The notes below the pieces were generated by a model. It did no database searches. It worked only from the letters and a program-made list of their open reading frames with translations, and was not told where the DNA came from. DNA of 64,000 nt, taken from the IMG/VR virus record IMGVR_UViG_3300032315_001715, positions 248,001 to 312,000 of that record; one strand, given 5' to 3'. The translations under genes and the position numbers were made by a program. Below, one piece after another: positions 1-64,000 of this stretch (position 1 is the stretch's first letter; the number at the start of each line of letters is the position of its first letter).

Positions 1-1
1 G

Positions 2-589
2 TCACCTCCGCCTTCGAACATCAATCTATCTATTGGACAAAAGATCATATTGAATTTTACCAATCTAACAAATTTACCGCTGTACACCGCTTGCTCCCAG
101 GGTATCTATAAGGTCTATTTGGTATGCACCCAAACCAATTCTCCAAACGTTACCATTGAATGGTTCCCAAACAGCGTGTTGACACCGAGTGCTATTTCAG
201 ATGAGTTTGAGACCACCGGTATCTTGACGAATACCGCCAGTGGAGGATTTAGCACAACGCCCATTGCTCAGAACAACAAAAAGCCTGGTGCATTTTATTT
301 TGATTTAGTAAATGGACCAAATGATGCGGTATCTGACAAGGGGCCGTTCATGGCGGAATTTATCGCCAGCACATATACAGCGGCTAAGATGATTAAAGCA
401 TCGACGATTATTGCGCTTGGATCAAGCATCAATAACAGCATGTGGTTGAATGGAATCGGTACAGGTTCCGGATCGGCACGGCTTAATACCACAACAGCGT
501 GGACCAGCCTGGGAGTGATTCGGTTCGAACCGTCTGCATCGCCGAGCAGCGTCATGACCGGTACGGTTGTGATAGAACGGCTTGCGTAA
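2..589 (+). CDS. Virion structural protein (tail/baseplate-like), 5'-truncated by window edge
   Basis: Frame is open from nt 2 to the stop at 589; S/T/G/N-rich; lies directly before tail-fibre-like genes. Confidence 0.5.
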   Translation, partial: SPPPSNINLSIGQKIILNFTNLTNLPLYTACSQGIYKVYLVCTQTNSPNVTIEWFPNSVLTPSAISDEFETTGILTNTASGGFSTTPIAQNNKKPGAFYFDLVNGPNDAVSDKGPFMAEFIASTYTAAKMIKASTIIALGSSINNSMWLNGIGTGSGSARLNTTTAWTSLGVIRFEPSASPSSVMTGTVVIERLA

Positions 590-624
590 ATGTCACAGCA
601 TCCGCACCGTTCAAACTTCATGGA

Positions 625-630
625 TAAATA
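625..630 (+). promoter_or_regulatory. T4-like late promoter core TAAATA
   Basis: ggaTAAATAactc 28 nt before the ATG at 658; motif recurs before many structural and endonuclease genes. Confidence 0.6.
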
Positions 631-657
631 ACTCAACATAGACAAGGGTAATTACGA

Positions 658-1812
658 ATGGCTACCAACATTTATAACTACGATGGAACGTTGCTCGCAA
701 CGGTCCCTGATGGTAGTATCGATACCACCAGCGCCAGCATAAAGTTTCCGGGCCGAGGCTATGTAAATTACGGTGCACCGGTCAACGAGGATCTTCTGTG
801 GATCTTACAAAACTTTGCGTCTGGATCGTCGCCGGCTAACCCAACAAACGGTCAGCTCTGGTATGATACATCGACAAAATTGATCAAGGTCTACGACTCA
901 ACAGCCTTAGCATGGGTGTCAGTTGGCGGCGTTGTCAGATCAAGCACGGCACCGATCACTGGTTCAAATGTCGGTGCGCTTTGGTACGATACAACCAAAA
1001 ATCAGTTACACGTTTGGTCCGGAACGGCCTGGTTGCTTCTAGGTCCACTGGGGGCTAGCGATAATTTGGATCCGTTGAATCCCACCAACCCAACCTACAG
1101 TAGGATTGATTCAGCAAGAATATCTGATGGTACGACAAATCATCCAATTTGGAGGATAACCATCGGAAATACCGTCTTCGCTATCATCAGCAAGGATGCA
1201 TCGTTCGTTCCTAATCCGTCAATATCTGGATTCGCGCAGCTTAATCCGGGTATCAATTTCAACACCAACGTAGCGGGTGTCGGTATCACCGGCGACACCG
1301 CACTGTTTAAGAACAATCAAAATAACCTACCTATATCAAACAATGTTTATGATATGGGTAGCTCGACCTATAGATTTGCTAACATGTATGCAACTCTGTT
1401 TGACGGGGTTGCTACGTCAGCAAGGTATGCTGACCTTGCGGAAAGATATGAAGCTGATCGAGTTTATCCATCCGGGACGGTTGTGTGTCTAGGCGGGGCA
1501 AAGGAGATTACTGCATCTAATCAACCGGGTGATGATTCGGTGTTTGGGGTCATTTCGACATCACCCGCACACTTGATGAATTCGGGTGCCGGGGACGATG
1601 ACACACATCCAGCCGTTGCATTAACCGGACGTGTACCATGTAAGGTCGTTGGCCAGGTTAAGAAACATCAGCGATTGATGGCTAGCTCCATGGAAGGTGT
1701 TGCATGTGCGTGGGATCCGGCGTTTGGAATCCTTGCGATAATTGGCAGAACCCTTGTCGAAAAAACGACACACGGAGTTGATTTAATAGAGATCGTTGTA
1801 GGCAAGAACTAA
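658..1812 (+). CDS. Tail fibre/baseplate wedge-type structural protein
   Basis: N-terminal DGTLLATVPDGSIDT..GRGYVNYG..ENF-like module, two GQLWYD/GALWYD repeats, C-terminal ARYADLAERYEAD..GTVV module typical of jumbo-phage tail proteins. Confidence 0.7.
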   Translation: MATNIYNYDGTLLATVPDGSIDTTSASIKFPGRGYVNYGAPVNEDLLWILQNFASGSSPANPTNGQLWYDTSTKLIKVYDSTALAWVSVGGVVRSSTAPITGSNVGALWYDTTKNQLHVWSGTAWLLLGPLGASDNLDPLNPTNPTYSRIDSARISDGTTNHPIWRITIGNTVFAIISKDASFVPNPSISGFAQLNPGINFNTNVAGVGITGDTALFKNNQNNLPISNNVYDMGSSTYRFANMYATLFDGVATSARYADLAERYEADRVYPSGTVVCLGGAKEITASNQPGDDSVFGVISTSPAHLMNSGAGDDDTHPAVALTGRVPCKVVGQVKKHQRLMASSMEGVACAWDPAFGILAIIGRTLVEKTTHGVDLIEIVVGKN

Positions 1813-1813
1813 C

Positions 1814-2770
1814 ATGACTTATAGCCCCGGGCAACTGATATTAGCGGACGATTTCACGGCATTTAGGGGATCGATAGCTCCGAGCTCTCCGTATCCAAGC
1901 CTAGTGAACGCTGCAAATAAGGTAGCTGCCCTGGTAGGTGTCGGATATGGTAACCGCGGTTACGGCCAGATCTCAACACCGCTAACCGGGGTTTCAGTTG
2001 GCGATGTTGTGACAGCAAACACATGGAACTCGTTGTTTTCGGCCATGGGTTTGATTAATACTCACACCGGTAGTGCGCTGACATTGCCGGCATCTGTACT
2101 GGCTGGTAATGCGATACAAGCACTGAATGGCTCATTCAGTCGGCCTGATCTCTCAACGTTGATAACTACGCTTGATTCCAATCGAGCCCTTTATGCAATC
2201 GGACAGATGGCCCTGACCTCGCAACTAAGCAGCGCTCGCACCTCATCTTGGACAACACAAGTTACGCACGAATTTACCGTGACATTTCCAACCGAGAATG
2301 ATGCACGGTATTTTTTCAATACAGGTGGGCAGATCTACGCGGCCGCAAGCAGGACCGGCGGTACCAGCAGCGCGATTAACAACGCGATGACGGTGATGCT
2401 ATCCAACATGGGGACCATCAAGGTTGGATCAAATGCAACAACATACACCGGAACCGGGGGTACCGTTTATCCGATAGGGTATTACGGATTAACCGGAAGT
2501 TATCAAACTCTGTTTGTGCATACCGGCGGTAGCTATTCGTATTCATATGGATACAGCAACATAAGCTACACTCTTAAGGCTCGGGCAGAAAACGTGCTGG
2601 GCGTAAATGGTGGTAACGGTTCTCGTATTAGATTCCAAGCGGTGTTTGCTACGGGCGTGTCTTACTCGTACACGCTGGATGGAACGCTAACTAGCTCAAT
2701 TTCCCAGCTAAAAGCCGGCGGTGTTCTAACCGTGGCATCTCCAATTTACGCAACAACCACCCCACTTTAA
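1814..2770 (+). CDS. Tail-associated structural protein
   Basis: G/S/T-rich, GYGNRGYGQ and ARYFFNTGGQI motifs, in the tail gene run. Confidence 0.6.
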   Translation: MTYSPGQLILADDFTAFRGSIAPSSPYPSLVNAANKVAALVGVGYGNRGYGQISTPLTGVSVGDVVTANTWNSLFSAMGLINTHTGSALTLPASVLAGNAIQALNGSFSRPDLSTLITTLDSNRALYAIGQMALTSQLSSARTSSWTTQVTHEFTVTFPTENDARYFFNTGGQIYAAASRTGGTSSAINNAMTVMLSNMGTIKVGSNATTYTGTGGTVYPIGYYGLTGSYQTLFVHTGGSYSYSYGYSNISYTLKARAENVLGVNGGNGSRIRFQAVFATGVSYSYTLDGTLTSSISQLKAGGVLTVASPIYATTTPL

Positions 2771-2817
2771 TTGCGTCATCGCACCGATTGCGATAATAAT
2801 ATGGAAGGAGATCTGTC

Positions 2818-3183
2818 ATGGACGAACGAATTCAAAAAGCACTAGAGTTTTCAAATTATCGCTTGAGCTTATTCAATCTCAAGGAAAATATCAAGCTCAA
2901 GGTTGATAGCATGCTTGGATATGCTATCAATGGAGGATTGTTTAAATCTTCTCCGGCGCTGATCAGCTTTGTAAAATTGATCATTGATTCTGGCCGATCG
3001 TCGGCGGTTTTTATTGATATCAACGGTAATCCAATTGAGATTGCGGAGTTGCAACAGTTCTATGAGAATCTCATGGATCGGTATTTCCAAGCAAACAATT
3101 ATTATCACGTTGAATACACAAAATTGAAAGCAGCTAGAAGCGTTGCGGATCAGTTCAAGGAAATATTTTCAGAGGATAGCTAA
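2818..3183 (+). CDS. Hypothetical protein
   Basis: 121 aa ORF with GGAG Shine-Dalgarno, abuts the next gene. Confidence 0.7.
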   Translation: MDERIQKALEFSNYRLSLFNLKENIKLKVDSMLGYAINGGLFKSSPALISFVKLIIDSGRSSAVFIDINGNPIEIAELQQFYENLMDRYFQANNYYHVEYTKLKAARSVADQFKEIFSEDS

Positions 3184-4062
3184 ATGACCCAGGGATACTT
3201 GCTCCATGCTTACAATAACATGGAAATTGACTATGGATCCATGGCATTATGCTCAGCACTTTTGATCAAGAAAAATCTAAAGATAAATCAAACGGCTATC
3301 GTAACCAGCAACGATACCCTGGATTGGCTGAATAATCAGCACAGTGGAGAGTTGATCAATTCAGCGTTTGATCACATCATCATAACCGATAAGGACTACG
3401 ATGCTGCTAGTCGTACCTTTCGAGATACTAGGTACTCCAGCAAAGTACAACCGTATTTCAATACCAATCGAGTTGATAGTTTTCAATTAAGCCCGTTTGA
3501 TGAGACGATACTAATCGACGCCGATTACTTGGTCCTGGACAATTCACTGGATTCAACATGGGGGTCGGTCGAGGAGCTGATGGTCAATAAATCGGTTCGA
3601 GATCTAAGACACACCGTTAATTCGGCCGGATTTGATGCTAGATTTAACGAAATGAGCATACCTCTTTACTGGGCCACGGTGGTTTATTTTAAAAAGACCG
3701 ACAGGGCTAAGACGATGTTTGATTTAATGAGATTTGTAAAAGAAAATTACAGCTATTACAGAAATCTCTATCAGTTTTCCCCAAGCGGATATTTTCGCAA
3801 TGACTATGCATTGAGCATCGCACTGCACATGATGAATGGGCAATTGGAAAATCAAACGGTAATTAGCTTGCCAGAACCTGACATGTTGGTTGCAACCGAG
3901 CTTGACGACATGGTTGAATTTAAGGATAATCAGGCGATCTTTCTAAGCGAGTTCGAGCAAGGACAACACCAAATGCACAAGGTAATGTCGAATGTTCATG
4001 TGATGAACAAATGGAGCATTTTGCGCATGGCATCGAGGATAATTTCTTATGCGACCAATTAA
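3184..4062 (+). CDS. GT-A fold glycosyltransferase-like protein
   Basis: SPFDETILIDADYL (DxD), RNDYALSIA, HVMNK; paralogue of the next ORF. Confidence 0.55.
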   Translation: MTQGYLLHAYNNMEIDYGSMALCSALLIKKNLKINQTAIVTSNDTLDWLNNQHSGELINSAFDHIIITDKDYDAASRTFRDTRYSSKVQPYFNTNRVDSFQLSPFDETILIDADYLVLDNSLDSTWGSVEELMVNKSVRDLRHTVNSAGFDARFNEMSIPLYWATVVYFKKTDRAKTMFDLMRFVKENYSYYRNLYQFSPSGYFRNDYALSIALHMMNGQLENQTVISLPEPDMLVATELDDMVEFKDNQAIFLSEFEQGQHQMHKVMSNVHVMNKWSILRMASRIISYATN

Positions 4063-4930
4063 TGCGAGAAAGCAGGGATTTTTTACCATTGCACAAAATA
4101 ACAGCAAGGTTGACTATGTTAGGCTTGCATACGGTCTTGCCTTAAGCCTTAAGCACAGCCAGCGAGAGGTACCCTACCTAACCGTGGCAATAACTCCTGG
4201 CACCGAGGTCGATGAGAAATATGCATGGGCGTTTGATAACATTGTGGAGATACCCTGGGGAGATCAGGCTGCTGCAAGCGAGTGGAAGCTGGAGAATGAA
4301 TGGAAATCCATATGGATGAGCCCATACGACGAAACCATTAAGGTCGAAAGCGACATGCTGTTCTTTACGGATATTAGCGAGTGGTGGTCAGCTCTTGCGA
4401 ATCAACCCAGGGATGTCGTATGGACCAATGTGGTGAAAGATTGGAAAGGTCTAAACATAACCAGCGACTACTATCGAAAGCTTTTTACCAAGGATAAGCT
4501 TCCAAACATCTATACAGGGTTGGGATATTTTCGCAAGACCGATGCAGCATATGAGGTGTTCGATCTTGCTAAGATTATAAGCTGGAACTGGGAAACGTTT
4601 TTTGATCAATTTTTCCATGCTAGCTATCGCCCAACAAATCCCAGCACCGATGTGATATTTGCCCTGGCGATGAAATTAACGGACATCGATCAAAATGATT
4701 ATACACCCCATATGGTACCTACATTCACGCACATGAAAAGCCAGTTGCAAGGTTGGAACAATCATTCGATATCCGAGGATTGGCAGCAATATCTTCGAAC
4801 GTTTTTTACACCAAATGCTGAATGCAAAATTGGTAATCATCGGCAGGTATATCCACTGCACTATCATATCAAGGAATGGTTAACTGATGACATGATACAT
4901 GTATATGAAAGGCTAGTCGGCCGTGGATAA
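4049..4930 (+). CDS. GT-A fold glycosyltransferase-like protein (degenerate DxD)
   Basis: SPYDETIKVESDMLF, STDVIFALA, FTHMK, LHYHIK; aligns by eye with 3184..4062. Confidence 0.5.
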   Translation: MRPINARKQGFFTIAQNNSKVDYVRLAYGLALSLKHSQREVPYLTVAITPGTEVDEKYAWAFDNIVEIPWGDQAAASEWKLENEWKSIWMSPYDETIKVESDMLFFTDISEWWSALANQPRDVVWTNVVKDWKGLNITSDYYRKLFTKDKLPNIYTGLGYFRKTDAAYEVFDLAKIISWNWETFFDQFFHASYRPTNPSTDVIFALAMKLTDIDQNDYTPHMVPTFTHMKSQLQGWNNHSISEDWQQYLRTFFTPNAECKIGNHRQVYPLHYHIKEWLTDDMIHVYERLVGRG

Positions 4931-5387
4931 TGCGTGGGCATGTTTCAATCCAGAGACCGGCGACCTTACCGGTATATTCTGGGAAAAACCAACTGGCATT
5001 GTTTCTGCGGAAATACCCAGATCACTAGCCGAATCCTTTATGTCCGGTGATTTACGAATGGTCGGATTTACGGTCATTGAGGACAACGGTGTATATTGTC
5101 TGCGACCGTTAAATGAGGAACCTGTATTACCTGAATTTTGGAATCTACGCGAAGCCGAGATAATTCCGGATAACGCAGAGATCGTCGTATCCAATGATAC
5201 AATTGTGGTCCGAATGGAAAATCTACCTAGCGTTGCGAATCTGTTTGCAACGCTAAAAAATGCCCCATCATGGTTGATAAAAACATGGAATCTCCGAGAA
5301 TTTGAAGTGTTAGACGGGCATGTTACCATTAACTGGCCAAATGCTGATCAACATAGCTTTTACATGAGCAACGCCAATGAAGAATAA
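4923..5387 (+). CDS. Hypothetical protein
   Basis: 154 aa ORF overlapping both neighbours (coupled operon). Confidence 0.65.
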   Translation: MDNAWACFNPETGDLTGIFWEKPTGIVSAEIPRSLAESFMSGDLRMVGFTVIEDNGVYCLRPLNEEPVLPEFWNLREAEIIPDNAEIVVSNDTIVVRMENLPSVANLFATLKNAPSWLIKTWNLREFEVLDGHVTINWPNADQHSFYMSNANEE

Positions 5388-6291
5388 AATATCAGATTTT
5401 GATTTTGTATTTCTCAGCTTTGATGAACCGAACGCTGAACAACTATATGCCGATTTTCTCGACATGGTTCCATGGTGCAAACGGGTACATGGTGTAAAAG
5501 GATTTGATGCTGCTCATCGAAAATGCGCCGACACCGCTGATACTGATTTCTTCATAACCGTTGATGGTGATAATCTCGTTTATCCAGAGTTCCTAGACAT
5601 GGAAATTGATATCCATGATGATCAACACGATCACGCATGGACATGGTCTGGACGTAATCATGTCAACGGCTTGGTGTACGGCAACGGCGGATTAAAGCTA
5701 TGGAGCAAGAAATTCGTCTACAACATGCAAAGCCACGAAAACGCAAACGATTCGGCTAAATCAGTTGATTTTTGTTGGGATACCAAATATCACGATCTGT
5801 TTGGATGTTACAGCACTAGCATGATCAATGCCACTCCATATCAAGCATGGCGCAGCGGATTTCGAGAAGGTGTTAAGATGTGCCTTGATCAAGGCAACCG
5901 TGTTAGACCGCACGAGTTTAATGATCGAGTTTGGTTTGGCAACATAACTCGGCTTTGCATATGGGCCAGCATAGGCCAAGACGTGGAAAACGGGATATGG
6001 GCAATATATGGAGCTAGGATGGGCTGCCATCTAGCAGTGCTAACTGACAACGACCATGGGGTTATCAGCGATTATACGGGAATGGAGCGCATATGGAACG
6101 AGGTTTCCAATAAGGATCCCTATCAAGAATGTGCAAATCTAGGCGAACAACTCAGGATCAAGCTCGGACTGGATATATCGCTATTGTCTCCGGATGACTC
6201 TAGATTTTTTAAACGAGTGTACATGAATCTACCAAGACCCGTGATTCCACCGGAAAAGATCGCGCATTTCATGGCGTACAGGTATGTATGA
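5377..6291 (+). CDS. GT2-like glycosyltransferase
   Basis: FLSFDEPNAE, RVHGVKGFDAAH, FITVDGDN (DxD), YGNGGLKLW, AWRSGFREGVK. Confidence 0.55.
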   Translation: MKNKISDFDFVFLSFDEPNAEQLYADFLDMVPWCKRVHGVKGFDAAHRKCADTADTDFFITVDGDNLVYPEFLDMEIDIHDDQHDHAWTWSGRNHVNGLVYGNGGLKLWSKKFVYNMQSHENANDSAKSVDFCWDTKYHDLFGCYSTSMINATPYQAWRSGFREGVKMCLDQGNRVRPHEFNDRVWFGNITRLCIWASIGQDVENGIWAIYGARMGCHLAVLTDNDHGVISDYTGMERIWNEVSNKDPYQECANLGEQLRIKLGLDISLLSPDDSRFFKRVYMNLPRPVIPPEKIAHFMAYRYV

Positions 6292-6967
6292 TCTGTTTTT
6301 CGTAACGTATGAAGAACCGAATGCCAATTTAAATTGGGCAAAAATCAAAGACAGGTTCCCACATGCTAAGAGAGTACACGGAATCAAGGGAATCAATGAG
6401 GCACACAAACATTGTGCAACGAATTCTTTTACCAGCATGTTTTGGACGGTTGACGGCGATACCATCGTCGACGATTCCTGGGATTTCTCATATCTCCCGC
6501 CCGAATGGGATAGGACCTATCTACACTTATGGTATAGTCGCAATCCTGTTAACGGGTTAAGCTATGGATACGGATCGGTTAAGCTTTGGCCTAAGCAACA
6601 GGTATTAAAGCATGTTGGGCCTTGGTTAGACTTTACCACCAGCGTGGGTAACATCAAGATTGTGGAGCAAACCATTGCCACCACGATGTTTAACACATCC
6701 CCGTTTGAATCATGGAAAAGTGCGTTTAGGGAATGTGTGAAGTTAGATAAAAATCTCAAAAATAATCCAGCCGACGCTGAGTCATTAGCTAGATTAACCG
6801 CATGGCAATATACCGTTAGTGGTGCAGACTTTTCAAAATGGTGTAATTTTGGCGCCTTTGATGCATTATTGTGGGGTACCCAGCCTACTAGCCATCTTGC
6901 TATGATCAATGATTTTGGTTGGTTGAAGCACAAATTTTCGAGCTTATATCCTTGGTCCAGGATATAA
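6284..6967 (+). CDS. GT2-like glycosyltransferase (paralogue of previous ORF)
   Basis: FVTYEEPNA, RVHGIKGINEAH, WTVDGDT, YGYGSVKLW, WKSAFRECVK. Confidence 0.55.
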   Translation: MYDLFFVTYEEPNANLNWAKIKDRFPHAKRVHGIKGINEAHKHCATNSFTSMFWTVDGDTIVDDSWDFSYLPPEWDRTYLHLWYSRNPVNGLSYGYGSVKLWPKQQVLKHVGPWLDFTTSVGNIKIVEQTIATTMFNTSPFESWKSAFRECVKLDKNLKNNPADAESLARLTAWQYTVSGADFSKWCNFGAFDALLWGTQPTSHLAMINDFGWLKHKFSSLYPWSRI

Positions 6968-7077
6968 GCTCTTATTATTGTTTGATGTTTTATGATCAAA
7001 TACTCAACGATTTCTAGCGCCATGTCCTGATATTGAGATGGTAAATATCACAGTAAAAATTGAAGAGGTGGGCATTG

Positions 7078-7434
7078 ATGTCTAGATCTAGGACCAACCA
7101 AGATGCTTGGGATCAGATTTTTGATGATCTCATACTTGAAAATGAACCGCCGGTTCGATACATCAAGGATGCTTTGATCATCACAAAAAACGGCGCCCGT
7201 TTCAGGGTGTCTCCAGATGATTTTATCGATATTGTCGCTAGAGAAAAACATTTAGATCCCGACCAAAGTGACATACAGAGCTGCTCACTTAGCATTGATT
7301 TTGCAAGGATCAAGCGAGACGTTAACAGATGGACAAACAAGTTCATCGACGTTATCGAGGAAGAAGCGGCCAGAATGGTGGTCGAAGAAGCAGCAAAAAA
7401 GAAAACCCGACCCTCTCGAAAGAAGGTTGACTGA
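7078..7434 (+). CDS. Hypothetical protein
   Basis: ORF preceded by TAAATA (7042-7047) and GAGGTG Shine-Dalgarno; basic C-terminus. Confidence 0.65.
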   Translation: MSRSRTNQDAWDQIFDDLILENEPPVRYIKDALIITKNGARFRVSPDDFIDIVAREKHLDPDQSDIQSCSLSIDFARIKRDVNRWTNKFIDVIEEEAARMVVEEAAKKKTRPSRKKVD

Positions 7435-7483
7435 ATCCTAGCGACACTGGCATCATTGCGAATAAGCTTTAAAGGATGCTAGC

Positions 7484-8413
7484 ATGACTCTTAGATCTCA
7501 GGTCAAACACGACCCATATTATCTCCCACTACTTGATCACGGTTTCGTGGGACTCAAGGATGTGATGGGAAACGACAATGCCATCGTCGAGGCTGCACGG
7601 ACTAGCTATGGTGATGGTACCAAGAGTGTCAATGAGGATCGAGGATTGATCCGATATCTCATGCGGCATCAGCACAGCACTCCGTTTGAAATGGTGGTAT
7701 TCAAGTTCCATCTCAAGATGCCCATTTTCGTCATGCGGCAGCATGTAAGGCATCGCATGGCTAGCATCAATGAATACAGTGGGCGCTACTCGGTGATGAC
7801 CGACGAATTCTACATTCCAGAACCTGCTCGCCTGCAGTCACAAAGCTCCATCAACAAGCAAGGCAGTGGCGATCAACTTGAAGGTGATGAGATGGAAATG
7901 GCCCACAATACCATCCAGCGCATCAGCTCTGAGAACTACATGGATTATCTCAGCCTCATCAATGAGGAAGGTGGTCGAGATTACGACATCGAAAATCGGC
8001 AAGGCCTTGCCAGAGAGCTTGCACGTATGGTGTTGCCGGTGAACAACTACACCGAACTTTATTGGAAGATCGATCTCAAGAACCTGTTCCACTACATCAA
8101 GCTGCGTGCAGACCATCATGCGCAGAAGGAAATACAGGATCTGGCCAATGCTATCGGACATTTTGTCAAGCAGCGTTGTCCAGTTGCCTGGGAAGCGTTT
8201 GAGGATTACTGGCAGCATGCTATTACGGTTAGTCGACTGGAGAAGAATCTGCTTGCTGACACCATTGAATGCAGCAACCAAATTAAACTGCCGTTTGCCG
8301 AAGCATACGACTGGTTAACTAAGCAGGCCGGAGACAAGAAAGCACTGTGGACCAAGTATGGCATGAACAAACGAGAGCTTGGCGAATTTGAAGCTACTTG
8401 GAGATTGATATGA
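7484..8413 (+). CDS. thyX: FAD-dependent thymidylate synthase
   Basis: RHRMASINEYSGRY (RHRxxSxxxxSxR), HSTPFE, ARMVLP, HAQKEI. Confidence 0.95.
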   Translation: MTLRSQVKHDPYYLPLLDHGFVGLKDVMGNDNAIVEAARTSYGDGTKSVNEDRGLIRYLMRHQHSTPFEMVVFKFHLKMPIFVMRQHVRHRMASINEYSGRYSVMTDEFYIPEPARLQSQSSINKQGSGDQLEGDEMEMAHNTIQRISSENYMDYLSLINEEGGRDYDIENRQGLARELARMVLPVNNYTELYWKIDLKNLFHYIKLRADHHAQKEIQDLANAIGHFVKQRCPVAWEAFEDYWQHAITVSRLEKNLLADTIECSNQIKLPFAEAYDWLTKQAGDKKALWTKYGMNKRELGEFEATWRLI

Positions 8414-8862
8414 ACAAGAAAATACTAATCATGGGCCTGCCAGGCAGTGGTAAAACCACGCTGGCACGCCACCTGGCAATGAAACTCAACGCTGTACACT
8501 TCAACGCAGACGAGGTGCGCAGCAACATCAACAAGGATCTAGGATTTTCTATAGCTGATCGCATAGAACATGCGCGCCGCATGGGCTGGCTGTGTGATCA
8601 GGTGGTTAAAGCCAACCAGTGGGCAATAGCAGACTTTGTTTGTCCCACGGCGGACACGCGAACTGCATTCGGACCGGCATATGTTATTTGGATGAATACC
8701 ATCAAGGAAGGTCGGTTCGATGATACCAACAAGTTGTTTGAACGCCCTGCGTCCGAATGGTATAATCTTGTGATATTAGATCTTGATGCTGAAAATCATG
8801 CCGAGTACATCTACAATCAGCTGCAACGTGAACTGTTGCCAAACATCTTTGAGGTAAATTGA
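8410..8862 (+). CDS. Adenylylsulfate-kinase (CysC)-like P-loop kinase
   Basis: GLPGSGKTT, NADEVR..INKDLGFSIADRIEHARR, ADFVCPT. Confidence 0.7.
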   Translation: MNKKILIMGLPGSGKTTLARHLAMKLNAVHFNADEVRSNINKDLGFSIADRIEHARRMGWLCDQVVKANQWAIADFVCPTADTRTAFGPAYVIWMNTIKEGRFDDTNKLFERPASEWYNLVILDLDAENHAEYIYNQLQRELLPNIFEVN

Positions 8863-8863
8863 C

Positions 8864-9220
8864 ATGCACAACTGGGACAACAAGGCACCGACATCACTCA
8901 TGTTGGGAAGATATCAGCCATTCCATGACGGTCACCTGGCCCTGTTCAAGGCCGCACTTGATCGAACCGATCAAGTGTTGATTGCTGTCAGGGATACGGC
9001 AGGAACTGACGAAAAGAATCCGTTTGATTTTGAGTTTGTCAAAGCCCGGATCGAAGAAAAACTGATCGGATATGAAGGGCGCTATGCGATCATGTTGGTG
9101 CCAAACATTACCAATATCGTGTATGGCAGGGATGTTGGATATTTGATCGAAAAAGTTGACCTTGGAGAACAGATAGAATCCATTTCGGCAACCAAAGTAA
9201 GAAAAGAAATGGGCCTTTAA
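8864..9220 (+). CDS. HxGH nucleotidyltransferase (cytidylyltransferase-like)
   Basis: GRYQPFHDGH, NPF, ISATKVR. Confidence 0.75.
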   Translation: MHNWDNKAPTSLMLGRYQPFHDGHLALFKAALDRTDQVLIAVRDTAGTDEKNPFDFEFVKARIEEKLIGYEGRYAIMLVPNITNIVYGRDVGYLIEKVDLGEQIESISATKVRKEMGL

Positions 9221-9235
9221 AGGCCCATTTCTTTT
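9202..9235. terminator. Perfect 34-bp palindrome at the convergence of + and - gene blocks; probable bidirectional terminator
   Basis: AAAAGAAATGGGCCTTT|AAAGGCCCATTTCTTTT. Confidence 0.8.
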
Positions 9236-9495
9236 ATGATCATCGCCGGCTTTGGTCGATCTAGGTGTTCTACGGCAGCAATAATTACGGCTGCCGCTTT
9301 TATCAATGATTCTCGCTGCTCAGCGCGATCACTTTTGGTATGCTTACGATCTGCGCTGCGAGTTAGATATTGAGCGGCGATGGCGATCCAATCATTCATT
9401 GAGTGTAGTTGATCAAATTCGCTACCAGGAAGATTAAATTGACGATCTCGTTCTCCTGATATCTCGTCAAGTATCGTTTCCCTGGTATCGGTCAT
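9217..9495 (-). CDS. MazG-like all-alpha NTP pyrophosphohydrolase-type protein
   Basis: EISGERDRQ..DWIAI..RESLIKAAAVIIAAVE pattern; start reassigned to MTDTRE. Confidence 0.5.
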   Translation of the reverse strand: MTDTRETILDEISGERDRQFNLPGSEFDQLHSMNDWIAIAAQYLTRSADRKHTKSDRAEQRESLIKAAAVIIAAVEHLDRPKPAMIIKEMGL

Positions 9496-9496
9496 T

Positions 9497-10264
9497 TTAA
9501 CCAGAGACCTTCTTAGCCGCTGGCTTCTTAGCTGCTGCAGGCTTTGATGAAGATGGTTTCTTTGATTCGATGATCTTTTTTGGTTTAGAATCGATGGATA
9601 AAGATACGGGATAATCATCTACAATTTCTGTTGGTTGATACGATGCTTCTAGCTTAGGTGCCTTGACCTTGGGGGCTAGATTTGGATCAATCCGATACGC
9701 CTTCAGTCGCATGTTATGCGCGTCGGCTTCCATGAGTTCAGCCTGCCGAACGAGGCTAACAGCCTGTTCCTTGGCATTGGCACTGGCTTCTCCCTGCATG
9801 TTGTTAGCATGCACATTAAATCTCTGTAGATCGGCCGCAACTGCTGCACGTGTCTCTGGATCAAGCTCGTCAAAACCAGTCGGTTCGTCGGCCGTTGTTA
9901 TGTCCATGGCCTTGAGAACTTCGACCAACGGCCAGCGAACACCGCGTCGCGGTGTCATGATTACTAGATTTACAGGAACCTTTTCGAGTCGATCGGCCGA
10001 ATGAAATTTTTGTAGAAGCGTCATGTTTGATCCGTCTGGGCACGGCCGACGTCCCAAGACGTCTGCTAGGTTCTTGCTTTGCTGCCCTTCGACGCTTTCC
10101 ACCACCTTTCGAACGGCTTCGTTGTATTGGTCTGGCAGCGCATCGGTGTCTATGACCAATGCATGATTTGGATCCCCGGGAAGCCGCATGAACACGACCA
10201 CGACATTTTTACCCGTGTTATTAAGCACGCCAACGTGCTTGACCATTCCTTGAAAATCGCTCAT
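9497..10264 (-). CDS. Conserved phage hypothetical protein with Lys/Ala-rich tail
   Basis: Long ORF starting MSDFQG; C-terminal KPAAAKKPAAKK. Confidence 0.7.
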   Translation of the reverse strand: MSDFQGMVKHVGVLNNTGKNVVVVFMRLPGDPNHALVIDTDALPDQYNEAVRKVVESVEGQQSKNLADVLGRRPCPDGSNMTLLQKFHSADRLEKVPVNLVIMTPRRGVRWPLVEVLKAMDITTADEPTGFDELDPETRAAVAADLQRFNVHANNMQGEASANAKEQAVSLVRQAELMEADAHNMRLKAYRIDPNLAPKVKAPKLEASYQPTEIVDDYPVSLSIDSKPKKIIESKKPSSSKPAAAKKPAAKKVSG

Positions 10265-10268
10265 GGTA

Positions 10269-10595
10269 TTACGCTCCCACCTTTGGTACAAATGGCGGCG
10301 ACATTGGCGCCATCGGCTGAGGTGTCATTGGCGCCATCGGCTGGGGTGCCATTGGCGCAACTGGTTCCGCTGCATCATTTGATGCGGGTGCCGGCACGGT
10401 GGTCTGTAAAAACTGAGAAACTCGATCGAATACGGATCCGATCTGTCCTAGTTCGTTGCCCTTAAACGCACCGCGCTGAGTTGCTATATCCACGATTATC
10501 AGTAGATTTTGCAAATCCTGCAGGCTCAAGTTTGGACCTGAGGCTGGTTCTGAGACTCGAATTGGTTGTTGTAATTCGGTAGATATGGTAGACAT
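10269..10595 (-). CDS. Hypothetical protein with PMAPQ repeats
   Basis: AAGGAG Shine-Dalgarno before MSTIS; LSLQDL..IVD.ATQRGAFK motif; PMAPQPMAPMTPQPMAPM tail. Confidence 0.7.
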   Translation of the reverse strand: MSTISTELQQPIRVSEPASGPNLSLQDLQNLLIIVDIATQRGAFKGNELGQIGSVFDRVSQFLQTTVPAPASNDAAEPVAPMAPQPMAPMTPQPMAPMSPPFVPKVGA

Positions 10596-10649
10596 TGATG
10601 ATCTCCTTGGCTCCATCAAGCATAGCCAAGGAGATCACCTAATGTCAAC

Positions 10650-11204
10650 CTAATTACGATCCGGACGGATTACGGTTACCAGTCGGTCGTCCCAGTTTAG
10701 ATACTGCAACCATTTCTCGCTGGGAACCCTGATCGGCATCTTCTTTGCGTTGTCCAATAGCCTATAGTAATCCGGCTTCACTGGTACCGTGCGAGGCTTC
10801 ATGGTATTCTTGTGCCCCTTGATGCTGTTGCAGACATAGCAAGCACAGACCACGTTCTCCCACTTGGTCTTACCGCCCTTGACCCGTGGTATCACGTGGT
10901 CGATTGTGAGGTCGTGGCTTCCCAACGTTTTGTCACAGTACTGGCAAGTGAAGTTGTCTCGGATCAACAGGTTGGTGCGGCTGAACCTAACACCGTGCTT
11001 CTTCTTGATGAAGGTGGACGATATGATCACAGCTGGCACTGGCATGCTGGTGCTTGGGCTGTGTACCATCCAATCCTCATAAAATTCTACCGGCTTGGCA
11101 TGCCCGAGGAACGAGATCCTGATCGCGTCCTTCCAGCTGATGCTGCTGATGGGTATGATGCTAAGAGGATTGTAATCTGCGTTTAAGACCAGGGTTGCAG
11201 GCAT
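10650..11204 (-). CDS. HNH endonuclease (McrA-like)
   Basis: LVLNADY.PL, RDNFTCQYC, TIDHVIPRVKGG..WENVVCAC..CN..KG. Confidence 0.9.
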   Translation of the reverse strand: MPATLVLNADYNPLSIIPISSISWKDAIRISFLGHAKPVEFYEDWMVHSPSTSMPVPAVIISSTFIKKKHGVRFSRTNLLIRDNFTCQYCDKTLGSHDLTIDHVIPRVKGGKTKWENVVCACYVCNSIKGHKNTMKPRTVPVKPDYYRLLDNAKKMPIRVPSEKWLQYLNWDDRLVTVIRPDRN

Positions 11205-11233
11205 GTTTCTTCTACCATTCTACATGTACACTA

Positions 11234-11261
11234 ACTATAGTGTCAAACACACGCATGTCAA
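11234..11261 (-). promoter_or_regulatory. Sigma70-like promoter TTGACA-N16-TATAGT
   Basis: Read directly upstream of the HNH gene on the - strand. Confidence 0.65.
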
Positions 11262-11266
11262 CGATA

Positions 11267-11455
11267 TTAACTGAAGATATCATACCATAGCTTAATGGCC
11301 CCGCCGATGATGCTTACAAAGCTAACCCCAAAGACTGCTGTGCTTGCAATCAAGCTTTCGTAGATGTTCTCAATGCTTGATGCTAGATATCCTGCAATGC
11401 AAAATGCAAAAAATACGGCCAAAAATATGACGAGCTTTTGAAATACCCAATGCAT
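11267..11455 (-). CDS. Small membrane protein
   Basis: Two hydrophobic segments in 62 aa. Confidence 0.5.
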   Translation of the reverse strand: MHWVFQKLVIFLAVFFAFCIAGYLASSIENIYESLIASTAVFGVSFVSIIGGAIKLWYDIFS

Positions 11456-11521
11456 CGTGAGACCTTACTCCATATAAAAATTATTTATGTTTTTTTGATA
11501 AAATCTTATACTTGTAAAATC

Positions 11522-12298
11522 ATGAGAATTTTTGTCACAACACCGGTGGTAAAAGGTGGTAGCAGCATACTATCATGGCTCCTCGGACAACACAGCTATT
11601 TAAATCATTCTCCGCTCGTAGAAATGATTGAGCTCGGTGCCATGCTCAACGTTCTTGATCATGTGCCGAGATGGATCAGAGATCTCGGCCCCCATGGTCA
11701 AAGCGCAGGGAAGCCGGAGATATTGGACAAAATTAGGAATTTTACCGACGATTTGATCAATCCGCACGATCATCCATATGCTGCCGTTAAGTTTACAAAT
11801 TTTTCTTCCTACCAATGGCTACGACATGTGTTTCCAAACGATCGTATCGTGGTGATCGTGCGAGATCTAGCTGATTGGTATGCAAGCGTTAAGGGTTGGA
11901 ACACAACCAGGCACGGTGGATGGACCATCGGAATGGTTGATCGATTGATAACACTGTCCGCATCGAGCCTTCGAGATTTGCCAGACATAAAGATCGTGCA
12001 CCTCGAGGATCTAATACATCGTCCACACGATACCATGGCATTGGTGCATTCATATCTCGGGTTGCCGATCGAACCGATCAGCTTGATCGGACAAGAACAG
12101 ATTTTCAGCTCATATAGCAGCGATCCGACAAGTTATTCGGCACCTCCTTCTGAAGCCTTGATCTCCAGTCCAATCGGACGGAAGAATGCTCTAACCATCG
12201 AGGAACGTCTGCATGTTGATCGGATTAACAAGAATAATCGGCTGATAGCCGAGGTACTATATTCGGATTCTAGGCGATTATTTCATGCCGATCTTTGA
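11522..12298 (+). CDS. Sulfotransferase-family protein
   Basis: N-terminal PVVKGGSSIL (5'-PSB-like), IVVIVRDLADWYAS (3'-PB-like), VHLEDLIHRP..M..V..YLGL; isolated + strand gene. Confidence 0.6.
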   Translation: MRIFVTTPVVKGGSSILSWLLGQHSYLNHSPLVEMIELGAMLNVLDHVPRWIRDLGPHGQSAGKPEILDKIRNFTDDLINPHDHPYAAVKFTNFSSYQWLRHVFPNDRIVVIVRDLADWYASVKGWNTTRHGGWTIGMVDRLITLSASSLRDLPDIKIVHLEDLIHRPHDTMALVHSYLGLPIEPISLIGQEQIFSSYSSDPTSYSAPPSEALISSPIGRKNALTIEERLHVDRINKNNRLIAEVLYSDSRRLFHADL

Positions 12299-12841
12299 AT
12301 GCCGATGGTAGGTCTCGGCCGGATCCGTAAACTTCTTGGTTCCTAGATACAGGGTTTCTCGCATTGGAAACCTTTCGTTCATTTGTAGAAGGCTTTCGTG
12401 ATCACTTCTTGATTGCAACGCAACCAGGGAATTCATCGGAATGCGGTCAAACCACTCGATACCGTTGATATCGTTGCAACTGGTGTTTATTACCAACAGC
12501 TGATTAATGGGTTGCTGGTACATTAGATGATTGGCATCGGCAGTTACTATGCTAACACGATCACCTAGATAACCGAGCAACATCTGGCTGATGCGTGTAT
12601 GTTCTGGGTTGATGTCGTTGATGATCAATGATTCAAACGCTATGTTATAGCGCGACAGGATGAGGCCGATGTTGCCGTACCAAGCTCCTAGGACCACAAT
12701 GGCTTCAAATCCGCAGATCTGCTTCTTATCCATGGCATTGACAATTTCTTGGCATAGCCACATTTTGCTAAAAACAAGATCCTTGGTAAAAGACCCTTCA
12801 AATGTGTTCGGACTATCTTCGTTTAATGTAATACGGTTCAT
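12278..12841 (-). CDS. Class I SAM-dependent methyltransferase-like protein
   Basis: SKMWL, VVLGAWYG, NDIN, TADAN, INTSC; TAAATA (12848-12853, - strand) just upstream of MNRITL. Confidence 0.55.
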   Translation of the reverse strand: MNRITLNEDSPNTFEGSFTKDLVFSKMWLCQEIVNAMDKKQICGFEAIVVLGAWYGNIGLILSRYNIAFESLIINDINPEHTRISQMLLGYLGDRVSIVTADANHLMYQQPINQLLVINTSCNDINGIEWFDRIPMNSLVALQSRSDHESLLQMNERFPMRETLYLGTKKFTDPAETYHRHSKIGMK

Positions 12842-12845
12842 CAAC

Positions 12846-13145
12846 CTATTTATTTGGAGATGATTTTTCGTCGTCAAACAGCTGGCTGTAGATCTTGAGC
12901 TTTTCTTTCTTTTTCATCCTGTGCAGATTGAGCTCATACGAGCTGATACCAAATCGTTCTTGCACTATATCAATCATGGCCAGCACATCACCGATCTCCA
13001 TGGCAAGGAGATCTCGGTTAGAATGGGGATTTTGGCCCCTATTGGTCGAATCCGGTCCCCAACGCTTGATCTTGGATGCTGCTTGGATGACCTCGGCACA
13101 TTCCTCTTGTAGTATGTCTAGGGCTTGCATATCCAGAGAATTCAT
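12846..13145 (-). CDS. MazG-like nucleotide pyrophosphohydrolase
   Basis: ILQEECAEVIQA..LAMEIGDV. Confidence 0.75.
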   Translation of the reverse strand: MNSLDMQALDILQEECAEVIQAASKIKRWGPDSTNRGQNPHSNRDLLAMEIGDVLAMIDIVQERFGISSYELNLHRMKKKEKLKIYSQLFDDEKSSPNK

Positions 13146-13609
13146 GCCGTAGTTACCTCATCAAAGCCCTCGTCCTTGCTTGGACGTTCCAGCTGGCTCT
13201 TCATACCAAGCACCACGTTAGCTGGGATGTTTTTTCCTGGCCGAGATGCCAACCTACGTTTGAGCTCGTCATCATCAGGAGTAGCAAAGAAAACAGCTAC
13301 CTTGCGATAGTTCTCAGGGATCTCGGCCAGCTTGCTTGCTCGGCTTTTCTTCGTTAGATTCGTTTGGTCCCAGACGATGTTAGCACCATCCTTGATGGCC
13401 TGCTTGAGCTCTCGGTTCATCTGATGCGTAGCACCTTTGATCTCCTTCTGGAAGACCTCTGAATAGGTCTTGCCCTGTTCCTGCGCCTTGCGTTCGATGA
13501 CATTATCCGTACTGATCACACGGGTGTTGGTCCAATCAAACGATTGCTTGGCAAGCCAGGTGCTTTTTCCTGCGGCAGGGATTCCGATGAGCATGTACAG
13601 CGTGGACAT
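13142..13609 (-). CDS. AAA_33 / polynucleotide-kinase-like P-loop kinase
   Basis: LIGIPAAGKST, ISTD, WDQTNL..KSR, RPGKNIP. Confidence 0.8.
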   Translation of the reverse strand: MSTLYMLIGIPAAGKSTWLAKQSFDWTNTRVISTDNVIERKAQEQGKTYSEVFQKEIKGATHQMNRELKQAIKDGANIVWDQTNLTKKSRASKLAEIPENYRKVAVFFATPDDDELKRRLASRPGKNIPANVVLGMKSQLERPSKDEGFDEVTTA

Positions 13610-13623
13610 GTGATTCTCCTTGA

Positions 13624-13920
13624 TCATACTTTAATATCATCAACGGCATCTGTCGAGCTATTTTTCTCGGCATCCAATTCTTCTGAGGTCTTCCATTCGG
13701 TCTCCTCGCAATACTCGCAGTGGAATGCATCGCTGCCTTCTTCGCCCCACACGAACACGCAAGGGCCGTTCATGTCCCTGGTGAGGAAGATGTGATGGAA
13801 GATCAGCTTGCTGGGATTGCCGCCGAGATCCTCCATGAGCCGTGAGAGATCCTCCATGGTTTGATCCAGGATCTCTTCCGCCTTGGCGGGATCCGTGTTG
13901 TGCCACTGTAGCTGTATCAT
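13624..13920 (-). CDS. Hypothetical acidic protein
   Basis: ORF with ATGA overlaps on both sides. Confidence 0.6.
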   Translation of the reverse strand: MIQLQWHNTDPAKAEEILDQTMEDLSRLMEDLGGNPSKLIFHHIFLTRDMNGPCVFVWGEEGSDAFHCEYCEETEWKTSEELDAEKNSSTDAVDDIKV

Positions 13921-14246
13921 GTGCGTTTCCTGCTCCTGTTCCTGTTGGTCAGCTTCTTGATCTTCTCTCGATGCGTAAGCGTGGGATCGCTGAGTATTTC
14001 GTTGTTAATCCTCATGTTTTCTCGCATGCGATCAACACGTTCAAATGCACCGGTTTCATCTATGTGTTTTGCCCACGATCGTACTACCCACGGTTCAAAC
14101 GGAGAGCTCCAATTCGTCTCTCTGCGTTTAAACGCACGCTGATGGGCAGCACGTTGTTTTGCGGTGAGAAAATCCGGCTCCGGTTTGCCCGAACAGGTGT
14201 ATGGAGGTTTACGGCACCGCTTGGTACATTGTGCGCAGCTAGACAC
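13917..14246 (-). CDS. Hypothetical basic protein
   Basis: ORF in coupled gene run; N-terminal CxxC. Confidence 0.55.
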   Translation of the reverse strand: MSSCAQCTKRCRKPPYTCSGKPEPDFLTAKQRAAHQRAFKRRETNWSSPFEPWVVRSWAKHIDETGAFERVDRMRENMRINNEILSDPTLTHREKIKKLTNRNRSRKRT

Positions 14247-14249
14247 GAT

Positions 14250-14621
14250 TCAATCCCGCTGCAATGCAGCCGGAGGGGACTGATCCCCTCGCTGTTCAGC
14301 CTCGTTCATCACCCGCAGCATCCACTTGAGCATCTCAGGGTTGGGCCAATACTCAGCATAAGGCGTTCCTTTCTTAGGCGCCTTGAACACTTGGGCATAT
14401 TCGCAAAACACTCGAACATTGTGCCCGTTTTCATCAGCATACCAGGGCTCGCCGCCATACGTGGTCTTTTTCCAGTCATCAGGATCGTCGTCTCCCAGTA
14501 TCCCGTCTAGGCGGGCTTGCAGCCGATTGATCTCGTCGATTGCCATCTGATACCGCTCTTTTTCGATCACATACGGTGCGGTGGCTTTTGCAATCTCCAG
14601 TTTGTTTGCGATATCGTTCAT
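14250..14621 (-). CDS. Hypothetical protein
   Basis: GAGGA Shine-Dalgarno; tightly packed ORF. Confidence 0.65.
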   Translation of the reverse strand: MNDIANKLEIAKATAPYVIEKERYQMAIDEINRLQARLDGILGDDDPDDWKKTTYGGEPWYADENGHNVRVFCEYAQVFKAPKKGTPYAEYWPNPEMLKWMLRVMNEAEQRGDQSPPAALQRD

Positions 14622-14628
14622 GGTATCC

Positions 14629-14976
14629 TCAGCTATAGTGCGTGAACATGATCATGGTGAACGGCTTCTCCATGTAATGGGCAAACTGCGGCATCTTCTT
14701 CAGGAATTTGGCCTTGTAGCCGGCTTCCATCTCTGCAAACTTCGTGACATCAATCTCCTTGTAGACATCACCGCCTTCCATGCCCCAGCGGAAATCCCCG
14801 CTGTTATAGAGCTTGATACCAAGCACGTGATATTCGCCTGACATGTAATCAAACATATGCGAAGGAAGATCCTGCTCTCGATCATTTTCGAGATACTCTT
14901 CAAAGATCTCAAACAATTCGGCATCCCAAGGGAATCGTGCCCCGAGGAATCCGTAGATGTGTGTGGAAACGCCCAT
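14629..14976 (-). CDS. Hypothetical protein
   Basis: 115 aa ORF with phage-like codon usage. Confidence 0.65.
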   Translation of the reverse strand: MGVSTHIYGFLGARFPWDAELFEIFEEYLENDREQDLPSHMFDYMSGEYHVLGIKLYNSGDFRWGMEGGDVYKEIDVTKFAEMEAGYKAKFLKKMPQFAHYMEKPFTMIMFTHYS

Positions 14977-15196
14977 TTTACTCGTCCTTTTCTGTTACTA
15001 TGCGCACTACCGCGCTCATTGGATAGTGGTAATCGTTCAGCATTGGATCAACTTGAGGTCATCCTTGCACACTTAGATGCACATGTGATCATGCTTGATC
15101 ATTTGTTACCATTTGTGCTCGAGGTATTGCGATACAATTCCAGGAATTCGTTGATCTTGGTCTTGTCCAAGGAGTCACCATAAGCTTGCAGCTCTG

Positions 15197-15562
15197 CTAG
15201 GAGCTCTGGACTGATGTATCCTGCCTAACAGGTGGGGGTTCCACCTGTATAGGCTTCCACAGCTTGGCGAACTTCAGCACGTTTGGTAGCTGCTCATTTT
15301 CACAGGGCACAGGCACCGCACAGCTTTTTTCGCCGTTCAGCGTCTTGTTCTCATGCCCCAAATACACACCTGGCAAGGCCGCGATCTTCTCGAATTCCTT
15401 GCGGTTTACCCTGACCACACACTTCTTGAAGCTGTTCTTGAGCCAGGCATCATAATTTTCGTCTCCTGAATGTGCTAGATGTGCGCCCAATACCGCATGT
15501 GCCACCAAGGTGGGCGTCATGTGATCGGGAAACTCATCCAGCACTGCAATATATAGTTTCAT
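15197..15562 (-). CDS. PTH2-family peptidyl-tRNA hydrolase-like protein
   Basis: KLYIAV..VAHAVLGA..W..SFKKCVVRV..E pattern. Confidence 0.55.
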   Translation of the reverse strand: MKLYIAVLDEFPDHMTPTLVAHAVLGAHLAHSGDENYDAWLKNSFKKCVVRVNRKEFEKIAALPGVYLGHENKTLNGEKSCAVPVPCENEQLPNVLKFAKLWKPIQVEPPPVRQDTSVQSS

Positions 15563-16164
15563 GATTCAGCTCCATTGTCTCGATAACCCCACGCGGCATC
15601 TCCCCAGAGATGCCGCGCTTCGTTGACCCGGGTCTGCGTGCCGAGGTTCTTGCGAACCGTGTCAACCACTGCTGCGTGAAAATCAAAGTCCGAAGCGTCC
15701 CAGGCTCGGAAGATCACGCTGCGCAGATTCTGCTCAAACCCAGGCGCCCACTCCATGGCAAACGCCTTGCGATCAGCACCAAACACGTTCTTGGCACCGA
15801 TATACGCCAGCTGCCAGCGTCCAGCAGTATCCTGCACGCCATGCCAGAACGCACCCTCGAAACGCTCGAGATTGCGCCGATCATCCTCGGGCAGGAATGC
15901 CTTGACATCGTCAAGCTTCTCGTCGAGGATCATCTCGATCACGCCGTTCTCGCGCAGGATCTGATCCTTGGCCTTGTGGATGGTCACGTACTCCTTGCCC
16001 TTGAGCTTGAGCATGTGGCCGTCATCAAAGCGGATGATCCAGCCTTCCTGGCCCTGGAGATCATGGGTTTCCGCCAGCAGGTGCTCCATGCTGGCGGTGG
16101 TGCCGGGATACTGACGCACTACAGGAATATTGTACCTGTTGGCAAGGGTCTTCATGGTCATCAT
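15559..16164 (-). CDS. RNA ligase 1 (T4 Rnl1-like), C-terminal fragment
   Basis: Motif IV QEGWII and motif V MLKLKGKEY; MKTLANRYNIPVV continues the upstream fragment. Confidence 0.8.
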   Translation of the reverse strand: MMTMKTLANRYNIPVVRQYPGTTASMEHLLAETHDLQGQEGWIIRFDDGHMLKLKGKEYVTIHKAKDQILRENGVIEMILDEKLDDVKAFLPEDDRRNLERFEGAFWHGVQDTAGRWQLAYIGAKNVFGADRKAFAMEWAPGFEQNLRSVIFRAWDASDFDFHAAVVDTVRKNLGTQTRVNEARHLWGDAAWGYRDNGAES

Positions 16165-16168
16165 CTGC

Positions 16169-16174
16169 TAAATA
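16169..16174 (+). promoter_or_regulatory. Late promoter core TAAATA for the antisense GIY-YIG gene
   Basis: ctgcTAAATActctttGAGAGGtgttgtATG. Confidence 0.6.
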
Positions 16175-16192
16175 CTCTTTGAGAGGTGTTGT

Positions 16193-16816
16193 ATGAACAG
16201 TTACTACGTGTACTCTATAACAGACCCATTAACCTGTCAACCGTTTTATATCGGGAAAGGTTCAAAGAAACGGGCATGGTCACATACATCCAAAGATGCT
16301 AAATCAAAACGGGTTAGGGATAAAATCTCGTCAATACGCAAGCGTGGTCAAGAACCAATAGTTGGTATTATACAGGATCAGCTTGACGAGGACGCTGCAT
16401 ACGAATTAGAGAAATCATTGATTTCTAGATATGGTAGAAAAGACTATGATCCAAACGGAATTTTAATGAACATCTGTGAAGATAGTCGTCCCCCAAAGAA
16501 AAAATTTCAAACTTTGGAAACACGACGGAAGATTTCTCTAGGAATGCAGGGAAAGAACAAAGGTAAAACTACCTGGAACAGGGGTAAGAAATTTTCTAGA
16601 GGTTGTCAGTCTAGAAGCCAAACAACTAATATTATGAAAACGAGAATACTCAATCTTATGAATAGATTGTGGAGTCATTACGAAACTATTAATGACTCCA
16701 CAATCAAGCTTTCTAGGCAACAAGGTATCATTGCAAACAATTCACCCATATCCGAGGCTGCGATAATACATTTCTTTGGCCGCGCTATCATTCGTAAGGA
16801 AGATATTCTCCAGTAA
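16193..16816 (+). mobile_element. Free-standing GIY-YIG homing endonuclease inserted antisense inside the RNA ligase gene
   Basis: YYVYSITDP...PFYIGKG..KR, E..LISRYGR..G.LMN; AT-rich; fills the gap between the two ligase fragments. Confidence 0.85.
16665..16705. repeat. Perfect 16-bp inverted repeat with 9-nt loop inside the endonuclease ORF
   Basis: GATTGTGGAGTCATTA-cgaaactat-TAATGACTCCACAATC. Confidence 0.9.
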
Positions 16817-17408
16817 AGTTGTTCCTGATGGCAGTCAGGATGAGATTATCTTCTGGATAATCAATTACAATCCGTTGCTTCCTTGAGACCCATTCAAAAA
16901 TTGGGGTCAATCCATTTGATAGGCATTCACGGATGAACTGATCATAGTTCGGATGATCCACGAGCCACACCTCAGCCTGCATGCTGACATCGGTGACGCC
17001 CATCTTGGTGCCCAGGCGATATGCGTCACCGATGGGAACCGGGCGGACCATGCTGCCATCCAGCTTTTCCAGGATCACATGCGGTTGACCAAGATCAATG
17101 CGATCAATCTGGGTTTCGTCGCGCTCGTTCACGTTGAAGAACTTGTGATACGGGCGAGAGATCAACTGGCCAGACTTGTCAAAGATCAGGCCACGGCATT
17201 CACGCCGGATGGCCTTGGCACGGGTAGCCTCAGCACGCATGCGCGGCGAGCCACCAGCGGTATGGACGCCCGGAAAGGTGTCAGGACCGCTCACCAGGTA
17301 GTTCACCACAAAGCCCCATTCTCGCTCGGCAATGATGAACTCCTTGGCGTCCTTGACCACGGCTCGGACCTCATCTAGATGCTGTAGCTTGGGAAATTCG
17401 TAACGCAT
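16788..17408 (-). CDS. RNA ligase 1 (T4 Rnl1-like), N-terminal fragment
   Basis: ECRGLIFD, RPYHKFFNVNE, motif I EKLDGS, motif III TPIFEW, motif IIIa LILTAIR; stops at TGEYLPYE TGA TAG. Confidence 0.85.
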   Translation of the reverse strand: MRYEFPKLQHLDEVRAVVKDAKEFIIAEREWGFVVNYLVSGPDTFPGVHTAGGSPRMRAEATRAKAIRRECRGLIFDKSGQLISRPYHKFFNVNERDETQIDRIDLGQPHVILEKLDGSMVRPVPIGDAYRLGTKMGVTDVSMQAEVWLVDHPNYDQFIRECLSNGLTPIFEWVSRKQRIVIDYPEDNLILTAIRNNFTGEYLPYE

Positions 17409-17432
17409 GTTGCAGCCCTCTTTTGATACTGC

Positions 17433-17460
17433 ATATTAGCATCGACCCGATACAAGTCAA
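17433..17460 (-). promoter_or_regulatory. Sigma70-like promoter TTGACT-N16-TAATAT
   Basis: Directly upstream of the ligase N-terminal fragment. Confidence 0.65.
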
Positions 17461-17511
17461 TGGTATTTTACGGGTTTTCTTCCTTGTATTACAGTGGGTT
17501 ACAAAACTGCA

Positions 17512-17650
17512 TCAGTCCTGGCTGTAGTTTGGTGCGCTCTTGGTGACCTGCACATCATGTATGTGGCTTTCACGAAGTCCGGCCCCGGTGATACGCCGGT
17601 TCAAGCAGCACATCGTCAAATGCCAACGCTTCCTTGATGGTGATCTCCAT
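17512..17650 (-). pseudogene. guaB: IMP dehydrogenase relic: N-terminus joined out of frame to C-terminus
   Basis: [20 protein letters not shown] followed in another frame by [26 protein letters not shown]; these match GuaB termini (EALTFDDVLL.P and [23 protein letters not shown] in E. coli). Confidence 0.85.
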
Positions 17651-17967
17651 CACGTGATCTCCTCTATGATCCATTCATCAAGCACCACCTCAAGCATTTT
17701 GTATTCTCCGATGATACCGTGATCGAGATCCTTGGCACTATTGACTAGATGGTGCGTGTAATAATGCGTTCCAATCTGCTTCAGGCTCGGCCGTCTGGTA
17801 TATGCCTTGCCGTCCTTGCTGAGATTGCTCTTGATGTATCGCGGGATCAGCTCATAAACGGAAGAATCATCCGAGAGCTTGACCCTAACGTTGCGACTGT
17901 GGCAAAAATACATACCGGAAGGTAGATGCTTGATGCGATATACCGTTGGCATCAGACGATACCCCAA
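17650..17967 (-). CDS. Hypothetical protein
   Basis: 105 aa ORF; TGATG overlap with the guaB relic. Confidence 0.6.
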   Translation of the reverse strand: MGYRLMPTVYRIKHLPSGMYFCHSRNVRVKLSDDSSVYELIPRYIKSNLSKDGKAYTRRPSLKQIGTHYYTHHLVNSAKDLDHGIIGEYKMLEVVLDEWIIEEIT

Positions 17968-19133
17968 ACGGTGTTACCGGCCTTGGAGTCCAGCTCAACC
18001 CTAAGATGATGCACACTAACCACGTCTTTTACATTGATGGGTATCAACGTCCCGTCCCAATATTTTCCACCAGATGTGTAATATCTATCCCGTGTGTGCA
18101 GAGTTGCATCCAAATCATAGATCCCGGTTGCTAGTTCAGCTTCCTTAATCATCATGATGTTCTTGATTCCATCATTGCCAACATGAGGTAGGCCTATACT
18201 GCCATCTTTCAACCGTATTAGGCAAGTTTTGTCAACATAAGTGCGTTTCCACGGGTCGACATCATTGCTAGCGTTGATCAGGACAAGTCGCCAGCTCTGA
18301 TCTTTGATAGGATTTGCAACCGCTAGCAGGATATCTCGATACCCACTGTGGGATAGCACACAATCAGAATTTTGGATGGCTTCGTTGGCGATGATCTCTG
18401 CCTCAGCAACGGTAATCTCGGTACCACCAATCACTCTGCTGAGCTTAGGGCTGCCAAAAAAATGCAGCTCTCGACAAACGCCAGGAAGGTATGTCCGATC
18501 GGTTGTTGGCTTGAGTATCACATGCATCAGCTTGTTTGGACATTCAATCATGTTATCTTTTGATTTTGACGAGTCCCTGGATTTTTCCTGTAGAACATGC
18601 ATGCGGCCCAGGTACATGCCCTCGAACCCGTTTTGCAACACGATGTTATAGCCGATCTCAACATCCTTCCAGGATGCAGTGCTGGTGGCAATGCTGGTCA
18701 TTCTAACGGCTTCGATGTATTCCTCGCTTTCCACGGTGAGGAGAACGTTTTGTCCGCCCTGGCGTGCCCACACGCATTTGTCCAGGATCTCGCCCTTTTC
18801 CAGCGTGGTGTCGGCCAGCAGCATGCAGAGATTACCGCTGGAGATCTCCAGCTCAAATCCTCGCGGATCCTCGATGCGCCACTTGTCCTGTCCACCTTGC
18901 ATGCCGCGGCGGATATCGCCGCTCATCTTGAATCCTAGCATAGGCGTATTTTCAATCACTGAAGTTGGTAAGGATCCTTTTCGTGTGTTCGAGCACCAAG
19001 AATCCACGGTTGCCATGCGCTTCTGTGCGGCCTTGTCCTCGCCCCAGGGTGTGATGAATCCCAAGGGTATCTTGGATTCATTTCGAACCACCATGCCCAC
19101 GTAGTGCTTATTCGGTATGGTAACGCTTGACAT
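17952..19133 (-). CDS. Conserved phage hypothetical protein
   Basis: 393 aa ORF; WRIEDPRGFELEIS..NL motif. Confidence 0.7.
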   Translation of the reverse strand: MSSVTIPNKHYVGMVVRNESKIPLGFITPWGEDKAAQKRMATVDSWCSNTRKGSLPTSVIENTPMLGFKMSGDIRRGMQGGQDKWRIEDPRGFELEISSGNLCMLLADTTLEKGEILDKCVWARQGGQNVLLTVESEEYIEAVRMTSIATSTASWKDVEIGYNIVLQNGFEGMYLGRMHVLQEKSRDSSKSKDNMIECPNKLMHVILKPTTDRTYLPGVCRELHFFGSPKLSRVIGGTEITVAEAEIIANEAIQNSDCVLSHSGYRDILLAVANPIKDQSWRLVLINASNDVDPWKRTYVDKTCLIRLKDGSIGLPHVGNDGIKNIMMIKEAELATGIYDLDATLHTRDRYYTSGGKYWDGTLIPINVKDVVSVHHLRVELDSKAGNTVWGIV

Positions 19134-19384
19134 TATTCGTCATCTCCGTTGTCGCCGATCATCTGCAAAAGAAAGGCGTATTGTTGATCCAACTCTTCAA
19201 TCAATTCAAGATACGGTTTGGCTGCTGCCGAGGCAGCAGCCTTCTTTGCTTGATTCATCTCGGCAAGCAGCGCTTGCTTGTCATTCCACATGACCTTGAG
19301 GCTCTCGTTGGTGGCAATGGCCCTGGCTTCGCTGCCGCCAACCGCAGCAATGTTAGCACGGATCCTGTTTACTAGATCGGTCAT
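19133..19384 (-). CDS. Hypothetical coiled-coil protein
   Basis: ORF after a TTGACA-N17-TATCAT promoter. Confidence 0.65.
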   Translation of the reverse strand: MTDLVNRIRANIAAVGGSEARAIATNESLKVMWNDKQALLAEMNQAKKAAASAAAKPYLELIEELDQQYAFLLQMIGDNGDDE

Positions 19385-19414
19385 TATGCATGATACCTAT
19401 CATACTTGGCGGTG

Positions 19415-19843
19415 TCAAAATCTATGGAACAATTCTTTCCAGGCATGGCTGACTCCGCTGAAAAGAGGTTCAGGCAATGCGTGAAAATCACGAACAAACA
19501 TGATATCACTGGCCTTGTTGGGCTCCATGATCCTCGGGGTCTGCATGGTCCGTCCGTAACAATACAGGGTGATGTAGTGCTTGCCTGGGAAGAAATCCTC
19601 GGTAAAGATCCCGTCATTATTGCACCAATCAAGGGATACTCCGAGTTCTTCAAAAACCTCGCGCCGAGCACAGTCGAACACCAGTTCTCCAAACTCTAGA
19701 TGACCGCCTGGGAAGCTCCATTCGCCGGCACCATGGCTGCCCCGCCTCTTGAGCAATACCACGCTCTGTTGGCAAAGCACCATCACGCCGACACCGATCC
19801 GGGCCTGTGGCTGTTCAATCACTGGAAAACAACTTCCGTCCAT
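19415..19843 (-). CDS. Nudix hydrolase
   Basis: WSFPGGHLEFGE....CARREVFEELG Nudix box. Confidence 0.9.
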   Translation of the reverse strand: MDGSCFPVIEQPQARIGVGVMVLCQQSVVLLKRRGSHGAGEWSFPGGHLEFGELVFDCARREVFEELGVSLDWCNNDGIFTEDFFPGKHYITLYCYGRTMQTPRIMEPNKASDIMFVRDFHALPEPLFSGVSHAWKELFHRF

Positions 19844-20049
19844 TGGTTGAATTCCCCATGATCGGATGGAGATAACACGATTTCTCGTCCAAGATCCTGC
19901 TTGAGATTGTACGCGATTTCATCAGCAATTTGCTCACTCTTGACCATCAGTCGATCGTTGGACCAGACGATGTCGCCGGTGTTCCATTCTGACGTGTACC
20001 AACCACTCAATGAGCTTGAAATCTTGTCCTGTGCTCGCTTGGAAAGCAT
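19819..20049 (-). CDS. Hypothetical protein
   Basis: GAGGA Shine-Dalgarno; packed ORF. Confidence 0.55.
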   Translation of the reverse strand: MLSKRAQDKISSSLSGWYTSEWNTGDIVWSNDRLMVKSEQIADEIAYNLKQDLGREIVLSPSDHGEFNQWTEVVFQ

Positions 20050-20325
20050 TTAGTCCTCCTGATGCTTGTAATAGGCATCCATGATCATTTTCAATGCCTC
20101 CGGATGGTCCTCTCCCTGAACGGTTGAATCAATGTATTCTAGCTCGTCAATTTCACTGGGTTCGATGGCATTGAAGTTTTCAAACATAAACGACTCGGCT
20201 CCCATGCGTTCGACAAATGAGGTTAGCCACTTCATCATCTCAGGATCAATTTCCGGATTTTCCGGTTGATCCATGCGGATGTAGATGATCTTTGGGCGGA
20301 AATTCGAAGGATCTTCTGGTTCCAT
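20050..20325 (-). CDS. Hypothetical acidic protein
   Basis: AGGAG Shine-Dalgarno; TTGCAT-N17-TAAAGT promoter upstream. Confidence 0.6.
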   Translation of the reverse strand: MEPEDPSNFRPKIIYIRMDQPENPEIDPEMMKWLTSFVERMGAESFMFENFNAIEPSEIDELEYIDSTVQGEDHPEALKMIMDAYYKHQED

Positions 20326-20390
20326 GAATAGTTCTCCTATAGTTTACTTTAGCACACGACAAATGATCATGCAAGACCTTTGATCATCGA

Positions 20391-20861
20391 TCACGGCAAA
20401 GTGCCGTTAAGAGCGATGGCTGTCACGGCATTGAACGGACTACCGTTGATAAGCTTGGTACTCCATACCAGGTAAACCAGAACGTTTCTCTGAGAATCGA
20501 AGAATCGGGTGATCCTGGTTTCCTTGAAAAATACCGAGGTTCGTTCGGTGAATACCAGCTCACCGACCCGGCTTCGGTTGATGTTTCCTGTGATGCGTAT
20601 CGGTCCGGTAGCCCGGCATGCAATGCTAAATCGGCTTGGGTCCTCTGCCAAACCTACCATTCCTGCAAGCCCTCCGGCTTCTGCCCGGCTGAGATAGCAA
20701 CTCACTCCTTCGACCTTTGGATCGTCGAATCGCTCGACCACCACTTGATCGTTTGACCCTAGCATGCGCCAGGTGGTCGAGACCTCTCCGATCCTCTGCT
20801 GCGCCAGTGCAGGCAAGGCAATCAACGCCATGGCTGCCGCGGCTAAAATACGCTTGTTCAT
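20391..20861 (-). CDS. creA: CreA family periplasmic protein
   Basis: Signal peptide MNKRILAAAAMALIALPALA, then IGEVST..FDDPKVEGVSCYLSRA..GL.EDPS..SIACR..F.E.TSVFFK..RFFD..RNVLVYL. Confidence 0.85.
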   Translation of the reverse strand: MNKRILAAAAMALIALPALAQQRIGEVSTTWRMLGSNDQVVVERFDDPKVEGVSCYLSRAEAGGLAGMVGLAEDPSRFSIACRATGPIRITGNINRSRVGELVFTERTSVFFKETRITRFFDSQRNVLVYLVWSTKLINGSPFNAVTAIALNGTLP

Positions 20862-21052
20862 TTCTTCTCCAATGCTTCTCGAATGTTCTTCATGGCTAGA
20901 TCCAGCCGGCGACGTGGCTCGTATGTTTTGGCGTAGACGCTGTTCCAATAATAGCTTGAATCGCACGCGGCCAATTCACCTTCCGTGGCCGTTACGGCGG
21001 AGATGGCTAAATCGAGCTCGCGCATCAGTGCATTAACCTCAGCGTTGTCCAT
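20858..21052 (-). CDS. Hypothetical protein
   Basis: MDNAEV start; overlap-coupled to both neighbours. Confidence 0.5.
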   Translation of the reverse strand: MDNAEVNALMRELDLAISAVTATEGELAACDSSYYWNSVYAKTYEPRRRLDLAMKNIREALEKK

Positions 21053-22119
21053 CACAGCACCTTGACGATTATGCAGTTTTTGTTGAGCTTGCCATTGACC
21101 TCCCAGGTCTTGCCCTTGATGCCGCCGATCAATACCTCGAGCCGCTTGAGCGTGGTTGCTCGAATCCAATGCTGTAGATCGCTTTCGGGCTTGCGTATTG
21201 TTCGTCCGGTGCTGGTAGTTTCGTCAAAGTTAACGATACGAGCACCCTGGACGCTGAGCTTTGCTCCGGGTTTGGCCATGTAAACCTCGCAGTGTCGATT
21301 CTTGGTATTGAACACAACGGCTGCATCCGCACCAACGAGATTGGTTGGGTCAACGCTGTGGATGCCGAGATCGTCGTCCTCTTCCTTGTAGGACACCTTG
21401 CTAGCAGCTTTTTCACCCTTGCGATCCATGGTAGCTACCGTGCTGGTCAACCTACGTGCTTTTGCACCCTTTGCACCGGCACGGATGCTTGCCCGGTTGT
21501 TGAGCATGAGGTTAAGAGTCTCGGAGATGGTAGCCAGAGGCTTGATCCAGTCCTTGGTCGACTCCTCTTGCCGGGCCTCTAGGTATGCATCCTTGTAGTG
21601 TTCAACCAGTTGCTTGACAATGGCGGTCTTGGACTGCGAATAGGTTTGCACGATCTTGCGCACCTCACCTGCCAGTTCTCGCCGATCAAGTTTTCCGCGC
21701 AATACCAGGGTCTTGAGGTTGTCGATGCGACTATAGCAGTTTACATATGCCTTGATTGCCCTGGTTCGAACGGTCTCCGGGAGGTATTCCCACTCCGTTG
21801 ATGCACCAGCGTCCTTGGTATATGCTCGATCAAGTACCTCGTTGACCCGGTCGATGGACGTTAACGACAGTTTAGCACCCCTATTGAGGCAATATGCGAT
21901 CTTACCCTCAACACCGATCAAGTTGTTAGGGATCAGCGCAGCAGCCTCGGCTTTGCCCACGCTGCTTGCATATGTGATCAGCTCTTCCTTCAGCTGTGAA
22001 GCATCGATGGTTTGATGTATCAAATTGAGGATTGAAGCATACTCGGCAGCAAAGCTAGACGACGCATGGTCTAGCTTTGAGATTCGGTCGTCCATGTTTA
22101 ACGGTCCTGATTCGCTCAT
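21052..22119 (-). CDS. Conserved T4-like/jumbo phage hypothetical protein
   Basis: VVFNTKNR..VY..LSVQGARIVNFD..S..RTIRKPE C-terminal domain; promoter TTGACC-N16-TATGCT at 22126-22153. Confidence 0.7.
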   Translation of the reverse strand: MSESGPLNMDDRISKLDHASSSFAAEYASILNLIHQTIDASQLKEELITYASSVGKAEAAALIPNNLIGVEGKIAYCLNRGAKLSLTSIDRVNEVLDRAYTKDAGASTEWEYLPETVRTRAIKAYVNCYSRIDNLKTLVLRGKLDRRELAGEVRKIVQTYSQSKTAIVKQLVEHYKDAYLEARQEESTKDWIKPLATISETLNLMLNNRASIRAGAKGAKARRLTSTVATMDRKGEKAASKVSYKEEDDDLGIHSVDPTNLVGADAAVVFNTKNRHCEVYMAKPGAKLSVQGARIVNFDETTSTGRTIRKPESDLQHWIRATTLKRLEVLIGGIKGKTWEVNGKLNKNCIIVKVL

Positions 22120-22159
22120 AAACACAGCATAACACACCTTACGCTATGGTCAACCTAAA

Positions 22160-22342
22160 TTATCTGACGGCTGCATAACATAGCAGTGCAACAACCAACA
22201 GCGCTATCAACGGCAATCCAAAGACGGCAATCACAGAAAATGCCAGTAGCTTGAATAAGGTTCCAAATCCGATCAAAAGACCTAGAATTAAGCAAATCAG
22301 TAGAAATTTCATGCGTTCACAGTCCTTTATGTTGGCTATCAA
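22160..22342 (-). CDS. Small membrane protein
   Basis: Almost entirely hydrophobic. Confidence 0.5.
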   Translation of the reverse strand: MIANIKDCERMKFLLICLILGLLIGFGTLFKLLAFSVIAVFGLPLIALLVVALLCYAAVR

Positions 22343-22800
22343 AAATTGCCAGGAGCTACCTGGAGAACCCTGAGACCTCTGCTCCTGAACATATCTACGA
22401 CCCGCTGTCGATCATCCACTACCATGGTGGGATCGTAACCATCCTCCTGCATCTGATCAAGGATTTCGCCCTTGACGATGTCATCAGATCGGCTGTCTCG
22501 GCTCGGACGCATGTAGAGCTTTGAATAGAGGCCTTCGATTCCGGCCACATCACGTAACCAAGTTTCGGTGACTTCTCGATCGTCCTCACTTCTACCGCTG
22601 GCGATTAGGATAGTGCAACCAGCTGCGTGGAAGGTTCGTAACATCCACACGATGTCTGCGTGTGCAGTATCATGCTTCATGCCACGATTAAAGGCCGGCC
22701 AGTTCTTGGGCTTGCTGCGTACCCAGTGGGTCCTGTGCTCGCAGTTGGCTAGCGTGCCGTCGATGTCCCAGATTGTACAGATAGGCGTATTCCACATCAT
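22339..22800 (-). CDS. HAD phosphatase, Pnkp 3'-phosphatase-like
   Basis: WDIDGTLA, ASGR, LYMRP..D.RSD.IVK, VVDDRQRVVDMFR..G. Confidence 0.85.
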   Translation of the reverse strand: MMWNTPICTIWDIDGTLANCEHRTHWVRSKPKNWPAFNRGMKHDTAHADIVWMLRTFHAAGCTILIASGRSEDDREVTETWLRDVAGIEGLYSKLYMRPSRDSRSDDIVKGEILDQMQEDGYDPTMVVDDRQRVVDMFRSRGLRVLQVAPGNF

Positions 22801-22942
22801 ACAACTCTCTTTCTCATTTACAGACGTTCATTGGATTTTGTGTGCAGTATATCGTCGTTCATTTGCAGTGGATTATAACACACATACAAAACTCGCAATG
22901 TCATATCTTTCAAGTTTCAATTATTTCTTGTTATGAACGGAT

Positions 22943-23209
22943 TCAATTCTTATTGCGCGGCGGAGTTGTTAATTGATAAACTTTCGCCGAGTCCTCAAGC
23001 AGATCAATTTGCCGTTGCAGCTCGGTGACATCCTCTCGGTCGGCTAATCCTTGCTCTAGCTTTTTCTTGAAATATGCAATGTCGGCATCAATATCGATCT
23101 TGCCTTCGCCTTGCTTCTCGGTGATCATCTTCTTTTCTTGTTCTATCATGTCTTTCCCTTGTTTTATCGCCTGCCAGAATTTAAAATTACCGGTCATTTC
23201 TTCCTGCAA
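22943..23209 (-). CDS. Hypothetical coiled-coil protein
   Basis: 88 aa ORF. Confidence 0.5.
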   Translation of the reverse strand: MQEEMTGNFKFWQAIKQGKDMIEQEKKMITEKQGEGKIDIDADIAYFKKKLEQGLADREDVTELQRQIDLLEDSAKVYQLTTPPRNKN

Positions 23210-23356
23210 AACCTGATCAAATTCCCATAGACTTCCTAGATTTTTCTATCGCCGCATGACGAGCAGTAATCTCGCCATCGCTCGCCATCGCTCGTCATCG
23301 GTTGTATAGAATGCTACGGTCTTGCATGGCAAACAAACCGGAGGCCCTAGGCCCAT

Positions 23357-23767
23357 TTAGAGGTCGCCGTCCTTGCGGTTCTCGCTGCTATGCACATTGA
23401 ACGTGCCGCCCGGATAGCGGCTTTCCAGTTTGCGGACGTTTTCCTCGATGACGGCGTTTGGATCAACTCCAATGGCCCTGCAGGCGTTTACCCAATACCA
23501 AGCGATGTCACCCAGCTCACGGAAAAGATGGAACTTGGCGTCCTCGTTCCACGGCTTACCTTGGAAAACCATCTTCTTGATGATCTCGTCAAATTCACCG
23601 GCCTCCGATGCGAGACCAATACCTGCCGTCAGCAACAGGCTGACGTTTAGCTTGGGTTCCTGTGTGCTGAGGTCTCGCAGTCGATAGATCAGCTCGTTTA
23701 TGTCGTTGCTTGGCTGGCTGGTGACCTTTTCTACGAATTGCTCGTAAAGATTTAGATCCACGGTCAT
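23357..23767 (-). CDS. MazG-like nucleotide pyrophosphohydrolase
   Basis: GLASEAGEF.EIIKK..F.GK, ELGDIAWY, N..KL..RYP. Confidence 0.85.
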   Translation of the reverse strand: MTVDLNLYEQFVEKVTSQPSNDINELIYRLRDLSTQEPKLNVSLLLTAGIGLASEAGEFDEIIKKMVFQGKPWNEDAKFHLFRELGDIAWYWVNACRAIGVDPNAVIEENVRKLESRYPGGTFNVHSSENRKDGDL

Positions 23768-23835
23768 TGTTATCTCCTCAATGTGTATGTTGCCATAGCA
23801 TACCAAAGGAAGGTGAAGCACGCAATTTAATCATG

Positions 23836-23865
23836 ATAAACCCTGCCATGCCCGGCAGGGTTTAT
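23836..23865. terminator. 12-bp stem hairpin, terminator-like
   Basis: ATAAACCCTGCC-atgccc-GGCAGGGTTTAT. Confidence 0.6.
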
Positions 23866-23885
23866 GCTTCTCGTATCTTGGTAGT

Positions 23886-24059
23886 TTACTCGGCAGTTGG
23901 CAACCGGTGATTGTTGATCCAGTACTCATACGCACTGGTTGGGTCCTTCTTGTATTCGCTGCGGAAGAACTGCATGGTTCCCGCATCGTTGATGATGCCA
24001 GCATTTTTAGCATCTCGGATCGCTATGATCCAGTTAGTGATTGTTTCGATGATTCTCAT
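23886..24059 (-). CDS. Small hypothetical protein
   Basis: MRIIETIT start after a purine-rich RBS. Confidence 0.5.
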   Translation of the reverse strand: MRIIETITNWIIAIRDAKNAGIINDAGTMQFFRSEYKKDPTSAYEYWINNHRLPTAE

Positions 24060-24172
24060 TGTCTTTGGCCTTTCCGTTCTAGTCTGTGTTGTGCGCTGCA
24101 ACATACTTACCACGAAACAGAGAATTGCACAAGTGCGTTAGCTACGCTGTAGCCATGCGGTTAATACATAGC

Positions 24173-24415
24173 TTATCGACCGTGTTGCAATCGAAAGAAG
24201 GTTGCGTCCTCGATCGAAGAAAACAGAATGATAGCTTCGGTGGTTTGAGAATATGAATCCTGGGTCATTGTGATGGTGTAATCCTTGTAATCGCTTGAAA
24301 GTACCATTTCGATCATGGATATCCACGCCTCTCGATCCCTGCTTGGATAGAACGATGTTTTGCTTTGCTCCGGCTGGAATACTAAACTTACCGTTCTCAA
24401 CCTTAGATCATCCAC
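24173..24415 (-). CDS. Small hypothetical protein (F..xDA.xF.L family)
   Basis: C-terminal ILFSSIEDATFFRL. Confidence 0.55.
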   Translation of the reverse strand: MDDLRLRTVSLVFQPEQSKTSFYPSRDREAWISMIEMVLSSDYKDYTITMTQDSYSQTTEAIILFSSIEDATFFRLQHGR

Positions 24416-24420
24416 GACCC

Positions 24421-24696
24421 TTACATCTTACCTAGGAATTTCTTCGCGTATGCATCGGCATAGCTTTCAAGATTTTCTTCAAAATACTCAACCCCGCTTG
24501 GGCTGTGCAAGCTAGGCGCTTTAGCTATGGAATTAGCTATGATGTCAGGAAGCTGGCCCTCGATCATATCAAGAATGCGTTTTCTTTCGGACGGATCCAT
24601 GTCTCGGCTCCACCATGCTAGACGTTCGGCTACCATACCAGCTAATCTAACGGCTAGATCACCTAGCTGTGCATTAAAATCCCCGGGTGTTTGCAT
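24421..24696 (-). CDS. Hypothetical protein
   Basis: 91 aa ORF. Confidence 0.6.
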   Translation of the reverse strand: MQTPGDFNAQLGDLAVRLAGMVAERLAWWSRDMDPSERKRILDMIEGQLPDIIANSIAKAPSLHSPSGVEYFEENLESYADAYAKKFLGKM

Positions 24697-24797
24697 GTGT
24701 CAATACCTTATTGTAATTATTGATTCATGCTAGTAAGTATTATTTTGGAGATATTTTCAATAATCAGACGCTTAAAAAGCACCCGTCCGTTCAAATC

Positions 24798-25130
24798 TCA
24801 TCCATAACGGAGCTTAAATTCCACCAACCTGGGATCGTTCTCAGGTATTGAGAATCCAAAGCTGGGACTGTTTCGCGAAATGGCTTGCCAGTTTTCACCA
24901 ACATCGATCAACAGATCCCTGTTTGGATCTAGATGATATATCTGTGCTTGGTATCCTCGAGAAGCGATGAATGAGACAAACGCGGTTAGACCTTGACGAC
25001 CGACCGAAATGTATTGCATAGCCGATGCTTGATTTTGAAAATCAAATTCCTCGGTAAAATCTCGAACCATTTCCTTGACGAACTTGTCGGCTAGACCCTT
25101 TTGGGTCCGCCGACTGAGGTTGATCCGCAT
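24798..25130 (-). CDS. Hypothetical protein
   Basis: ORF after promoter TTGACG-N16-TATCAT (25166-25193); ends VEFKLRYG. Confidence 0.6.
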   Translation of the reverse strand: MRINLSRRTQKGLADKFVKEMVRDFTEEFDFQNQASAMQYISVGRQGLTAFVSFIASRGYQAQIYHLDPNRDLLIDVGENWQAISRNSPSFGFSIPENDPRLVEFKLRYG

Positions 25131-25209
25131 GTGTTATTTGTCCCTTATCATTGATTAATACACGAATGATAGTAGAATATGTCGGTACGTCAATCGGATA
25201 AATACTAAT

Positions 25210-25317
25210 GTGCGTTTGCCGCCGGAGTTCCCTTGGATGTTTTGTGCCATTGAACCAATCTTAGAATGATTCTAAAAACACATAATTCATCCAAGGGATC
25301 GAAATCAGACAGGGCGC
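25210..25317 (+). ncRNA. Candidate late-expressed structured small RNA
   Basis: Intergenic; TAAATA at 25199-25204; 11-bp stem TCCCTTGGATG/CATCCAAGGGA, inner palindrome TTAGAAT-G-ATTCTAA, closing GTGC-GTTTG/CAGAC-GCGC pairing. Confidence 0.4.
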
Positions 25318-25342
25318 TGGAAGATCTTTATGAGGCGTGGCG

Positions 25343-26617
25343 TCAAGCGGCCCCGACTTCGTTCACACCAACGCCTGTCGAATAATAAGCAAAGGCACCA
25401 AACGGAGGTTTCACCCGGGTCTTTGCACCCTCGGTGATCACCCATAGAGTATCGCAATAGTTGCTGGGACCCCAATCACCGCAGGGGAATCCGTCGGTGA
25501 ATACCATTGCTAGCTTGGGCTCGATCTGCTCATTCTTCCAGTGATTCCAGAAGCATCCAAAGTCCGTGCCACCACCGCCGCCGAGCTTGTACTTCAACAG
25601 ATCATCCATGGTATCCTTGGTAAAGGTACGATGATTGTAAACCTGTGTATCAAAGGTCAGCACACCAATCCTAAAATCAGAATACATGCCCATGATACCA
25701 TAGACCTCGCTGAGGAAATCCTTGCCCATGGCGTCGGAAATCGAACCACTCATGTCGATGGCAATTTCCAAATCAATGGTCTCATCCTTGTCAAGGGTAG
25801 GAAGGAAGATCCCGCTATACATGTGCTTGCGATTTGGGCGCATCCAGGTAAAGTCGTCGGTGATGCAGCTCTGGATGCTCTGCTTGAGCAGATCGCGCCA
25901 GTTGACCTTGGGCTCAACTAAATCATCGATCAATCGGCGGAGACTGGCCGGCATCTTGCCGGCAGCCGCGTTGGCAGCCTGCAGGACCTTGCCCTTCATC
26001 TCTTCTCGGATTTTCTTGAGATCCTCATCAGACACCTCGATTGGGATACCGTTCTTGGCGTTCTTTCCGCCAGATCCATCCTTGCCCATCTCAAGATGCA
26101 CGTCGAGGGTGAGTTCCTTCTTGACCTTGCGCTTTTCAAGATCGTCGTAAACGGACTCTGAGCTCCAGATCTTTGGCTTGGTATATCGCTCGTCGTATAG
26201 TCCAACTCGCTGGGTCTTGGTCTTGCGACCGCTTTCGTCGTTTTCCTCAACAGCAACACGCTCCTTGGGCATCTTGCCGATCTTGTCCTGCATCAGTGTG
26301 GCATTGATCACATAGTCATTGGCCATGTTCCACCAACCGGCGTCGCGATGGCTTCGACGACCAAAGTGGTCAAATGCAACGTGCAGGACCTCATGGCAAA
26401 GCACAAACTGGATCTCGTCGACGTCGAGCTTCTTGAAGAAATCCCGATTATAGTAGATGTAACGACCATCTACCGCTGCCGTTGGACACCATCCTGCATC
26501 AGTGGCATCTACCAACGGTAGATGCATGATCAAGGTACCAAAGAACGGCTGCCCAAATAGCAACTTGATTCGAGCTTGCTTGATTTTCGTTTCAACTGGA
26601 TCTCGCTTAGAGAGCAT
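25343..26617 (-). CDS. VWA-like domain / putative metallopeptidase (DUF2201-type), partner of the MoxR ATPase
   Basis: TAAVDGR, HEVLH zincin motif, IDMSGSIS MIDAS, GGGGTDF, FTDG. Confidence 0.85.
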   Translation of the reverse strand: MLSKRDPVETKIKQARIKLLFGQPFFGTLIMHLPLVDATDAGWCPTAAVDGRYIYYNRDFFKKLDVDEIQFVLCHEVLHVAFDHFGRRSHRDAGWWNMANDYVINATLMQDKIGKMPKERVAVEENDESGRKTKTQRVGLYDERYTKPKIWSSESVYDDLEKRKVKKELTLDVHLEMGKDGSGGKNAKNGIPIEVSDEDLKKIREEMKGKVLQAANAAAGKMPASLRRLIDDLVEPKVNWRDLLKQSIQSCITDDFTWMRPNRKHMYSGIFLPTLDKDETIDLEIAIDMSGSISDAMGKDFLSEVYGIMGMYSDFRIGVLTFDTQVYNHRTFTKDTMDDLLKYKLGGGGGTDFGCFWNHWKNEQIEPKLAMVFTDGFPCGDWGPSNYCDTLWVITEGAKTRVKPPFGAFAYYSTGVGVNEVGAA

Positions 26618-26645
26618 GATTACTGATCCTTCATATTATTGTTAG

Positions 26646-26673
26646 ATTATACCAAACGATTTAGATACGTCAA
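26646..26673 (-). promoter_or_regulatory. Sigma70-like promoter TTGACG-N16-TATAAT
   Basis: Between the ATPase terminator and the VWA gene. Confidence 0.75.
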
Positions 26674-26684
26674 TGCGATTGCCC

Positions 26685-26719
26685 AAAAAGGCGCTGGGAA
26701 AAAATCCCAGCGCCTTTTT
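26685..26719. terminator. Intrinsic terminator after the MoxR-like ATPase
   Basis: AAAAAGGCGCTGGGA-aaaaa-TCCCAGCGCCTTTTT. Confidence 0.85.
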
Positions 26720-26746
26720 CATCACATCAATCGCACGGTTCCCGCA

Positions 26747-27952
26747 TTAAACATTTGGGAGCAATTCCGCATACCGCTTGACAAACTCTTTCCAGTTCGT
26801 CAGTGCAGGGGCTTCGATCGGCAGCTTATAAGTACCAAGGATGGTCTTGCTACCAAAGACCGCCATCTCGTCCTCGAAGTTATCCATCACGAACCGGAAG
26901 AACGTATCGACCTGCCTCTGGAATTCATCCATGGGCTTGCGATCACCATCCTTCTGTGCTCGAAGCCCGCGCTCCGACTGGTCTTTCAGTTCGTAGCACA
27001 GTGCGGTCACCAATGCATACATGACGTCGATCTGCTTGGTGTTGAGCTTGGTAACCTTGCCAAGCAGCACGTCTCGCGCATGCGGTAGATTGGCAGCCTG
27101 GTTGCGATATGTCATGAACTTGACACCAACACCCTCACCAATGGTGCCCTTGATCATGTCACCGAGCACGTCGCTCGGAAGGGAGGTATCAATCAATCGA
27201 CCGTCCGTACCTTCCTCTTGCAGCAGCTCGCTGGCGAAGTACCAGCTACGAGGTGTTGCAAACGCATAACCTTCCATGCTGGGATTGAACTGATTGAGAT
27301 CGCCGCCCTGGAAGTTGATATAACCGACCACATCCTTGTGTACCCGATTCAACGTGGCCCATTCCAGCCAGTCATCCTTGTCAACTTCAAGGGTGAGATG
27401 AGTAAAGCGATTGGCCAACGGCATCGGCATGTTGTATGCCACACCCTTGTCCTTGACTCGGTTACCAGCTGCCACGATCACCACGTCCTTTGGCATAACA
27501 TAGTTGCCAATGCGGCGATTCAGGATGATCTGATAGGTTGCTGCCTGCACGCTGGGAGGTGCTGCGCTCATTTCATCGAAAAACACCAACGCACGGCTCA
27601 TTTCGTCCGTGGGGAGATCGCTCGGCGTGCTCCAACGAAACTGCTTATCAGTGATCGGAACGCCGTTGTCGTCGCGAACGAGATTACCATCCTTGTCGTA
27701 GACCTTGATATCTGCCAGATAGGGGATACCGCGGATGTCAGTGGGTTCCATCAGCGGCAAACGGATATCAATCAGCGGACGACCTTGTGCGCGGGCAACT
27801 TCTGCCACGATGTCGCTCTTGCCGATGCCAGGCTGGCCCCAGATGAACAGGGGACGCTTGCGAGAGATGCTGTGCTTGATAGCCAGCTTCAATCGACTTG
27901 GATTGACGGAGCTCAGCTCCAGAACCTTGTTGCGTGAACTATTAGACGCCAT
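26747..27952 (-). CDS. MoxR-like AAA+ ATPase
   Basis: WGQPGIGKS Walker A, FFDEM Walker B, AAGNR, LANRF. Confidence 0.9.
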   Translation of the reverse strand: MASNSSRNKVLELSSVNPSRLKLAIKHSISRKRPLFIWGQPGIGKSDIVAEVARAQGRPLIDIRLPLMEPTDIRGIPYLADIKVYDKDGNLVRDDNGVPITDKQFRWSTPSDLPTDEMSRALVFFDEMSAAPPSVQAATYQIILNRRIGNYVMPKDVVIVAAGNRVKDKGVAYNMPMPLANRFTHLTLEVDKDDWLEWATLNRVHKDVVGYINFQGGDLNQFNPSMEGYAFATPRSWYFASELLQEEGTDGRLIDTSLPSDVLGDMIKGTIGEGVGVKFMTYRNQAANLPHARDVLLGKVTKLNTKQIDVMYALVTALCYELKDQSERGLRAQKDGDRKPMDEFQRQVDTFFRFVMDNFEDEMAVFGSKTILGTYKLPIEAPALTNWKEFVKRYAELLPNV

Positions 27953-28020
27953 GAAGCAGTTCCTTGTTTGCTTGTAAATGATGCTGTGTTATGCCGTGGG
28001 TTTTCTCGGACGTCAAGTGT

Positions 28021-28422
28021 TTATTTTGGCGAACGGAAATCAACGAAACGATGCAGATCGCCATCGAACATCGACAGCTCAAAATATACCGATTGGTCCC
28101 ATACAAACATGGCAGTGTTGTTTACATGCCACGGACCATTGATGATGCGTCCGATGTTCATCAACACGCGTCCGTTGACCCTGGCGTTGGCCTCATGCTT
28201 GATGACGTATGTTTTGTATAGCCTCCCAAGCATGTCACGTCCAATTGCGGATAGTTGCCAACTGGTACCGGCGAAGATCTTAGATCGGTGTAGATTGATC
28301 TGCATGGATATATCGGTATCCACTGCTATGCTGCATAGATGGGAGAGCAGCTCCTGTCTCGATGACCAACCCGTTGGCAGGTCATTGAGATCATGCTTAC
28401 TTTTCAGAGATAACCGAGCCAT
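28021..28422 (-). CDS. Hypothetical protein
   Basis: ORF in the - strand run; start uncertain. Confidence 0.5.
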   Translation of the reverse strand: MARLSLKSKHDLNDLPTGWSSRQELLSHLCSIAVDTDISMQINLHRSKIFAGTSWQLSAIGRDMLGRLYKTYVIKHEANARVNGRVLMNIGRIINGPWHVNNTAMFVWDQSVYFELSMFDGDLHRFVDFRSPK

Positions 28423-28687
28423 TTGTGAGAAGATGCACACTAAACACCGTTGTCTTGAACAAGGCATTGAGCTTTTCGGCTAGATTGTGTGCATGACCTG
28501 GATTGGAAAAGCTCACCTTGCGATACTTTGGCCCAGGATAGTCCAACAGCTTGTTCAAGCTTCGAAGGTTAATGGGCTTGCCATCCATGAACACCGCGTA
28601 GATGCCATCGGCCGCAAGGATCTGCTCACTTTTGTAAGTTTTCGGATCCGTGTGATCTAACAATACTGTTGGTTTCGGCCTGCTCAT
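28397..28687 (-). CDS. Conserved phage hypothetical protein
   Basis: MSRPKPTVLL..GPKYRKVSFSNPGHAHNLA; GGAGG RBS and TAAATA upstream. Confidence 0.75.
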   Translation of the reverse strand: MSRPKPTVLLDHTDPKTYKSEQILAADGIYAVFMDGKPINLRSLNKLLDYPGPKYRKVSFSNPGHAHNLAEKLNALFKTTVFSVHLLTNGSVISEK

Positions 28688-28722
28688 CGTGTCCTCCATG
28701 ATATTTATCAGGAGGGCCCGAT

Positions 28723-29094
28723 TTAGGCGGCCACGGTGTCCTCGAACATCGGAACCACGTCGTCGAAGTTGCTGGGTTCCCAGGTTTCCATGATGGTAGT
28801 CATCTTTTTGAACATGAAATACGGTATTTTCAAATCAGGCTTCCTAATTTCCAAGCTATCTGGATTCAATGACATGATCAACTCTCGATCAAGATGATCT
28901 TCCATCAAGCGATGGTATATGACGGATTTGGTCAATGCCCAGACGATGAGAACCGCGCCAATGTTATATGGTACTATGAGATCAGAAAAGCTGGTGTATC
29001 GCCGACCGTTGGATTCGAAGTGATATACACGCTCACTGAGCTTTGAAAATAGTCTAGCGTCTTCCATTTGCGGATCGATCTCAGTAGTCGTCAT
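28723..29094 (-). CDS. Hypothetical protein
   Basis: 123 aa ORF. Confidence 0.6.
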   Translation of the reverse strand: MTTTEIDPQMEDARLFSKLSERVYHFESNGRRYTSFSDLIVPYNIGAVLIVWALTKSVIYHRLMEDHLDRELIMSLNPDSLEIRKPDLKIPYFMFKKMTTIMETWEPSNFDDVVPMFEDTVAA

Positions 29095-29728
29095 TTTGCA
29101 TCAGTTCCCCAATTAACGACCCATTGCGATGTGATTCTAGTAGATTGATCATGATATCCTTGGTTGGTTCAAAGCCGTATATGGAGTATTTTACGATCCT
29201 GCTTGCACCAGGAGATCGATCCAGTTCTCGATTCGAGCGCAGGATGTTAGCATCGCAATCTCTTATGGCATCCTGCGCGGCCACAAGCGTTGTACCATCC
29301 GTTGCAAATTTACAAACGGTCATGTCAAACTTGTTAAAGATCGCATCCATCGATCCGTGCCAGGTTTTGCAAACGGCTTGTACCGTTGCTATGTTAGGAG
29401 AAACTCGGCCGATTTGTATCTGATAGGTGCGCGCATGTTCGGTTACATAGGGATTTTCCCTCTGGCTGGCTTCGAGCCTAAGCTCGTTGCTACCGTGAGG
29501 TTCAATCTTGGTTATATGATTGTTGAGTCTCAAGCATGCAGCATCAAATGAGGATTGAGTTGGGAAAAAGACGTCCACATCGTGGTATTTCCACGTCAAT
29601 CCGTACCATAATCTGCGAGCACATCCACCGGCGATCCATGGACCGTTGTTAAGATCCAATCCTCCGACTATCTGTGCGATTGCTTTAATCTCTTTATCAG
29701 CGATCGGTTTTAAAACTCTGTCTGTCAT
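29081..29728 (-). CDS. Pol-beta superfamily nucleotidyltransferase (CCA/poly(A)-polymerase head-like)
   Basis: WIAGGCAR, DVDVFF, FDMTVCK, RIVKY; promoter TTGACG-N16-TATCAT at 29735-29762. Confidence 0.6.
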   Translation of the reverse strand: MTDRVLKPIADKEIKAIAQIVGGLDLNNGPWIAGGCARRLWYGLTWKYHDVDVFFPTQSSFDAACLRLNNHITKIEPHGSNELRLEASQRENPYVTEHARTYQIQIGRVSPNIATVQAVCKTWHGSMDAIFNKFDMTVCKFATDGTTLVAAQDAIRDCDANILRSNRELDRSPGASRIVKYSIYGFEPTKDIMINLLESHRNGSLIGELMQNDDY

Positions 29729-29758
29729 AGCGCCATGATATGACAAGCAGATTGGTCG

Positions 29759-29983
29759 TCAAGTGAAACTTCCACCGGTAACCTCCACGTCGTTGCGATC
29801 AGCCAATAGCTGATCTTGCAGGGATATTATACGTTCGTGTAGACCAACCGTGCTGGTCAACAGCAGCGCGATTGCTGTGCTGAGCTCTTCAGCTTCCAAC
29901 ATGGTTAATCGTATTTCCTTGCTGTTGTAATTCCTGGCCGTTTGATACTTTTTGATAAAGGTTTCCAATGGTGCCGTGCTCAT
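29759..29983 (-). CDS. Hypothetical protein
   Basis: 74 aa ORF with GAGGAGG RBS. Confidence 0.6.
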   Translation of the reverse strand: MSTAPLETFIKKYQTARNYNSKEIRLTMLEAEELSTAIALLLTSTVGLHERIISLQDQLLADRNDVEVTGGSFT

Positions 29984-30416
29984 GCATCCTCCTCAGATGT
30001 TGCCTAACTTGCATTAATATTTCACCGAGCATGTTTTCGCCCATGCCACGGCACACACCCCAATATGTGTCGCCCCAGATATTGCCTTCGACCAAGTTAG
30101 CATCGCCGGTATCTAACAATTTCTGTGCCAACCTTGGATGCGTGGAGAATTTCTTCCAAACCAATTCTGCCATGACACGGTCCCGCACATCCTCTGATAT
30201 CCAGCCGGATCTTAGCGTAACATGCTTGCCCAGCTTCTTGGCCATGCCCGGCGTTGTAGAACCACGAATGATCTCTCGCTCTTCAGGATCTAATGTTTTA
30301 GCTGCCTGGTAAGCATGCTCAACACTTGGATAAATCTGACCCTCGAAGCTAACAGCAGCCGGATGGAAATTGCTGAGGAAATGATAGATACCAGAAAATT
30401 CCTTGATCTCAGACAT
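29889..30416 (-). CDS. NADAR (YbiA-like) hydrolase
   Basis: FLSNF, YPSVEHAYQAAK, AKKLG, KF..HP.L...LL.TG...LVEGN.WGD.YWG..GEN.LG.ILM.VR. Confidence 0.9.
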   Translation of the reverse strand: MSEIKEFSGIYHFLSNFHPAAVSFEGQIYPSVEHAYQAAKTLDPEEREIIRGSTTPGMAKKLGKHVTLRSGWISEDVRDRVMAELVWKKFSTHPRLAQKLLDTGDANLVEGNIWGDTYWGVCRGMGENMLGEILMQVRQHLRRMHEHGTIGNLYQKVSNGQELQQQGNTINHVGS

Positions 30417-30885
30417 TGATCGTCTTGTTCCTGGAAGAGATCTGATGCTGCATTTCCAGTTTGGTCGTAAATGGTCCGATGTATTCGTACTCGGTTAACG
30501 TAACCAATTTTGGACAAAAACTCTGTGTCCATCCGTTTGGAAATCTAAGTCCGTAGTAACCGGCTGCATATCGATTCTCGCTCTTAGAGGTTCTCGTGTA
30601 GCTTGGCACCGGGTCCTCTAGGATGTTAAACCATTCGGTGTGCTTGATCGGATAGCCTCCCACCGACCCCTGTTCTTTCTCCGGAGCAAGCTCGATTGGC
30701 TGCTCGATGGTGATTTTTCCGCCCAGGGATGTGGCTAGCGACTGCATGTCATCGTGGATTCCTGGTGAGATTGGGCCGATGACCTTGAGTTTTTCATCTA
30801 GCTGGCTAACAAGCCCAACACGGCTACCGTTTGAAATTAATATCCAGCTAGTTTCCGTCAGCGGCTTTAGGGAAAACTTCGTCAT
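30409..30885 (-). CDS. Conserved phage hypothetical protein
   Basis: YAAGYY..F..GW..SFCPKL.TL..YEY.GPF motif. Confidence 0.7.
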   Translation of the reverse strand: MTKFSLKPLTETSWILISNGSRVGLVSQLDEKLKVIGPISPGIHDDMQSLATSLGGKITIEQPIELAPEKEQGSVGGYPIKHTEWFNILEDPVPSYTRTSKSENRYAAGYYGLRFPNGWTQSFCPKLVTLTEYEYIGPFTTKLEMQHQISSRNKTINV

Positions 30886-31408
30886 TTTCGATGACCTTCA
30901 TCAGTGAACGTTTCTGCCGGCTTCTCTGATCGCTTGTGTAGGTTTTTAAGAAGTTGGCTATGTTTGTGCATTTTTCATAGCTTACCGCACTAGAACCGGT
31001 GTGTCTAGTATCGTTGATTTCTATTGCGGATTCGAGGCTGTTACCGCTGAGGTTAAGCCCGATGTTGTAATCTACAAGTTCGTAGTCGAATCCGTGTTCT
31101 CGGCTCCATGACCAGACAATGTCAATCTTGCTATCAAGCCATATGGTCCACCAATTTGGTATTGGCTGTCCTGACCATCCGTATGCAACATTTGTCAAGC
31201 AAACATGCTTCATATGGCGAGCTTCGACGGATTTCCAAAAGTTAAACAACACACAAGTATCGTCATTTAACATGCGAGGACTGGGCAAAATGGTCTTTAT
31301 GTACCATTTTAGCCCTGGATGTTTACCATGTTGATAGTGGTATATCTCGGGATTGTAGCAATCCTCGATTGCGGTTAAAGCGGAATCAAGCTCTCGGTCC
31401 AGCACCAA
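30848..31408 (-). CDS. Hypothetical protein
   Basis: 186 aa ORF directly after the nuclease gene. Confidence 0.55.
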   Translation of the reverse strand: MVLDRELDSALTAIEDCYNPEIYHYQHGKHPGLKWYIKTILPSPRMLNDDTCVLFNFWKSVEARHMKHVCLTNVAYGWSGQPIPNWWTIWLDSKIDIVWSWSREHGFDYELVDYNIGLNLSGNSLESAIEINDTRHTGSSAVSYEKCTNIANFLKTYTSDQRSRQKRSLMKVIENDEVFPKAADGN

Positions 31409-32404
31409 TTATTTATCGGAAAGATCCTTGTTTAGGTTACCTGGATACGTCGTGCTGAGACATGGGCTAAATTCTCCGCTGCTTTTTTCGATCTTCACCA
31501 ACCCGTGGGTGTTGCAGAATCGCATAAGGGCCAATCCAACCTGCCTTCTAGGTTCCTTGATGATGGACTCGATTATGGATGCATCAAATTTTTCCATGAG
31601 ATCAGCCGGCTGCTGGGTTAGGTCGATCAACAGTCGATTGCGTTCGAAATCATCCTTAACTCGGTGCTCGACACCTTCGTGGTCGGTCCATTTGCTCAGC
31701 ATTAGGTTGTTCCATGCAAATCCCTTGGTTGCACGGTCGGCATACGCTTCCTGTAGCTTCTTTGTTCGAACGCCAGGGAATGCGCTCATCACGTTATCAC
31801 CGTCATCGCCGCGCAGGCATTTTTCAAACAGCAGCCAATCCGGATCCGGAACCGGTAGCTCATTACCATGCTTGTTTTTAGCAATGTGCCCGTCCTTGTC
31901 ATAGATGCCGGTATCTGTGTAAAGCAACGCAGCGATGCCATTATAGATCTTGACGTTTTTTGAAATCAGCTGCTGAAAATCACTGTCGCTGCTGATAACA
32001 ACATGTTGATCATTTGGATGTAACGCAATCCATCGTGCAACCATGTCGTCGGCCTCGGCTTCCGGATGGCGCAACACGGTGCAGTTGGTCTGCGTGCCGA
32101 TGAACTTGATGAAGTGATCCATCACTTCAAAGAAGGTATTGTCGTCCTCAACTTCTCGAGGTGTACGCTTGGCTGCCGTGACCTTGCGGTTTGCCTTGTA
32201 CGGCGCATAGACGTTTTTACGCCAGCTTCGTCCTTCGAGACAGAAAACCGTATGGCTACCATCAAACTGATTCCACACCTTCTTGATGCTGCTCATGATG
32301 ATGTGCAGCGCCAGGGCTAGCTGTTGATCGGTGTCGGGGGCCCGAACACCGTGCCGAACCCGCATGAAAAGGTTCTGACAGTCTATGACCAGGTAGGTGT
32401 GCAT
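31409..32404 (-). CDS. rnh: 5'-3' exonuclease / T4 RNase H (FEN-like)
   Basis: VIDCQN, EGRSWRK.VY..YKANR, EADD, SSDSDF.QL, GDDGDNV. Confidence 0.85.
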   Translation of the reverse strand: MHTYLVIDCQNLFMRVRHGVRAPDTDQQLALALHIIMSSIKKVWNQFDGSHTVFCLEGRSWRKNVYAPYKANRKVTAAKRTPREVEDDNTFFEVMDHFIKFIGTQTNCTVLRHPEAEADDMVARWIALHPNDQHVVISSDSDFQQLISKNVKIYNGIAALLYTDTGIYDKDGHIAKNKHGNELPVPDPDWLLFEKCLRGDDGDNVMSAFPGVRTKKLQEAYADRATKGFAWNNLMLSKWTDHEGVEHRVKDDFERNRLLIDLTQQPADLMEKFDASIIESIIKEPRRQVGLALMRFCNTHGLVKIEKSSGEFSPCLSTTYPGNLNKDLSDK

Positions 32405-32479
32405 TAATCTTTGCCTTTGAATGTTCTAACTGACTTTACAGCAGGTGTCGTCAATGATCAAGTCTTTTTACGGACTTGG

Positions 32480-33070
32480 TCACTCGTCGTCGGGGTTTGG
32501 TCCACCGGACCGGCGAGCAGACGAAACAAATGACTCCTCGTTTCCATATGATTCGGTTATAACGGATTCGCATATTTCGTTCATCCATTGATTAACCACG
32601 GCTGCATCGTCACCTTCGTAACCGTTGTCACGTAGCTGCTTGAGGAAATGATCGTTGTATTCAAGCTCAAAATACGCGCGAGCCTTGCCAGCCGGGTTCC
32701 AATGTATCCTTGGCATGCTAACCCAGGGTTCGCCGACAACGTCAGCTCGTCGCCGATCATGTTGCTCTTGCGTGATCTTACCAGATTTCAAGTCCTGTTC
32801 GAGATGCTCGAGCTTTCGTTGATTATCATCAATTGGCGCTAAGTCGATTATCTTGCGAGCAAACTCTTCCAGGGTGATGCGACCATAACTGCGTAGGATC
32901 GCGAGCTTTTCTCGTTCTCGATCGATCGCATCTGGGATGCGTATTTCGGCTAGCGCAAGTTCAAGATCGATGCCGGTCAGCTCGTATTCAGCCTTGGCGA
33001 TCTCTCTAGTCGTGCCTTTGAGACCCCAGTGTCCTGGCATCCATCCAAATGGTATCAATGGTTTCTTCAT
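32480..33070 (-). CDS. Conserved phage hypothetical protein
   Basis: PFGWMPGHWGL.G..R..A.AEYEL; EPWV..YFELE.ND.F. Confidence 0.7.
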   Translation of the reverse strand: MKKPLIPFGWMPGHWGLKGTTREIAKAEYELTGIDLELALAEIRIPDAIDREREKLAILRSYGRITLEEFARKIIDLAPIDDNQRKLEHLEQDLKSGKITQEQHDRRRADVVGEPWVSMPRIHWNPAGKARAYFELEYNDHFLKQLRDNGYEGDDAAVVNQWMNEICESVITESYGNEESFVSSARRSGGPNPDDE

Positions 33071-33249
33071 TTCTTTTCCTTATTGGTAGTTTCCAAGAGT
33101 AGCTCTGCAAACTTGTATATGAATGCATGTGGTATAACCACCTGTCTGGGCTCCCCTTGAGATTCCACAACTATTGCCGGCTCCAACGGCTCGAACAAAC
33201 TGTGTTTGATAGCCACATCAGCCAATTCTGCGATTTCTTGTTTTGTCAT
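33067..33249 (-). CDS. Small hypothetical protein
   Basis: 60 aa, overlap-coupled. Confidence 0.5.
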   Translation of the reverse strand: MTKQEIAELADVAIKHSLFEPLEPAIVVESQGEPRQVVIPHAFIYKFAELLLETTNKEKK

Positions 33250-33260
33250 TATGTGTCTCC

Positions 33261-34088
33261 TTAAGGAAGTGATGCATAGATGTGCTGTTGCAACTGCAAA
33301 GTGAACCCATGTCTCATGGCCAGCAGTGCTGCATATTCATGATTGCCCTGATTGCTACTTTGATCCAAGAGACCCGGTGTCCAGAATGAAATTCTTTCAT
33401 CAACCTCGCTGCGCATCTCCAAGCTGGCGTTGTTGCCCACCTTTTCCGGCGCACGGTTGTAGATGTTCATGGGACTCACGTAAACGCTGCGTGGACCCTT
33501 TTGCCGACGGAATTCATACGCAAACTCCGGAACATCGTGATGATTGCTAGCAGCGTCTGAGCTCACCACGAACTTCAGCACGTTTGCCCGTGCAAACACG
33601 TCGGGTCGGATGTCACCATAGCGATTGGTGGTTTCGTTGGCCTTTGGACTCACCACCAGGGTGGTTTCTGCGGGCAACGGACGAAGGAAGTCGCCATTGC
33701 TTTCGATCTGTGTGCGGAAACCCTGTGCGTGCAGGAATTCTAGGAAACTGGTTAGATTCTTTTGCAGCATGGGCTCTCCGCCGGAGACCACGATCAGCAA
33801 CCGATCCATGAAGCTTTCACGCACGATCCCGTTGCTTGCCACTTCCTTGTCCACCGCACCGTGGATCTTGGCCAGCACCTGGTCAAAGGTCAACACGTCG
33901 CCGCTATCGAACCAAGTGTCGCAGAACGTGCAAGCACGATTGCACTTGCTAAAACGAACAAACACCGCCGGCTCGCCGCTGAACGGCCCCTCGCCTTGCA
34001 GGGTTGCAAATACTGACGTTACCATCAGTTCATTCTCGGCCATGTTCTTGAAAAACGTGGGCGAGACTATTTCATTTTTACCAAACAT
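33261..34088 (-). CDS. queE: 7-carboxy-7-deazaguanine synthase (radical SAM)
   Basis: TLQGEGPFSG.PAVFVR..CNRACTFCDT (CxxxCxxC), SGGEPMLQ, IESNG, VVSPK, LQLQQH. Confidence 0.9.
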   Translation of the reverse strand: MFGKNEIVSPTFFKNMAENELMVTSVFATLQGEGPFSGEPAVFVRFSKCNRACTFCDTWFDSGDVLTFDQVLAKIHGAVDKEVASNGIVRESFMDRLLIVVSGGEPMLQKNLTSFLEFLHAQGFRTQIESNGDFLRPLPAETTLVVSPKANETTNRYGDIRPDVFARANVLKFVVSSDAASNHHDVPEFAYEFRRQKGPRSVYVSPMNIYNRAPEKVGNNASLEMRSEVDERISFWTPGLLDQSSNQGNHEYAALLAMRHGFTLQLQQHIYASLP

Positions 34089-34091
34089 CTA

Positions 34092-34382
34092 TCATTCATC
34101 TCCAAACATGCTTGCTATTCCCGCTCTGGTCGACAACATCATTGCCGGACGGTCTATTAATTTCTGTCCTTCGGATTCAAACCACCGCAGCTTGTATAGC
34201 ATTGATGCTGCGGTTGTTTTTAACGCGCATGTGAGTAATTCCTCACAATAACCCCAATCCGTACCGGCATCTAACGAGTGCCGTAACCAATCTATTCTTT
34301 CGTTTATTTCATCGGGTGTTAGCTTGTGCCAATCAAGTAACAACACGTCGCTACCAAAATCATTCGAGCCTGTCATTATCAC
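34092..34382 (-). CDS. Small hypothetical protein
   Basis: W.....DWG...ASMLYKLRWF pattern. Confidence 0.5.
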   Translation of the reverse strand: MIMTGSNDFGSDVLLLDWHKLTPDEINERIDWLRHSLDAGTDWGYCEELLTCALKTTAASMLYKLRWFESEGQKLIDRPAMMLSTRAGIASMFGDE

Positions 34383-34719
34383 TCCTAAGTTCCATCAGAA
34401 CGGCTTTGCTGATCCTAGTTTGCAGCTCCTGGTCGAGGCGGTCAATAAACTCGTCGCTGTCCATGATTTTTGCCATCTTCAAGCACTTCTCCATTGCGCG
34501 CCGATAGATGCGCTCCGCAGCAGCATTTCCAATGGTATCAAGATCTAATATTGAGCTAAATGACCTAATTAATGCTCTAGAACCTCGGCTTGGAGGGCCA
34601 TGCCATGCGATCTCACCATCAAACGTGATCTCTAGCAGAGGCCTGCCGCCGGCTGCCTTTAGGGTAAACGCAGATGGATTGGTATGAACTGATACCGATC
34701 CTTGACTGGTCGTGGACAT
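34360..34719 (-). CDS. Hypothetical protein
   Basis: GGAG RBS before MSTTSQ. Confidence 0.6.
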   Translation of the reverse strand: MSTTSQGSVSVHTNPSAFTLKAAGGRPLLEITFDGEIAWHGPPSRGSRALIRSFSSILDLDTIGNAAAERIYRRAMEKCLKMAKIMDSDEFIDRLDQELQTRISKAVLMELRSDNDRLE

Positions 34720-34720
34720 T

Positions 34721-34969
34721 TTATTCTCCGTGATTTGAAACAATTTTCAGCATGGTATGGTATTCTTCCCAAAGCTGGGCTAAAGTAGGGTATTCATACC
34801 GAAGGCACTGTTGTTGATATGCATGCTTCCCAAGTTCTCGTAGTTGATCCAGGGAGAACCAAACATCTGGTGCAACCTGTATTTGCCTATCTTGATCATG
34901 CTTGCCAAAAGGACGGCGATAAATGGTTTTACCGCCGTCGGGACTTTCATAGATCCACTTAGTGGTCAT
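34721..34969 (-). CDS. Hypothetical protein
   Basis: MTTKWIYESPDGGKTIYRRPFG motif. Confidence 0.6.
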   Translation of the reverse strand: MTTKWIYESPDGGKTIYRRPFGKHDQDRQIQVAPDVWFSLDQLRELGKHAYQQQCLRYEYPTLAQLWEEYHTMLKIVSNHGE

Positions 34970-35129
34970 TGACCTTGCGTGCAACCACCGCATCATCTCG
35001 TATTTCCCAGGTGATTTCATCACCTTCGGTCCATCCAAGATCATTTAGCATCGTCGGATCAAAAACAAGGATGATCTCACCATCTTCTTCGGCTACCTTT
35101 GCGGTATAGGTTTTTGGTTCAATGTTCAT
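34959..35129 (-). CDS. AbrB/MazE-like DNA-binding protein
   Basis: V.EEDGEIIL.F...MLNDLGW.EGD.I.WEI pattern. Confidence 0.55.
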   Translation of the reverse strand: MNIEPKTYTAKVAEEDGEIILVFDPTMLNDLGWTEGDEITWEIRDDAVVARKVNDH

Positions 35130-35629
35130 GAAAATAAATCCTCGTTCCATTCGCGATGTCCTTCGCGATACGCCATGTTTGACACGGTTTCTCGTACTTC
35201 AACGCGGAAGCACCAAAGTCGTGCAGCTTCGCCTGGACCCCATATTTCCGGTACATAAACACCATTGACATACTTATAAAGCATATCTGCCAGGCCTTCG
35301 CAGCCTAGACGAGGTAGAATCGTCAGCTTAGCCATCTTTTTTCTTTCCAGCATCTTGAACGTTTCAAGTTCCGGATCGTCGGCGGATACCAGTAGAGTAT
35401 GGTCAAATTGATCCTCAAGGATCTTCTTGAGTTCCTTGAGTCCGCCATAATCTGCTACCCAGTTTCTAACATCTAGATCATTGGTGCCAAAATAAAACTT
35501 CATCGAAAATGCATAACCGTGAATCATATTGCAATGACTGTCGGCACGCCATTGCCGATATGCACAGGGGAACGAATTGTGATATTCTTTAGTCGAAACG
35601 TATTTGTATGTGGTTGGTTCAGTTGTCAT
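35126..35629 (-). CDS. queD: 6-carboxy-5,6,7,8-tetrahydropterin synthase
   Basis: SHCNMIHGY (CxxxHG), WVADYG.LK..K..L..FDHT, GCEGLA, VEVRET. Confidence 0.85.
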   Translation of the reverse strand: MTTEPTTYKYVSTKEYHNSFPCAYRQWRADSHCNMIHGYAFSMKFYFGTNDLDVRNWVADYGGLKELKKILEDQFDHTLLVSADDPELETFKMLERKKMAKLTILPRLGCEGLADMLYKYVNGVYVPEIWGPGEAARLWCFRVEVRETVSNMAYREGHREWNEDLFS

Positions 35630-35786
35630 TGTTAAGATTTCCTTGCAGATATCCAAATGTAAACAGATCTTGCATCATACTATTGGATACGATAGAAGTC
35701 CATGACTGGTCTCCATTTTGCTGGAAAACGATATTGGCCTGCTTACCAGCATCATTGACAATTGGTATCTTAATTACTCGTGTCAT
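35619..35786 (-). CDS. Small hypothetical protein
   Basis: AGGAG RBS before MTRVIK. Confidence 0.45.
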   Translation of the reverse strand: MTRVIKIPIVNDAGKQANIVFQQNGDQSWTSIVSNSMMQDLFTFGYLQGNLNNDN

Positions 35787-35886
35787 CTCTTGTCTCCTGT
35801 TGAGCGATGTTTGATGACTGTGCAGAATGTTTAAAGTGGGTTGAGACAGTCCATAGTCCACTTGGATAGTATTTACGGAACCTCCG

Positions 35887-36339
35887 TCAAATGAAAATAT
35901 TCAATTCGTGTATTTTGTGAGCAGTGTTGTTTCTTATTTGATCAGCAACCATGTCAACTGTTTTGATCAACTCGTGGTCTTCGATAGCATAGCATTCTTG
36001 TTGATTCTGATTCATCGCCATCCTAGATTTACTGAGAAGATTTTTTGATATTTCCTCAGCGTCAGATGTAGCATCATTGGTATCAAGTATGATCTCAGCA
36101 TAAATTCTAAAATCTATGCCAGGTTGGTTTCGTCCCCGCATCAGCGCTGTTGCAAACTTACCTCGACCTATCTTGAGAGGTCCACGTGCTTCTTTGTTAC
36201 TTTCGTGATCGACAACATGCGCTCTTCCAAAGTAAAGAAGATATCTTTCCTTGCCAGGTTTTTCTATATCCCCGGATCGCAGCCCTTCGTTGATGATACG
36301 ATTGCTGCGATATTCTTGGTAGCCAATTCCTTTGGTCAT
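35887..36339 (-). CDS. Hypothetical protein, possibly GIY-YIG/T5orf172-like
   Basis: YLLYF..LKIGR..R..E..QECY spacing; weak. Confidence 0.4.
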   Translation of the reverse strand: MTKGIGYQEYRSNRIINEGLRSGDIEKPGKERYLLYFGRAHVVDHESNKEARGPLKIGRGKFATALMRGRNQPGIDFRIYAEIILDTNDATSDAEEISKNLLSKSRMAMNQNQQECYAIEDHELIKTVDMVADQIRNNTAHKIHELNIFI

Positions 36340-36346
36340 AGAGTCA

Positions 36347-36418
36347 TCACTTCATTCTAGCAACGATGTTGAAGAATTCTTGCTTGAGATGCGGATCTTC
36401 TCGAAACTTACCGCGCAT
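36347..36418 (-). pseudogene. folE: Displaced original 3' end of folE
   Basis: MRGKFREDPHLKQEFFNIVARMK*, 18/23 identical to the current folE end MRGVFREDPSLKQEFFNIVSKMP*. Confidence 0.85.
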
Positions 36419-36429
36419 GCCCAACGCAT

Positions 36430-37284
36430 TCATATTTTTCGTCCTTTTATTGTTCTTCCTCGAATATAACCAGTTGGAGTGGGTTCGTCTATTTTGCAAA
36501 GTAAATTCTTTCCAGTATCTTGATTTGTGAACCATACATGAGTTACCGGTCTACCTTTGATAAAATTAGGAGGCGGGTTTGACTTTTTAGGTATTTGCTT
36601 TTGTTCACCGGTAATCGGATTGTAAAACCATGAAGATGCACATCTATGTGGGTTTCCATGCTTCCAGCCATTTGGAATCATTTCACCGTCTTTAATCAAC
36701 CTACATTCATTAGTAAATGGATTATGCACCCACCTACGTCCCCTATTGAAATCATTGCTTAATCTTACATGCTTAGACGGATCATACTCTAAAGCATGTA
36801 TCATTTGGTGTAGTCCTAGATTTGAATCCAGCACGTGAATTCGACCTCTCAACGGAGATCCTTGGTACTTACGATTTTTATTATTCTGCGATCTTCCATA
36901 CCAAAATCCTGGTATTAACGGTTTATTACTTGCTATCATGGTATCTATAACACCATTTGTGATCCAAGAAAGTGATGGTGCATTTTCAAATACCGAATTA
37001 CATTGATTTAAAAATAACGGATTGATACGAGCATTGACCCGATTGAGAACTGAAATTTCGTATGATTTGGCATCGTCGGCAGTATTAAATATCCGTCTAA
37101 TTTTTGGTTCAAATGAATTGTGACCATATGCCTTTATCAAGGTTCGAACTAACTTTGACGATGTAAAATATCGAATCCATAGATCTTTTGAAATTGTTTC
37201 ATCGGTAAGATGTTTTGCGTATCTGCATCCAATATACCATTGTCCGGTAATCTTAAATCGAAGACTATAAACATACGCAACCAT
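36430..37284 (-). mobile_element. Free-standing GIY-YIG homing endonuclease with repeated C-terminal DNA-binding modules
   Basis: AYVYSL....GQWYIG.R, YFTSSK, E..VL, repeated W.TNG/WVHNP/WFYNP/WFTN..P.GW/F..GR units; TAAATA at 37307-37312 and GAGG RBS. Confidence 0.85.
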
Positions 37285-37335
37285 GAGAACCTCATACCTT
37301 TTAAGGTATTTAGTTCTCATGTCGCTTATCCAGTT

Positions 37336-38007
37336 TTATGGCATCTTAGACACTATGTTGAAAAATTCCTGCTTTAGGCTAGGATCTTCCCTAAACACGC
37401 CTCTCATGACAGATGTGGTCATCGCAGAATCGTGCTCCATAACACCGCGCATGGTCATGCACATGTGCTCAGCTTGTACCAATACTGCAATTCCTTCAGC
37501 TTCTGTTGCTTCCACTATTGCATCGGCAATCTGTACGGACATTTCTTCTTGGATCTGTGGCCGGGCTGAAATCCAATGTACCAAACGGTTAAACTTGCTG
37601 AGCCCGATCACGTTCTTTCCTGGAAAGACTCCGATGTAGCACTTGCCTCTGATACCCTGGAAATGGTGAGCACAGGTGCTGCGTATGCTGATCGGACCGG
37701 TAACATACACCTCATCATATTGATTGGCGTTAGGAAACGCGGTGATCTTTGGCTTTGGTAGGTAGCGGCCGGCAAATGTTTCTAGAACAAACATCTTTGC
37801 CACACGCCTTGCTGTGTCGTGGGTGTTGTGATCGTTGTCCGTGTCAATCACGAGGCTTTCGAGCACGCCCTGCATCTTTCCGGTAACCTCATCGATCAGG
37901 GCATCAAAATCAATGTCCCCAACCGCTTCGCTGATGTTGTCATTGCAGTAAAACCTGCTATCGCTTTCCTTGAGCCGATTACGGATCGTTTCGCTAGGTG
38001 TTGTCAT
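37336..38007 (-). CDS. folE: GTP cyclohydrolase I
   Basis: DTARRVAKM, STCAHHF, GLSKFNRLV..RPQIQE, AEHMCMTMRGV. Confidence 0.95.
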   Translation of the reverse strand: MTTPSETIRNRLKESDSRFYCNDNISEAVGDIDFDALIDEVTGKMQGVLESLVIDTDNDHNTHDTARRVAKMFVLETFAGRYLPKPKITAFPNANQYDEVYVTGPISIRSTCAHHFQGIRGKCYIGVFPGKNVIGLSKFNRLVHWISARPQIQEEMSVQIADAIVEATEAEGIAVLVQAEHMCMTMRGVMEHDSAMTTSVMRGVFREDPSLKQEFFNIVSKMP

Positions 38008-38067
38008 GTTGGTATCCTTTCTATAGGGAGTATAGCTAAAAGCGTGCTGGTAAGCACAAGATCTTTC

Positions 38068-38535
38068 CTAGACGGTTCCGTTTGCACCAGGGACTCGCAT
38101 TGGCTTGCTGTTCGGATATGACGTACTAATGGATGTCATCGTTGCAATGCTTGCCCCGATTGCCCCGGTTGCCCCGGTTGCTCCGATGGTCAACGGTGTG
38201 TAACCACCTGAAGCGCCGCCACCCGTCCATGTGATGGTCGTTGGAGCTAGAGCAATGCTGGCCATTGTCATGGAGTCCGTAAGGGTATCTACCCATAAGC
38301 TCGATGATAGATCAGATACATCATTCTTTAGCTTGGCCTCCACGGGATCCATTCCGGTTTCGACCATCACCGTGATGATCTTTCGCATGCCGTCAAGTTC
38401 TTTCTGCACGGCATGTGCTTTGGCCGTTAGCTCATCCATGGAAGCACGCACGGTTTTCATTTGCCGTGAAATGTCATCCAAGTCCTGTCGTGTTTGCCGA
38501 TATTCTTTAAAGTAGTCTAAAATTGCGTCATTCAT
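38068..38535 (-). CDS. Hypothetical protein (coiled coil plus low-complexity GAT tail)
   Basis: GGAGG RBS; GATGATGAIGA repeat. Confidence 0.55.
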   Translation of the reverse strand: MNDAILDYFKEYRQTRQDLDDISRQMKTVRASMDELTAKAHAVQKELDGMRKIITVMVETGMDPVEAKLKNDVSDLSSSLWVDTLTDSMTMASIALAPTTITWTGGGASGGYTPLTIGATGATGAIGASIATMTSISTSYPNSKPMRVPGANGTV

Positions 38536-39062
38536 AGTGGCGTATCCTCCGAGTATTTTCTCCATGGTGTAAAGACTTTTCGATCCTGTAACGTATGGAG
38601 ATCGTGGCACCAAACACCGGGATTGGTAGCATTGAAATCTTTGTCGTCGATCTTCAATGTGGCATTATAGCCAAGCAATCCAATGTAGGGTATTTTTACC
38701 GAGATCTGTGGAATGAAATTGGTCTTTTCACTGTATCCACCTTCGCACACCCAATCGACGTGCTTGACATCAAAATCAAGGGTCACCATGCAACCAAGAT
38801 CAAGCACGTCGTTGATCATCTTGTCCCAGCTTGCACTTTCAAGACTGGTACCGTCATGCCAATTTCCTGGATTGAAACTTTGATTAGCACCGAGATAGAT
38901 ATGATCACATCCAGATGCTGTAACATGATCTTTGATCGAACCGATATCGTGGATACCGACAACGAATAGTGTTTTCATTGCATATGCCGGTGTATGTTCA
39001 ACCTCAATGCCGGTGAAAAATTCCACGTCATTTCTAATACCAGTATCATATTCACGCTTCAT
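38532..39062 (-). CDS. Conserved hypothetical protein coupled to dpdA
   Basis: FFTGIEVEHTPA..MKTLFVVG, HIY.GAN.SF, LKIDD.DF.ATNPGVWCH; start overlaps the dpdA stop region. Confidence 0.75.
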   Translation of the reverse strand: MKREYDTGIRNDVEFFTGIEVEHTPAYAMKTLFVVGIHDIGSIKDHVTASGCDHIYLGANQSFNPGNWHDGTSLESASWDKMINDVLDLGCMVTLDFDVKHVDWVCEGGYSEKTNFIPQISVKIPYIGLLGYNATLKIDDKDFNATNPGVWCHDLHTLQDRKVFTPWRKYSEDTPL

Positions 39063-40692
39063 CAAAATCCTCCATTTCCATGCTGACGTTGTTATCGGCA
39101 TCCATCCCGGTAATATTACGCAGAAGCTTCTCATGCTTGTTGATGAGATCCATTGGACGCTCCGATGTTAGTATTTCTGGACACAAATCCTTAAACTCAA
39201 GAAGATCGGGAGTAACATGGTTATTCGCTTCTAACAGCGGTTGGTCTTGCCATCGGCAAGCATCCTGTATGGCCCGTATATGCAGCTCAACATTATGATG
39301 CATTGCGATCAAATACGAGAATCCATCCATCGAGCTGGGCCATTTAACCTGGTACTTTTCGTATTCCTTATCAAACGATCCTCCAAAATCAAATAGACCC
39401 CCGTTACCTCGATCGTGTGCGAGGTACTCCTTGTATGCGTCCGTCCATCGAAACTTGTCACCGCATCGACCTTCCGGAGTGGAGGGATACCAATCACTTT
39501 CAATTTCCTTCTTGGAGAATGGTATTTTCTTGTAATCCAAATCGTCGTATCCTCGAACACAGATATCGCCAACCGTGCAACGGCGGCCTATTTCCGTGGG
39601 CATGATCACACCCTTGCGATCATTTGCAATGACCCAATCATTGATCAGCATTTGGCTGTTCTTTAGGGACTTGTCATCCACGATTGAACCGCCCTTGAAA
39701 CGCATGTTGCGATGGCTGTTTTCATATCCATAATACATCTGACCCTTGGCTGTCATCACGAACGGCGATGCTGCATCAAAGCTCAGGGTGATGTTTGGAT
39801 TAATGAACTGCCTGATGTTTCTTTGCAGCGTGGTTAGTGCGCAACCGGCCTTGATCTTGCCATTACCTAGATAATGCAGCCAATCCCTGCCATCAAGATA
39901 TTTGCCGTCTCGCATGATGATCAACCTACGCAGATTGATGGCAAAGTTCGAAGCTTGCACGTTGGAGAATGCCCAGGTTTCAAACGGAAGGTCCTTGACC
40001 GCATCCCACCAAATGTCGCCTTCGGCTTCGTTTCTTCCCTGCAACACGTTGAGGAATTTGGTAGCACCTTCCTTGCGATGCTTGATGAAAAAATCGTAGT
40101 TTTCAAGCGACACGTTCAAACAGTCCCTGAAGGTCTTCATACCAGGATGCAGGCTTTCCCCGGTTACCGGATCGAATCCAAACTTAACCAGACCGTATGT
40201 AGGGACATCGAGCACCATGGAATAATCCGCGGTGTGTTCGAGCCACCGAAGGATTTTCATGCGCATCTTATCCTTGTCCTGCTCCCAGTCCTGATCTGTT
40301 TGCTTGCCTTTTTTGGTCCACGGCCATTTCAACACACCCGTGGCAATTTGGAATCCGCCCGAGTCTCCTAATATAACCGTGTTGGATCTATCCCTCTTTT
40401 GCACCATGCTTTCATAAATGTCACTGTCTGCTGGATCAAGATACGCATGACCAGCTGAGTAAAGTGCCGCCGGATAATACATCAGGCTGTTCTTTTGGTT
40501 TAAAAAGTCCAAATCAATGCGATCGTTATTAAGTCCGTCTGGTAACCGGTCTCGAACGGTGTATTCAGGCATGCTGACGATCTTGGCATAGATCGCACTG
40601 ATGCTTGGAAGGAATACGGCATAGTCCTTTTGTGACTCGGCTAAGTTCAACGCTTGTGGATGCAAGTCTAGTTGTTTGGAAAATAAATTCAT
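39052..40692 (-). CDS. dpdA: DNA 7-deazaguanine transglycosylase (TGT-like, DpdA2 type)
   Basis: LGDSGGFQ, MVLDVP, NVLQG, WLHYLG, SFDAASP TGT-fold motifs within a folE/queD/queE neighbourhood. Confidence 0.85.
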   Translation of the reverse strand: MNLFSKQLDLHPQALNLAESQKDYAVFLPSISAIYAKIVSMPEYTVRDRLPDGLNNDRIDLDFLNQKNSLMYYPAALYSAGHAYLDPADSDIYESMVQKRDRSNTVILGDSGGFQIATGVLKWPWTKKGKQTDQDWEQDKDKMRMKILRWLEHTADYSMVLDVPTYGLVKFGFDPVTGESLHPGMKTFRDCLNVSLENYDFFIKHRKEGATKFLNVLQGRNEAEGDIWWDAVKDLPFETWAFSNVQASNFAINLRRLIIMRDGKYLDGRDWLHYLGNGKIKAGCALTTLQRNIRQFINPNITLSFDAASPFVMTAKGQMYYGYENSHRNMRFKGGSIVDDKSLKNSQMLINDWVIANDRKGVIMPTEIGRRCTVGDICVRGYDDLDYKKIPFSKKEIESDWYPSTPEGRCGDKFRWTDAYKEYLAHDRGNGGLFDFGGSFDKEYEKYQVKWPSSMDGFSYLIAMHHNVELHIRAIQDACRWQDQPLLEANNHVTPDLLEFKDLCPEILTSERPMDLINKHEKLLRNITGMDADNNVSMEMEDFDEA

Positions 40693-40742
40693 GTTTTTCT
40701 ACCTTGTACCTAGTATGATCATCTAGGTGGTCTGAGTCAATT

Positions 40743-41864
40743 TTAAGATAACAAGGCGTTCATCAACGGAGTTGCCCTGATGTATCTATCCAGCATTGCT
40801 AGCTGGCTTAACATGCTAGTTCTGATGAAATTGCTATCAGAATGCTCCATGAGGCTGCGTATCTTTCCCATGAGTTTTTCTCGATTCTGCTCGTAGCTGG
40901 CAAAATCCTTGGTCCATTCTTCTGGATATTTTAACCCGGCATCATACATCTCGGTATAGCTCAGTCGATTTGGTACCAACGGTATTGCGCCGCATATCAA
41001 ACCTTCTATCATGCTGATGCCATACGTTTCCTGCAGATTGGCAGAAAATACCATCTTGCTTTGCCCGAGCATGGTATGATATTCGTGCTTGGATAGCTCG
41101 CGTTCCTGGCATACCACCCATTCATACTCTGGCATGTGGTTAGCAAGATCCTTAAAGATATCAAGTTGCTTCTCTGGAGCAAGACGATGTGGAAACGCGA
41201 TTTGATTCTTCTTTTCCATGGCCGTGTATGGCTCTAGAACGCTCTTTAGATAATCCATCGGCCAGCCGGTGATATCGACCTTGCGATTTACGATCCAATT
41301 GGCCTTAACCTCATCGAACGTCGGAGCAAATGCTTCATTGTAGAATGGTCCCCATAGATTTTCTATGAACATGTCTAAATGAAAATTGGTTGCAAACCAA
41401 TTGGTATCATACGCTGCCATCATGGCTTTTTCGGAATGTCGAACCCAGGGTGCGTTACCGATCAGTCTACCTAGGAAATCCTGTGGATCATAACTACCAG
41501 CATGCCACATACCATGGATTTCAACCGGTATGTTCAATAGTTCGCTCATGTATCGAACCGAAATTACCGATGGATTCCACGCATCGGTAAAGAGGAATCG
41601 ATCACCTGGTTTAACGCGACCATGCTGGAATTCAGCAGCTATAGCACCTAGCTGAGAGCTCTTGTAGATGTTTGTTGCACCAAAATCAAGAAATGCACCG
41701 GGCGTTGGAACCGGTGGTACTTGCTCACCGTCAACGACGATGATATCAATTTTCTTTCCCATGACCGCGGCCTGTTTCTCGAGGGAAACAGGGATATGTT
41801 CATACCATTGCCTGGTATATCTGGTGTCAATCGGTTCAATTGGTACGATATATATTCGTGTCAT
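40743..41864 (-). CDS. GT-B fold glycosyltransferase
   Basis: WHAGSYD, FPHRLAPEKQ, SANLQETYGISMIEG..GAIPLVP..SY.E (GT4-like ExFG/E motif). Confidence 0.8.
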   Translation of the reverse strand: MTRIYIVPIEPIDTRYTRQWYEHIPVSLEKQAAVMGKKIDIIVVDGEQVPPVPTPGAFLDFGATNIYKSSQLGAIAAEFQHGRVKPGDRFLFTDAWNPSVISVRYMSELLNIPVEIHGMWHAGSYDPQDFLGRLIGNAPWVRHSEKAMMAAYDTNWFATNFHLDMFIENLWGPFYNEAFAPTFDEVKANWIVNRKVDITGWPMDYLKSVLEPYTAMEKKNQIAFPHRLAPEKQLDIFKDLANHMPEYEWVVCQERELSKHEYHTMLGQSKMVFSANLQETYGISMIEGLICGAIPLVPNRLSYTEMYDAGLKYPEEWTKDFASYEQNREKLMGKIRSLMEHSDSNFIRTSMLSQLAMLDRYIRATPLMNALLS

Positions 41865-41929
41865 TTCTTATGATACCTTTCCTACGGGCTGACTGTCAAT
41901 GTAAATACACAACGATAGGGAGATAGGCT

Positions 41930-42670
41930 ATGCCTGAATTGATTCAACCACATAATCATGTTTGTAACTGGTGTCACAGACCGGCTAATTTTTTGAGCGT
42001 TAACGCTAAGAAATATCGATGTGTTAGCAGTATAACCAAATGTCCTGGCATTTCTGCTAAGGCTGAAGCAACTCGGAAATCAAGAATGTCAATCGATGAC
42101 AGACGAGATCATATGAAGAGAATGAATCAAAAAGCTAACGAAACTATTAAGAACCTCAGTGAAGATCCACAATGGAAAGAACGTAGATCATCAAAAATTT
42201 CAGAAGCGGTTAAGCTACGCGGCGGTCACATTGGTAAAAATAATCCAATGTATGGAAAGAAACATTCATCTGGAACCATTGATAAGTTAAAGGCCGCGGC
42301 ATCATCTAGAGATCATATCGCATATGAAAAAGCCACTAACACAAAGATATCAAACGGCAACGCAATTTCAAAGGATCTAAAATCAGCATATGAGCTCTAC
42401 GAAGAAGAGGTTGACCAAATTACTAGAAATTCTTGGATCAAACATCAATCATTAATCAATCCAAATGGATATACTAGAGGTAGCGATTATGAACTAGATC
42501 ACAAATATAGTAAGCATAATGGATTTATACATGGAGTTGATCCAACGGTGATAGGACATCATGCTAACCTAGCTTTGATTGCAAAATCATCTAATCGATC
42601 AAAAAGGATAAGATGTTCTATCACCTTAGATGAACTTCACTCTCTTATCGAGAGTGCTCCCACTTCATGA
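41930..42670 (+). mobile_element. Free-standing HNH-type homing endonuclease with NUMOD3, antisense in the dpd cluster
   Basis: N-terminal CxxC..C..C, GKNNPMYGKKHS (NUMOD3), YELDHKYS..G..NL..N.SK; AT-rich; TAAATA at 41902-41907. Confidence 0.75.
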
Positions 42671-43037
42671 GTGCTCCGTTTTCGTCGTCTTCAGACACAT
42701 CGATCCATACGTCTCTATTTGGCCACTTAGCCGATATCTTTTCATATAGATCTTCAGCTATCATTTCGCAGCTACGATAGTCTAGTTGCAATACCTTATC
42801 AGAATACAATTTCTCGAGGTATCGTTTTGCCTGAATAAATTCCACATCTCGATCATTATGCTCGACACTGATCCATACCTTGAAATGAAACATATGACGA
42901 TGGGGATAACCAAGATAGCTGACATCATATTCGTCGCCAGTTGCCAACGCAGGATCGGTCAATGCCACTGGATACTTGTGGATGCCTTCCTTGCTAAATT
43001 TCACATACACCATACGGCTGGTAGGTTCAATAGACAT
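42645..43037 (-). CDS. dpdL: QueD-paralogous T-fold protein, DpdL-like (putative CDG decarboxylase)
   Basis: YLGYPHRHMFHF (LxxxHRHxF), DVEFIQ, SCEMIAEDL, VSEDDENG. Confidence 0.65.
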   Translation of the reverse strand: MSIEPTSRMVYVKFSKEGIHKYPVALTDPALATGDEYDVSYLGYPHRHMFHFKVWISVEHNDRDVEFIQAKRYLEKLYSDKVLQLDYRSCEMIAEDLYEKISAKWPNRDVWIDVSEDDENGALMKWEHSR

Positions 43038-43095
43038 CTATAATGCTCCTTATCGTGTTTAATGATGATAGAGTATCATAGCTGAGGTTATCAAC

Positions 43096-44103
43096 TTACT
43101 TGTTGGCACGCACCGAAACTAGATTTTTTTCAAAGATATCAGTGCAGGCTTTCCATGTGAAACGCCTGCTGCTTTCCTCCACCATCTTTCGATCAAGATT
43201 TAAGCACACGTTTATGGCTTCGGAAAGATCGTCAGCTATACACCCGTCCACTCCGGGTGTGATGATATCGATCGGACCTGTTACCGGATATGCTGCTACC
43301 GGGGTGCCACATGCCATGCTTTCAAGCATCACCACGCCGAATGTGTCGGATCGGCTGGGAAATACAAACACGTCTGCATTGGCATAATATCGCGCTAGGC
43401 TGGCCCCTTTTTTATAACCAGCGAATATAACATCGGGATATTTAGATTTAAGAGTTTCAAGATACGGACCATCACCTACTAGTATCTTTGTTCCCGGTGT
43501 TTTGATCGAGCAAAAGTCATCAAGTCCTTTTTCGGGACTAGCGCGGCTAACACAAAGTAGAACCGGTTTTCCAGCAAGATTTGTTTTGCGCTGATCCGTG
43601 TTAAAAGTGTTATGATCGACGCCTCGGCTCCATATCACAAGATTGTTGAATCCTTTGCTGCGTAGCTCTTGTTCCATGGTAGCAGTTGTTACTAAAACTC
43701 GATGACTGAACTTGTGGAAGACTCGCATGAAAAAATAGCCCACCCTGACTGGTATTCCGTGGTGTATCTTGAGATATTCGGGAAACTTGGTGTGATAGCT
43801 GGTATTGTGCGGTATCTTCCTGTGCCTGACCTTGCAATACCACCTTGCGGCGATACCTAGTGGCCCTTCAGTGGCTATGTGTATGAAGTCAGGATTAAAA
43901 TTCTCTATCAATCTGCCAATTTTCCAAATATCCCATGATAATCTAACCTCAGGATATCCTGGCATCGGAATGGTACGGAAAAGTCCCGGTTCTATGACCT
44001 GTACCTCATATCCGCGTTGTTGCATTTCTAATACAGTGGCCCGCAAGGTAGTGACCACCCCGTTTACGTTATCCCAGGTGTCTGTTACCACTGTTAGTTT
44101 CAT
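43096..44103 (-). CDS. GT4 glycosyltransferase, Agt-like (glycosyl-diacylglycerol synthase)
   Basis: VTDTW.NVNGVVTTL, HIATEGPLG..AR, TSYHTKFPEY, WSRGVD, EKGLDDF, FVFPSRSDTFGVVMLESMACGTPVAAYPVTGP. Confidence 0.8.
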   Translation of the reverse strand: MKLTVVTDTWDNVNGVVTTLRATVLEMQQRGYEVQVIEPGLFRTIPMPGYPEVRLSWDIWKIGRLIENFNPDFIHIATEGPLGIAARWYCKVRHRKIPHNTSYHTKFPEYLKIHHGIPVRVGYFFMRVFHKFSHRVLVTTATMEQELRSKGFNNLVIWSRGVDHNTFNTDQRKTNLAGKPVLLCVSRASPEKGLDDFCSIKTPGTKILVGDGPYLETLKSKYPDVIFAGYKKGASLARYYANADVFVFPSRSDTFGVVMLESMACGTPVAAYPVTGPIDIITPGVDGCIADDLSEAINVCLNLDRKMVEESSRRFTWKACTDIFEKNLVSVRANK

Positions 44104-44876
44104 TTGTATGTTTCATAGATCTTCATTGATCCGTCCTCTTCCAACAATAATAGCTGAAATTCGCCATCATGCGTTTCGACAAGAACCGAGCATGTTTCTA
44201 CCCAATCGCCGTCGTTGGCATAAATCACGCCATTTATTGCTTTTATGGCAGGAGTATGTATGTGTCCGCATATGACACCGTGGAATCCATTGCTCTTGGC
44301 ATGTGCAGCCAAATGTTCTTCAAATTTGTAAATGAAATTAAGTGCTTGCTTGGTTCTACCTTTGACATATTTGCTGAGGCTCCAATAACCAAGACCAACT
44401 AGTTTTCTCATACGATGTATTAGACCGTTGCACATCAACAGGGCAGTATATGCACGATCACCTAGAATGCTCACCCATTTCCAATGCCGTGTTACCTGAT
44501 CGAATAGATCACCGTGTGTGACAAGCCATTTTCTACCATGTAAATCAACATGTGTGATTTGATTTGATATGGTGATATTTCCGGTCTTAAGACCATGCTT
44601 CAACCACGGACGAAGGAACTCGTCATGGTTTCCGATGATGTAGTGGATCTTTGTGCCTCTCTTGGCTTTGGTTAGAAGCCGGCGAACAACATTGCTGTGT
44701 TCTTGCGGCCAATGCCACCCCCTTGAGAGCTTCCACCCGTCGACGATATCCCCAACAAGATATAATGTATCCGAATTGTTGTTCTTGAGGAAGTTGCAAA
44801 GCTGGTCGGCTTTGCAACCTTTCGTACCAAGATGTATGTCTGATATCCAGATTGATCTATATTGCATTTTTCCCAT
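44100..44876 (-). CDS. plcP: PlcP-type metallophosphoesterase (phospholipase C; LpxH-like family)
   Basis: ISDIHLG, LYLVGDIVDGW, WPQ.H..VVR.LL.KA..GT, GNHDEFLR, HGDLFD, LGD.AY, YWSLS, GVICGHIH, NDGDWVETC. Confidence 0.8.
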   Translation of the reverse strand: MGKMQYRSIWISDIHLGTKGCKADQLCNFLKNNNSDTLYLVGDIVDGWKLSRGWHWPQEHSNVVRRLLTKAKRGTKIHYIIGNHDEFLRPWLKHGLKTGNITISNQITHVDLHGRKWLVTHGDLFDQVTRHWKWVSILGDRAYTALLMCNGLIHRMRKLVGLGYWSLSKYVKGRTKQALNFIYKFEEHLAAHAKSNGFHGVICGHIHTPAIKAINGVIYANDGDWVETCSVLVETHDGEFQLLLLEEDGSMKIYETYK

Positions 44877-44977
44877 CCAACAGCGGTCTTGATTATGTCA
44901 ACAACAATCATACCTATCATTGACGCAGAGAGATCGGTATATTTGCACCATTGAATGCTTATTGCAGTTTGGATGGT

Positions 44978-45009
44978 AAAAACGCCTGCCGATATAGCAG
45001 GCGTTTTTT
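44978..45009. terminator. Bidirectional intrinsic terminator
   Basis: AAAAACGCCTGC-cgatata-GCAGGCGTTTTTT. Confidence 0.85.
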
Positions 45010-45091
45010 AGACTACCAAATATAACGTCTAATATACTCTCGCCCATGCGTGTTATTTAGGCTTGGGCGATGGGAATAAACCTGTGGTTAA

Positions 45092-45835
45092 TCAGCGAAC
45101 CTTGGCCGGGAAGATGTATCGATAGGTACCAACACCGGTGTTCAGCGTGATCTGGATGGCTCCTTTGGTTGAAAACGCCATTTCACAATCACAAGTATCG
45201 GCTGCCTTGAGAACTCCCAGGACCTGCTGGATCTTCCACTTGTGCTGGCTTTCAAACGTTTCAGCACGTTCGCTAGCAAACACAACACCTCCTCGCTGGG
45301 TGGCTGCATTGTCCTCGCCAATGAAGAACTTGAGATCGCCATCAACGATCTTCGGAATGAAATACTGTTCATACGCAGCGAGACCATTAGCAGCCCATGC
45401 AAACTGCTGAACATTAGCCTTGGTCGGTGTAACGACCACGTCCCACTTGGGTTCCAAGAACTTAGGCTGCTCAGGAACCAAGGTCTTGCTCATGAAACGA
45501 TAGTTGATGTAGCTTTTGCTTCGATTCTCATAGGCCAGCTCGGTTGGTATGCGTTCGGCATTCTTGGTTTCATATACCACGGTCATCACGCTTTCCTTGG
45601 CGGTAAATTCCGGGTCATTGCAAATGGTTTGCAACAGGCTGAGATTGCTCAGGCCAAACTCGCCCTCGAGATCCACCAATGGCTTACTGAATTTGCCCTT
45701 GAGGATAACTTCCTTTTCCTTTTCCATCGCCTCAACGGAAATCTCCTTTGCGGTTGCGGTAACCTTGATCTTTTCAAAAAATCCAGCCGTTGCAACGTAA
45801 GTGGTGAGATCCTTAAAGTAATCTTTTAACGCCAT
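45092..45835 (-). CDS. Probable sliding clamp / polymerase processivity factor
   Basis: About 247 aa, two-domain alpha/beta pattern, ends GAIQITLNTG..YRYIFPA; near polB. Confidence 0.55.
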   Translation of the reverse strand: MALKDYFKDLTTYVATAGFFEKIKVTATAKEISVEAMEKEKEVILKGKFSKPLVDLEGEFGLSNLSLLQTICNDPEFTAKESVMTVVYETKNAERIPTELAYENRSKSYINYRFMSKTLVPEQPKFLEPKWDVVVTPTKANVQQFAWAANGLAAYEQYFIPKIVDGDLKFFIGEDNAATQRGGVVFASERAETFESQHKWKIQQVLGVLKAADTCDCEMAFSTKGAIQITLNTGVGTYRYIFPAKVR

Positions 45836-46038
45836 TGTATATCTCCGATCTTCTTCTGTTGTTCTTCTTGCATCTTCAGTTTCATGTTCTCTTCTACGAG
45901 CTCGTCGCTCCATCCGCAGAGATACTTGAGTATGAAGCGTTTAGACAAATATGACGGTGCTCCGTTGAGCGCGTCAACCAGGATCTTGAGCTCCTCTGGA
46001 GTATATTTCGGAGGCCTGGATACATTTTTTGCGGTCAT
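45826..46038 (-). CDS. Small hypothetical protein
   Basis: YLSKRFIL.KYLCGWSDE..EEN motif. Confidence 0.55.
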   Translation of the reverse strand: MTAKNVSRPPKYTPEELKILVDALNGAPSYLSKRFILKYLCGWSDELVEENMKLKMQEEQQKKIGDIQWR

Positions 46039-46220
46039 TTGGGTTCCTTTCTTAGGTATATCAGGTTATTCTTTAATACCCTGTAGACTATGAGTTTTCC
46101 GATATCAGCATCACGGACAAGTACGTATGACAGATCTGGATGATCCGTCATCTTGGTATTAAGTAGCGTGCCGCTAAAGCCCTGATCTACACGATAAAAC
46201 ATTACAAGGTCGGTCATGTT
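46035..46220 (-). CDS. Small hypothetical protein
   Basis: GGAG RBS before MTDLVM. Confidence 0.45.
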   Translation of the reverse strand, partial: NMTDLVMFYRVDQGFSGTLLNTKMTDHPDLSYVLVRDADIGKLIVYRVLKNNLIYLRKEPK

Positions 46221-46227
46221 GACTCCA

Positions 46228-47241
46228 TTAAAAACTGAATAGATCACCAAAACTGTTGGCTTCTTTGTTTGAATCTAAATCCCAGCGCAGCACGCCGAGG
46301 AGGTTTTTTACCTTCTTGTCTATCAATGCGGCTTCCATGGCCTCATCATCAAATGGTAACTGCTTGAACCATTCTGGCAAGGTAAGCTCATCGACCGGAT
46401 ATGCCACCGAAGTTAACCCGCTGGGATTTGGCCGAAGCTTGCAAACGATAACCTTAAATCCATCTTGGATTGGCATGGAGTAATGATCATTATGGATTTT
46501 TTTGAGCCTGTTCCAATTAATGGATGCAAGAACATGCCCGGGTATCATGGATTTCTTGCCTGGGTCTCCGCCCTTCCAATCAACCTTTCCCTGTAAGTCC
46601 ATCACGTTTTGATAATGGGTTATCTTGTTAGCACGTTTCGGTGAACCTTTCAACCATCCAGGCCAGCTACGGAATTCCTTACGGAATGCCAGTATCTTCT
46701 CATGAATGTCACCTTCTGTCGATCCGGTCAATACTGCCGTTAATATATCACTGAGAAAGTCTTGCACGATCTTAGGAGTATCACTGCGCTTGAGATCCAA
46801 TCCCATGGCCTTGATCTCGCCAGGCTTGCCGTTGAGATCCTTGCGCTTGCCTTCCTTGTCATAAATCAGCACCGCATAACGCTTCTTGGTGATGAATAAT
46901 CCCTTGTATGCACACAATTCTCGAGCAGCACGGATGATGGCACCGTTTTCTTCTGGACAATTGAATGCTTGGTTCATAAACTCAGGAAAGCTGTCGTTGG
47001 TCATGTCGCCGATGTTATCATACAGCTTGCTGACATTTTCCTTGGTCCACTCAAAGTCCTTGAACTCTGGCTGATCCTTCATCACTGGATATGCGCTGAA
47101 ATACCCAGAATTATGGACTAGTAATCCGTTAGCAAAAAAATATGGATGATTCGTATCCATTCCTACATCATATACATATTCGTCTTCAAATTCTCCAAGA
47201 TCCTCAACAGATGATATCTCTGTTAGGTAATGTTCCACCAT
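46228..47241 (-). CDS. polB: Family B DNA polymerase, C-terminal part preceded by C-intein
   Basis: After HN: SGYFS, GLFITKKRYA, KAMGLDLKRSDTP; AAGAGG RBS inside the endonuclease 3' end. Confidence 0.9.
   Translation of the reverse strand: MVEHYLTEISSVEDLGEFEDEYVYDVGMDTNHPYFFANGLLVHNSGYFSAYPVMKDQPEFKDFEWTKENVSKLYDNIGDMTNDSFPEFMNQAFNCPEENGAIIRAARELCAYKGLFITKKRYAVLIYDKEGKRKDLNGKPGEIKAMGLDLKRSDTPKIVQDFLSDILTAVLTGSTEGDIHEKILAFRKEFRSWPGWLKGSPKRANKITHYQNVMDLQGKVDWKGGDPGKKSMIPGHVLASINWNRLKKIHNDHYSMPIQDGFKVIVCKLRPNPSGLTSVAYPVDELTLPEWFKQLPFDDEAMEAALIDKKVKNLLGVLRWDLDSNKEANSFGDLFSF
47110..47241 (-). mobile_element. C-intein (44 aa) of a naturally split intein
   Basis: MVEHYLTEISSVEDLGEFEDEYVYDVGMDTNHPYFFANGLLVHN|S: block F VYD, block G FFANGLLVHN, Ser+1. 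Confidence 0.92.
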
Positions 47242-48266
47242 TTTACAACCTCTTTTATTACAGTGTTTGCATCTTTTATAAAGTCAGTTTCCCAGATTAT
47301 TTTTAACGAAAACCCCCTGGTAGTCGCAGCTTTTATCTTAGCATAATCATATGCCCAAATATTGTTAGCTGTCATTTTGAGATGAGGATGATAAAATGAA
47401 GATTCATACATCAATGGGTTACAATGCCAATAATCGCCATTGAATTCGATAATTTTCATACGTTGGCTATCTGTTATATCATAAAAACATGGAGATTGTA
47501 ATACATCGCTCCATATACAAAACTGATTGGTCTTTACTGTATATTGAAGTGATGCACCGAGACTACTTTCTACATATTCAATAAATGCGAGTTCGGCTTT
47601 AGAAGTATATCCTCTATTGTTTCTTTTGGATAAAATCTCTAAAGCTGTTGGTTTATCTACTGAATATTTTGACATTATCCAATCTATGTTAGAAGATTTA
47701 CCTTTTTCTCGATTGTAGTCGATCCATTTTTGGTATCCATCTAGTCCATATTTCTTTTCAAAATAATCTAAACTATTAGTGTATCGTTGTTTCTCAACAT
47801 AATTTTCCCATATTTGCAAGCCAACCTGCTCTCCATGACGAGCTATACATTTTTCCTCAGTTACGGCACGAGACCGGTTGAATTCGTTAAATTCCTCAAC
47901 AGACCAACCGTATTTTTCTTTCTTGGTTTCATAAAGATTTTTGACTCTTTGTTTTTCTCGATAAGATTCCCATTTCTGTAGGCCAATTTCGTTGCCATAT
48001 CTAGCTAGATATGTTTCTTTTGTCCGTCTGGTACTGTTTTGTCGTAGAAACTCAAATCTCTTAACAAGGTCAGTTAAGTCGTATGATACGAGATGACAAA
48101 ATGTATTATAGTAGCCGTTAATCAACGACACTCCGTTTGATATCATATGATCATACAACAGATGTATTTTTTCTACCTCACATTGAGAATATGATCGTTG
48201 ATTTGTAGCCGCTCTAAACCTAGCCGAGTTTATTACATCGTTGATGTTATCAATTTTCTTTGGCAT
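47223..48266 (-). mobile_element. Free-standing Vsr-like (PD-(D/E)xK) homing endonuclease between the polB halves
   Basis: Repeated YG...G...W..Y.EKQR units; SKAE..F; FYDI....KIIEFNGDYWHCNP; D..K...A..RGF.LKIIWE; TAAATA at 48289-48294. Confidence 0.85.
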
Positions 48267-48319
48267 GTTGTGCGCTCCTATTATGAGTTATTTATTCACA
48301 ATAGAAGCTGTATTGTGAC

Positions 48320-48667
48320 TCACAACGAAATTATTTTATCACCGACCGAAAGTTCCGTTGGCTTCTTGCTAACAAGCCGACCATCGTCGGTGACTACCAT
48401 GATCGAATGGTCAGCAGTGACGATCACGCTTTTGCCATCTGAGGTATTAACTCGATATTTCTTTTTAGATACCTTATGACGATATACGTAATTATACGTG
48501 GTCCAATCGGTGGTTTTCGAGGAATGATCATATCCAATTAATTTGATTTGGTCATTAACAGAATACTCTTTGTCTCCGTCATTCCAGAATAAACTACCAT
48601 TCAGAAACAGATCTTCGATGGTTCTTTTTCCGACTGAGGTTTCGATGATTGACGCAGAATCAACCGA
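48320..48667 (-). mobile_element. N-intein (115 aa) of a naturally split intein
   Basis: YGDTD|SVDSASII (block A, Ser1), VTADHSIMV (block B TxxH), KPTELSVGDKIISL*. Confidence 0.92.
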
Positions 48668-50566
48668 GTCAGTGTCTCCATAGATGCAGGAAATACCAAC
48701 ATGGTTGTAATCACCGGTGATGATCTCGTTGATCTTACCCTGCATGTGCTTGACGATGCAACGTCCACTTAGCGTAACGCTTTGTGCAACTCTAGGATCA
48801 TACCATCGACTACCGGGATTACCGATAGCGCCGTAGAGGCTGTTCAGCAGGATCTTCTTGATCAGCTGTCGTTGGTCATAGAAATCCGTAAGCTTTTTAT
48901 ACTCCGCTCGCTTGTCTGGATCGGTCTCCTCGTCTGCCATCTTGGCGTATTTCTTCATTTCAGCCTGTAGCTGCTTTCTCTCAGCATACCATCTAGCCAA
49001 CAATCCGGGTATGATGCCCTTTTTATCAAGCGTAAACAGCGTGCCATTTGCTGATATGATCAGCCTCTTGCCGCTTTTAAATACCAAATCATACAGCTCA
49101 CTTGCCGAAACCGTGGATGTTGACCCGTCCTCAAAATCCACGGTTATTGGCGTGAGATCCTGGTTCATCACCTGGTTGTATTCCAATGTGCCAAACATAC
49201 CGCTCCATGCATCAGCAAAGCTTTTCTTTTCCTGCTTCATGCGCTTGTAGATCAGCTTATCGGTGTATTCTGGACGTATATGGCCGATCACTGTTTCAGG
49301 GCTCATGTTTAGGGCACGAATCGCCGACGGATACAGTGAGTTGATATCAACACCACCGATCCAGTCGTGCATGCCTTCCTTGGGATCGGCAACGTATGCG
49401 CCGGCCACACCGGTAATGCCAACGTCACTGTCGTCATTATCATCGTCGTCGCCACCGCCATACGTTTCTCGTTCAGACTCGTCTCTCTTGCGATTTGGTA
49501 CCACCATTCCTAGATCATGTGCTTCATTAACAATGGCCTGATCGATCAATGCTACGGCACCCATGGTAGTTCCTAACAACACACAATTTTCATGTGCGAG
49601 GTTGCTGCTGAGCTCAATGAATTTGTTTTTTCGGTCAATTTTAACCAGCAGCATGACATCCTGCCGATTGTATTCGATAAACTTTGCAAAATCATTGTTA
49701 TAAAGCTTATCTAAGCTACCTTCATAGTGTATTTTCTTATCACCGACCTCATATTCTCCCACGAAATCAAGCCGATAACTATGCATCTCGTGATAGGTGT
49801 TCTTGCGGTAAAGCTGTAGATAATCCATGTGTATCCGACCGACGAGATCATATGTAATGGTATCTCGCCCGTAGCTTTCGTACTCACGTCGCTTTGGAAG
49901 TTTGTTCCACAGGCACAGCTTGCGGGTTTCTTCCTTACCAAGCAGTTGAACGATTCGATTGTGTATGTAAGGGATATCAAAGCCCTCGGAGTTCCAGCCC
50001 GATAGGATGTCAGCATCCTCAATCAAGTTGAGGAATACTTCCAACATCTCCTTTTCTGTGGCACACAAAACCGTGTCGTCAAAGTTGCTAACGATTTCCT
50101 GGGCATCCTCAACGCTTAATCCTTTCGGCTTGAGCACCATGGTGAAGTTGCGATCAAACCAGTTCAAATACACGGAGATAGCCGTGATCGGTGCAAATGC
50201 ATCATCAGGGCTTGAGAAGCCGCGCTCCGGGTCAAAGTCAACCTCAATGTCGAAAAATGCAAGATGCAGATCGGGACTTGGTGCTCCCTTGTAGTTGTCA
50301 TACAAGCAGCGGAATATTGGATTGATGTCGCTCTCATGTAACTGGCTTTTTGCCAGCATGCTGGTTTCGCGCTGGAATTCCTTGAGCTTGTTGGTCTGGA
50401 ATTTATCGCAAAGCTGTCCATGTATATTGGGAATCTTCCCCCGTGGGCTGGGCCAATATGCTATGTATTTTGCCGGGTATTCACGAAACTGGCGATTCCC
50501 GTTCTTGTCCCGTTCGGCAACAAGTATCTGATTTTTTTCTCGTTCCAAGAACGCATCTACATACAT
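48320..50566 (-). CDS. polB: Family B DNA polymerase, N-terminal part (3'-5' exonuclease plus motifs A-C) fused to N-intein
   Basis: FFDIEV, GWNSEGFDIPY, YNRQD, DINSLYPS, KILLNSLYG, YGDTD. Confidence 0.95.
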   Translation of the reverse strand: MYVDAFLEREKNQILVAERDKNGNRQFREYPAKYIAYWPSPRGKIPNIHGQLCDKFQTNKLKEFQRETSMLAKSQLHESDINPIFRCLYDNYKGAPSPDLHLAFFDIEVDFDPERGFSSPDDAFAPITAISVYLNWFDRNFTMVLKPKGLSVEDAQEIVSNFDDTVLCATEKEMLEVFLNLIEDADILSGWNSEGFDIPYIHNRIVQLLGKEETRKLCLWNKLPKRREYESYGRDTITYDLVGRIHMDYLQLYRKNTYHEMHSYRLDFVGEYEVGDKKIHYEGSLDKLYNNDFAKFIEYNRQDVMLLVKIDRKNKFIELSSNLAHENCVLLGTTMGAVALIDQAIVNEAHDLGMVVPNRKRDESERETYGGGDDDDNDDSDVGITGVAGAYVADPKEGMHDWIGGVDINSLYPSAIRALNMSPETVIGHIRPEYTDKLIYKRMKQEKKSFADAWSGMFGTLEYNQVMNQDLTPITVDFEDGSTSTVSASELYDLVFKSGKRLIISANGTLFTLDKKGIIPGLLARWYAERKQLQAEMKKYAKMADEETDPDKRAEYKKLTDFYDQRQLIKKILLNSLYGAIGNPGSRWYDPRVAQSVTLSGRCIVKHMQGKINEIITGDYNHVGISCIYGDTDSVDSASIIETSVGKRTIEDLFLNGSLFWNDGDKEYSVNDQIKLIGYDHSSKTTDWTTYNYVYRHKVSKKKYRVNTSDGKSVIVTADHSIMVVTDDGRLVSKKPTELSVGDKIISL

Positions 50567-50641
50567 TGGATAACTCCTATAATGAGTTTAAAATACTTGT
50601 TTTGTTTGATATCATCAATAAGACCACTAAGGGTCTTCTGA

Positions 50642-51646
50642 TCAATGGTAATGGAGACCAGCTGCTATCGTTTCCTGATAGGTTCTGCTGCTGTACCATT
50701 TATATGAATCTAATATTATATCAGTATTGGTTCTTTTTGGTTTCCATCCAATTGAATCACCGATGGCAGAAATATCAGCAATGCTAATCGGAGGATCACC
50801 GGTGCGCCAATCACCATAAAAGTATGGTAGATTTTTTCCCAGCAGTGATTCCGATAGATCGACCATTTCCTGCACGCTAGTGCCAGCGCCGCTACCGAGA
50901 TTCATTGCATAGGCACCTGGATTGGAATCTAACCAATCTATGGATTGCTCAACGGCTTCGGCAAGATCCATGACATGGAGATAATCTCGAATTGCTGTGC
51001 CATCCTTTGTGTTGAAATCATTTCCAAAGATCTCAAGTTTCTTACCAAATGCTGCACTTTCCATCATTTTTGGTACCAAAAACGGTGCGTTCTGTAGGTG
51101 ACCTAGATCGTACAGATTGTGAGAACCGGAAACATTAAAAGTTCTAAAACTTATGCTGCTAATTCCATGCGCAATGTAACAATCGCGCAGTAGATATTCG
51201 ATGCTGAGCTTTGATCGGCTGTTTGATTTCAACGGTAAGAGCTGACAATTTTCATTTTTAGGAGAATCTAAATTAGCATATACATCGGCGGTGCTGAAGA
51301 ATATGAATTTATTGATACCAAATTCTGCTGCGTATTTTAACAGCTCAACCGATTTGATAACGTTGTTTTCCCAGATCGATATTGGATCAAGCAGGGATTT
51401 TGTCGGGCCTAACTCCTCCGCACAGTGTATGATGGTATCCGGTCGATAGCTGCTTATGGCCTGTAATACCACATTGCTGGTTAGATCTTCGTCGGCAAAC
51501 AAATCACAGTATTTTGTAATATGCGGTAACACCGCTGCTTTTTTGTCGATCAGCATCACGCTGTGATCGGTGGTGCTTTTTAGATGGGCAGCAATGTGGC
51601 TACCAATATAGCCACACCCTCCGGTTATGAAGATCCATTTGGTCAT
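50642..51646 (-). CDS. galE: UDP-glucose 4-epimerase-like extended SDR (catalytic Tyr replaced)
   Basis: ITGGCGYIGSH, FRTFNV.G, IFGNDF.T.DGT.IRDYLHV.DLA, NLGSG.G.SV; YxxxK reads NSRSK. Confidence 0.8.
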   Translation of the reverse strand: MTKWIFITGGCGYIGSHIAAHLKSTTDHSVMLIDKKAAVLPHITKYCDLFADEDLTSNVVLQAISSYRPDTIIHCAEELGPTKSLLDPISIWENNVIKSVELLKYAAEFGINKFIFFSTADVYANLDSPKNENCQLLPLKSNSRSKLSIEYLLRDCYIAHGISSISFRTFNVSGSHNLYDLGHLQNAPFLVPKMMESAAFGKKLEIFGNDFNTKDGTAIRDYLHVMDLAEAVEQSIDWLDSNPGAYAMNLGSGAGTSVQEMVDLSESLLGKNLPYFYGDWRTGDPPISIADISAIGDSIGWKPKRTNTDIILDSYKWYSSRTYQETIAAGLHYH

Positions 51647-51918
51647 AAGGTATTATACAACCCAACCGCGTTAAAAATCGTATAAGTTACCATTAAAAAC
51701 ATCGGCCACGCTGTTGCTCTCATCCATGCGCTGGTGGCTAAGAACACGCTGCCGATCATCCAAAAAATAAAGACCCAAGAAAGGTCGATCACGTTTGGCC
51801 AAAAGCTAACCAGGACCGAAGCACAGATGCTGCTTGCGGTCCCGATCAATTCAAAACAAAATAGTGTTTTATTACAGCGCCAATCGATGATCCATTGATC
51901 GATCAGGCGGTTAGCCAT
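51643..51918 (-). CDS. Small membrane protein
   Basis: Three hydrophobic segments. Confidence 0.65.
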   Translation of the reverse strand: MANRLIDQWIIDWRCNKTLFCFELIGTASSICASVLVSFWPNVIDLSWVFIFWMIGSVFLATSAWMRATAWPMFLMVTYTIFNAVGLYNTL

Positions 51919-51919
51919 G

Positions 51920-52192
51920 TTACGCGCGTCCTGCAGCCATCAGTACCTGCTCAACTTCGTCAAGCTCCTCTCGGCTTTCCGTTAGCTTGTCCTTGTTTTG
52001 GCTGTTCTTATAGGCGATCTGAAGGGCCTTGTTAAGCACGGTCTTCTTTAGTTCCATCTCTTCGGCAATGCCTTCAATGGTTTCCTTGAGACCTTCTCTC
52101 ATCGTGGAGATATCAGTAAGTGTCTGAACCCCGTCGTCTAGCAACATCTTTAGACGGGCTTTGTCAGCAGTGGAAAGTGAACCAATTGACAT
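51920..52192 (-). CDS. T4 DsbA-like dsDNA-binding protein
   Basis: LK....G...L..I...E..KE.I..I.EE.E.KK..LNK...AYK pattern. Confidence 0.6.
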   Translation of the reverse strand: MSIGSLSTADKARLKMLLDDGVQTLTDISTMREGLKETIEGIAEEMELKKTVLNKALQIAYKNSQNKDKLTESREELDEVEQVLMAAGRA

Positions 52193-52256
52193 TTAACATG
52201 CTCCTTTAAGCGTTTATGCAAAACTAGCATTGTTGCTCCAGTCGAGTGCTGTCAAA

Positions 52257-53234
52257 TTATGCGTTGCCGGCGAATCCGGAAACGTGTAGACCGTTATTGG
52301 ACGGTGTCCATGAAATCAAGTCAGTGCTGGTCCATTGGGTGTACTGGGTTAGATTGCTTTTGGCAAATGCCATCCATTGTCCGCCGCCATCGTTTTCAAT
52401 GTAACCGATGCGATCAAACACATAGCCGGGATATGACCACGAGTTGAGATATAAACTATCCTGGCTGCTGTAGATCCTATCAGTGCCTGCGATAACCAGT
52501 GACCCATTTTGATAATTGATATCGGTTATCGGACCGGTGCCGTCAATGGAAACCTGATTCCACTCGGAAGAGTTCAATGTAGCTGATTTAAATATTTTGC
52601 CAGAGCTTCCCCAATACCAGTAATCAATTGTACCGATGGTTACCAGACCGACGCTGAAAATACGACCAATACCAGCCGGAATTATCACTTGGGTCCAACT
52701 GTTACCGCTATCTAGGCTATACCATGCATTTGCGGATGAACCAACGGCACCGACCGTCACCCACACGTTTGACAACACGGTGTTGGATATCGGCGCCGAT
52801 TGAAACCACCTTACTTGATACAGCTGGCTATTAACCTCTGGATTGCTCCATGCCATTGACCACGCACCGTCCGCTGCGGTTGCTAGGTGGATCTGCGACA
52901 CTTCGCTCATGGCACCGTATGGACCATACGAAGACGTGTATATGCGCTGGCCGACGGCTAACCATCGACCATTTTTATGGGAAATATCCTGTATTCCAAA
53001 TCCGTCACTGACCTCATTGGCTGAATAATTCAGCATGTCATACGAGGTTGCAACATAACCTCGTCCATTTGACACCGCAACTATGGTGCCGTTAGTTGCG
53101 ATACCGGTCGGTGCATCACCAACCTCAAACGGCGAGGAGGGGGTATCCCAGATAACCCCGTCGTCGCTTTGGCTAACGGCTGGCCAACTTCTAAACGGTT
53201 GGTATAAAACTCCGGTGATGAGCGTTTTCTTCAT
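52257..53234 (-). CDS. Beta-propeller-like (BNR-type repeat) protein, probably virion-associated
   Basis: Repeated S.D...W motifs (YSLDSGNSW, TSTDLISW); TAAATA upstream. Confidence 0.55.
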   Translation of the reverse strand: MKKTLITGVLYQPFRSWPAVSQSDDGVIWDTPSSPFEVGDAPTGIATNGTIVAVSNGRGYVATSYDMLNYSANEVSDGFGIQDISHKNGRWLAVGQRIYTSSYGPYGAMSEVSQIHLATAADGAWSMAWSNPEVNSQLYQVRWFQSAPISNTVLSNVWVTVGAVGSSANAWYSLDSGNSWTQVIIPAGIGRIFSVGLVTIGTIDYWYWGSSGKIFKSATLNSSEWNQVSIDGTGPITDINYQNGSLVIAGTDRIYSSQDSLYLNSWSYPGYVFDRIGYIENDGGGQWMAFAKSNLTQYTQWTSTDLISWTPSNNGLHVSGFAGNA

Positions 53235-53257
53235 GATGTGATATTTACCGACGGTGC

Positions 53258-53746
53258 TCAGCTAGAACTCGTGCCAGCTAAGAGCTCCACATAATCGGTG
53301 CAATATCCATAAACGCTGATCGATCCGGCATTCTCTAACTGACCACACCATTCCGGCATCACGCATACTGACAGCGGTGTTAAAAGCTTGCCCGGATAGG
53401 TCCACAGATAGCCGGTGCTGGTTATAACAACATCATCGGTTTGATGATAAAATAAATGGCCTTCCCATTTTAGCTTTTTCAGTTGATACAACGCTTCGAT
53501 ATTTTTAGCATGAATCCATAAATGGTGTCTATCCAAGTAGTTGTTGCGATCAACCGATGCTAACCAATCAATGCTGATTTCATGTTGCTGGCCGTCGTGG
53601 CCTAAGTACCAATTTTGGTTTGAAAACCACAGATCTATCTCAACGTCGTAGCCAAGTGATCTAGCCAGTTGAATGGTTTCTGGATGATTTTCAATGCTGG
53701 GATCTGGACCGGTTATCAATCCACGATGTGCGATCAATATTGTCAT
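53258..53746 (-). CDS. Glycerophosphodiester phosphodiesterase-like protein (short)
   Basis: LIAHRG, EN..ETI..A..GYDVEIDLW, YLGHD, WIHAKN. Confidence 0.65.
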   Translation of the reverse strand: MTILIAHRGLITGPDPSIENHPETIQLARSLGYDVEIDLWFSNQNWYLGHDGQQHEISIDWLASVDRNNYLDRHHLWIHAKNIEALYQLKKLKWEGHLFYHQTDDVVITSTGYLWTYPGKLLTPLSVCVMPEWCGQLENAGSISVYGYCTDYVELLAGTSSS

Positions 53747-53796
53747 AGGGATTTCCTCCTTTGGAAAGATACCAAAGAATAGCTCCTATTAGGCAA

Positions 53797-54399
53797 TCAA
53801 ACAATAATTGCGTTTCCAATCTTACCTGCATGGCCGACCGGAAATGCCTTGAACGTGATGTGCGGGAATTCCTGTTTTAGTTCCAAGAATGCACGGAGAT
53901 TATCCAAATGGTCATCAAACAATCTTGCTTCGGTATAATCACTATTGATTAAAAGATCCCTGATTATGACCTGCTTGTTGGCAGCTGAGCTACCGTGGTT
54001 GAGATTACCAGCACGAAACACATGTACCTTGTCCATGTTAAGACCGTGTCTTCTAAAGGTATCAAGGAATAGATCCCTATCGTCTAGATCGCGCCTAGCT
54101 GTGACTATGACCATTCTTGATCCCGGATGCTTGCCGATGTTATCCAGGGTATTTTGGGCGGTTTTCCAAATGTTTTCTATTGGTATGCTGGTGGCATAAA
54201 ACAACCGAGCGTCATCGAATTGGCAGAAATCGAATTCCTCATCCGGTGCTAACTCATAGCTATTAAACTCAGATCCGGTCAGTTCGATGGGAGGTCCGTG
54301 TTTTTTACGAACTATAACCCTGGCTGTGGTTTTAAACAAGGTATCGTCGATATCCCATATGGTCAATGTTGATCCCTGGGACGGTAAATTTAGATCCAT
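53797..54399 (-). CDS. HAD-superfamily phosphatase
   Basis: WDIDDTLF, IVTAR, K, LFDDH..NL. Confidence 0.75.
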   Translation of the reverse strand: MDLNLPSQGSTLTIWDIDDTLFKTTARVIVRKKHGPPIELTGSEFNSYELAPDEEFDFCQFDDARLFYATSIPIENIWKTAQNTLDNIGKHPGSRMVIVTARRDLDDRDLFLDTFRRHGLNMDKVHVFRAGNLNHGSSAANKQVIIRDLLINSDYTEARLFDDHLDNLRAFLELKQEFPHITFKAFPVGHAGKIGNAIIV

Positions 54400-54436
54400 A
54401 CACTATTTAATAGTGTCTATGTCTTGGTATGCAACC

Positions 54437-54985
54437 CTAGATTTCGCGGGAATTTGGATCTTCTTCTCGAACCTGCTTGCGCCCCCGGCAGTGCAAGCTC
54501 TTGTACCAAACGGCCCTCTTTTTAATGTTGTTGTTAACGTCTGGGTCATTGATTATCTGGGCTGCTCGACCGCATCCAATTTCACCACCGTATTTCCGTG
54601 CAACATAGTTTGCCAAGGTTGCAGAGCTTTGTCCAGGATATACCTTTCGGCGTTTCTTACCCGGCTCGCCCATTCTAGTGCGAGCTTCGTCAACATCGTC
54701 ATCATCATCGGTGGTCAGCGGAGTTGTTGGACCATCAACTTCTGAGGATGGCCCGACTTCCATTTTTGATAGCTCGTCGTAATAGTCGATGCGTTCGCCG
54801 AGATGATCAAGCGCAATTTCCATTGCAATCATGACGTTGCTGGTGTGTTCTAGCTCGACTATTATCCCAACAAACGTTTTATCAAACATCTCATCCAACG
54901 AGAGTCCGTACCGGTATGCCAATCCTTCGGGAGACGGGGTCTTTTGATCGAGGCTCGGTTGATCAATGAATTCTGATAACTTCAT
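54437..54985 (-). CDS. Hypothetical protein (possible head/internal protein)
   Basis: MKLSEFID start; IVELEHT..A.EIALDHL.E..DYYD.L motif. Confidence 0.65.
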   Translation of the reverse strand: MKLSEFIDQPSLDQKTPSPEGLAYRYGLSLDEMFDKTFVGIIVELEHTSNVMIAMEIALDHLGERIDYYDELSKMEVGPSSEVDGPTTPLTTDDDDDVDEARTRMGEPGKKRRKVYPGQSSATLANYVARKYGGEIGCGRAAQIINDPDVNNNIKKRAVWYKSLHCRGRKQVREEDPNSREI

Positions 54986-55147
54986 TTTGTTCTCTCATCA
55001 GTTTAAAGGTCCCAACACCCATGCGTTGAATGTCAAAATTGGTTGGCCATTCGAGCATGTTTGCGGATCATGCTGATATTTATGATATTGGCACCAAAGG
55101 TTGTAGACGTTTATAATATGTGCTCGTGTATTTAAATTGGAGGACAA

Positions 55148-55510
55148 ATGAGCAAGTATTGGGGTTATCACCTAGTTTTAGACTGCGGCGGTTGCGATCA
55201 CCAAAAGATATCCAGCCGCGAAAACATCAAGGCGTTTACTGACGAACTGATCAAACGAATCGATATGGTAGCATACGGTGATACTATTATCGAGCATTTT
55301 GCTACGCACGACCCGGCTAAAGCCGGTTATTCGATGATGCAGCTTATAGAAACCTCTAACATTGCTGCACATTTTGTCGAACTAGACAATACCATGTATC
55401 TTGATGTGTTCAGCTGTAAACCTTACGACAATCAAACCGTCATAGACACGGTTAAGGAGTTCTTCGGAGCCCAATCGGTCCGGGTTACCTACCTAACCAG
55501 GCAGGCTTAA
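55148..55510 (+). CDS. speD: S-adenosylmethionine decarboxylase proenzyme-like
   Basis: WGYHL.LD..GC, GYS.MQLIET|SNI..HF, YLDVFSCK; GGAGG RBS. Confidence 0.85.
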   Translation: MSKYWGYHLVLDCGGCDHQKISSRENIKAFTDELIKRIDMVAYGDTIIEHFATHDPAKAGYSMMQLIETSNIAAHFVELDNTMYLDVFSCKPYDNQTVIDTVKEFFGAQSVRVTYLTRQA

Positions 55511-55516
55511 CGTCTT

Positions 55517-55551
55517 CTGGATCTTCTGCCAAGAATAGGCAGAAGATCCAG
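55517..55551. terminator. 14-bp stem hairpin between convergent genes
   Basis: CTGGATCTTCTGCC-aagaata-GGCAGAAGATCCAG. Confidence 0.75.
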
Positions 55552-55562
55552 CCCTAGTAATA

Positions 55563-55889
55563 TTAAGCCGCTTCGAACGGCGGCGTCATCGCAACGATCG
55601 GCGGATTTTTGATGTATTCGATCTGAGACGCGATATTAGCTTGCAGTGCCGGTACATCCATTGTAGATTCCATCCACTGCTCGGTCATTTCCTCGGTAAT
55701 GTCTGCATACGGAACAAATTCGGTCGGATTCGGATCCGGCATAGAAGTTGTTCCGTAGTTCGACGCCGAAACTCCCGTGTCATCGACACCTGTATATCTC
55801 CAGTGTACCACCGATACAACATCGGTTAAACCGTCGTAGCTCGGCTTGGTATCAAATTGGCTAAAAATCCATGTATATGTTACCGTCAT
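55563..55889 (-). CDS. Conserved phage protein (tail-assembly-like)
   Basis: YTW....DV...VHWRY.G.D, F.PY.D.TE....W pattern. Confidence 0.6.
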   Translation of the reverse strand: MTVTYTWIFSQFDTKPSYDGLTDVVSVVHWRYTGVDDTGVSASNYGTTSMPDPNPTEFVPYADITEEMTEQWMESTMDVPALQANIASQIEYIKNPPIVAMTPPFEAA

Positions 55890-55907
55890 TAAATTAATCC
55901 TTTTGAA

Positions 55908-56372
55908 TTACGATGATGTGTTTGGAGAAAATTCTGGATCTATGCCTTGCACAGCCAATTTGGTAAATTCGAGAACCATTTCGGGAAATCGCCGCGGAGT
56001 TGTATCAACTGGCCAATCGTACGTCACTGACGTGTGGGCAATAAAATCCGGATATTCATGGGTACCGCCTTGCTCGATCATCCACTTATGTAACCTTGTG
56101 GCCTTTGGTGCATACAATTCCAGCGTTAGGGCCGGGCCAAGCTTTTTCCATCCAATGATTTTTGCCGGAACCATCAGTCTAGCGTCGTTTAATCTCGTTA
56201 GATGGATAACCGGTTTTTTACTGAACAGCACCGTGCAATGTAGCTTTCTTTCATCGATGCACGGTACACCGTTTTCAAAGCACCACTGTGATAAGTTTGT
56301 CGCGCTTGCATCACTGAGACATAACTTGGCTATTGTACCGTGCGCGTGATTTTCATATAGTTGCTGTCCCAT
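55908..56372 (-). CDS. acb1: 2H phosphoesterase, Acb1/T4 gp57B-like anti-CBASS nuclease
   Basis: KLHCTVLFS and FIAHTSVTYD (two HxT/S motifs), GGTHEYPDF. Confidence 0.7.
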   Translation of the reverse strand: MGQQLYENHAHGTIAKLCLSDASATNLSQWCFENGVPCIDERKLHCTVLFSKKPVIHLTRLNDARLMVPAKIIGWKKLGPALTLELYAPKATRLHKWMIEQGGTHEYPDFIAHTSVTYDWPVDTTPRRFPEMVLEFTKLAVQGIDPEFSPNTSS

Positions 56373-56409
56373 GATCGTTATATTATGGTTGATTTTCTAA
56401 AAATGGTCA

Positions 56410-56793
56410 TTATTTTTGTTTTTGTGCCGCTTCGATTATGTCGACAAACTTTCGAACCGGACTAGCAACATCTCTCCACGGAGCTTCTTGGCTCGGTGTT
56501 GCTGTTAATGCCTTTTTGTCAACACCCATGATCTTATTAGCAAGCACCAGTGTTTCATAATCCTCTGGCACGTAGCATACCACGGTTTGATTTTCTCCCC
56601 AAGCACTTTCATCGGTCATTGGAGTATCAGTATCCTTTTCTGAATTTGCCCTAGCAGCAGCCAATGCTACGAGATGCCTATATTGGCGATATGCATCATT
56701 ATTTGGAAGATCTGTCATGATATAAGTCGGGGGCAAGGTAAATTTTAGACCGTTTCGTATCTCGTAACCTTCTAATATGTCCTTGATTTTCAT
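56410..56793 (-). CDS. Hypothetical late protein, paralogue B
   Basis: MKIKDILE..YRQYRHLVALA..ASPVRKF. Confidence 0.7.
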   Translation of the reverse strand: MKIKDILEGYEIRNGLKFTLPPTYIMTDLPNNDAYRQYRHLVALAAARANSEKDTDTPMTDESAWGENQTVVCYVPEDYETLVLANKIMGVDKKALTATPSQEAPWRDVASPVRKFVDIIEAAQKQK

Positions 56794-57146
56794 CGGTTGT
56801 CTCCATCTGGATCAATAAATTTTCTCACTGGGCTCACAACATTTCGATTTTTAGATTCTTTGCTCGGTTGATTGACCAAATGCTTGACATTTTTTCCCAT
56901 TTTTTTCAAAACGTTTATCGAGTGCTCGCGCTCAACGTCGGTATATGGTACCATCAATGGACCGTTATGTATCGGACCATCGGTAGGTATGTTGCTGGAT
57001 GGAAAACCAGCAACCGCCACGAGGAATCGATAGTATTCGTAATACTGATCCATGCCAGGAGATGTGATGGCGTTTGGCATCGCATCCGTTGCGGTTTTTG
57101 GAAAGTCGACCCTATGTGTGGATTCAACAAGATCTTTGATCAGCAT
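56790..57146 (-). CDS. Hypothetical late protein, paralogue A
   Basis: MLIKDLVE..YEYYRFLVAVA..VSPVRKF. Confidence 0.7.
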   Translation of the reverse strand: MLIKDLVESTHRVDFPKTATDAMPNAITSPGMDQYYEYYRFLVAVAGFPSSNIPTDGPIHNGPLMVPYTDVEREHSINVLKKMGKNVKHLVNQPSKESKNRNVVSPVRKFIDPDGDNR

Positions 57147-57172
57147 TGTCTTACGGTTTCTCCATCGTGGTG

Positions 57173-57199
57173 TATTTATGGCCTGCACGGATATAAATA
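57173..57199. promoter_or_regulatory. Back-to-back divergent late promoters
   Basis: TATTTA (- strand TAAATA) at 57173-57178 and the full T4 consensus TATAAATA at 57192-57199. Confidence 0.7.
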
Positions 57200-57204
57200 T
57201 CAAC

Positions 57205-57741
57205 ATGAAGTACGACGACATCAACACCGATCACATCATATCCGAAGGCCGTTCAGCATACAGTACTAAGTCTGAGCTTATACATTGTCCCTACCGTCCT
57301 GACAGCCTAGCCGAAACGCTATGGATCACCGGATGGCAAGAGGGATTCTACGATGATAACTGGAGCGAAATACTTGAGGAAAGCTATGAGGACGATGAGC
57401 ATTTCTTCCTTAGGTACGGATGGATTGAGGATTCTGATGTGATTGAAGAAGCCGTTTACCAAGGTAAAACGGTGCCTTTGAGAAAAGTCATGAAGGGCAG
57501 TGTCAAGCGTCACAAGGTCTATGTTAACAGTGGCCGCAAAGATGCCCAAGGTCGAACGGTGGCTAAAAAGGTTGAATTTGGCAGTGAAAAGGGCAGCAAG
57601 CTGCGCGTCCGCAAGGGAGATGCTAAACGCCGCAAGAGTTTTGCCGCGCGTCATCATTGCGCAACCGCAAAAGATCCAAAGACCGCAAGGTACTGGAGCT
57701 GCCGAGCACCAAGTTCAAAGGTCAAGGGTGGTTATTGGTGA
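57205..57741 (+). CDS. Conserved T4-like late protein with N-terminal RMF-like motif
   Basis: G..AY....CPY......W..GW.EG; then EAVYQGKTV.L, KKVEFG, RRKSF.ARH.C..ARYWSC. Confidence 0.65.
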   Translation: MKYDDINTDHIISEGRSAYSTKSELIHCPYRPDSLAETLWITGWQEGFYDDNWSEILEESYEDDEHFFLRYGWIEDSDVIEEAVYQGKTVPLRKVMKGSVKRHKVYVNSGRKDAQGRTVAKKVEFGSEKGSKLRVRKGDAKRRKSFAARHHCATAKDPKTARYWSCRAPSSKVKGGYW

Positions 57742-57744
57742 TCC

Positions 57745-58434
57745 ATGCCGGTGTTTGAGCAGCTTCGAAAGAAATATAGTTTCAAACCAATTAAATTACG
57801 TGGATCAACAATTAGATCGAGACCTATTAACCGTACCAGCATCCTGGAAAGATTTTTAAAGTATTGGCAAGATGCTGATCGGCACGAATGGCCGAATCAA
57901 CCCTGGTACACCGGCACAGGATTGCATTATAGCCAAAGCTGTGGTATCATACCGTATTCAAAACAGCTTTGTGGTAATAGTGATAATCGGGCCGATTATC
58001 AGGATACACTGTCCTATGATCAAGAAGTTGTACCCGGGCTGTTAGATGGATTTGGATCATTTCCGATGGTACGATGCAAGATCACGCAGCTATCCGGAAA
58101 AAGCCTGGGAGCACGGATACGAGGTCATCTCGATTGGCATCGAGATGAATCACCGTTTGAGGTTCTCAGGGTGGTAATACCCCTGTCAAGTGACCTTACC
58201 TATCAATTCCAAATGGACAATTCTGCCCCCATGTCATTGATACCGGGGCACGCATATGCGTTTGATCAAAGCCGATTTCATCGGGTATATTCAAACGATG
58301 CAAGTGATCTCGATCGAACGCATTTGATTCTAAGCTTTGTTACCTGGTTTGATCAAGTGGACGGCGAATGGAAACCAAATCCATTCTTTGAAAAAATCCA
58401 TCCACTTGAGCTATTTGATCTCGTTGACCTATAA
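57745..58434 (+). CDS. 2OG-Fe(II) oxygenase, Asp/Asn beta-hydroxylase-like
   Basis: WHRD (HxD), RVVIPL, AYAFDQ.RFHRV.N..DRTHL. Confidence 0.7.
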   Translation: MPVFEQLRKKYSFKPIKLRGSTIRSRPINRTSILERFLKYWQDADRHEWPNQPWYTGTGLHYSQSCGIIPYSKQLCGNSDNRADYQDTLSYDQEVVPGLLDGFGSFPMVRCKITQLSGKSLGARIRGHLDWHRDESPFEVLRVVIPLSSDLTYQFQMDNSAPMSLIPGHAYAFDQSRFHRVYSNDASDLDRTHLILSFVTWFDQVDGEWKPNPFFEKIHPLELFDLVDL

Positions 58435-59367
58435 TGATTGGCTATTGATCACGGCGCGATTAATGATCTGTTCAATTATTTTAGGTTCCATCCCTTGTGC
58501 CCTCAATCTCTTGGAAATTGCAACCCAGGCTTTTTCTCCAAGACCGATTTTCATGGTTTGATAGAGCTCCATCACATGTGACTCCTTGATCACCGACATT
58601 AACCCTTCTTCCAAGTTTCGAACCCAGGCATCTGGACTGCTGTTGTTCTTCTCAGAGAAATGATTGTGTAGATCGCTCGGAGCACAACCGTCTTCTCGGC
58701 AGATCTGCTGCATTATCTCATCAATGGCCTTGTAATCCAAGGTTGATCCGTTTTTAACCATTGTATGTAACCTATTTTCGAGCTTGGTTACGCTGTTGTC
58801 AAGCAGCGTTGATCCTTCTCCGATCTCGGTCTTTGGACCAAGCATGGTTTTCATCTCGGTTACGGCTTCGTTGAATACCTGCACGCTGTTGATCAGCTGC
58901 TTGTTAAAATGCAAAAGTTTGTCGATCGAGTCCTGCACATCGTCGGCTTGCATGCCCTTATTTTCCCTTGACATGCGTTCAATCATGTCGACATCCTTGA
59001 CAAGGCTCTCAACGCGACCAGCTTCGTTTATGATCTTGGTTGGCAGGTATCCAATGCGTTCAGCACCGGCACCGGTTCTCACCATCTGTTGGCTGAACGG
59101 CTTTGATTCGTCATAATTATACACCCGGGGTGCGGTATTATCTGCTTCTAATACATTGGTGCCCAAGGTTACGACCGAAGAAAACAACGCTTTGAGTTCA
59201 TTGAGCTTTTCTTGTAGATCTGCGCAGTTTGGCAGTATCTTGCATAGCTCTTCTAGCCCTGATAAATGCTGCTGTATCGCAGGGCCCAATCTAGATGTCA
59301 CGTCGATGTCAATCCTGGACCGATCAATCAGTGGATTTGATCGGGTAGAAATCGTGCTGAGCTTCAT
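58429..59367 (-). CDS. Hypothetical late protein
   Basis: TAAATA upstream (59398-59403); GGAG RBS before MKLSTIS. Confidence 0.65.
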   Translation of the reverse strand: MKLSTISTRSNPLIDRSRIDIDVTSRLGPAIQQHLSGLEELCKILPNCADLQEKLNELKALFSSVVTLGTNVLEADNTAPRVYNYDESKPFSQQMVRTGAGAERIGYLPTKIINEAGRVESLVKDVDMIERMSRENKGMQADDVQDSIDKLLHFNKQLINSVQVFNEAVTEMKTMLGPKTEIGEGSTLLDNSVTKLENRLHTMVKNGSTLDYKAIDEIMQQICREDGCAPSDLHNHFSEKNNSSPDAWVRNLEEGLMSVIKESHVMELYQTMKIGLGEKAWVAISKRLRAQGMEPKIIEQIINRAVINSQSL

Positions 59368-59400
59368 TGAGCTACACTCCAATTAATATGTTTGCGATAT

Positions 59401-59601
59401 TTATCGCCATACCATCCTGAAGAGGATTGCATCAAATTGTGACTTGAACCAAAATGCTAGATCTTCTTGCCACCAGCCCTCTGACCACTCATCGGAGCAG
59501 TTTCTCTCACACCATTCTGCCATTTGTCGATGTTCGATCCATTGGTTGTTGACCAATGGATCGTAGACTCTGCTGACCCATACCGGATTCCAGTTGCTCA
59601 T
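59401..59601 (-). CDS. Small hypothetical protein (F.F....DA.LF.L.W family)
   Basis: EWCERNC..W..FWFKSQFDAILFRMVW. Confidence 0.55.
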   Translation of the reverse strand: MSNWNPVWVSRVYDPLVNNQWIEHRQMAEWCERNCSDEWSEGWWQEDLAFWFKSQFDAILFRMVWR

Positions 59602-59633
59602 GGTCAGCTTTGATATATCGGTGGTACGATATC

Positions 59634-60662
59634 TCAAATCTGTTCGAGCAGGGTTTTTGCTGCCATGTTCTTCCACTTAGCCTCCAGCATGATGTCCGCA
59701 TCGGGCCAGAATCCCAATGCCCATGTATTTACGGCGGTGTTCCAAGCATCATCACTATGGGCACGCAATCTAGACTTGTTGGATATCTTGTTTTCCAGCA
59801 GAGTGTTAACATCTGGCAGGGTATTGACACAGTGATTTACCAAAACATCTTCTCGGCTGAGGCTGTAATGGATCGTAGGGCGAACACCGCGCCAGCTGGC
59901 AACTACACGCTTCCATCGATCATCCTTGGGATCCATGTATTCTCCGCCGGTATGGATCAGGTGATGATGGATGTCAAGCACCAGCGCAACATCCTTTTCT
60001 AGCTCGAGGCAGTCATCGATGCCCCACTTCATTTCCTCGTTTTCGATGGTGATGAGATTGCGAGCCTCGGGAGACATGGCATGCAATGCACCACGGATAC
60101 CAAATGGTCCTTCGCGCCCGCTGATGTGGACGTTGATCTTGAATCCGTGGTCATGCCAGGAGGATCCATATCCCATCATGCGTGCCATGTCTACATGGTA
60201 TTCAAATTCCTCGATGCTGCGCATGACGATCTGCAGATCACTTGATGCTAGCACGCAGAACTGTCCAGGATGGAAACTCAACCGGATGTCATTGGCACGT
60301 GCGAATTCACCAATCTCGGCAAATTGTTTTTCATAAAATGATCGAACATCAGATTTCTTCCAAAAATATCCCCATGTGGATTCGGTGTACATCGGCAAGA
60401 GGTCTGAGGACAATCGCATCATGTGCAACCTTTTGTCCAAGGTTGCAACGCGGGCAAGAACGTTCTTCACGCTTTGCAGATTGTGCTGCATCACCTCCCA
60501 CAGGCGATCCTCGGCTACTGATACCGGTTGTCGATTGAGCCATGCTACTGTGGTACTGGAGGTGTTGAGTTCCCGTTCCGCCGCACGGATCTTCTTGTCC
60601 TTGCTTTCAGTGGTGGAATTCAGCCATTTGCAACAAAATCCAATTCTTTGATTAATCATCAT
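59634..60662 (-). CDS. uvsE: UV damage endonuclease (UvsE/UvdE)
   Basis: RIGFCC, MRLSSDLLP, RLSFHPGQFCVLAS, INVH, TIENEE, VLDIHH, AHSD, DIMLEAK.K. Confidence 0.93.
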   Translation of the reverse strand: MMINQRIGFCCKWLNSTTESKDKKIRAAERELNTSSTTVAWLNRQPVSVAEDRLWEVMQHNLQSVKNVLARVATLDKRLHMMRLSSDLLPMYTESTWGYFWKKSDVRSFYEKQFAEIGEFARANDIRLSFHPGQFCVLASSDLQIVMRSIEEFEYHVDMARMMGYGSSWHDHGFKINVHISGREGPFGIRGALHAMSPEARNLITIENEEMKWGIDDCLELEKDVALVLDIHHHLIHTGGEYMDPKDDRWKRVVASWRGVRPTIHYSLSREDVLVNHCVNTLPDVNTLLENKISNKSRLRAHSDDAWNTAVNTWALGFWPDADIMLEAKWKNMAAKTLLEQI

Positions 60663-60725
60663 ACACCTTTTGCAAGCAAATACATAAATACTTATAGCAC
60701 ACGCATTTTAAAGGTCAACTAGTCA

Positions 60726-61520
60726 ATGGCAAACACAACATTACAACTCAAACGAAAATATCATATAGTCTATAAAACCGTCAATTTGATTAACAACAAG
60801 TTTTACGTTGGTGCTCATTCGACGGATAATATCAATGACGATTATTATGGATCCGGATCAAACCTTATTTTAGCCATTAAAAAGTACGGGATAGATGCAT
60901 TTTGCAAAGAAATACTACACGTTTACGATAATCCATTGGAAATGTTTGAAAAAGAAAAAGAAATTGTAAATTTAGAGTTCATATCCAGATCAGACGTTTA
61001 CAATATTGTGGAAGGCGGCTATGGCGGATTTAACAAAGGCTCTAAAGGGTTAAAGCACATGCACAACCCGTCAACTAATGAACGAATTGCTGTCCATCCG
61101 GTCGTTATCAGTAGGATGATCGAAGAAGGTTGGATTGTAGGTCGAAATATGTCATCAACTACTAATACTGTATGGATACATTTGAATGAAGATAAGAAGA
61201 TGGTCAGCCCAACTGTTGCAGAAAAGTATATCTCCAATGGATGGACAATAGGACTTCCAAAATCTCCAACGCTTGGAAAAAATTGGATATATTTCCCATT
61301 AACTAACGAATATTCTCTCTGTGAGCCTAGTGAATTACCTATAAAATTAAAACAGGGATGGATTAAGAAAAAATGGTCTCCGATTGAAAAAGGTAAATCA
61401 TGCTGGATAAACAACGGATATCAAAACAAGAGAATATTAATAGATCAATTAAATTCTTGGATGTTAAACGGATGGAGTCGAGGATCTATTCAAAATCATA
61501 AAAATAGAAGTTCGTCTTAA
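60726..61520 (+). mobile_element. Free-standing GIY-YIG (Seg-like) homing endonuclease, antisense to neighbours
   Basis: IVYKTVNLINNKFYVGAHS..YYGSG..AIKKYG..F.KEIL; repeated W..GW modules; TAAATA at 60685-60690. Confidence 0.88.
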
Positions 61521-61852
61521 CCGTTGTTTGCTTTCTGATTTCTAATGAGAGTTTCAACAAGATTTGTAACCAATGCTTGGTCGCTGTCAAACTGGAACCA
61601 AAGGTGCCATGTCAACCTAGCAGGATCGTAGCTTTTCTCGATAGCAACATCGCCGCGGCATTCCTGCTCAATACAGCGCCTAATGAGGATTTTTGCCAAT
61701 CCCTGTATTGGAAAATCATATACGACGACATCGTATGGGAACAAATCGTTGGGCCATGGCTTATGTCGCTGGTCGTATCGTTGTAGATACCCTGGCAAGA
61801 TCCAGTCGTCGTCCAAATATGATAGTTGATCAAGCCTAATGAATCTTCCCAT
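61517..61852 (-). CDS. Small hypothetical protein
   Basis: ORF after TTGACA-N17-TAGGAT; WFQFDSDQAL. Confidence 0.6.
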   Translation of the reverse strand: MGRFIRLDQLSYLDDDWILPGYLQRYDQRHKPWPNDLFPYDVVVYDFPIQGLAKILIRRCIEQECRGDVAIEKSYDPARLTWHLWFQFDSDQALVTNLVETLIRNQKANNG

Positions 61853-61871
61853 GTCATATCCTAGCAGGTTT

Positions 61872-62177
61872 TTACAACCATGTCAATGTGAAAAGTGCGC
61901 GATCACCAGAGTTTGAGAACCAAAAAAGATACTGTCCAGAATTAAGCTCGTCGGGAAAATCACCCCAATCGCCGTCAAAATAATCAAGCCAGCCTTCCAT
62001 GGCCTCAAACAGGATGGATCCAGGACGATCATCACCAAACCTCTCCCTGCACCATGCTCGCATGTCTCCGATCTGCGTCATGCGTTCCTTGGGGATCGAC
62101 ACGCAATGTCCCAACACATATCGAATGAGATCTGGCCGGGAATACCCGGTGAAATCGTCCCGTTCGGTTTGCATCAC
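61872..62177 (-). CDS. Small hypothetical protein (F.F....D.ALF.L.W family)
   Basis: AWCRERFG..W..FWFSNSGDRALFTLTW. Confidence 0.6.
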   Translation of the reverse strand: MMQTERDDFTGYSRPDLIRYVLGHCVSIPKERMTQIGDMRAWCRERFGDDRPGSILFEAMEGWLDYFDGDWGDFPDELNSGQYLFWFSNSGDRALFTLTWL

Positions 62178-63322
62178 AGGAACCAGTGCGGTACCACGCG
62201 GCTGCGATCACGAACGATCTCCCGATCATGATCACGAACGATCATGCCGGCGGATTTGTTACCTACCACCCAGCTACCAATCACCGCATGATTACCGTCC
62301 TGCTTGAACAGGTTGGCACGCTGCTGATAGATCCTGCGGCCCTGGTAAATGCCATCGGTCTTGTCCACTACTTGCCCAGAGCTAACAATGTCAATGTTTG
62401 CGCCCTCGCGGCTCAGCAGAGGCTTGGCAACGTAATCCGTGGTCATCTCCTCGGCGGTCCACTTGGCCGGCAGGATGTTGGGGTGGTCCGGGAACATCTC
62501 ATGTAGGATTGGCAGGATGCCCTTGTTGCTAAGGATCATCTTCCAAACGGGCTCAACGATACCGCTGACGTCGTTGCGTGTATAGCTGCCGAAGTCATCG
62601 TCCGTCATCCACTCCCAGGGATAGAGCTTGAACCAATACTTGATCTGACGATCCTCTAGGTCCACGAACTTGCCATCCAGCCAGCCGATCTTGGCAAGAT
62701 CGATGAAATCCGTGTCCATGCCGGCCTGCGTGGCCAGGTCTTGTAGATACCGACAGGTTTGGCGCTCCTCCTCGTTTTCCTCGTAGCCAGCAAAGTAAAA
62801 GCGCTCACCCGGGGTCATGATGGTGCGAAGCTCACCAAATCGTTCCTGTAGCTTTTCGTGCAGGCTGTTGAACTGATCGCAGCCCTTGTGGGTGTCCTGC
62901 AACCAGAACCACTGCATCAGCGCGCTTTCAATCACCATAGTGGGCGTATCGGCGTTGTATTCCAGCATCTTGGGCAGCGACTTGCCATCGTAGGCAAAGT
63001 CAAAACGCCCATACAGGCTCGGATCCTGACGAGCCCAGCTCCACTGGATGTAATCGTGATAGAGCACGGGAATGCCCATCTTTTTCATGAGGTCGGTGTC
63101 CTTGAACACACGATCCACGGCTTCGATGCAGCGATCATGGCACTCTTCCGTGGCAGCTTCAAGCTCGTCCACTTCAGCAGCGGTGAACTCATAGGCCACG
63201 CTTTCGTCCCAATAGGTGCCATCGCCACCGTCGGCTGGCAATCCAGCCGTGTGGTAGGTAAACCCGATTTCTTCAGCCCGCTCGGTCCAATTAGCCCGAG
63301 GCTTAACCACATGTCGCTTCAT
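62174..63322 (-). CDS. Glutathionylspermidine synthase-like ATP-grasp ligase (YgiC family)
   Basis: YWDES..Y.F, LYGRFDF, KMLEYNADTPT, FNSLHE, FKLYPWE, EP.WKMILSNK.IL, KP.LSREGANI. Confidence 0.9.
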   Translation of the reverse strand: MKRHVVKPRANWTERAEEIGFTYHTAGLPADGGDGTYWDESVAYEFTAAEVDELEAATEECHDRCIEAVDRVFKDTDLMKKMGIPVLYHDYIQWSWARQDPSLYGRFDFAYDGKSLPKMLEYNADTPTMVIESALMQWFWLQDTHKGCDQFNSLHEKLQERFGELRTIMTPGERFYFAGYEENEEERQTCRYLQDLATQAGMDTDFIDLAKIGWLDGKFVDLEDRQIKYWFKLYPWEWMTDDDFGSYTRNDVSGIVEPVWKMILSNKGILPILHEMFPDHPNILPAKWTAEEMTTDYVAKPLLSREGANIDIVSSGQVVDKTDGIYQGRRIYQQRANLFKQDGNHAVIGSWVVGNKSAGMIVRDHDREIVRDRSRVVPHWFL

Positions 63323-63323
63323 G

Positions 63324-63941
63324 TTATGCTCCTGCTGCTCCCGAGCCTGCTCTGCCAAATCCACCACGTGCGGCTGCGCTCGGCGCTGCTACCGCTGCTC
63401 TACCTGCTGCAGGTGCGGGTGAACTGATGCCTGATCGCGCTGCACCTGAGCTCATACCGCTACCAAGGCTGCCAGAGGAGTAAGGAACGCCACCGCCGTG
63501 GAAGCTGCCGACAAACACCGCTGATCCGCCCGACCGTGTACCACCTGCTACCACCTGGCGACCGTCGCGTTCACGATCCGTGGCAGGATTTTGATATCCC
63601 TGCAGGTACACAGGCCTCGTGGTGTCTAATGCGCGGCCAACCATGAAACCGACCATGGCGGGAAGCCAAACGTCAGTTGAACCGGTGCTGACATTGTTGC
63701 AGCGCTCATGTCCGCGGTCCATGCAGGATTCCTGGCTGGAATATCGTGGACCAGTTGCGATGTGATTTCCAAGGGCTTGGGCATATCGTGTATCGCAATC
63801 AGTGCCGCCTGACGATCGACACTGTTCGATGGATTCATAAATGGCCTGTCCTTCTCGAGGGGTGTCGTCATTGCATGCCGCAAGGGCAACCGCACTGACA
63901 GTCCCAAGAAGTACCAAGGCAATCTGTCTTGAATGTTTCAT
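63324..63941 (-). CDS. DUF1190/YgiB-like lipoprotein with Gly/Ala-rich tail
   Basis: Lipobox LAAC, YESIEQC, PRY.SQESC..C, WLPAMVGFMVG, terminal RGGFG. Confidence 0.8.
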   Translation of the reverse strand: MKHSRQIALVLLGTVSAVALAACNDDTPREGQAIYESIEQCRSSGGTDCDTRYAQALGNHIATGPRYSSQESCMDRGHERCNNVSTGSTDVWLPAMVGFMVGRALDTTRPVYLQGYQNPATDRERDGRQVVAGGTRSGGSAVFVGSFHGGGVPYSSGSLGSGMSSGAARSGISSPAPAAGRAAVAAPSAAARGGFGRAGSGAAGA

Positions 63942-63958
63942 GTTGTCTCCGTAGTGCT

Positions 63959-63986
63959 ATTATAGCAGGTTCCTGCTTTCGGTCAA
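63959..63986 (-). promoter_or_regulatory. Sigma70-like promoter TTGACC-N16-TATAAT
   Basis: Directly upstream of the ygiB-like gene. Confidence 0.75.
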
Positions 63987-64000
63987 TGGTTTAATAGACC

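What the first reader, a model, noticed from the sequence alone, without database searches (positions are those of the whole stretch)
15559..17408. RNA ligase in pieces: Rnl1 active site split by an antisense GIY-YIG gene
Seen: the N-fragment (motifs I, III, IIIa; ends TGEYLPYE TGA TAG at 16788) and C-fragment (MMTMKTLANRY..., motifs IV EGWII and V KLK) are separated by 623 nt. That gap is almost entirely filled by a + strand GIY-YIG ORF, leaving no evident room for a group I ribozyme, and no intein motifs are present. Both fragments are intact ORFs. A degenerate, off-frame E-Y-L copy (GAG TAT TTA, 16177-16169) precedes the C-fragment, and its reverse complement is the TAAATA late promoter of the endonuclease. 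Knowledge: phage Aeh1 NrdA split by mobE assembles from two polypeptides. Inference: a two-chain RNA ligase whose catalytic motifs come from different polypeptides.
Basis: partly seen in the sequence, partly recalled or inferred. Interest (0 to 1): 0.8.

Follow-up and report, generated by a model that had tools for sequence, protein, structure and literature searches.

The report
Phage RNA ligase split by endonuclease
A jumbo phage's tRNA-repair RNA ligase gene is cut in two by a mobile endonuclease gene lying backwards inside it, and comparison with related phages suggests the two halves still work together as one enzyme.

Summary
A T4-type RNA ligase 1 (Rnl1) gene on the minus strand is split into a 206-aa piece (motifs I, III, IIIa) and a 201-aa piece (motifs IV, V and the C-terminal domain). 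The 623 nt between them hold a plus-strand GIY-YIG homing endonuclease gene (HEG). The two pieces are colinear with about 60 uninterrupted homologues, so there is no room for an intein. Rfam finds no intron.

New here:
- The HEG arrived by homing. A low-GC3 tract runs about 144 nt into the N piece, and the flanks group with other split genes while the gene body groups with unsplit ones.
- The same layout occurs in at least 8 diverged phage lineages, always with both halves intact and catalytic residues kept.
- Between the window and its nearest split relative, the ligase segments that share the HEG's divergence depth are under purifying selection (pN/pS 0.13, p = 4e-11).
- Of the best 120 N-piece-like protein clusters, 59 stop at this site. 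Three other backwards HEGs sampled there (two HNH, one SegE-like GIY-YIG) bring a promoter-like site and ribosome-binding site for the downstream half.

Best reading: a working two-chain Rnl1, a new member of the HEG-fragmented-gene class. No RNA or protein evidence exists.

The parts
16788..17408 (-). Rnl1 N fragment, 206 aa: N-terminal subdomain plus nucleotidyltransferase motifs I (KLDGS), III (FEW) and IIIa (TGEY). It stops directly after ..GEYLPYE with TGA TAG.
   Evidence: ORF. PF09511 7e-24 and phrog_562 52-196/377. Aligns to T4 Rnl1 residues 52-194. The only PF09511 match in the 452.8-kb genome.
16788..16931 (-). Imported (co-converted) tract inside the N fragment: the last ~47-49 codons, with the endonuclease gene's low GC3 rather than the ligase's.
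   Evidence: GC3 is 0.68 in codons 1-157 and 0.39 in the last 49 (Fisher p=3.7e-4). The likelihood change point falls after codon 159, at about 16931. HEG GC3 is 0.36. This tract is nearest to other split loci (70-72% nt) and not to the gene body's nearest relatives L011/L013 (58-59% nt).
16193..16816 (+). Free-standing GIY-YIG homing endonuclease gene, 207 aa, antisense to the ligase. Its last 9 codons are the antisense of the N fragment's last codons.
   Evidence: PF22945 and phrog_314. GIY/YIG motifs and R27, E73, N93 are invariant in 7 homologues. dN/dS is 0.06 against the 95%-identical copy in L075. Distribution is patchy on the ligase tree.
16165..16192 (.). 28-nt divergent control region between the C-fragment ATG and the endonuclease ATG. 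It holds the conserved motif CTAAATACTCTTTGAGAGGTG (16168-16188, + strand), GAGAGGTG as the endonuclease Shine-Dalgarno, and on the other strand AAGAG 11 nt before the C-fragment ATG.
   Evidence: The motif [C/A]TAAATA..CTTTGA..GGTG is conserved in all 8 family-A loci and abuts the C-fragment start codon. It is not enriched genome-wide.
15559..16164 (-). Rnl1 C fragment, 201 aa: a helix, motif IV (EGWIIRF), motif V (KLKGKEY) and the all-helical C-terminal domain. Its first two Met codons look insert-supplied. Its stop overlaps the next gene's ATG (ATGA).
   Evidence: ORF. phrog_562 212-363/377. T4 Rnl1 residues 219-326 at 3e-6. Colinear junction. ATGA overlap with 15197..15562.
16212..16240 (-). 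Candidate sigma-70-like promoter (TTGACA-17-TAGAGT) for the C fragment, embedded antisense in the endonuclease 5' coding region. Its -10 hexamer ends 47 nt before the C-fragment ATG.
   Evidence: 10 of 12 consensus match. The same site is present in L075 and L079, and as TTGACT-17-TAAAAT in L080, but not in L082/L008/L074. It is a consensus match only and is confounded by the coding constraint.
17433..17460 (-). Candidate sigma-70-like promoter (TTGACT-16-TAATAT, with TG) upstream of the N fragment. AAGAGGG Shine-Dalgarno lies 7 nt before the ATG.
   Evidence: No terminator-like site lies between here and the C fragment.
22339..22800 (-). Polynucleotide kinase-phosphatase (PNKP) phosphatase-domain gene, the usual partner of Rnl1 in tRNA repair, intact 5 kb away on the same strand.
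   Evidence: PF25109 at 4.7e-33, full profile.

Best explanation
A free-standing GIY-YIG homing endonuclease gene (HEG) sits backwards inside the nucleotidyltransferase domain of a T4-type RNA ligase 1 gene. It lies between motif IIIa and motif IV, equivalent to T4 Rnl1 D194|D195.

Shown:
- The HEG entered this phage lineage by homing from a lower-GC donor, dragging about 144 nt of donor exon on the N side and a short stretch on the C side.
- The cassette ends flush with an in-frame stop for the upstream half and a start codon for the downstream half, so nothing is lost from the protein and only 1-2 Met are added.

Inferred:
- The two halves are translated separately. The N half would use the operon promoter. 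The C half would use read-through transcription or an internal promoter, with a weak AAGAG ribosome-binding site.
- The halves associate non-covalently by fragment complementation of the nucleotidyltransferase sheet, so that the AMP-accepting Lys (motif I, N chain) and motifs IV/V (C chain) form one active site.
- The enzyme still seals broken tRNA together with the phage PNKP.
- The HEG remains active and selfish, and is expressed from its own conserved 5' element on the other strand.
For: Family and colinearity:
- assign both pieces to Rnl1 and show colinearity. About 60 unsplit homologues read ..GEYxx|Yxx.. across the junction.
- There is no intron and no intein.

Homing with co-conversion:
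- The GC3 step is 0.68 to 0.39 at about 16931.
- The flanks are nearest to split loci and the body is nearest to unsplit L011/L013.
- Monophyly of six split genes is rejected for the body (AU p=8.5e-76), while the 64 flank columns group them, though with weak branch support.

Function kept in the split state:
- Eight family-A lineages (HEGs 55-95% identical) show the same layout. Every half that lies on the contig is an open reading frame, and motif I/III/IIIa/IV/V residues are kept.
- Window versus L075: HEG dS 0.50, N tail dS 0.44 and C 18-84 dS 0.38, with dN/dS 0.06, 0.04 and 0.16. For N tail plus C 1-84 there are 32.5 synonymous and 15.5 non-synonymous differences, pN/pS 0.13, p=4e-11 against neutrality.
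- L008 versus L082: all segments give 0.08-0.21 at HEG-like depth.
- In L081 an extra RF-1-domain gene lies between the HEG and the C half, whose ATG overlaps that gene's stop, so the halves are independent cistrons.
- Other HEG families at this site carry a sigma-70-like promoter and an AGGAG/AAGGAG site for the C half.
- Downstream operon genes are translationally coupled to the C half. PNKP is retained.
- The split falls at a loop/helix start in a confident AlphaFold model (pLDDT above 90 locally).
Against: - There is no transcript, protein or activity evidence. No RNA run was listed, and no cultured phage carrying the arrangement turned up in searches of the phage collection.
- The ribosome-binding site of the window's C half is weak (AAGAG, 11-nt spacer). 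Its own promoter is only a consensus match inside a coding region.
- Because the HEG moves with its flanks, some of the purifying selection measured could have acted in unsplit recombination partners.
- Motifs IV/V must dock as beta strands onto the other chain, which not every enzyme tolerates. There are no insertion-derived 'tails' like those that Aeh1 NrdA needs.
- The window-L075 comparison is a single pair.
Confidence: 0.7

Rival explanations
1. Dead gene. The endonuclease insertion inactivated the ligase, and the two ORFs are merely young pseudogene halves that have not yet decayed. Rnl1 is dispensable in hosts without an anticodon nuclease.
For: Rnl1 is non-essential in T4 on most hosts (established knowledge). 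The window's C half has a weak ribosome-binding site. There are no expression data.
Against: The halves are intact in all 8 family-A lineages and in 3 lineages with other HEGs. pN/pS is 0.13 (p=4e-11) in ligase segments that are as diverged as the HEG itself. All catalytic motifs are kept. Cassettes in other families carry promoter and SD signals for the C half. Of the best 120 N-piece clusters, 59 end cleanly at this site.
Confidence: 0.12
2. The halves are kept, but not as one ligase. Each chain has its own role, for example a T4 gp63-like tail-fibre attachment activity in one piece, or the N half as a nucleotide-binding protein, and RNA sealing is lost.
For: T4 gp63 has two separable activities (established knowledge; the phrog_562 name reflects it). 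Purifying selection by itself does not say which function is selected.
Against: Residues needed only for ligase chemistry are invariant in all split lineages: the motif I Lys, the motif IV Glu and the motif V Lys-x-Lys, which lie on different chains. The PNKP partner is retained next door.
Confidence: 0.1
3. RNA-level repair. The 623-629 nt are removed from the mRNA (a group I or II intron carrying an antisense ORF, or trans-splicing), or ribosomes bypass them, giving a single-chain ligase.
For: Phage HEGs often live in group I introns. T4 gene 60 shows translational bypassing.
Against: No Rfam family matches at E<=10 on either strand. The antisense ORF fills the insert to within 28 nt. The flush stop and start codons are conserved in every lineage. 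L081 has a whole extra sense-strand gene between the halves. Other cassettes supply a promoter and SD for the C half. A 623-nt bypass is more than ten times the known 50-nt case.
Confidence: 0.03
4. Protein-level repair by a split intein, or an assembly chimera.
For: HEG-associated 'fractured genes' with split inteins exist in metagenomes (PMC2677866). The insert has foreign GC content.
Against: There are no extra residues at either junction apart from 1-2 Met, so there is no room for intein halves. The same sequence was assembled independently in several samples.
Confidence: 0.02

Closest known systems
Aeromonas phage Aeh1 nrdA-a / mobE / nrdA-b (HEG-fragmented ribonucleotide reductase; PMC3045599, PMC2988022)
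   Same: A free-standing homing endonuclease gene is inserted in a conserved, catalytically critical part of a normally contiguous phage enzyme gene. This gives two ORFs whose products must assemble to rebuild one active site. There is no RNA or protein splicing.
   Different: The endonuclease is GIY-YIG, not HNH. It lies antisense to the host gene, whereas the review cited here describes T4 mobE expression as depending on promoters upstream of nrdA. There are virtually no insertion-derived tails (1-2 Met), whereas the Aeh1 tails are essential. The target is an RNA-repair ligase. The arrangement is widespread and recurrent rather than a single phage. Activity is untested here.
T4 topoisomerase gene 39/60 split with mobA, and gene 43 (DNA polymerase) split in Aeromonas phages 25/44RR (PMC2988022)
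   Same: Both are phage genes in pieces associated with free-standing HEGs, whose subunits reassemble.
   Different: The targets differ. For gene 43 it is unclear whether the HEG caused the split. Here the flush junctions, the co-conversion tract and about 60 unsplit relatives show that the HEG cassette is the cause.
Intronless homing by T4 Seg/Mob endonucleases (SegF, SegG, MobE), with co-conversion of flanking markers
   Same: A free-standing GIY-YIG gene with NUMOD3-type DNA-binding repeats, patchy distribution among relatives, and a mosaic flank of donor sequence next to the HEG.
   Different: Classic Seg genes sit between genes. This one sits inside the target's coding sequence and supplies stop and start codons.
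T4 RNA ligase 1 (gp63, RnlA; PDB 2C5U, 5TT6, 9DO4)
   Same: The same family and fold. All five nucleotidyltransferase motifs and the helical C-terminal domain are present, and a PNKP partner is nearby.
   Different: It is encoded as two chains broken between motifs IIIa and IV. Identity to T4 is about 22-23% in the structural alignment of the unsplit relative.

Membership tests
RNA ligase 1 (Rnl1, T4 gp63 type) | Sequence membership: PF09511 adenylyltransferase domain plus PF20819 Rnl1 C-terminal domain | tested here: met
   N: PF09511 at 85.3 bits (cut-off 28.3). C: PF20819 at 24.5 bits, just below the 27-bit cut-off, but phrog_562 at 7e-24 and T4 Rnl1 PDB chains at 3e-6.
RNA ligase 1 (Rnl1, T4 gp63 type) | Covalent nucleotidyltransferase motifs I (KxDG), III, IIIa, IV (EG), V (KxK) all present | tested here: met
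   KLDGS, FEW and TGEY in the N chain; EGWII and KLK in the C chain. They are conserved in all split lineages.
RNA ligase 1 (Rnl1, T4 gp63 type) | Rnl1 fold over the whole length | tested here: met
   The AF2 model of the nearest well-started unsplit relative L013 (pLDDT 86.9) hits 2C5U, 5TT6 and 9DO4 first, at E=1e-16 over about 395 columns. The window's own two chains were not modelled together.
RNA ligase 1 (Rnl1, T4 gp63 type) | ATP-dependent adenylylation and RNA or tRNA sealing | not testable with these tools
   This needs biochemistry on the co-expressed chains.
GIY-YIG free-standing homing endonuclease (Seg-like) | GIY-YIG catalytic domain with conserved Tyr motifs and Arg, Glu, Asn | tested here: met
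   PF22945 at 30.4 bits (cut-off 27) and phrog_314 at 2e-11. YYVY, FYIGKG, R27, E73 and N93 are invariant in 7 homologues.
GIY-YIG free-standing homing endonuclease (Seg-like) | Evidence of mobility: patchy presence at one homologous site, with co-conversion of flanks | tested here: met
   About 60 unsplit relatives against 8 split lineages at the same codon. Body monophyly is rejected (AU p=8.5e-76). There is a GC3 step and a mosaic flank.
GIY-YIG free-standing homing endonuclease (Seg-like) | Site-specific cleavage of the HEG-less allele | not testable with these tools
   Only purifying selection on the HEG (dN/dS 0.06) suggests activity.
Group I / group II intron | Ribozyme core recognisable by a covariance model | tested here: not met
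   No Rfam match at E<=10 in 15000-18000 on either strand. The ORF fills the insert.
Intein / split intein | In-frame Hint domain, or intein halves appended at the break | tested here: not met
   The endonuclease is on the opposite strand. The junctions are colinear with unsplit homologues, with only 1-2 extra Met.
HEG-fragmented 'genes in pieces' (Aeh1 NrdA type) | HEG inside a normally contiguous conserved gene, with both halves as ORFs that have their own stop and start | tested here: met
HEG-fragmented 'genes in pieces' (Aeh1 NrdA type) | Halves assemble into an active enzyme | not testable with these tools
   Indirect support only: purifying selection and conserved catalytic residues.
HEG-fragmented 'genes in pieces' (Aeh1 NrdA type) | Insertion-derived tails that mediate assembly (PMC3045599) | tested here: not met
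   No tail on the N chain and only MM on the C chain. If the halves assemble, they do so without such tails.

The most novel reading that the evidence does not exclude
Two-chain Rnl1 is a common natural enzyme form in uncultured phages. One codon-scale hot spot after motif IIIa has been colonised by at least four endonuclease lineages of two catalytic classes. In every case examined the endonuclease gene is antisense, and the cassettes have evolved to carry the stop, the start and (in some) the promoter and ribosome-binding site that keep the host enzyme alive. The convergent antisense layout may also couple ligase and endonuclease expression, for example through 620-nt sense/antisense RNA pairing or an early/late switch.
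Probability: 0.45. Interest if true: 0.72.

Novelty: new member of a known kind. Interest (0 to 1): 0.6.

Why it matters
It adds an RNA-repair enzyme to the very short list of enzymes known or inferred to survive being cut in two by a selfish endonuclease gene: NrdA, topoisomerase and DNA polymerase.

It also offers many natural replicates. There are dozens of protein clusters and four endonuclease lineages at one site. These could be used to ask how mobile elements minimise the damage they cause to the host gene, why they sit antisense, and which positions of a covalent nucleotidyltransferase tolerate backbone breaks.

A naturally split Rnl1 also points to a break point (T4 D194|D195) for engineering split or conditionally assembled RNA ligases, which are a workhorse reagent.

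The clear co-conversion tract is a clean record of homing between phages of very different GC content.

Tried and rejected
- Near-identical DNA in the cultured-phage collection: none.
- tblastn of this HEG and of the two other HEG types against cultured phages: only distant Seg/Mob genes elsewhere, and no cultured phage with a split Rnl1 was found this way. Two suspicious annotations, BUCT-ZZ01 and Cr30, turned out to be unsplit.
- Metagenome-contig scan with the HEG alignment: one partial locus only, L074.
- RNA sequencing runs: none was listed. DNA runs gave only assembler contigs. One spans the locus identically, and no HEG-less joint was seen, which proves little.
- T4-type late promoter reading: TATAAATA and CTAAATAC are not enriched in the genome, so this is left open.
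- Target-site duplication ('E-Y-L copy'): rejected.
- Apparent loss of the C half in L081: rejected. It lies one gene further on.
- Congruence of the HEG and ligase identity matrices first suggested pure vertical descent. The tree and the AU test show the body is polyphyletic, so both vertical descent and homing occur.
- The AU test for the flank region alone is only suggestive (p=0.077; 64 columns).
- Full-text phrase searches for a split, fragmented or interrupted RNA ligase: zero papers in the held library.
- A two-chain structure prediction could not be run, because the tool folds single chains and does not accept a read-through.
Full report
**Observation.**
The window is bases 248001-312000 of a 452.8-kb IMG/VR jumbo-phage record. 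On the minus strand, ORF 16788..17408 (206 aa) and ORF 15559..16164 (201 aa) are separated by 623 nt. A plus-strand ORF at 16193..16816 (207 aa) fills that gap and overlaps the first ORF's 3' end by 29 nt.
- The N piece is PF09511 RNA_lig_T4_1 (7e-24, profile 1-154 of 227).
- The C piece matches phrog_562 positions 212-363 of 377 (7e-24) and T4 Rnl1 PDB chains (3e-6). Its Pfam PF20819 hit is just below the cut-off.
- The plus-strand ORF is a GIY-YIG domain protein that matches the PHROG 'homing endonuclease' family.
- Motifs I, III and IIIa are in the N piece. Motifs IV and V are in the C piece.

**Nothing is missing and nothing is spliced.**
About 60 related viral-contig genes and the cultured-phage homologues (Synechococcus phage B23, Sinorhizobium phage Phosso, Roseobacter phage DSS3P8) are single ORFs of 390-420 aa.
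- Across the junction they read ..TGEYxx|Yxx(M/L)..IPVV... The window reads ..TGEYLPYE, stop, then MM-TMKTLANRYNIPVV. It is therefore colinear with them, with at most two added Met. That leaves no room for intein halves, and the endonuclease is on the other strand anyway.
- An Rfam scan of 15000-18000 at E<=10 found no intron family.
- The break corresponds to T4 Rnl1 D194|D195.
- I modelled the unsplit relative L013 with AlphaFold (mean pLDDT 86.9). Its best structural matches are the T4 Rnl1 crystal structures at E=1e-16. In this model the break falls between residues 194 and 195, after the motif IIIa strand and at the first turn of the next helix, where local confidence is above 90.

**The insert is a homing cassette that brought exon sequence with it.**
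- GC drops from about 0.55-0.65 to 0.33-0.45 between roughly 16165 and 16935, which is about 145 nt beyond the N piece's stop codon.
- Third-position GC is 0.68 in codons 1-157 of the N piece, 0.39 in its last 49 codons (Fisher p=3.7e-4), 0.36 in the endonuclease gene and 0.72 in the C piece. The best change point is after codon 159, at about 16931.
- The N-piece body and C residues 18-84 are most similar to the unsplit genes L011 and L013. The N tail and the first 17 C residues are most similar to other split genes.
- A tree of the gene body places the window and L075 in a well-supported clade with the unsplit L011, L013 and L014. Holding six split genes together costs 130 log-likelihood units (AU p=8.5e-76). 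The 64 flank columns place all split genes on one side of a branch, though with weak support.

This pattern is what double-strand-break repair homing with co-conversion of flanking markers leaves behind, as described for T4 Seg and Mob endonucleases (PMC2988022).

**The same architecture recurs.**
Homologues of this endonuclease (55-95% identity) always sit antisense between an Rnl1 N piece and C piece: L075-L078, L079, L080, L082, L008, the partial L074, and L081.
- All N pieces end ..TGEYLPY plus one or two residues. All C pieces start M-x-T-M-K/T or MKTL.
- Every half that lies on the contig is an open reading frame, and the catalytic motifs are conserved.
- L081 at first seemed to lack a C piece. 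In fact an RF-1-domain gene (ArfB-like, with GGQ) lies between the endonuclease gene and the C piece, and the C-piece ATG overlaps that gene's stop codon as TAATG. The halves can therefore be separated further and are independent cistrons.

**Selection in the split state.**
Between the window and L075, the endonuclease gene, the N tail and C residues 18-84 share a similar synonymous depth (dS 0.50, 0.44, 0.38), with dN/dS of 0.06, 0.04 and 0.16.
- For the N tail plus C residues 1-84 there are 32.5 synonymous and 15.5 non-synonymous differences. That gives pN/pS 0.13, and neutrality is rejected at p=4e-11.
- Because these segments have diverged about as far as the endonuclease gene beside them, the simplest reading is that they evolved under constraint while already split.
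- L008 versus L082 gives 0.08-0.21 for every segment at an endonuclease-like depth.
- The endonuclease itself is clearly under constraint, and its GIY/YIG, Arg, Glu and Asn residues are invariant.

**A hot spot.**
A search with the N piece returned 388 proteins at E<=1e-20. Among the best 120 clusters, 59 end within 3-7 residues after the TGEY motif.
- Those ending differently (..LPLKV..LKIQ..LPIRS) flank other antisense endonuclease genes at the same place: an HNH/NUMOD3 gene in L092, a SegE-like GIY-YIG gene in L094, and another HNH gene in L095.
- Between the endonuclease start and the C-piece start, those cassettes carry a good sigma-70-like promoter (for example TTTACA-17-TATATT) and an AGGAG or AAGGAG ribosome-binding site for the C piece. 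They also carry a TATAAATA motif facing the endonuclease gene.

The cassette thus supplies expression signals for the downstream half, which is hard to explain if that half were useless.

**Expression signals in the window, and what is not known.**
- The 28 nt between the two start codons contain a motif conserved in all eight family-A loci: [C/A]TAAATA..CTTTGA..GGTG. In four loci it forms an exact TATAAATA by using the T of the C piece's start codon.
- Whether the motif acts as a late promoter in this jumbo phage is doubtful. TATAAATA occurs 19 times against 42 for the reversed control, and CTAAATAC 3 times against 12.
- The C piece has only AAGAG 11 nt upstream of its ATG.
- A TTGACA-17-TAGAGT site ends 47 nt upstream of that ATG, inside the antisense endonuclease coding region. 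It is shared by L075 and L079, and by L080 as TTGACT-17-TAAAAT, but not by the lower-GC loci L082, L008 and L074.
- No terminator-like site separates the N-piece promoter candidate (17460-17433) from the C piece.
- The C-piece stop overlaps the next gene's ATG, so transcription must cross this region for the downstream operon as well.
- No RNA run was listed, and the DNA contigs add nothing beyond confirming the assembly.

**Mechanism proposed.**
Shown:
- a mobile GIY-YIG cassette;
- flush stop and start codons;
- co-conversion of flanking exon sequence;
- recurrence across lineages;
- purifying selection on both halves.

Inferred:
- the two chains are made separately and complement each other, so that the motif I lysine on the N chain is adenylylated with help from motifs IV/V on the C chain;
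- the helical C-terminal domain, which confers tRNA specificity in T4, rides on the C chain;
- the enzyme works with the PNKP phosphatase encoded 5 kb away in tRNA repair.

**Comparison with known systems and novelty.**
The class is known: Aeh1 NrdA split by mobE is active and needs insertion-derived tails (PMC3045599); T4 gene 39/60 is associated with mobA; and gene 43 of Aeromonas phage 25 is split (PMC2988022). This case differs from those in several ways:
- the target is an RNA ligase;
- the HEG lies antisense in every case examined;
- there are essentially no tails;
- at least four endonuclease lineages use the same site;
- the arrangement is abundant in metagenomes.

I found no paper describing a split Rnl1 in the held library, and no cultured phage carrying one. 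Both are absences from those collections only. I file it as a new member of a known kind, with moderate-to-high interest.

**Limits.**
All functional claims rest on comparative sequence evidence. The key selection test is a single pair of sequences, using a counting method. The flank-only tree is short (64 columns; AU p=0.077 for the alternative placement). The promoter calls are consensus matches. A two-chain structure prediction could not be run.

Noticed in passing
L006 (own genome G000:C1:115810-119142), ORFs 1892..3025(-), 1084..1851(-), 696..1130(-): The genome's only paralogue of this endonuclease (255 aa, 50% identical over the GIY-YIG domain) sits directly downstream of an nrdB-like 377-aa gene (assigned by eye, no family scan run). 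The next ORF (144 aa) ends with the same 23 residues as that gene's C-terminus. This looks like a duplicated target 3' end left by another HEG insertion.
   Followed up: partly
L075 3818-5624 (relative of the window phage, contig Ga0597518_000010): Just upstream of the split ligase, an IMPDH-like gene also appears to be in pieces. A 227-aa IMPDH/FMN_dh ORF, a 322-aa NUMOD3 ORF on the same strand and a 404-aa IMPDH/CBS ORF with a weak Hint_2 hit follow each other. The window itself has different genes at this position.
   Followed up: no
L081 376-753(-): In one split lineage a 125-aa RF-1-domain protein (GGQ motif, ArfB-like peptidyl-tRNA hydrolase) is inserted between the endonuclease gene and the ligase C half, and is translationally coupled to the C half (TAATG). 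This places a ribosome-rescue-type factor next to a tRNA-repair ligase.
   Followed up: partly
L092 3572-4330, L094 3563-4249, L095 3595-4491: Three other endonuclease genes (HNH+NUMOD3, SegE-like GIY-YIG, HNH) occupy the same Rnl1 site in other phages, all antisense. Their 5' regions carry a TATAAATA motif, and those of L092 and L094 appear by eye to have an inverted repeat. The opposite strand carries a sigma-70-like promoter and an AGGAG/AAGGAG site for the ligase C half.
   Followed up: partly
window 19415-23821(-): The ligase neighbourhood on the same strand holds a NUDIX hydrolase (19415-19843), a CreA-family protein (20391-20966), a phosphatase-only PNKP (22339-22800) and a MazG-like pyrophosphohydrolase (23357-23821). 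In this phage group the PNKP phosphatase domain is a stand-alone ORF. Separate AAA_33 (kinase-like P-loop) ORFs lie near the ligase in L075 and L081.
   Followed up: partly
window 15567-15890 versus L075: The Rnl1 C-terminal (tRNA-specificity) domain is only 47% identical between the window and L075, although the adjoining 250 nt are about 90% identical. This suggests either a second recombination boundary or fast evolution of substrate specificity.
   Followed up: no

Follow-up and report, generated by a model that had tools for sequence, protein, structure and literature searches.

A predicted 7-deazaguanine DNA-modification module of the DpdL type, with a linked glycosyltransferase-like gene, in a 453-kb jumbo phage

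FolE, QueD, and QueE convert GTP to 7-carboxy-7-deazaguanine (CDG), and DpdA enzymes exchange guanine in DNA for 7-deazaguanines. In phages that lack QueC, it has been proposed that DpdL, a T-fold paralogue carrying an LxxxHRHxF motif and lacking the catalytic Cys required by PTPS/QueD, decarboxylates CDG to 7-deazaguanine, and the DNA of the founder phage, phiST, which has DpdL and no QueC, is 100% dDG by LC-MS (PMC10516641). However, DpdL plus DpdA of phage ACP17 alone gave no dDG in E. coli, and the authors suggested that unknown enzymes are needed. The two phages differ in their transglycosylases, as phiST uses a 259-aa DpdA3 and ACP17 a DpdA2-family enzyme. A further group is represented by the Pseudomonas jumbo phage PA5oct (Wroclawvirus) and the Sinorhizobium jumbo phage Phosso; PA5oct DNA, the base of which is chemically undetermined, is resistant at G-containing restriction sites and is sensed by hypermodification-dependent END nucleases (PMC12191111). 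Here, we compare these systems with a locus in a 452,799-bp jumbo phage genome (IMG/VR record IMGVR_UViG_3300032315_001715), analyzed as a 64,000-nucleotide window (positions 248,001 to 312,000 of that record); coordinates below are those of the window unless given as genome positions, and the genes listed with window coordinates are on the minus strand unless stated otherwise.

An earlier note, made from the sequence alone, had described five genes between 33261 and 43037 (queE, queD, folE, a TGT-fold DpdA, and a second T-fold protein) and no queC, queF, or gat-queC in the window, and this observation is confirmed in full. QueE (33261-34088) carries a CxxxCxxC motif (CNRACTFC) and is matched by Pfam Radical_SAM (3.7e-7), by PHROG QueE (2e-44), and by NCBIfam QueE models at 2.6e-22 (TIGR04322) to 1e-15, all below the equivalog cut-offs. 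QueD (35126-35656; Pfam PTPS, 5.1e-15; PHROG QueD, 1e-34) has a CxxxHGY variant (CNMIHGY) of the CxxxHGH motif, and the same variant occurs in the QueD of ACP17 and phiST. FolE (37336-38007) is matched by Pfam GTP_cyclohydroI (7.6e-49), PHROG (8.5e-53), and NCBIfam (9.5e-50). These E-values are far beyond chance. FolE, QueD, and QueE are likewise present, and QueC absent, in the phiST and ACP17 systems.

The 130-aa protein encoded at 42645-43037 is a DpdL homologue, with LGYPHRHMF at residues 42 to 50 and a match to phrog_17812 at 1.1e-30. In tblastn comparisons, it is 50% identical to ACP17 DpdL (7e-32), 35% to phiST CGPG_00067 (2e-8), 63% to the Phosso protein, and 57% to that of PA5oct, and the motif is present in all 75 homologues examined, although the PA5oct motif reads HFH rather than HRH. 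The LxxxHRHxF motif that the note had given for DpdL is stated verbatim in PMC10516641.

In contrast, the assignment of the transglycosylase to DpdA2, also made in the note, is not established. The 546-aa protein (39052-40692; DSGGFQ at residues 110 to 115) has no Pfam, PHROG, or NCBIfam hit, and no Pfam TGT hit appears even at E of 1 or below. Its AF2 model (pLDDT 85.8) nonetheless has a TIM-barrel TGT fold: all top 50 Foldseek PDB hits are TGTs (best E, 3e-6), and VIA Z-scores are 19.7 for ArcTGT, 17.8 for TGT, 17.7 for QTRT2, 15.7 for bacterial DpdA (7ui4), and 14.4 for Cap10, against at most 12.2 for generic TIM barrels. DSGGFQ, LD.P, and SFDA motifs are present, D110, D162, and D306 are invariant in the family, and hhalign aligns D306 with the aspartate of the E. 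coli Tgt “FDC” motif. BLAST finds no DpdA2, and hhalign gives E 2.3e-4 over 196 columns with ACP17 DpdA but only 39 columns at E 0.008 with nt-1 DpdA2; the protein cannot be aligned with DpdA3. It has about 150 residues more than the DpdA/TGT superfamily members, its Zn-site motif is not evident, and it is not placed in any named subfamily (phage DpdA1-4 included) but belongs to a separate, unclassified clade of 2,442 metagenomic members, shared with PA5oct (32% identity) and Phosso (29%).

The note also overlooked several genes inside or next to its own coordinates. The first, which we call X (40743-41864), encodes a GT-B/GT4-like glycosyltransferase with an invariant EX7E motif (E279...E287), as judged from an AF2 model (pLDDT 86.7) that Foldseek matches to BshA, MshA, and GlgA at 2e-9, with VIA Z-scores of up to 24.2; X scores below the Pfam GT cut-off. 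X is 35% identical to ACP17 ASD50404 (8e-65), 42% to its PA5oct counterpart, and 47% to that of Phosso, and it has at least 7,981 metagenomic homologues. Among 80 related IMG/VR loci, the closest relatives of X, DpdL lies directly upstream of X in 75 of the 75 evaluable loci, while FolE, QueE, and the DpdA-like gene shift position; because these loci are the closest relatives of X, part of this adjacency may be inherited synteny rather than functional coupling. X also lies within 3 kb of DpdL in six unrelated GenBank phage lineages (ACP17, the PA5oct group, Phosso, X1/BUDD, BCSR5, and the T4-like cyanophage BUCT-ZZ01), whereas six other DpdL lineages lack it, so that X is linked to DpdL in about half of those examined. 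In PA5oct, the DpdA-like gene, X, and DpdL are contiguous, with QueE and RNaseH downstream; in Phosso, the DpdA-like gene is 170 kb away from DpdL-X. phiST has no X and has MazG and an AAA-like gene instead. The glycosyltransferase is not mentioned in PMC10516641 (0 occurrences).

The second overlooked gene (38532-39062; the likely start is the ATG at 39062, while the longest ORF runs to 39134) encodes a conserved protein of ~176 aa with no Pfam or PHROG hit. It is 28% identical (1e-10) to ACP17 ASD50402, the gene just upstream of ACP17 DpdA; ACP17 shares the small protein, X, and the DpdL arrangement. The family (165 to 188 aa) is found in 66 of the 80 related loci, typically directly upstream of DpdL. 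The third is a canonical GT4 glycosyltransferase (43096-44103; Pfam Glyco_trans_1_4, 3.2e-22; Glyco_transf_4, 9.6e-20), which is specific to this phage's version of the locus and has no homologue in the 80 loci. The fourth is an NAD-dependent NDP-sugar epimerase/dehydratase (50642-51646; Pfam Epimerase, 7.6e-39; GDP_Man_Dehyd, 6.5e-27), possibly a donor-sugar tailoring enzyme; the same family occurs in 23 of the 80 loci and is adjacent to X in one of them (L010).

In total, these observations are consistent with a DNA-hypermodification module of the DpdL type, embedded in the replication-gene block of the phage, and we hold this model with moderate confidence. We posit that FolE, QueD, and QueE make CDG; that, with no functional QueC, CDG is taken by the DpdL homologue and, as proposed in the literature, decarboxylated to 7-deazaguanine; and that the divergent TGT-fold protein exchanges genomic guanine for that base after replication. 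The gene identities, the TGT fold, and the conserved catalytic aspartates are what our analysis shows; the conversion of GTP to CDG follows from established pathway knowledge, whereas the decarboxylation, a step without biochemical demonstration in any system, and the transglycosylase activity are inferred. Given X, the small conserved protein, the second GT4, and the epimerase, we expect a 7-deazaguanine-derived virion base that is quite possibly further sugar decorated, or made through a glycosylated intermediate, rather than plain dDG or dCDG, although glycosylation by X is plausible but unproven and 7-deazaguanine has no hydroxyl group, so the acceptor is not obvious. There is a precedent in huimycin/dapiramicin biosynthesis, in which a GT4-family (PF13439) glycosyltransferase, HuiG, attaches a sugar to the 2-amino group of a 7-deazapurine base derived via FolE-QueD-QueE; that product, however, is an actinomycete secondary metabolite made from preQ0, with QueC present, and is not inserted into DNA. 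GT-B enzymes encoded among replication genes also decorate DNA in the T4 alpha/beta-glucosyltransferase and arabinosyl-5hoC systems (T4 AGT matches X at Z 17.0 and the phage HY126 GT at Z 18.3), but those act on hydroxylated pyrimidines made by ThyA homologues, and this genome has no ThyA-family gene. The predicted structure of a DpdL-X complex gave no answer. The biological role of the modification would be protection against restriction and other DNA-targeting defenses.

Could the pathway instead end at plain dDG (or dCDG), as the note had inferred in proposing an anti-restriction base? The note's interpretation is only partly supported: FolE-QueD-QueE, DpdL homology, the TGT fold, and the absence of a canonical QueC or QueF hold, but the DpdA2 label is not established, and a stop at CDG/DG may be incomplete. 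In this view, which we consider possible but less likely, X, the second GT4, and the epimerase would act on something else, such as host envelope glycans or proteins, and would sit beside DpdL only through inherited gene order. Consistent with this reading, phiST makes dDG without X, so X is not needed for dDG; several DpdL lineages lack X; DG offers no hydroxyl acceptor; the 80 loci share a conserved replication-module order; and a distant X-like GT of PhiXhv-12 sits in a GlmS/BshB-like context without deazaguanine genes. Set against it, DpdL-X adjacency persists at about 50% X identity while the neighboring genes move around, it recurs in unrelated phage families, including the T4-like cyanophage, there is no ThyA-type enzyme to create a pyrimidine acceptor, and the ACP17 reconstitution with DpdL and DpdA failed.

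A search of the rest of the genome for queC, which the note had set as a check, found no canonical QueC or QueF and a single QueC-type signal, a divergent PP-loop ORF at genome positions 375,035-375,694, about 85 kb outside the module. That this protein is a functional QueC or QueC* acting in trans, giving dPreQ0- or dADG-type bases, is unlikely. Its SGGxDS PP-loop and all four Zn-ribbon cysteines align with E. coli QueC, Pfam QueC scores 25.2 bits against a cut-off of 22, a PHROG QueC-like family matches at 2e-8, and the Atlas places it among viral QueC-annotated clusters. However, the Pfam match covers only the C-terminal 55 residues, TIGR00364 scores 15.8 bits against a cut-off of 150.3, the central QueC blocks (DYGQR, PGRN, and GYPDC in E. 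coli) have no counterpart, and only the two terminal motifs match nt-1 QueC. The gene is paired with a twitch radical-SAM gene, and in a relative it sits beside Thg1, RNA ligase, and NUDIX genes, an RNA-repair context. It is absent from phiST, ACP17, PA5oct, and Phosso, which share the DpdL module and also lack QueC, and from all 80 loci, and thus it probably does not feed this pathway.

Least likely is that the products are not DNA bases but a glycosylated pterin or free deazapurine metabolite, or that the transglycosylase acts on tRNA, since, although X resembles the pteridine glycosyltransferase BGluT (5zer; Z 19.8), is acidic (pI 5.6) like GTs with small-molecule acceptors, T-fold enzymes bind pterins, and a PRTase is common in related loci, BGluT is not a privileged hit among many other GT4 enzymes, the genes sit inside the DNA replication block (PolB, RNaseH, and primase in relatives), phiST and PA5oct DNA are experimentally modified or restriction resistant, and DpdL lacks the Cys noted above.

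The locus also differs from those of PA5oct and Phosso in carrying, besides the second GT4, two homing endonucleases. One, a GIY-YIG (SegE-like) enzyme (36430-37320; Pfam SegE_GIY-YIG, 4.2e-6), is inserted between the FolE and QueD regions, and the other, an HNH/NUMOD3 enzyme on the plus strand (41930-42670; Pfam NUMOD3, 3.8e-5), separates X from DpdL, which are contiguous in most related loci. A calcineurin-like metallophosphoesterase (44100-44876; Pfam Metallophos, 4e-9) overlaps the GT4 stop/start. Finally, the gene at 45092-45913 encodes a homologue of PA5oct EST35_0314 (blastp, 32% identity, 7e-48; phrog_12062, 6.5e-43), annotated as a “structural protein” by ESI-MS/MS, which is conserved upstream of the DpdA-like gene and present in 60 of the 80 loci.

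The observation that a QueC-less set of 7-deazaguanine DNA-modification genes lies in this region is confirmed. The IMG/VR virus record is 452,799 bp long and rated complete by CheckV, the window covers its bases 248,001-312,000, and all genes of the finding lie on the minus strand: queE at 33261-34088 (CNRACTFC motif; PHROG QueE 2e-44), queD at 35126-35656 (CNMIHGY motif; PTPS 5e-15), folE at 37336-38007 (7.6e-49), a 546-amino-acid open reading frame (ORF) with DSGGFQ at 39052-40692, and a 130-amino-acid ORF with LGYPHRHMF at 42645-43037. Neither the window nor the genome has a canonical QueC or a QueF. A megablast search of the 9.8-kb region against GenBank phages returned no match. The QueD of this phage has CxxxHGY in place of the canonical zinc-binding CxxxHGH, a variant shared by the QueDs of ACP17 and phiST and thus normal for this pathway type. 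The interpretation offered in the earlier note, namely a pathway of FolE, QueD, QueE, a DpdL-like protein and DpdA2 that stops at CDG or DG, is only partly supported, for the reasons outlined below.

The DpdL motif given in the earlier note is correct: the CxxxHGH motif of QueD becomes LxxxHRHxF in DpdL, the proposed CDG decarboxylase, and phiST, which has FolE, QueD and QueE but no QueC, has all of its dG replaced by dDG (PMC10516641). In the window protein the motif, LGYPHRHMF, occupies residues 42-50 and aligns with the motifs of ACP17, phiST and Phosso, and 75 of the 75 homologues that we collected carry it. The protein is homologous to the founding members, with 50% identity to ACP17 ASD50405 (tblastn 7e-32; blastp 3e-39) and 35% identity to phiST CGPG_00067 (tblastn 2e-8; blastp 1e-14), and it is 63% identical to a Phosso protein and 57% identical to a PA5oct protein. 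Its genomic context also fits, in that FolE, QueD, QueE and a DpdA-like gene are present and QueC is absent, with the caveat that a divergent QueC-like ORF lies 85 kb away. There was no PF01242 hit at an E value of 1 or below, and hhalign of the DpdL profile against the window QueD was not significant (E 0.087); the T-fold assignment rests instead on a published HHpred result for phiST DpdL (PMC10516641). The decarboxylase activity of DpdL remains a proposal, because DpdL plus DpdA of phiST or ACP17 gave no dDG in Escherichia coli (PMC10516641). The family has 2,680 representatives at 50% identity. Among these representatives, DpdL occurs fused to three other domains (proteins P0312, P0333 and P0384): a YhhQ-like Vut_1 domain (the preQ0-transporter family), a PAPS-reductase-like PP-loop domain, and a dUTPase/DCD domain. 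Xanthomonas phage X1 also has a PAPS-reductase-family gene inside its cluster, which is not related to the QueC-like ORF of this genome, and the genome itself has no YhhQ, HIT or real PAPS_reduct gene. A MazG-like nucleotide pyrophosphohydrolase (Pfam 2.8e-7) at 23357-23821 on the minus strand is weakly similar to the MazG that sits next to DpdL in phiST.

The 546-amino-acid protein has no Pfam, PHROG or NCBIfam hit, and PF01702 (TGT) finds nothing in the protein or anywhere in the genome at an E value of 1 or below, although ACP17 DpdA2 and phiST DpdA3 fail this test too. Membership in the DpdA/TGT superfamily is nevertheless supported by predicted structure and by motifs. An AlphaFold2 (AF2) model (pLDDT 85.8) gave only TGTs among the top 50 Foldseek hits in the PDB, and in an all-against-representatives structural search (VIA), five TGT-superfamily entries stood above generic TIM barrels, namely ArcTGT (Z 19.7), TGT (17.8), QTRT2 (17.7), the DNA preQ0 insertase DpdA (15.7) and Cap10 (14.4), whereas generic TIM barrels reached at most 12.2. 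D110 (in DSGGFQ), D162 and D306, the equivalents of the catalytic aspartates D102, D156 and D280 of the Z. mobilis enzyme, are invariant in 19-21 family members; D306 aligns with the nucleophile-motif aspartate (MFDC) of E. coli Tgt, and all three motif blocks align with ACP17 DpdA (hhalign E 2.3e-4 over 196 columns).

In contrast, the DpdA2 label given in the earlier note is not supported. ACP17 DpdA is itself a clear DpdA2, with 36% identity and 8e-38 to Vibrio phage nt-1 YP_008125322 and to VH7D, but tblastn with the window protein finds only PA5oct-like phages, Phosso and one Vibrio jumbo phage, and hhalign to nt-1 aligns 39 columns at E 0.008 with a probability of 5%; only structure links the two (the nt-1 protein in BFVD at E 2.8e-9). 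Similarity to DpdA3 of phiST (CGPG_00065) was not detected either, given that BLAST was not significant, hhalign aligned 12 columns at a probability of 0.9%, and the BFVD match had E 3e-3. The protein is therefore a DpdA-like enzyme of the TGT superfamily, assigned from sequence motifs and predicted structure, in an unnamed clade with 2,442 metagenomic members. PDB sequence and profile searches returned nothing usable for this protein, for the neighboring gene X described next, or for the QueC-like protein.

The earlier note also overlooked several genes. Between the DpdA-like gene and dpdL lies a 373-amino-acid gene, which we call X (40743-41864), whose AF2 model (pLDDT 86.7) has a GT-B fold with two Rossmann-like domains of the type found in GT4 retaining glycosyltransferases; it matches BshA, MshA and GlgA at 2e-9 by Foldseek, with VIA Z scores of 24.2-20 across GT4 enzymes. 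The EX7E motif of GT4 enzymes is present (E279-TYGISMI-E287), and both glutamates are invariant in 15-18 homologues. However, X scores below the Pfam Glycos_transf_1 gathering threshold (18.8 bits against a cut-off of 26.4). It is 35% identical to the ACP17 gene that sits between DpdA and DpdL (8e-65), and it has orthologues beside DpdL in PA5oct and Phosso; in PA5oct the DpdA-like gene, X and DpdL are EST35_0316, EST35_0317 and EST35_0318. Of the 80 IMG/VR loci that were retrieved with X, DpdL lies directly upstream in 75, and in the other five X is within 400 nt of the contig end; the positions of FolE, QueE and the DpdA-like gene vary among these loci, but the DpdL-X pair does not. X also lies within 3 kb of DpdL in Xanthomonas X1/BUDD, in Burkholderia BCSR5 and in the T4-like cyanophage BUCT-ZZ01, in which the orthologue narrowly passes the Pfam cut-offs (28.3 against 27, and 26.5 against 26.4) and a second glycosyltransferase and a PRTase are present. 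The phiST group, RHph_I1_18, Ahp1 and others have DpdL without X. X is therefore an accessory to DpdL and is not required for dDG.

Other genes are linked to this pair. A protein of about 176 amino acids with no assigned function (38532-39062) is present in 66 of the 80 loci and in ACP17; Atlas leads for it (glycosyl-hydrolase-like fragments, score 0.86 or less) are too weak to use, and the Phosso "glycosylase" upstream of DpdL is not homologous to it. A homologue of a PA5oct protein detected in virions by mass spectrometry (45092-45913, minus strand) is conserved immediately upstream of the DpdA-like gene in 60 of 80 loci and in Phosso. In related loci (L010-L089 of the retrieved set; e.g., L010:12005-12493 and L010:12951-13295), a small phosphoribosyltransferase (PRTase; 54 of 80 loci) and a HIT-domain protein (30 of 80) lie just downstream of X, although neither is near the cluster in this genome; the PRTase could salvage the guanine released by base exchange, or it could ribosylate the deazapurine as in tubercidin biosynthesis. 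An NDP-sugar epimerase/dehydratase occurs in 23 loci and is adjacent to X in L010. The window itself adds a canonical GT4 (43096-44103) next to dpdL, which is not orthologous to the extra glycosyltransferase of BUCT-ZZ01, and an epimerase/dehydratase at 50642-51646. Two homing endonucleases are inserted inside the module, a GIY-YIG SegE-like gene (36430-37320, minus strand) and an HNH/NUMOD3 gene (41930-42670, plus strand), the latter on the strand opposite to dpdL, with its 3' end overlapping the dpdL 3' end by 26 nt.

In total, the gene identities, the predicted TGT fold with its conserved aspartates, the predicted GT-B fold with EX7E, and the conserved linkage are what our analysis demonstrates directly; that FolE, QueD and QueE make CDG and that DpdA-type enzymes exchange G in DNA is established knowledge; and we infer that DpdL decarboxylates CDG, that the DpdA-like enzyme inserts the product, and that X, with or without the second GT4 and the epimerase, transfers a sugar to the base or to a precursor. 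This variant of the known DpdL-type deazaguanine system uses an unclassified DpdA-like transglycosylase and carries a previously unremarked, tightly linked module of putative glycosyltransferases, and in the literature that we searched no paper linked a glycosyltransferase to DpdL or to deazaguanine DNA modification.

We speculate, tentatively, that the DpdL-GT4 pair, together with the small conserved protein and, in this phage, the second GT4 and the NDP-sugar epimerase, makes a sugar-bearing 7-deazaguanine in virion DNA. If so, the statement that the pathway stops at CDG or DG would be incomplete, and this would be, to our knowledge, the first glycosylated purine hypermodification in a phage genome. 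It would explain two published results, namely that DpdL plus DpdA alone could not be reconstituted and that PA5oct-type DNA, whose base has not been identified, is sensed as "hypermodified." PA5oct DNA is resistant at G-containing restriction sites and is sensed by hypermodification-dependent END nucleases (PMC12191111). A chemical precedent exists in that GT4-family (PF13439) enzymes N-glycosylate the 2-amino group of a 7-deazapurine in huimycin and dapiramicin. On the other hand, DG has no hydroxyl group, phiST does without X, and some of the linkage may be inherited synteny. A complex prediction for X with DpdL gave no answer and is not evidence either way, and isoelectric points do not discriminate, because X is acidic and the second GT4 basic but the DpdA-like protein is acidic too. 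A route through glycosylated hm-pyrimidine or 5hoC was considered and rejected, because these sugar-on-hydroxypyrimidine routes need a ThyA-family enzyme and the genome has none.

Could a QueC acting from elsewhere in the genome supply preQ0 or ADG instead? We judge this unlikely. A search of the rest of the genome, proposed beforehand as a check, did turn up a 219-amino-acid ORF at genome 375,035-375,694 in which the PP-loop (S29-G-G-x-D-S34) and the four zinc-ribbon cysteines (C186, C195, C198 and C201) align with E. coli QueC. However, it passes Pfam QueC (25.2 bits) only through its last 55 residues (155-209), it fails TIGR00364 (15.8 bits against a cut-off of 150.3), it lacks the central QueC substrate blocks, and it has no PDB sequence hit. 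It is absent from phiST, ACP17, PA5oct, Phosso and all 80 loci. The ORF lies convergent with a twitch-domain radical-SAM gene (N_Twi_rSAM 5e-47) and next to an OMP beta-barrel gene (genome 373,855-375,694; L001:288-2127), and the trio is conserved in relative L091, where Thg1, RNA ligase and NUDIX genes are nearby, which suggests an RNA/tRNA-related function. The Atlas shows many virus-only QueC-like clusters.

7-Deazaguanine DNA modifications are a major phage counter-defence, and the DpdL branch is the least understood, given that its decarboxylase is unproven and its reconstitution failed. In about half of the DpdL phage lineages examined, DpdL travels with a conserved GT4-like putative glycosyltransferase, and in most related loci it also travels with the small protein; moreover, many jumbo phages use a large transglycosylase of predicted TGT fold that no current HMM library recognizes. 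These families are large, with at least 7,981 X homologues in addition to the DpdL and DpdA-like members counted above, such that the module is widespread. These results give concrete candidates for the components missing from reconstitution, and they point to a possibly new class of sugar-decorated purine in DNA. Cultivable models exist in PA5oct, Phosso, ACP17 and BUCT-ZZ01, and the question also matters for phage therapy, where PA5oct is used, and for the sequencing or cloning of such genomes.

Elsewhere in the window, the family B DNA polymerase (46228-50566, minus strand) is split into two ORFs (48320-50566 and 46228-47241), with intein-splicing-domain matches at the junctions and a 347-amino-acid ORF between them; the polymerase of PA5oct is similarly interrupted by a homing endonuclease. 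A homologue of the anti-CBASS phosphodiesterase Acb1 (Pfam Acb1 7e-13) is encoded at 55908-56372 on the minus strand.

What the first reader, a model, noticed from the sequence alone, without database searches (positions are those of the whole stretch)
36347..37407. Homing endonuclease that replaced the 3' end of folE and left the old end behind
Seen: folE ends MRGVFREDPSLKQEFFNIVSKMP* (37336-37407, codons AGA/AGG/CTA/TTT/ATA). After the GIY-YIG gene comes an orphan MRGKFREDPHLKQEFFNIVARMK* (36347-36418, codons CGC/CTC/AAG/TTC/ATC like the rest of the genome), 18/23 aa identical. Knowledge: gene-end replacement by endonuclease elements is described in fungal mitochondria. Inference: the element inserted inside folE while carrying a recoded, cleavage-resistant 3' end, so it parasitises an essential modification gene without an intron or intein.
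Basis: partly seen in the sequence, partly recalled or inferred. Interest (0 to 1): 0.62.

Follow-up and report, generated by a model that had tools for sequence, protein, structure and literature searches.

The report
Homing endonuclease cassette replacing folE's end
A selfish endonuclease gene sits inside the last part of a giant phage's GTP cyclohydrolase gene, brings a substitute gene end so the enzyme stays whole, and leaves the original end stranded behind it; the same layout is known from fungal mitochondria, but I found no description of it in phages.

Summary

**Layout.** In this 452.8-kb phage, all on the minus strand:
- folE (37336-38007) is complete.
- A 51-nt spacer follows.
- A SegE-like GIY-YIG endonuclease gene follows (true start 37284, end 36430).
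- Its TGA overlaps the ATG of an 87-nt orphan copy of folE codons 196-223 (36347-36433).

**Endonuclease-free relatives.** Close relatives (folE up to 95% identical) run folE directly into queD. Their last 23 residues equal the orphan exactly, not the working end.

**Other carriers.** Eight further metagenomic alleles carry the same cassette at the same codon. Each has the same marks: Ala195, an end in ..MP*, a conserved hairpin and an ATGA overlap.

**Mobility.** A 96%-identical endonuclease core lies in a different folE lineage with unlike flanks, so the core moves horizontally. The endonuclease is under purifying selection (omega 0.14-0.22).

**What did not hold.**
- The true junction is Met196, 15 nt upstream of the one proposed.
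- Cleavage resistance is untested.

**Wider pattern.** A second, unrelated GIY-YIG family does the same to the nrdB tail in this genome and in at least five other lineages.

**Verdict.** This is a new variant of a known kind: intronless homing by gene-end replacement.

The parts
37336..38007 (-). folE (GTP cyclohydrolase I), 223 aa, complete and in frame. The 5' ~335 nt are about 97% identical to the endonuclease-free relative L195. Identity falls toward the endonuclease.
   Evidence: Pfam PF01227 7.6e-49, profile 5-178/179. NCBIfam FolE to position 217/219. Aligns to solved GTP cyclohydrolase I chains to within 4 residues of their end. Identity gradient.
37336..37425 (-). Replacement gene end: Ala195 plus codons 196-223 and the stop (...SKMP*). 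This haplotype is linked to the endonuclease.
   Evidence: Every allele shown or predicted to carry the endonuclease has Ser-Ala-Met at 194-196 and ends ..MP*. Endonuclease-free alleles have Ser-Asp-Met and end ..MK*. It differs from the ends of free relatives at 5-6 residues and 20-26 nt of 69.
37285..37335 (-). Conserved 51-nt spacer between the folE stop and the endonuclease start.
   Evidence: 96.7% identical to L188, and conserved across seven alleles whose endonucleases are only 64-95% identical.
37282..37321 (-). RNA hairpin that pairs the Shine-Dalgarno GAGG (37290-37293) and the AUG (37282-37284) of the endonuclease with an upstream arm.
   Evidence: Minimum free energy of the 66-nt stretch 37276-37341 that contains the hairpin -27.9 kcal/mol, z = -8.9, 0 of 200 shuffles as stable. 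The consensus fold is kept in 7 alleles with compensatory changes in the upper stem.
37307..37312 (-). TAAATA promoter-like motif inside the 5' half of the hairpin, 25 nt before the endonuclease ATG.
   Evidence: 97 of the 198 genome copies of TAAATA lie within 60 nt upstream of ORFs, against 7 expected. The modal distance to the start codon is 20-35 nt. Promoter function is inferred.
36430..37284 (-). Free-standing GIY-YIG homing endonuclease gene, 284 aa: an N-terminal GIY-YIG domain followed by four W-x-x-N...P-x-G-aromatic repeats.
   Evidence: Pfam SegE_GIY-YIG 27.4 bits (cut-off 25) and PHROG 314 'homing endonuclease' 1.3e-9. GC3 0.27 against genome 0.52. omega 0.14-0.22. All seven close homologs sit directly after a folE. 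Repeats read directly from the sequence.
36347..36433 (-). Orphan native folE end: 28 codons plus stop. The ATG overlaps the endonuclease stop. The 4-codon leader (36419-36430) has decayed. The 23-codon body (36350-36418) is intact.
   Evidence: The body is 23/23 aa identical to the ends of the endonuclease-free alleles P0011, P0014, P0021 and P0022, with 0-1 nonsynonymous against 8-10 synonymous codon differences. Same position and ATGA overlap in the carriers whose junction was read.
35126..35656 (-). queD, the right-hand neighbour. In endonuclease-free relatives it directly follows folE.
   Evidence: Pfam PTPS 5e-15 and NCBIfam QueD. Layouts of L195 and L197.

Best explanation
This is a free-standing GIY-YIG homing endonuclease cassette lodged inside the coding sequence of folE, between codons 195 and 196.

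**Parts of the cassette.**
- A substitute copy of the last 28 codons, so FolE stays full length.
- A 51-nt spacer. It carries a promoter-like TAAATA motif and a hairpin that hides the endonuclease's ribosome-binding site and AUG on read-through transcripts.
- The endonuclease ORF, which ends on the out-of-frame TGA inside the native ATGAC of codon 196.

**The orphan.** The phage's own last 28 codons are pushed downstream and remain as an untethered orphan.

**Proposed homing cycle (inferred).**
1. In a mixed infection the enzyme cuts endonuclease-free folE alleles near codons 194-200.
2. The left end of the break pairs with folE of the carrier genome.
3. The right end pairs with the orphan, which serves as the right-hand homology arm.
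4. Repair copies the substitute end, the spacer and the endonuclease into the recipient.
5. The recipient's own end thereby becomes the new orphan.

**Proposed protection and stability (inferred).**
- The carrier is protected because its intact folE junction differs at Ser194, Asp195Ala and Ser199, and the orphan junction lacks the left half of the site.
- The two repeats share too little exact sequence to recombine the cassette out easily.

**Shown:** the anatomy, the presence/absence polymorphism, the orphan matching the native allele, horizontal movement of the core, and selection on the endonuclease.
**Inferred:** the cut site, immunity, the promoter and hairpin timing, and the orphan's role as a homology arm.
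For: 1. **Identity of the parts.** folE, the GIY-YIG gene and the orphan are identified.
2. **Empty sites.** L195 and L197 have folE directly followed by queD. L196 and L198 have only the optional orf150 between them. Their ends equal the orphan.
3. **Fixed site.** All seven close homologs of the endonuclease (64-95% identity) lie directly after a folE. In each carrier whose DNA reaches the junction, the endonuclease stop overlaps the orphan's ATG. Those whose DNA reaches the folE end share the ..MP* end and the conserved spacer, and those that also reach codon 195 share Ala195.
4. **Horizontal movement.** Against L188 the core is 877/912 identical while the flanking repeat copies are 64/86 (Fisher p = 9e-11). 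Endonuclease dS is 0.105, while folE dS between lineages runs from 0.54 to saturated.
5. **Identity gradient.** Identity to the endonuclease-free L195 falls toward the insertion: 97% in the first 335 nt of folE, about 85% in the middle, about 65% in the new end. This is as expected for co-conversion.
6. **A maintained enzyme.** omega is 0.14-0.22. GIY, YIG, Arg, Glu and Asn motifs are readable.
7. **Fresh orphans.** Five distinct orphan bodies (six alleles with complete orphans) match the end of an extant free allele 23/23. L188's truncated orphan adds 15 matching codons. The 4-codon leader next to the core decays: 0/153 against 7/28 nonsynonymous, p = 1e-6. This places the usual right-hand crossover a few codons into the orphan.
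8. **Repeats too unlike to recombine.** They share only 54-71 of 87 nt, and the longest exact run is 8-14 nt.
9. **Regulation.** The hairpin and TAAATA layout mirrors the late-promoter and hairpin control of T4 I-TevI, segB and Aeh1 mobE (PMC2988022).
10. **A possible loss scar.** L201 is endonuclease-free but has carrier-type junction codons and a native ..MK* end. That is what excision by repeat recombination would leave.
11. **A second family.** An unrelated GIY-YIG family shows the same design at the nrdB tail.
Against: - No cleavage has been shown. The cut site and immunity are deduced only from which codons differ.
- The interior of the new end does not travel strictly with the core: 22/27 identical to L188, against 96% for the core.
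- In L194 the working end is DNA-identical over 45 nt to the native-type orphan of L188, while L194's own orphan is scrambled. So the polarity (new end foreign, orphan native) is not universal, and crossovers can fall on either side.
- Ala195 and Pro223 lie 84 nt apart yet are always together. Simple linkage to the core does not explain that. Selection for immunity or a structural compensation may be involved.
- Endonuclease and folE identities are roughly concordant among five carriers, so much of the history may be vertical.
- No RNA data exist for this phage.
- The host and the essentiality of folE are unknown.
Confidence: 0.8

Rival explanations
1. The orphan is not just a leftover. It is a translated 28-aa micro-ORF, coupled to the endonuclease by the ATGA stop-start overlap and kept by purifying selection for a function of its own. 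It would be a free FolE C-terminal helix peptide. This can coexist with the main explanation.
For: - The ORF is intact in six alleles with complete orphans, and the truncated L188 copy is intact as far as its contig reaches. Start and stop are kept.
- There are 0 nonsynonymous changes in 153 body codons against many synonymous ones.
- An AGGA/GAGG-like purine run lies 8-13 nt before the ATG in most alleles. It is weakest in L194, the one allele with a scrambled orphan.
- In the nrdB family the orphan tail is read in frame as the C-terminus of the element's own ORF.
Against: - Every orphan body equals the end of an extant endonuclease-free allele. Synonymous sites between clade members are saturated (dS above 1.7). 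So 'same residues, other codons' is what a recently captured native end looks like.
- The N-terminal leader decays freely.
- L194 has lost half of its orphan.
- The purine run is forced by the Lys/Arg/Gly-rich tail of the endonuclease.
- There are no expression data.
Confidence: 0.12
2. The polarity is reversed in this window. The working end is the phage's own, and the orphan came in with the endonuclease as a passenger from a previous host.
For: - L194's working end is identical in DNA to a native-type sequence, and its orphan is the decayed copy.
- The interior of the new end is less tightly linked to the core than expected.
Against: - The endonuclease-free alleles of this clade all end like the orphan: P0010 at 95% identity differs by one residue, and P0011 (91%), P0014 (88%), P0021 and P0022 (85%) are identical. 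None ends like the working end.
- Within the clade the ..VFR..S..SKMP haplotype is found only in folE alleles of the carrier type. The clade members whose downstream DNA was read (L002, L202, L203) all carry the endonuclease.
- DNA identity of free ends to the orphan is 59-63/72, against 45-52/72 to the working end.
Confidence: 0.05
3. The cassette is an ancient, now immobile resident. One old insertion was inherited vertically, and endonuclease-free alleles arose by repeated loss. The enzyme no longer homes and may be domesticated.
For: - Endonuclease and folE-body identities are roughly concordant among window, L002, L189, L191 and L192.
- L201 looks like a loss scar.
Against: - The window and L188 share a core with dS 0.105 in folE backgrounds whose repeat copies are only 73-81% identical.
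- The window's folE 5' third is about 97% identical to an endonuclease-free genome. This argues for recent gain or loss at the population level.
- omega of 0.14-0.22 shows the enzyme is maintained.
- Orphans would have decayed under long vertical descent.
Confidence: 0.08
4. The arrangement is a group I intron, an intein or an assembly artefact.
For: Endonuclease genes inside phage coding regions are usually carried by introns or inteins.
Against: - No Rfam family matches in 35000-39000 at E <= 1 other than two chance hits.
- folE reaches a stop after a full-length domain.
- The endonuclease is out of frame and has its own Shine-Dalgarno sequence.
- The same layout appears in a second assembler's contig and in eight alleles from other samples.
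Confidence: 0.02

Closest known systems
Free-standing seg and mob homing endonucleases of T4-like phages (intronless homing; SegE, SegF, SegG, MobE)
   Same: - GIY-YIG (SegE-like) enzyme with no intron.
- Presence/absence polymorphism between related phages.
- The target is a conserved gene next to the insertion.
- Co-conversion of flanks.
- An RBS-sequestering hairpin with a late-type promoter inside it (PMC2988022).
   Different: - The T4 cases are intergenic, or they split the host gene into two polypeptides (Aeh1 nrdA, T4 39/60, phage 25 gene 43).
- Here the gene stays in one piece because the element supplies a second copy of the last 28 codons, and the old copy is left behind.
- The review contains no mention of duplication.
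Gene-end duplications beside homing endonuclease ORFs in fungal mitochondria (atp6, cob)
   Same: A partial C-terminal copy of the host gene lies downstream of it, with GIY-YIG or LAGLIDADG ORFs between or around the two copies (PMC6279837).
   Different: - Different genetic system and different enzymes.
- In that paper the ORFs are mostly degenerate, and neither mobility nor empty sites are shown.
- Here carriers, empty sites, a probable scar allele, a maintained enzyme and a regulatory cassette are all seen in natural populations.
Vibrio phages phi-ST2 and phi-pp2 against KVP40: mob-like HNH endonuclease at the folE stop codon
   Same: - folE of a 7-deazaguanine gene cluster is the neighbour and probable target.
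- The last ~94 nt of folE are heavily recoded (71% identity), while DNA beyond the endonuclease is ~98% identical to KVP40.
   Different: - HNH family, on the opposite strand, inserted at the stop codon.
- Only about 7 nt of the old end are repeated, so there is no orphan gene end.
- This is the ordinary free-standing layout.
Integrating elements that carry a substitute 3' end of their target gene (for example lambdoid phage 21 and e14 in E. coli icd, and many tRNA-gene integrators). This is from my own knowledge and was not checked here.
   Same: Same design logic: the element lands inside a gene, restores it with its own diverged copy of the 3' end, and leaves the old end as a pseudo-copy at the far junction.
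   Different: - Those elements move by site-specific integrases at att sites in bacterial chromosomes.
- This one has no integrase and should move by double-strand-break repair between co-infecting phage genomes.

Membership tests
GIY-YIG nuclease superfamily (SegE-like) | N-terminal GIY-YIG catalytic domain with GIY, YIG, Arg, Glu and Asn motifs | tested here: met
   Pfam PF19835 at 27.4 bits, above the cut-off of 25, E = 4e-6. PHROG 314 'homing endonuclease' 1.3e-9. Residues YVY, YIG, R, E in YEISVL and N in LNQ read directly. NCBIfam gives no hit.
Homing endonuclease gene (functional definition) | Optional presence at one fixed site in otherwise homologous genomes | tested here: met
   Nine carrier alleles at the same codon, and four confirmed empty sites in close relatives.
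Homing endonuclease gene (functional definition) | Horizontal spread: element phylogeny discordant with host gene and flanks | tested here: met
   The core is 96% identical to L188 while both flanking repeat copies are 73-81% identical (p = 9e-11). Endonuclease dS is 0.105, against folE dS of 0.54 to saturated. This rests on one clear pair; the other carriers are roughly concordant.
Homing endonuclease gene (functional definition) | Site-specific cleavage of the empty allele and immunity of the occupied allele | not testable with these tools
   Only the codon differences at the junction are seen: Ser194 AGC to TCN, Asp195 to Ala, Ser199 AGC to TCN.
Group I intron-encoded endonuclease | ORF embedded in a self-splicing intron that interrupts the host gene | tested here: not met
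   No intron family in Rfam at E <= 1 over 35000-39000. folE is complete with its own stop.
Intein-associated endonuclease | In-frame insertion flanked by Hint splicing blocks | tested here: not met
   The endonuclease is a separate ORF after the folE stop codon, in another frame than the orphan. No Hint or intein domain was found in Pfam.
Gene-end-replacing endonuclease elements (fungal mitochondrial type) | Host gene intact through an element-linked C-terminal copy, with the displaced native C-terminal copy downstream of the endonuclease ORF | tested here: met
   Compared with PMC6279837. Kinship of the enzymes with the fungal ones was not tested.
T4-type hairpin and late-promoter control of endonuclease translation | Stable hairpin sequestering the RBS, with a late promoter placed so that late transcripts cannot form it | tested here: inconclusive
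   The hairpin is met: -27.9 kcal/mol, z = -8.9, covariation in the upper stem. The promoter rests only on enrichment of TAAATA upstream of ORFs and on its position. No transcript ends are known.

The most novel reading that the evidence does not exclude
Gene-end replacement may be a general, so far unlisted third way, beside introns and inteins, by which phage homing endonucleases colonise coding sequence. In this reading the displaced end is not junk. It is kept either as the element's built-in right homology arm or as a translated peptide. In the folE family it would be coupled through the ATGA overlap. In the nrdB family it is read in frame as the element protein's C-terminus, which would give that protein the NrdA-binding tail of NrdB. 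The orphan would then be under selection and could act on the target enzyme of competing, endonuclease-free phages.
Probability: 0.12. Interest if true: 0.85.

Novelty: new variant of a known kind. Interest (0 to 1): 0.62.

Why it matters
- **A third route into coding sequence.** It shows with natural alleles how a free-standing endonuclease can live inside an enzyme gene of a phage without splicing and without splitting the protein.
- **A complete natural series.** Empty sites, carriers in several lineages, a near-identical core in a foreign background, a probable excision scar and a decaying copy are all available. The homing cycle can therefore be tested directly.
- **A marker for target sites.** The 5' edge of an orphan gene end marks the insertion and probable cut site. 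Short gene-end duplications could be used to find endonuclease targets in metagenomes and to correct phage annotation.
- **A warning for population analyses.** Identical residues with different codons in a leftover fragment need not mean selection on the fragment.
- **Possible generality.** The second family at nrdB suggests the design is recurrent in large freshwater phages.

Tried and rejected
- **Phage GenBank search.** A near-identity search found nothing. A protein search gave only relatives below 53% identity.
- **Metagenome-contig scan with FolE.** It gave no allele closer than 73%. The close alleles came from the word-indexed protein search instead.
No difference between the two copies.
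- **Rfam.** No intron or other RNA family.
- **Annotation of neighbours.** orf150, orf80, the 181-aa and 200-aa ORFs and the 546-aa ORF upstream have no credible hit in Pfam, PHROGs, NCBIfam or PDB where each was searched. The 546-aa ORF has a DSGGFQ-like motif by eye, so a DpdA-like role is only a guess.
- **orf150 as part of the element.** Rejected: homologs lie at the same place in the endonuclease-free L196 and L198, and it is absent from the carrier L002.
- **Orphan under selection.** I first read the all-synonymous differences between the window and L002 orphans as selection on the orphan. I rejected this as the sole reading once free alleles with identical residues and saturated synonymous sites were seen.
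- **Sequencing runs.** No RNA run holds the locus. The laid contigs cannot show rare variants. The X5 contig that skips the endonuclease (joint 36388 to 37520) could not be fetched for inspection.
- **Asp195/Lys223 contact idea.** Not tested, because model coordinates are not returned by the fold tool.
- **Literature.** Seven searches found the fungal precedent, but no phage report of an endonuclease with a displaced gene end. The library is incomplete, so this is no proof of absence.
- One Pfam call was wasted on a too-short reference.
Full report
**Where the window lies.** It is bases 248001-312000 of a 452,799-base virus record that CheckV rates complete. Laid contigs and related loci come from lake and other freshwater metagenomes. 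All genes around the finding are on the minus strand. Read 5' to 3' they are:
- a 546-aa ORF (39052-40692);
- two small ORFs;
- folE (37336-38007);
- the endonuclease gene;
- the orphan;
- orf150 (35887-36339);
- an 80-aa ORF;
- queD (35126-35656);
- further on, a QueE-like radical-SAM gene (33261-34088).

So folE belongs to a 7-deazaguanine-type gene set. Whether it is essential to the phage is not known.

**Check of the observation.** A self-comparison of the whole genome lists the pair at E = 6e-7. FolE is full length:
- Pfam covers profile positions 5-178 of 179.
- NCBIfam FolE reaches position 217 of 219.
- The protein aligns with solved GTP cyclohydrolase I chains to within four residues of their C-terminus.

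The replaced stretch is therefore part of the fold, not a dispensable tail. The middle ORF matches SegE_GIY-YIG above Pfam's cut-off and a PHROG of homing endonucleases.

**The codon argument does not hold.** GC3 is 0.52 in both copies and in the genome. Only the endonuclease gene stands out, at 0.27 (GC profile).

**Exact anatomy.** Seven database homologs of the endonuclease are 283-285 aa and start at the Met that is residue 13 of the mechanical ORF. The upstream ATG at 37320 is followed by stop codons in three relatives, yet its DNA is conserved.

That DNA is the 5' arm of a hairpin (37282-37321). The hairpin pairs with the GAGG and the AUG of the endonuclease:
- free energy of the 66-nt stretch folded (37276-37341) -27.9 kcal/mol, z = -8.9;
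- none of 200 shuffles is as stable;
- the upper stem changes by compensatory pairs among seven alleles.

Inside the 5' half lies TAAATA (37307-37312). Genome-wide, 97 of its 198 copies fall in the 60 nt upstream of ORFs, where 7 are expected. Most lie 20-35 nt before the start; here the distance is 25 nt.

This is the layout described for T4 I-TevI, I-TevII, I-TevIII, segB and Aeh1 mobE. There, read-through transcripts fold and are silent, and transcripts from the late promoter inside the hairpin are translated (PMC2988022). For this phage that reading is an inference.

At the other end, the endonuclease ORF stops on a TGA that overlaps an ATG (36431-36433). That ATG is the Met196 codon of the displaced folE end. 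In L002, L191, L192, L202 and L203 the orphan still reads M-T-T-S-V/I and then M-R-G.... The duplication is therefore 28 codons plus stop (87 nt): 37336-37422 and 36347-36433.

The word-indexed protein search found many folE proteins closer than those on viral and metagenome contigs. They fall into two kinds.
- One kind has Ser-Asp-Met at 194-196 and ends ..MK*.
- The other has Ser-Ala-Met and ends ..MP*.

The window's nearest relatives are of the first kind: P0010 at 95%, P0011 at 91%, P0014 at 88%, and P0021 and P0022 at 85%. Four of these five end with exactly the 23 residues of the orphan. P0010 differs by one residue.

Their contigs show no endonuclease:
- L195 and L197 have folE, about 85 nt, then queD.
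- L196 and L198 have only a homolog of orf150 in between.

At the DNA level the last 72 nt of these alleles match the orphan at 59-63 positions and the working end at 45-52. Against them the orphan has 0-1 nonsynonymous and 8-10 synonymous codon differences. The working end has 5-6 nonsynonymous.

**The same cassette elsewhere.** All seven close homologs of the endonuclease (95% to 64% identical) lie directly after a folE of 222-224 aa. In L002, L188, L189, L191, L192/L193, L194, L202 and L203, as far as each contig reaches:
- the working folE ends ..(S/A)(K/R)MP*;
- the spacer and hairpin follow;
- the endonuclease stop overlaps the orphan's ATG;
- the orphan ends ..(A/S)RMK*.

L188 is cut short by its contig end. 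Only L194, which has the most divergent endonuclease, has a damaged orphan: the first half is scrambled and the last 15 codons are intact.

**Mobility.** L188 is a 998-nt Logan contig from a lake-water run of another study, also seen when that run was laid on the window. It compares with the window as follows:

| Segment | Identity to the window |
|---|---|
| Last folE codons plus spacer | 96.7% |
| Endonuclease | 96.1% |
| 27 nt of the working end before that block | 81% |
| Leader | 64% |
| Orphan body | 73% |

Core against flanks gives Fisher p = 9e-11. L188's orphan belongs to another folE lineage, the one with A-F-R-E-F-P-H-I-K. Its free members are only about 73% identical to the window's FolE. 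Endonuclease dS between the two is 0.105. folE dS is 0.54 even to the closest free relative and is saturated to the others. So a recently shared core sits in old, different backgrounds.

Identity between the window and the endonuclease-free L195 also falls toward the insertion:
- about 97% in the first 335 nt of folE;
- about 85% in the next 225 nt;
- about 65% in the new end;
- about 80% again in the first part of queD.

This is the pattern expected around a site of endonuclease-driven exchange. The enzyme is maintained, with omega 0.14-0.22 in five comparisons.

**What the orphan tells us.** Five distinct orphan bodies, from the six alleles with complete orphans, are each 23/23 identical to the end of some extant endonuclease-free allele:
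- the window, L002 and L202 with P0011 and its kin;
- L189 with P0023;
- L191 with P0025;
- L192 with P0098.

L188's truncated orphan adds 15 matching codons. The four leader codons beside the core have taken seven replacements in seven alleles, against none in 153 body codons (p = 1e-6).

I first took the all-synonymous differences between orphans as selection on the orphan. But members of one folE clade share the end's residues while their synonymous sites are saturated. A freshly captured native end looks exactly like this.

The simplest reading is this. At each homing event the right-hand joint forms a few codons into the orphan. The leader then stays with the element and drifts, while the body is the recipient's own end and is always young. 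This also points to a break near codons 194-200.

There the free alleles of the window's clade read Ser194 AGC (TCA in L198), Asp195 GAY and Ser199 AGC. Carriers read TCN, GCR (Ala) and TCN (AGT in L192/L193). These changes are candidates for immunity. They are not shown to be so.

**Points that do not fit a simple model.**
- The interior of the working end shares lineage-specific residues with the orphan of the same genome. L191 has 22 of 22, yet 12 codons differ synonymously. L189 and L192 share them in part.
- In L194 the working end is identical over 45 nt to L188's native-type orphan.

So crossovers also fall inside the working end, and the foreign-versus-native polarity is a matter of degree. 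In the window's own clade, however, the carrier haplotype (Val204, Ser210, Ser220, Lys221, Pro223, Ala195) is distinct from all free alleles.

Ala195 and Pro223 always occur together although 84 nt apart. I cannot say whether this reflects immunity, a structural compensation or sampling.

**Stability and loss.** In six genomes the two repeats share 54-71 of 87 nt and no exact run longer than 14 nt. This should hinder deletion of the cassette by repeat recombination. It may also be why only 'recoded' pairs are seen, which is survivorship rather than design (inference).

L201 is an endonuclease-free folE followed by queD. It has carrier-type junction codons (TCT, GCA, TCC) but a native ..SRMK* end. 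That is what such a deletion, or a partial conversion, would leave.

**A second family in the same genome.** The genome-wide search for short nearby duplicates also found, outside the window, nrdB (G000 117701-118834; Pfam Ribonuc_red_sm 4.5e-45). It is followed by a different GIY-YIG gene (116893-117660; LEM-3-like, 5.5e-8). Next comes a 144-aa ORF whose last 23 residues repeat the NrdB tail exactly, with about eleven nucleotide differences, all synonymous.

Relatives of that endonuclease in at least five further viral lineages show an nrdB tail, the endonuclease, and an in-frame orphan tail that co-varies with the working tail. These are L205, L206/207/209, L208 and L210, plus L110 with a shorter remnant. 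An accessory domain lies on either side of the endonuclease. I did not look for empty sites in this family.

**Comparison with what is known.**
- Free-standing seg and mob genes of T4-like phages are intergenic or split their host gene. The review has no mention of duplication.
- In KVP40-like vibriophages an HNH gene sits at the folE stop codon with a recoded 3' tract. Only about 7 nt of the old end are left.
- C-terminal duplications of atp6 and cob beside endonuclease ORFs are recorded in a fungal mitochondrial genome (PMC6279837).
- From my own knowledge, integrase-driven elements such as phage 21 or e14 in icd use the same trick.

Seven literature searches found no phage report of an endonuclease with a displaced gene end. 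The library is incomplete, so this is not proof of absence.

**Verdict.** The codon argument is rejected, the junction is moved to Met196, and cleavage and immunity are left open. I rate it a new variant of a known kind, with interest 0.62.

Noticed in passing
G000:C1:116505-119552 (outside the window; L105 2505-5552): Second gene-end replacement in the same genome. nrdB is followed by an unrelated GIY-YIG gene and then a 144-aa ORF ending in an exact, synonymously recoded copy of the 23-residue NrdB tail. An HNH gene lies just upstream of nrdB. The same design is seen in at least five other viral lineages; there the orphan tail is read in frame with the element's ORF.
   Followed up: partly
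window 35887-36339 (-): orf150 (no family hit, GC3 0.37) is an optional gene between the folE end and queD. It is present in the endonuclease-free L196 and L198, and absent from L195, L197 and the carrier L002. It is an independent indel, not part of the cassette.
   Followed up: partly
L201 264-935 (Logan contig): An endonuclease-free folE with carrier-type junction codons (Ser TCT, Ala195, Ser TCC) but a native ..MK* end, followed directly by queD. It is a candidate excision scar or naturally immune allele.
   Followed up: partly
whole genome G000; example window 37307-37312: TAAATA (often A/G-A/G-TAAATA) is about 14-fold enriched in the 60 nt upstream of ORFs, mostly 20-35 nt before the start codon. 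It is probably this phage's late-type promoter element.
   Followed up: partly
window 39052-40692 (-): A 546-aa ORF upstream of folE, conserved next to folE in relatives (89% in L002). It has no hit in Pfam, PHROGs, NCBIfam or PDB. It contains a DSGGFQ-like motif, so it may be a divergent DpdA/TGT-like transglycosylase.
   Followed up: partly
run X2, contig laid at window 37220-37344 with a joint to 36471: A lower-depth contig in a lake metagenome carries the endonuclease start region joined to its 3' end, skipping about 748 nt. It may be an internally deleted, degenerating copy of the endonuclease.
   Followed up: no
run X5, joint window 36388 to 37520: A contig from a freshwater metagenome skips the endonuclease and aligns to the orphan on one side and the folE body on the other. 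It is probably another empty-site allele. The contig itself could not be fetched.
   Followed up: no
L016, L017, L058 (folE 53% relatives): GIY-YIG genes about 35% identical to this endonuclease's N-terminal domain lie near folE on the opposite strand in more distant phages. folE neighbourhoods seem to attract such genes repeatedly.
   Followed up: no
L199 (Vibrio phage phi-ST2) 3078-3779 against L200 (KVP40): A mob-like HNH endonuclease is inserted at the folE stop codon on the opposite strand. The last ~94 nt of folE are only 71% identical to KVP40, while DNA beyond the insertion is ~98% identical. Only about 7 nt of the old end are repeated.
   Followed up: yes
G000:C1:394499-398950: The C-terminal 39 residues of a 238-aa ORF recur (56% identity) 1.7 kb downstream, beyond one of two tandem paralogous ~495-aa genes. 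It looks like a decayed tandem duplication with no endonuclease involved.
   Followed up: no
G000:C1:25472-27976: The first 69 residues of a 502-aa ORF recur (52% identity) 790 nt downstream of its end on the same strand. It may be a paralog or a 5'-end duplication.
   Followed up: no
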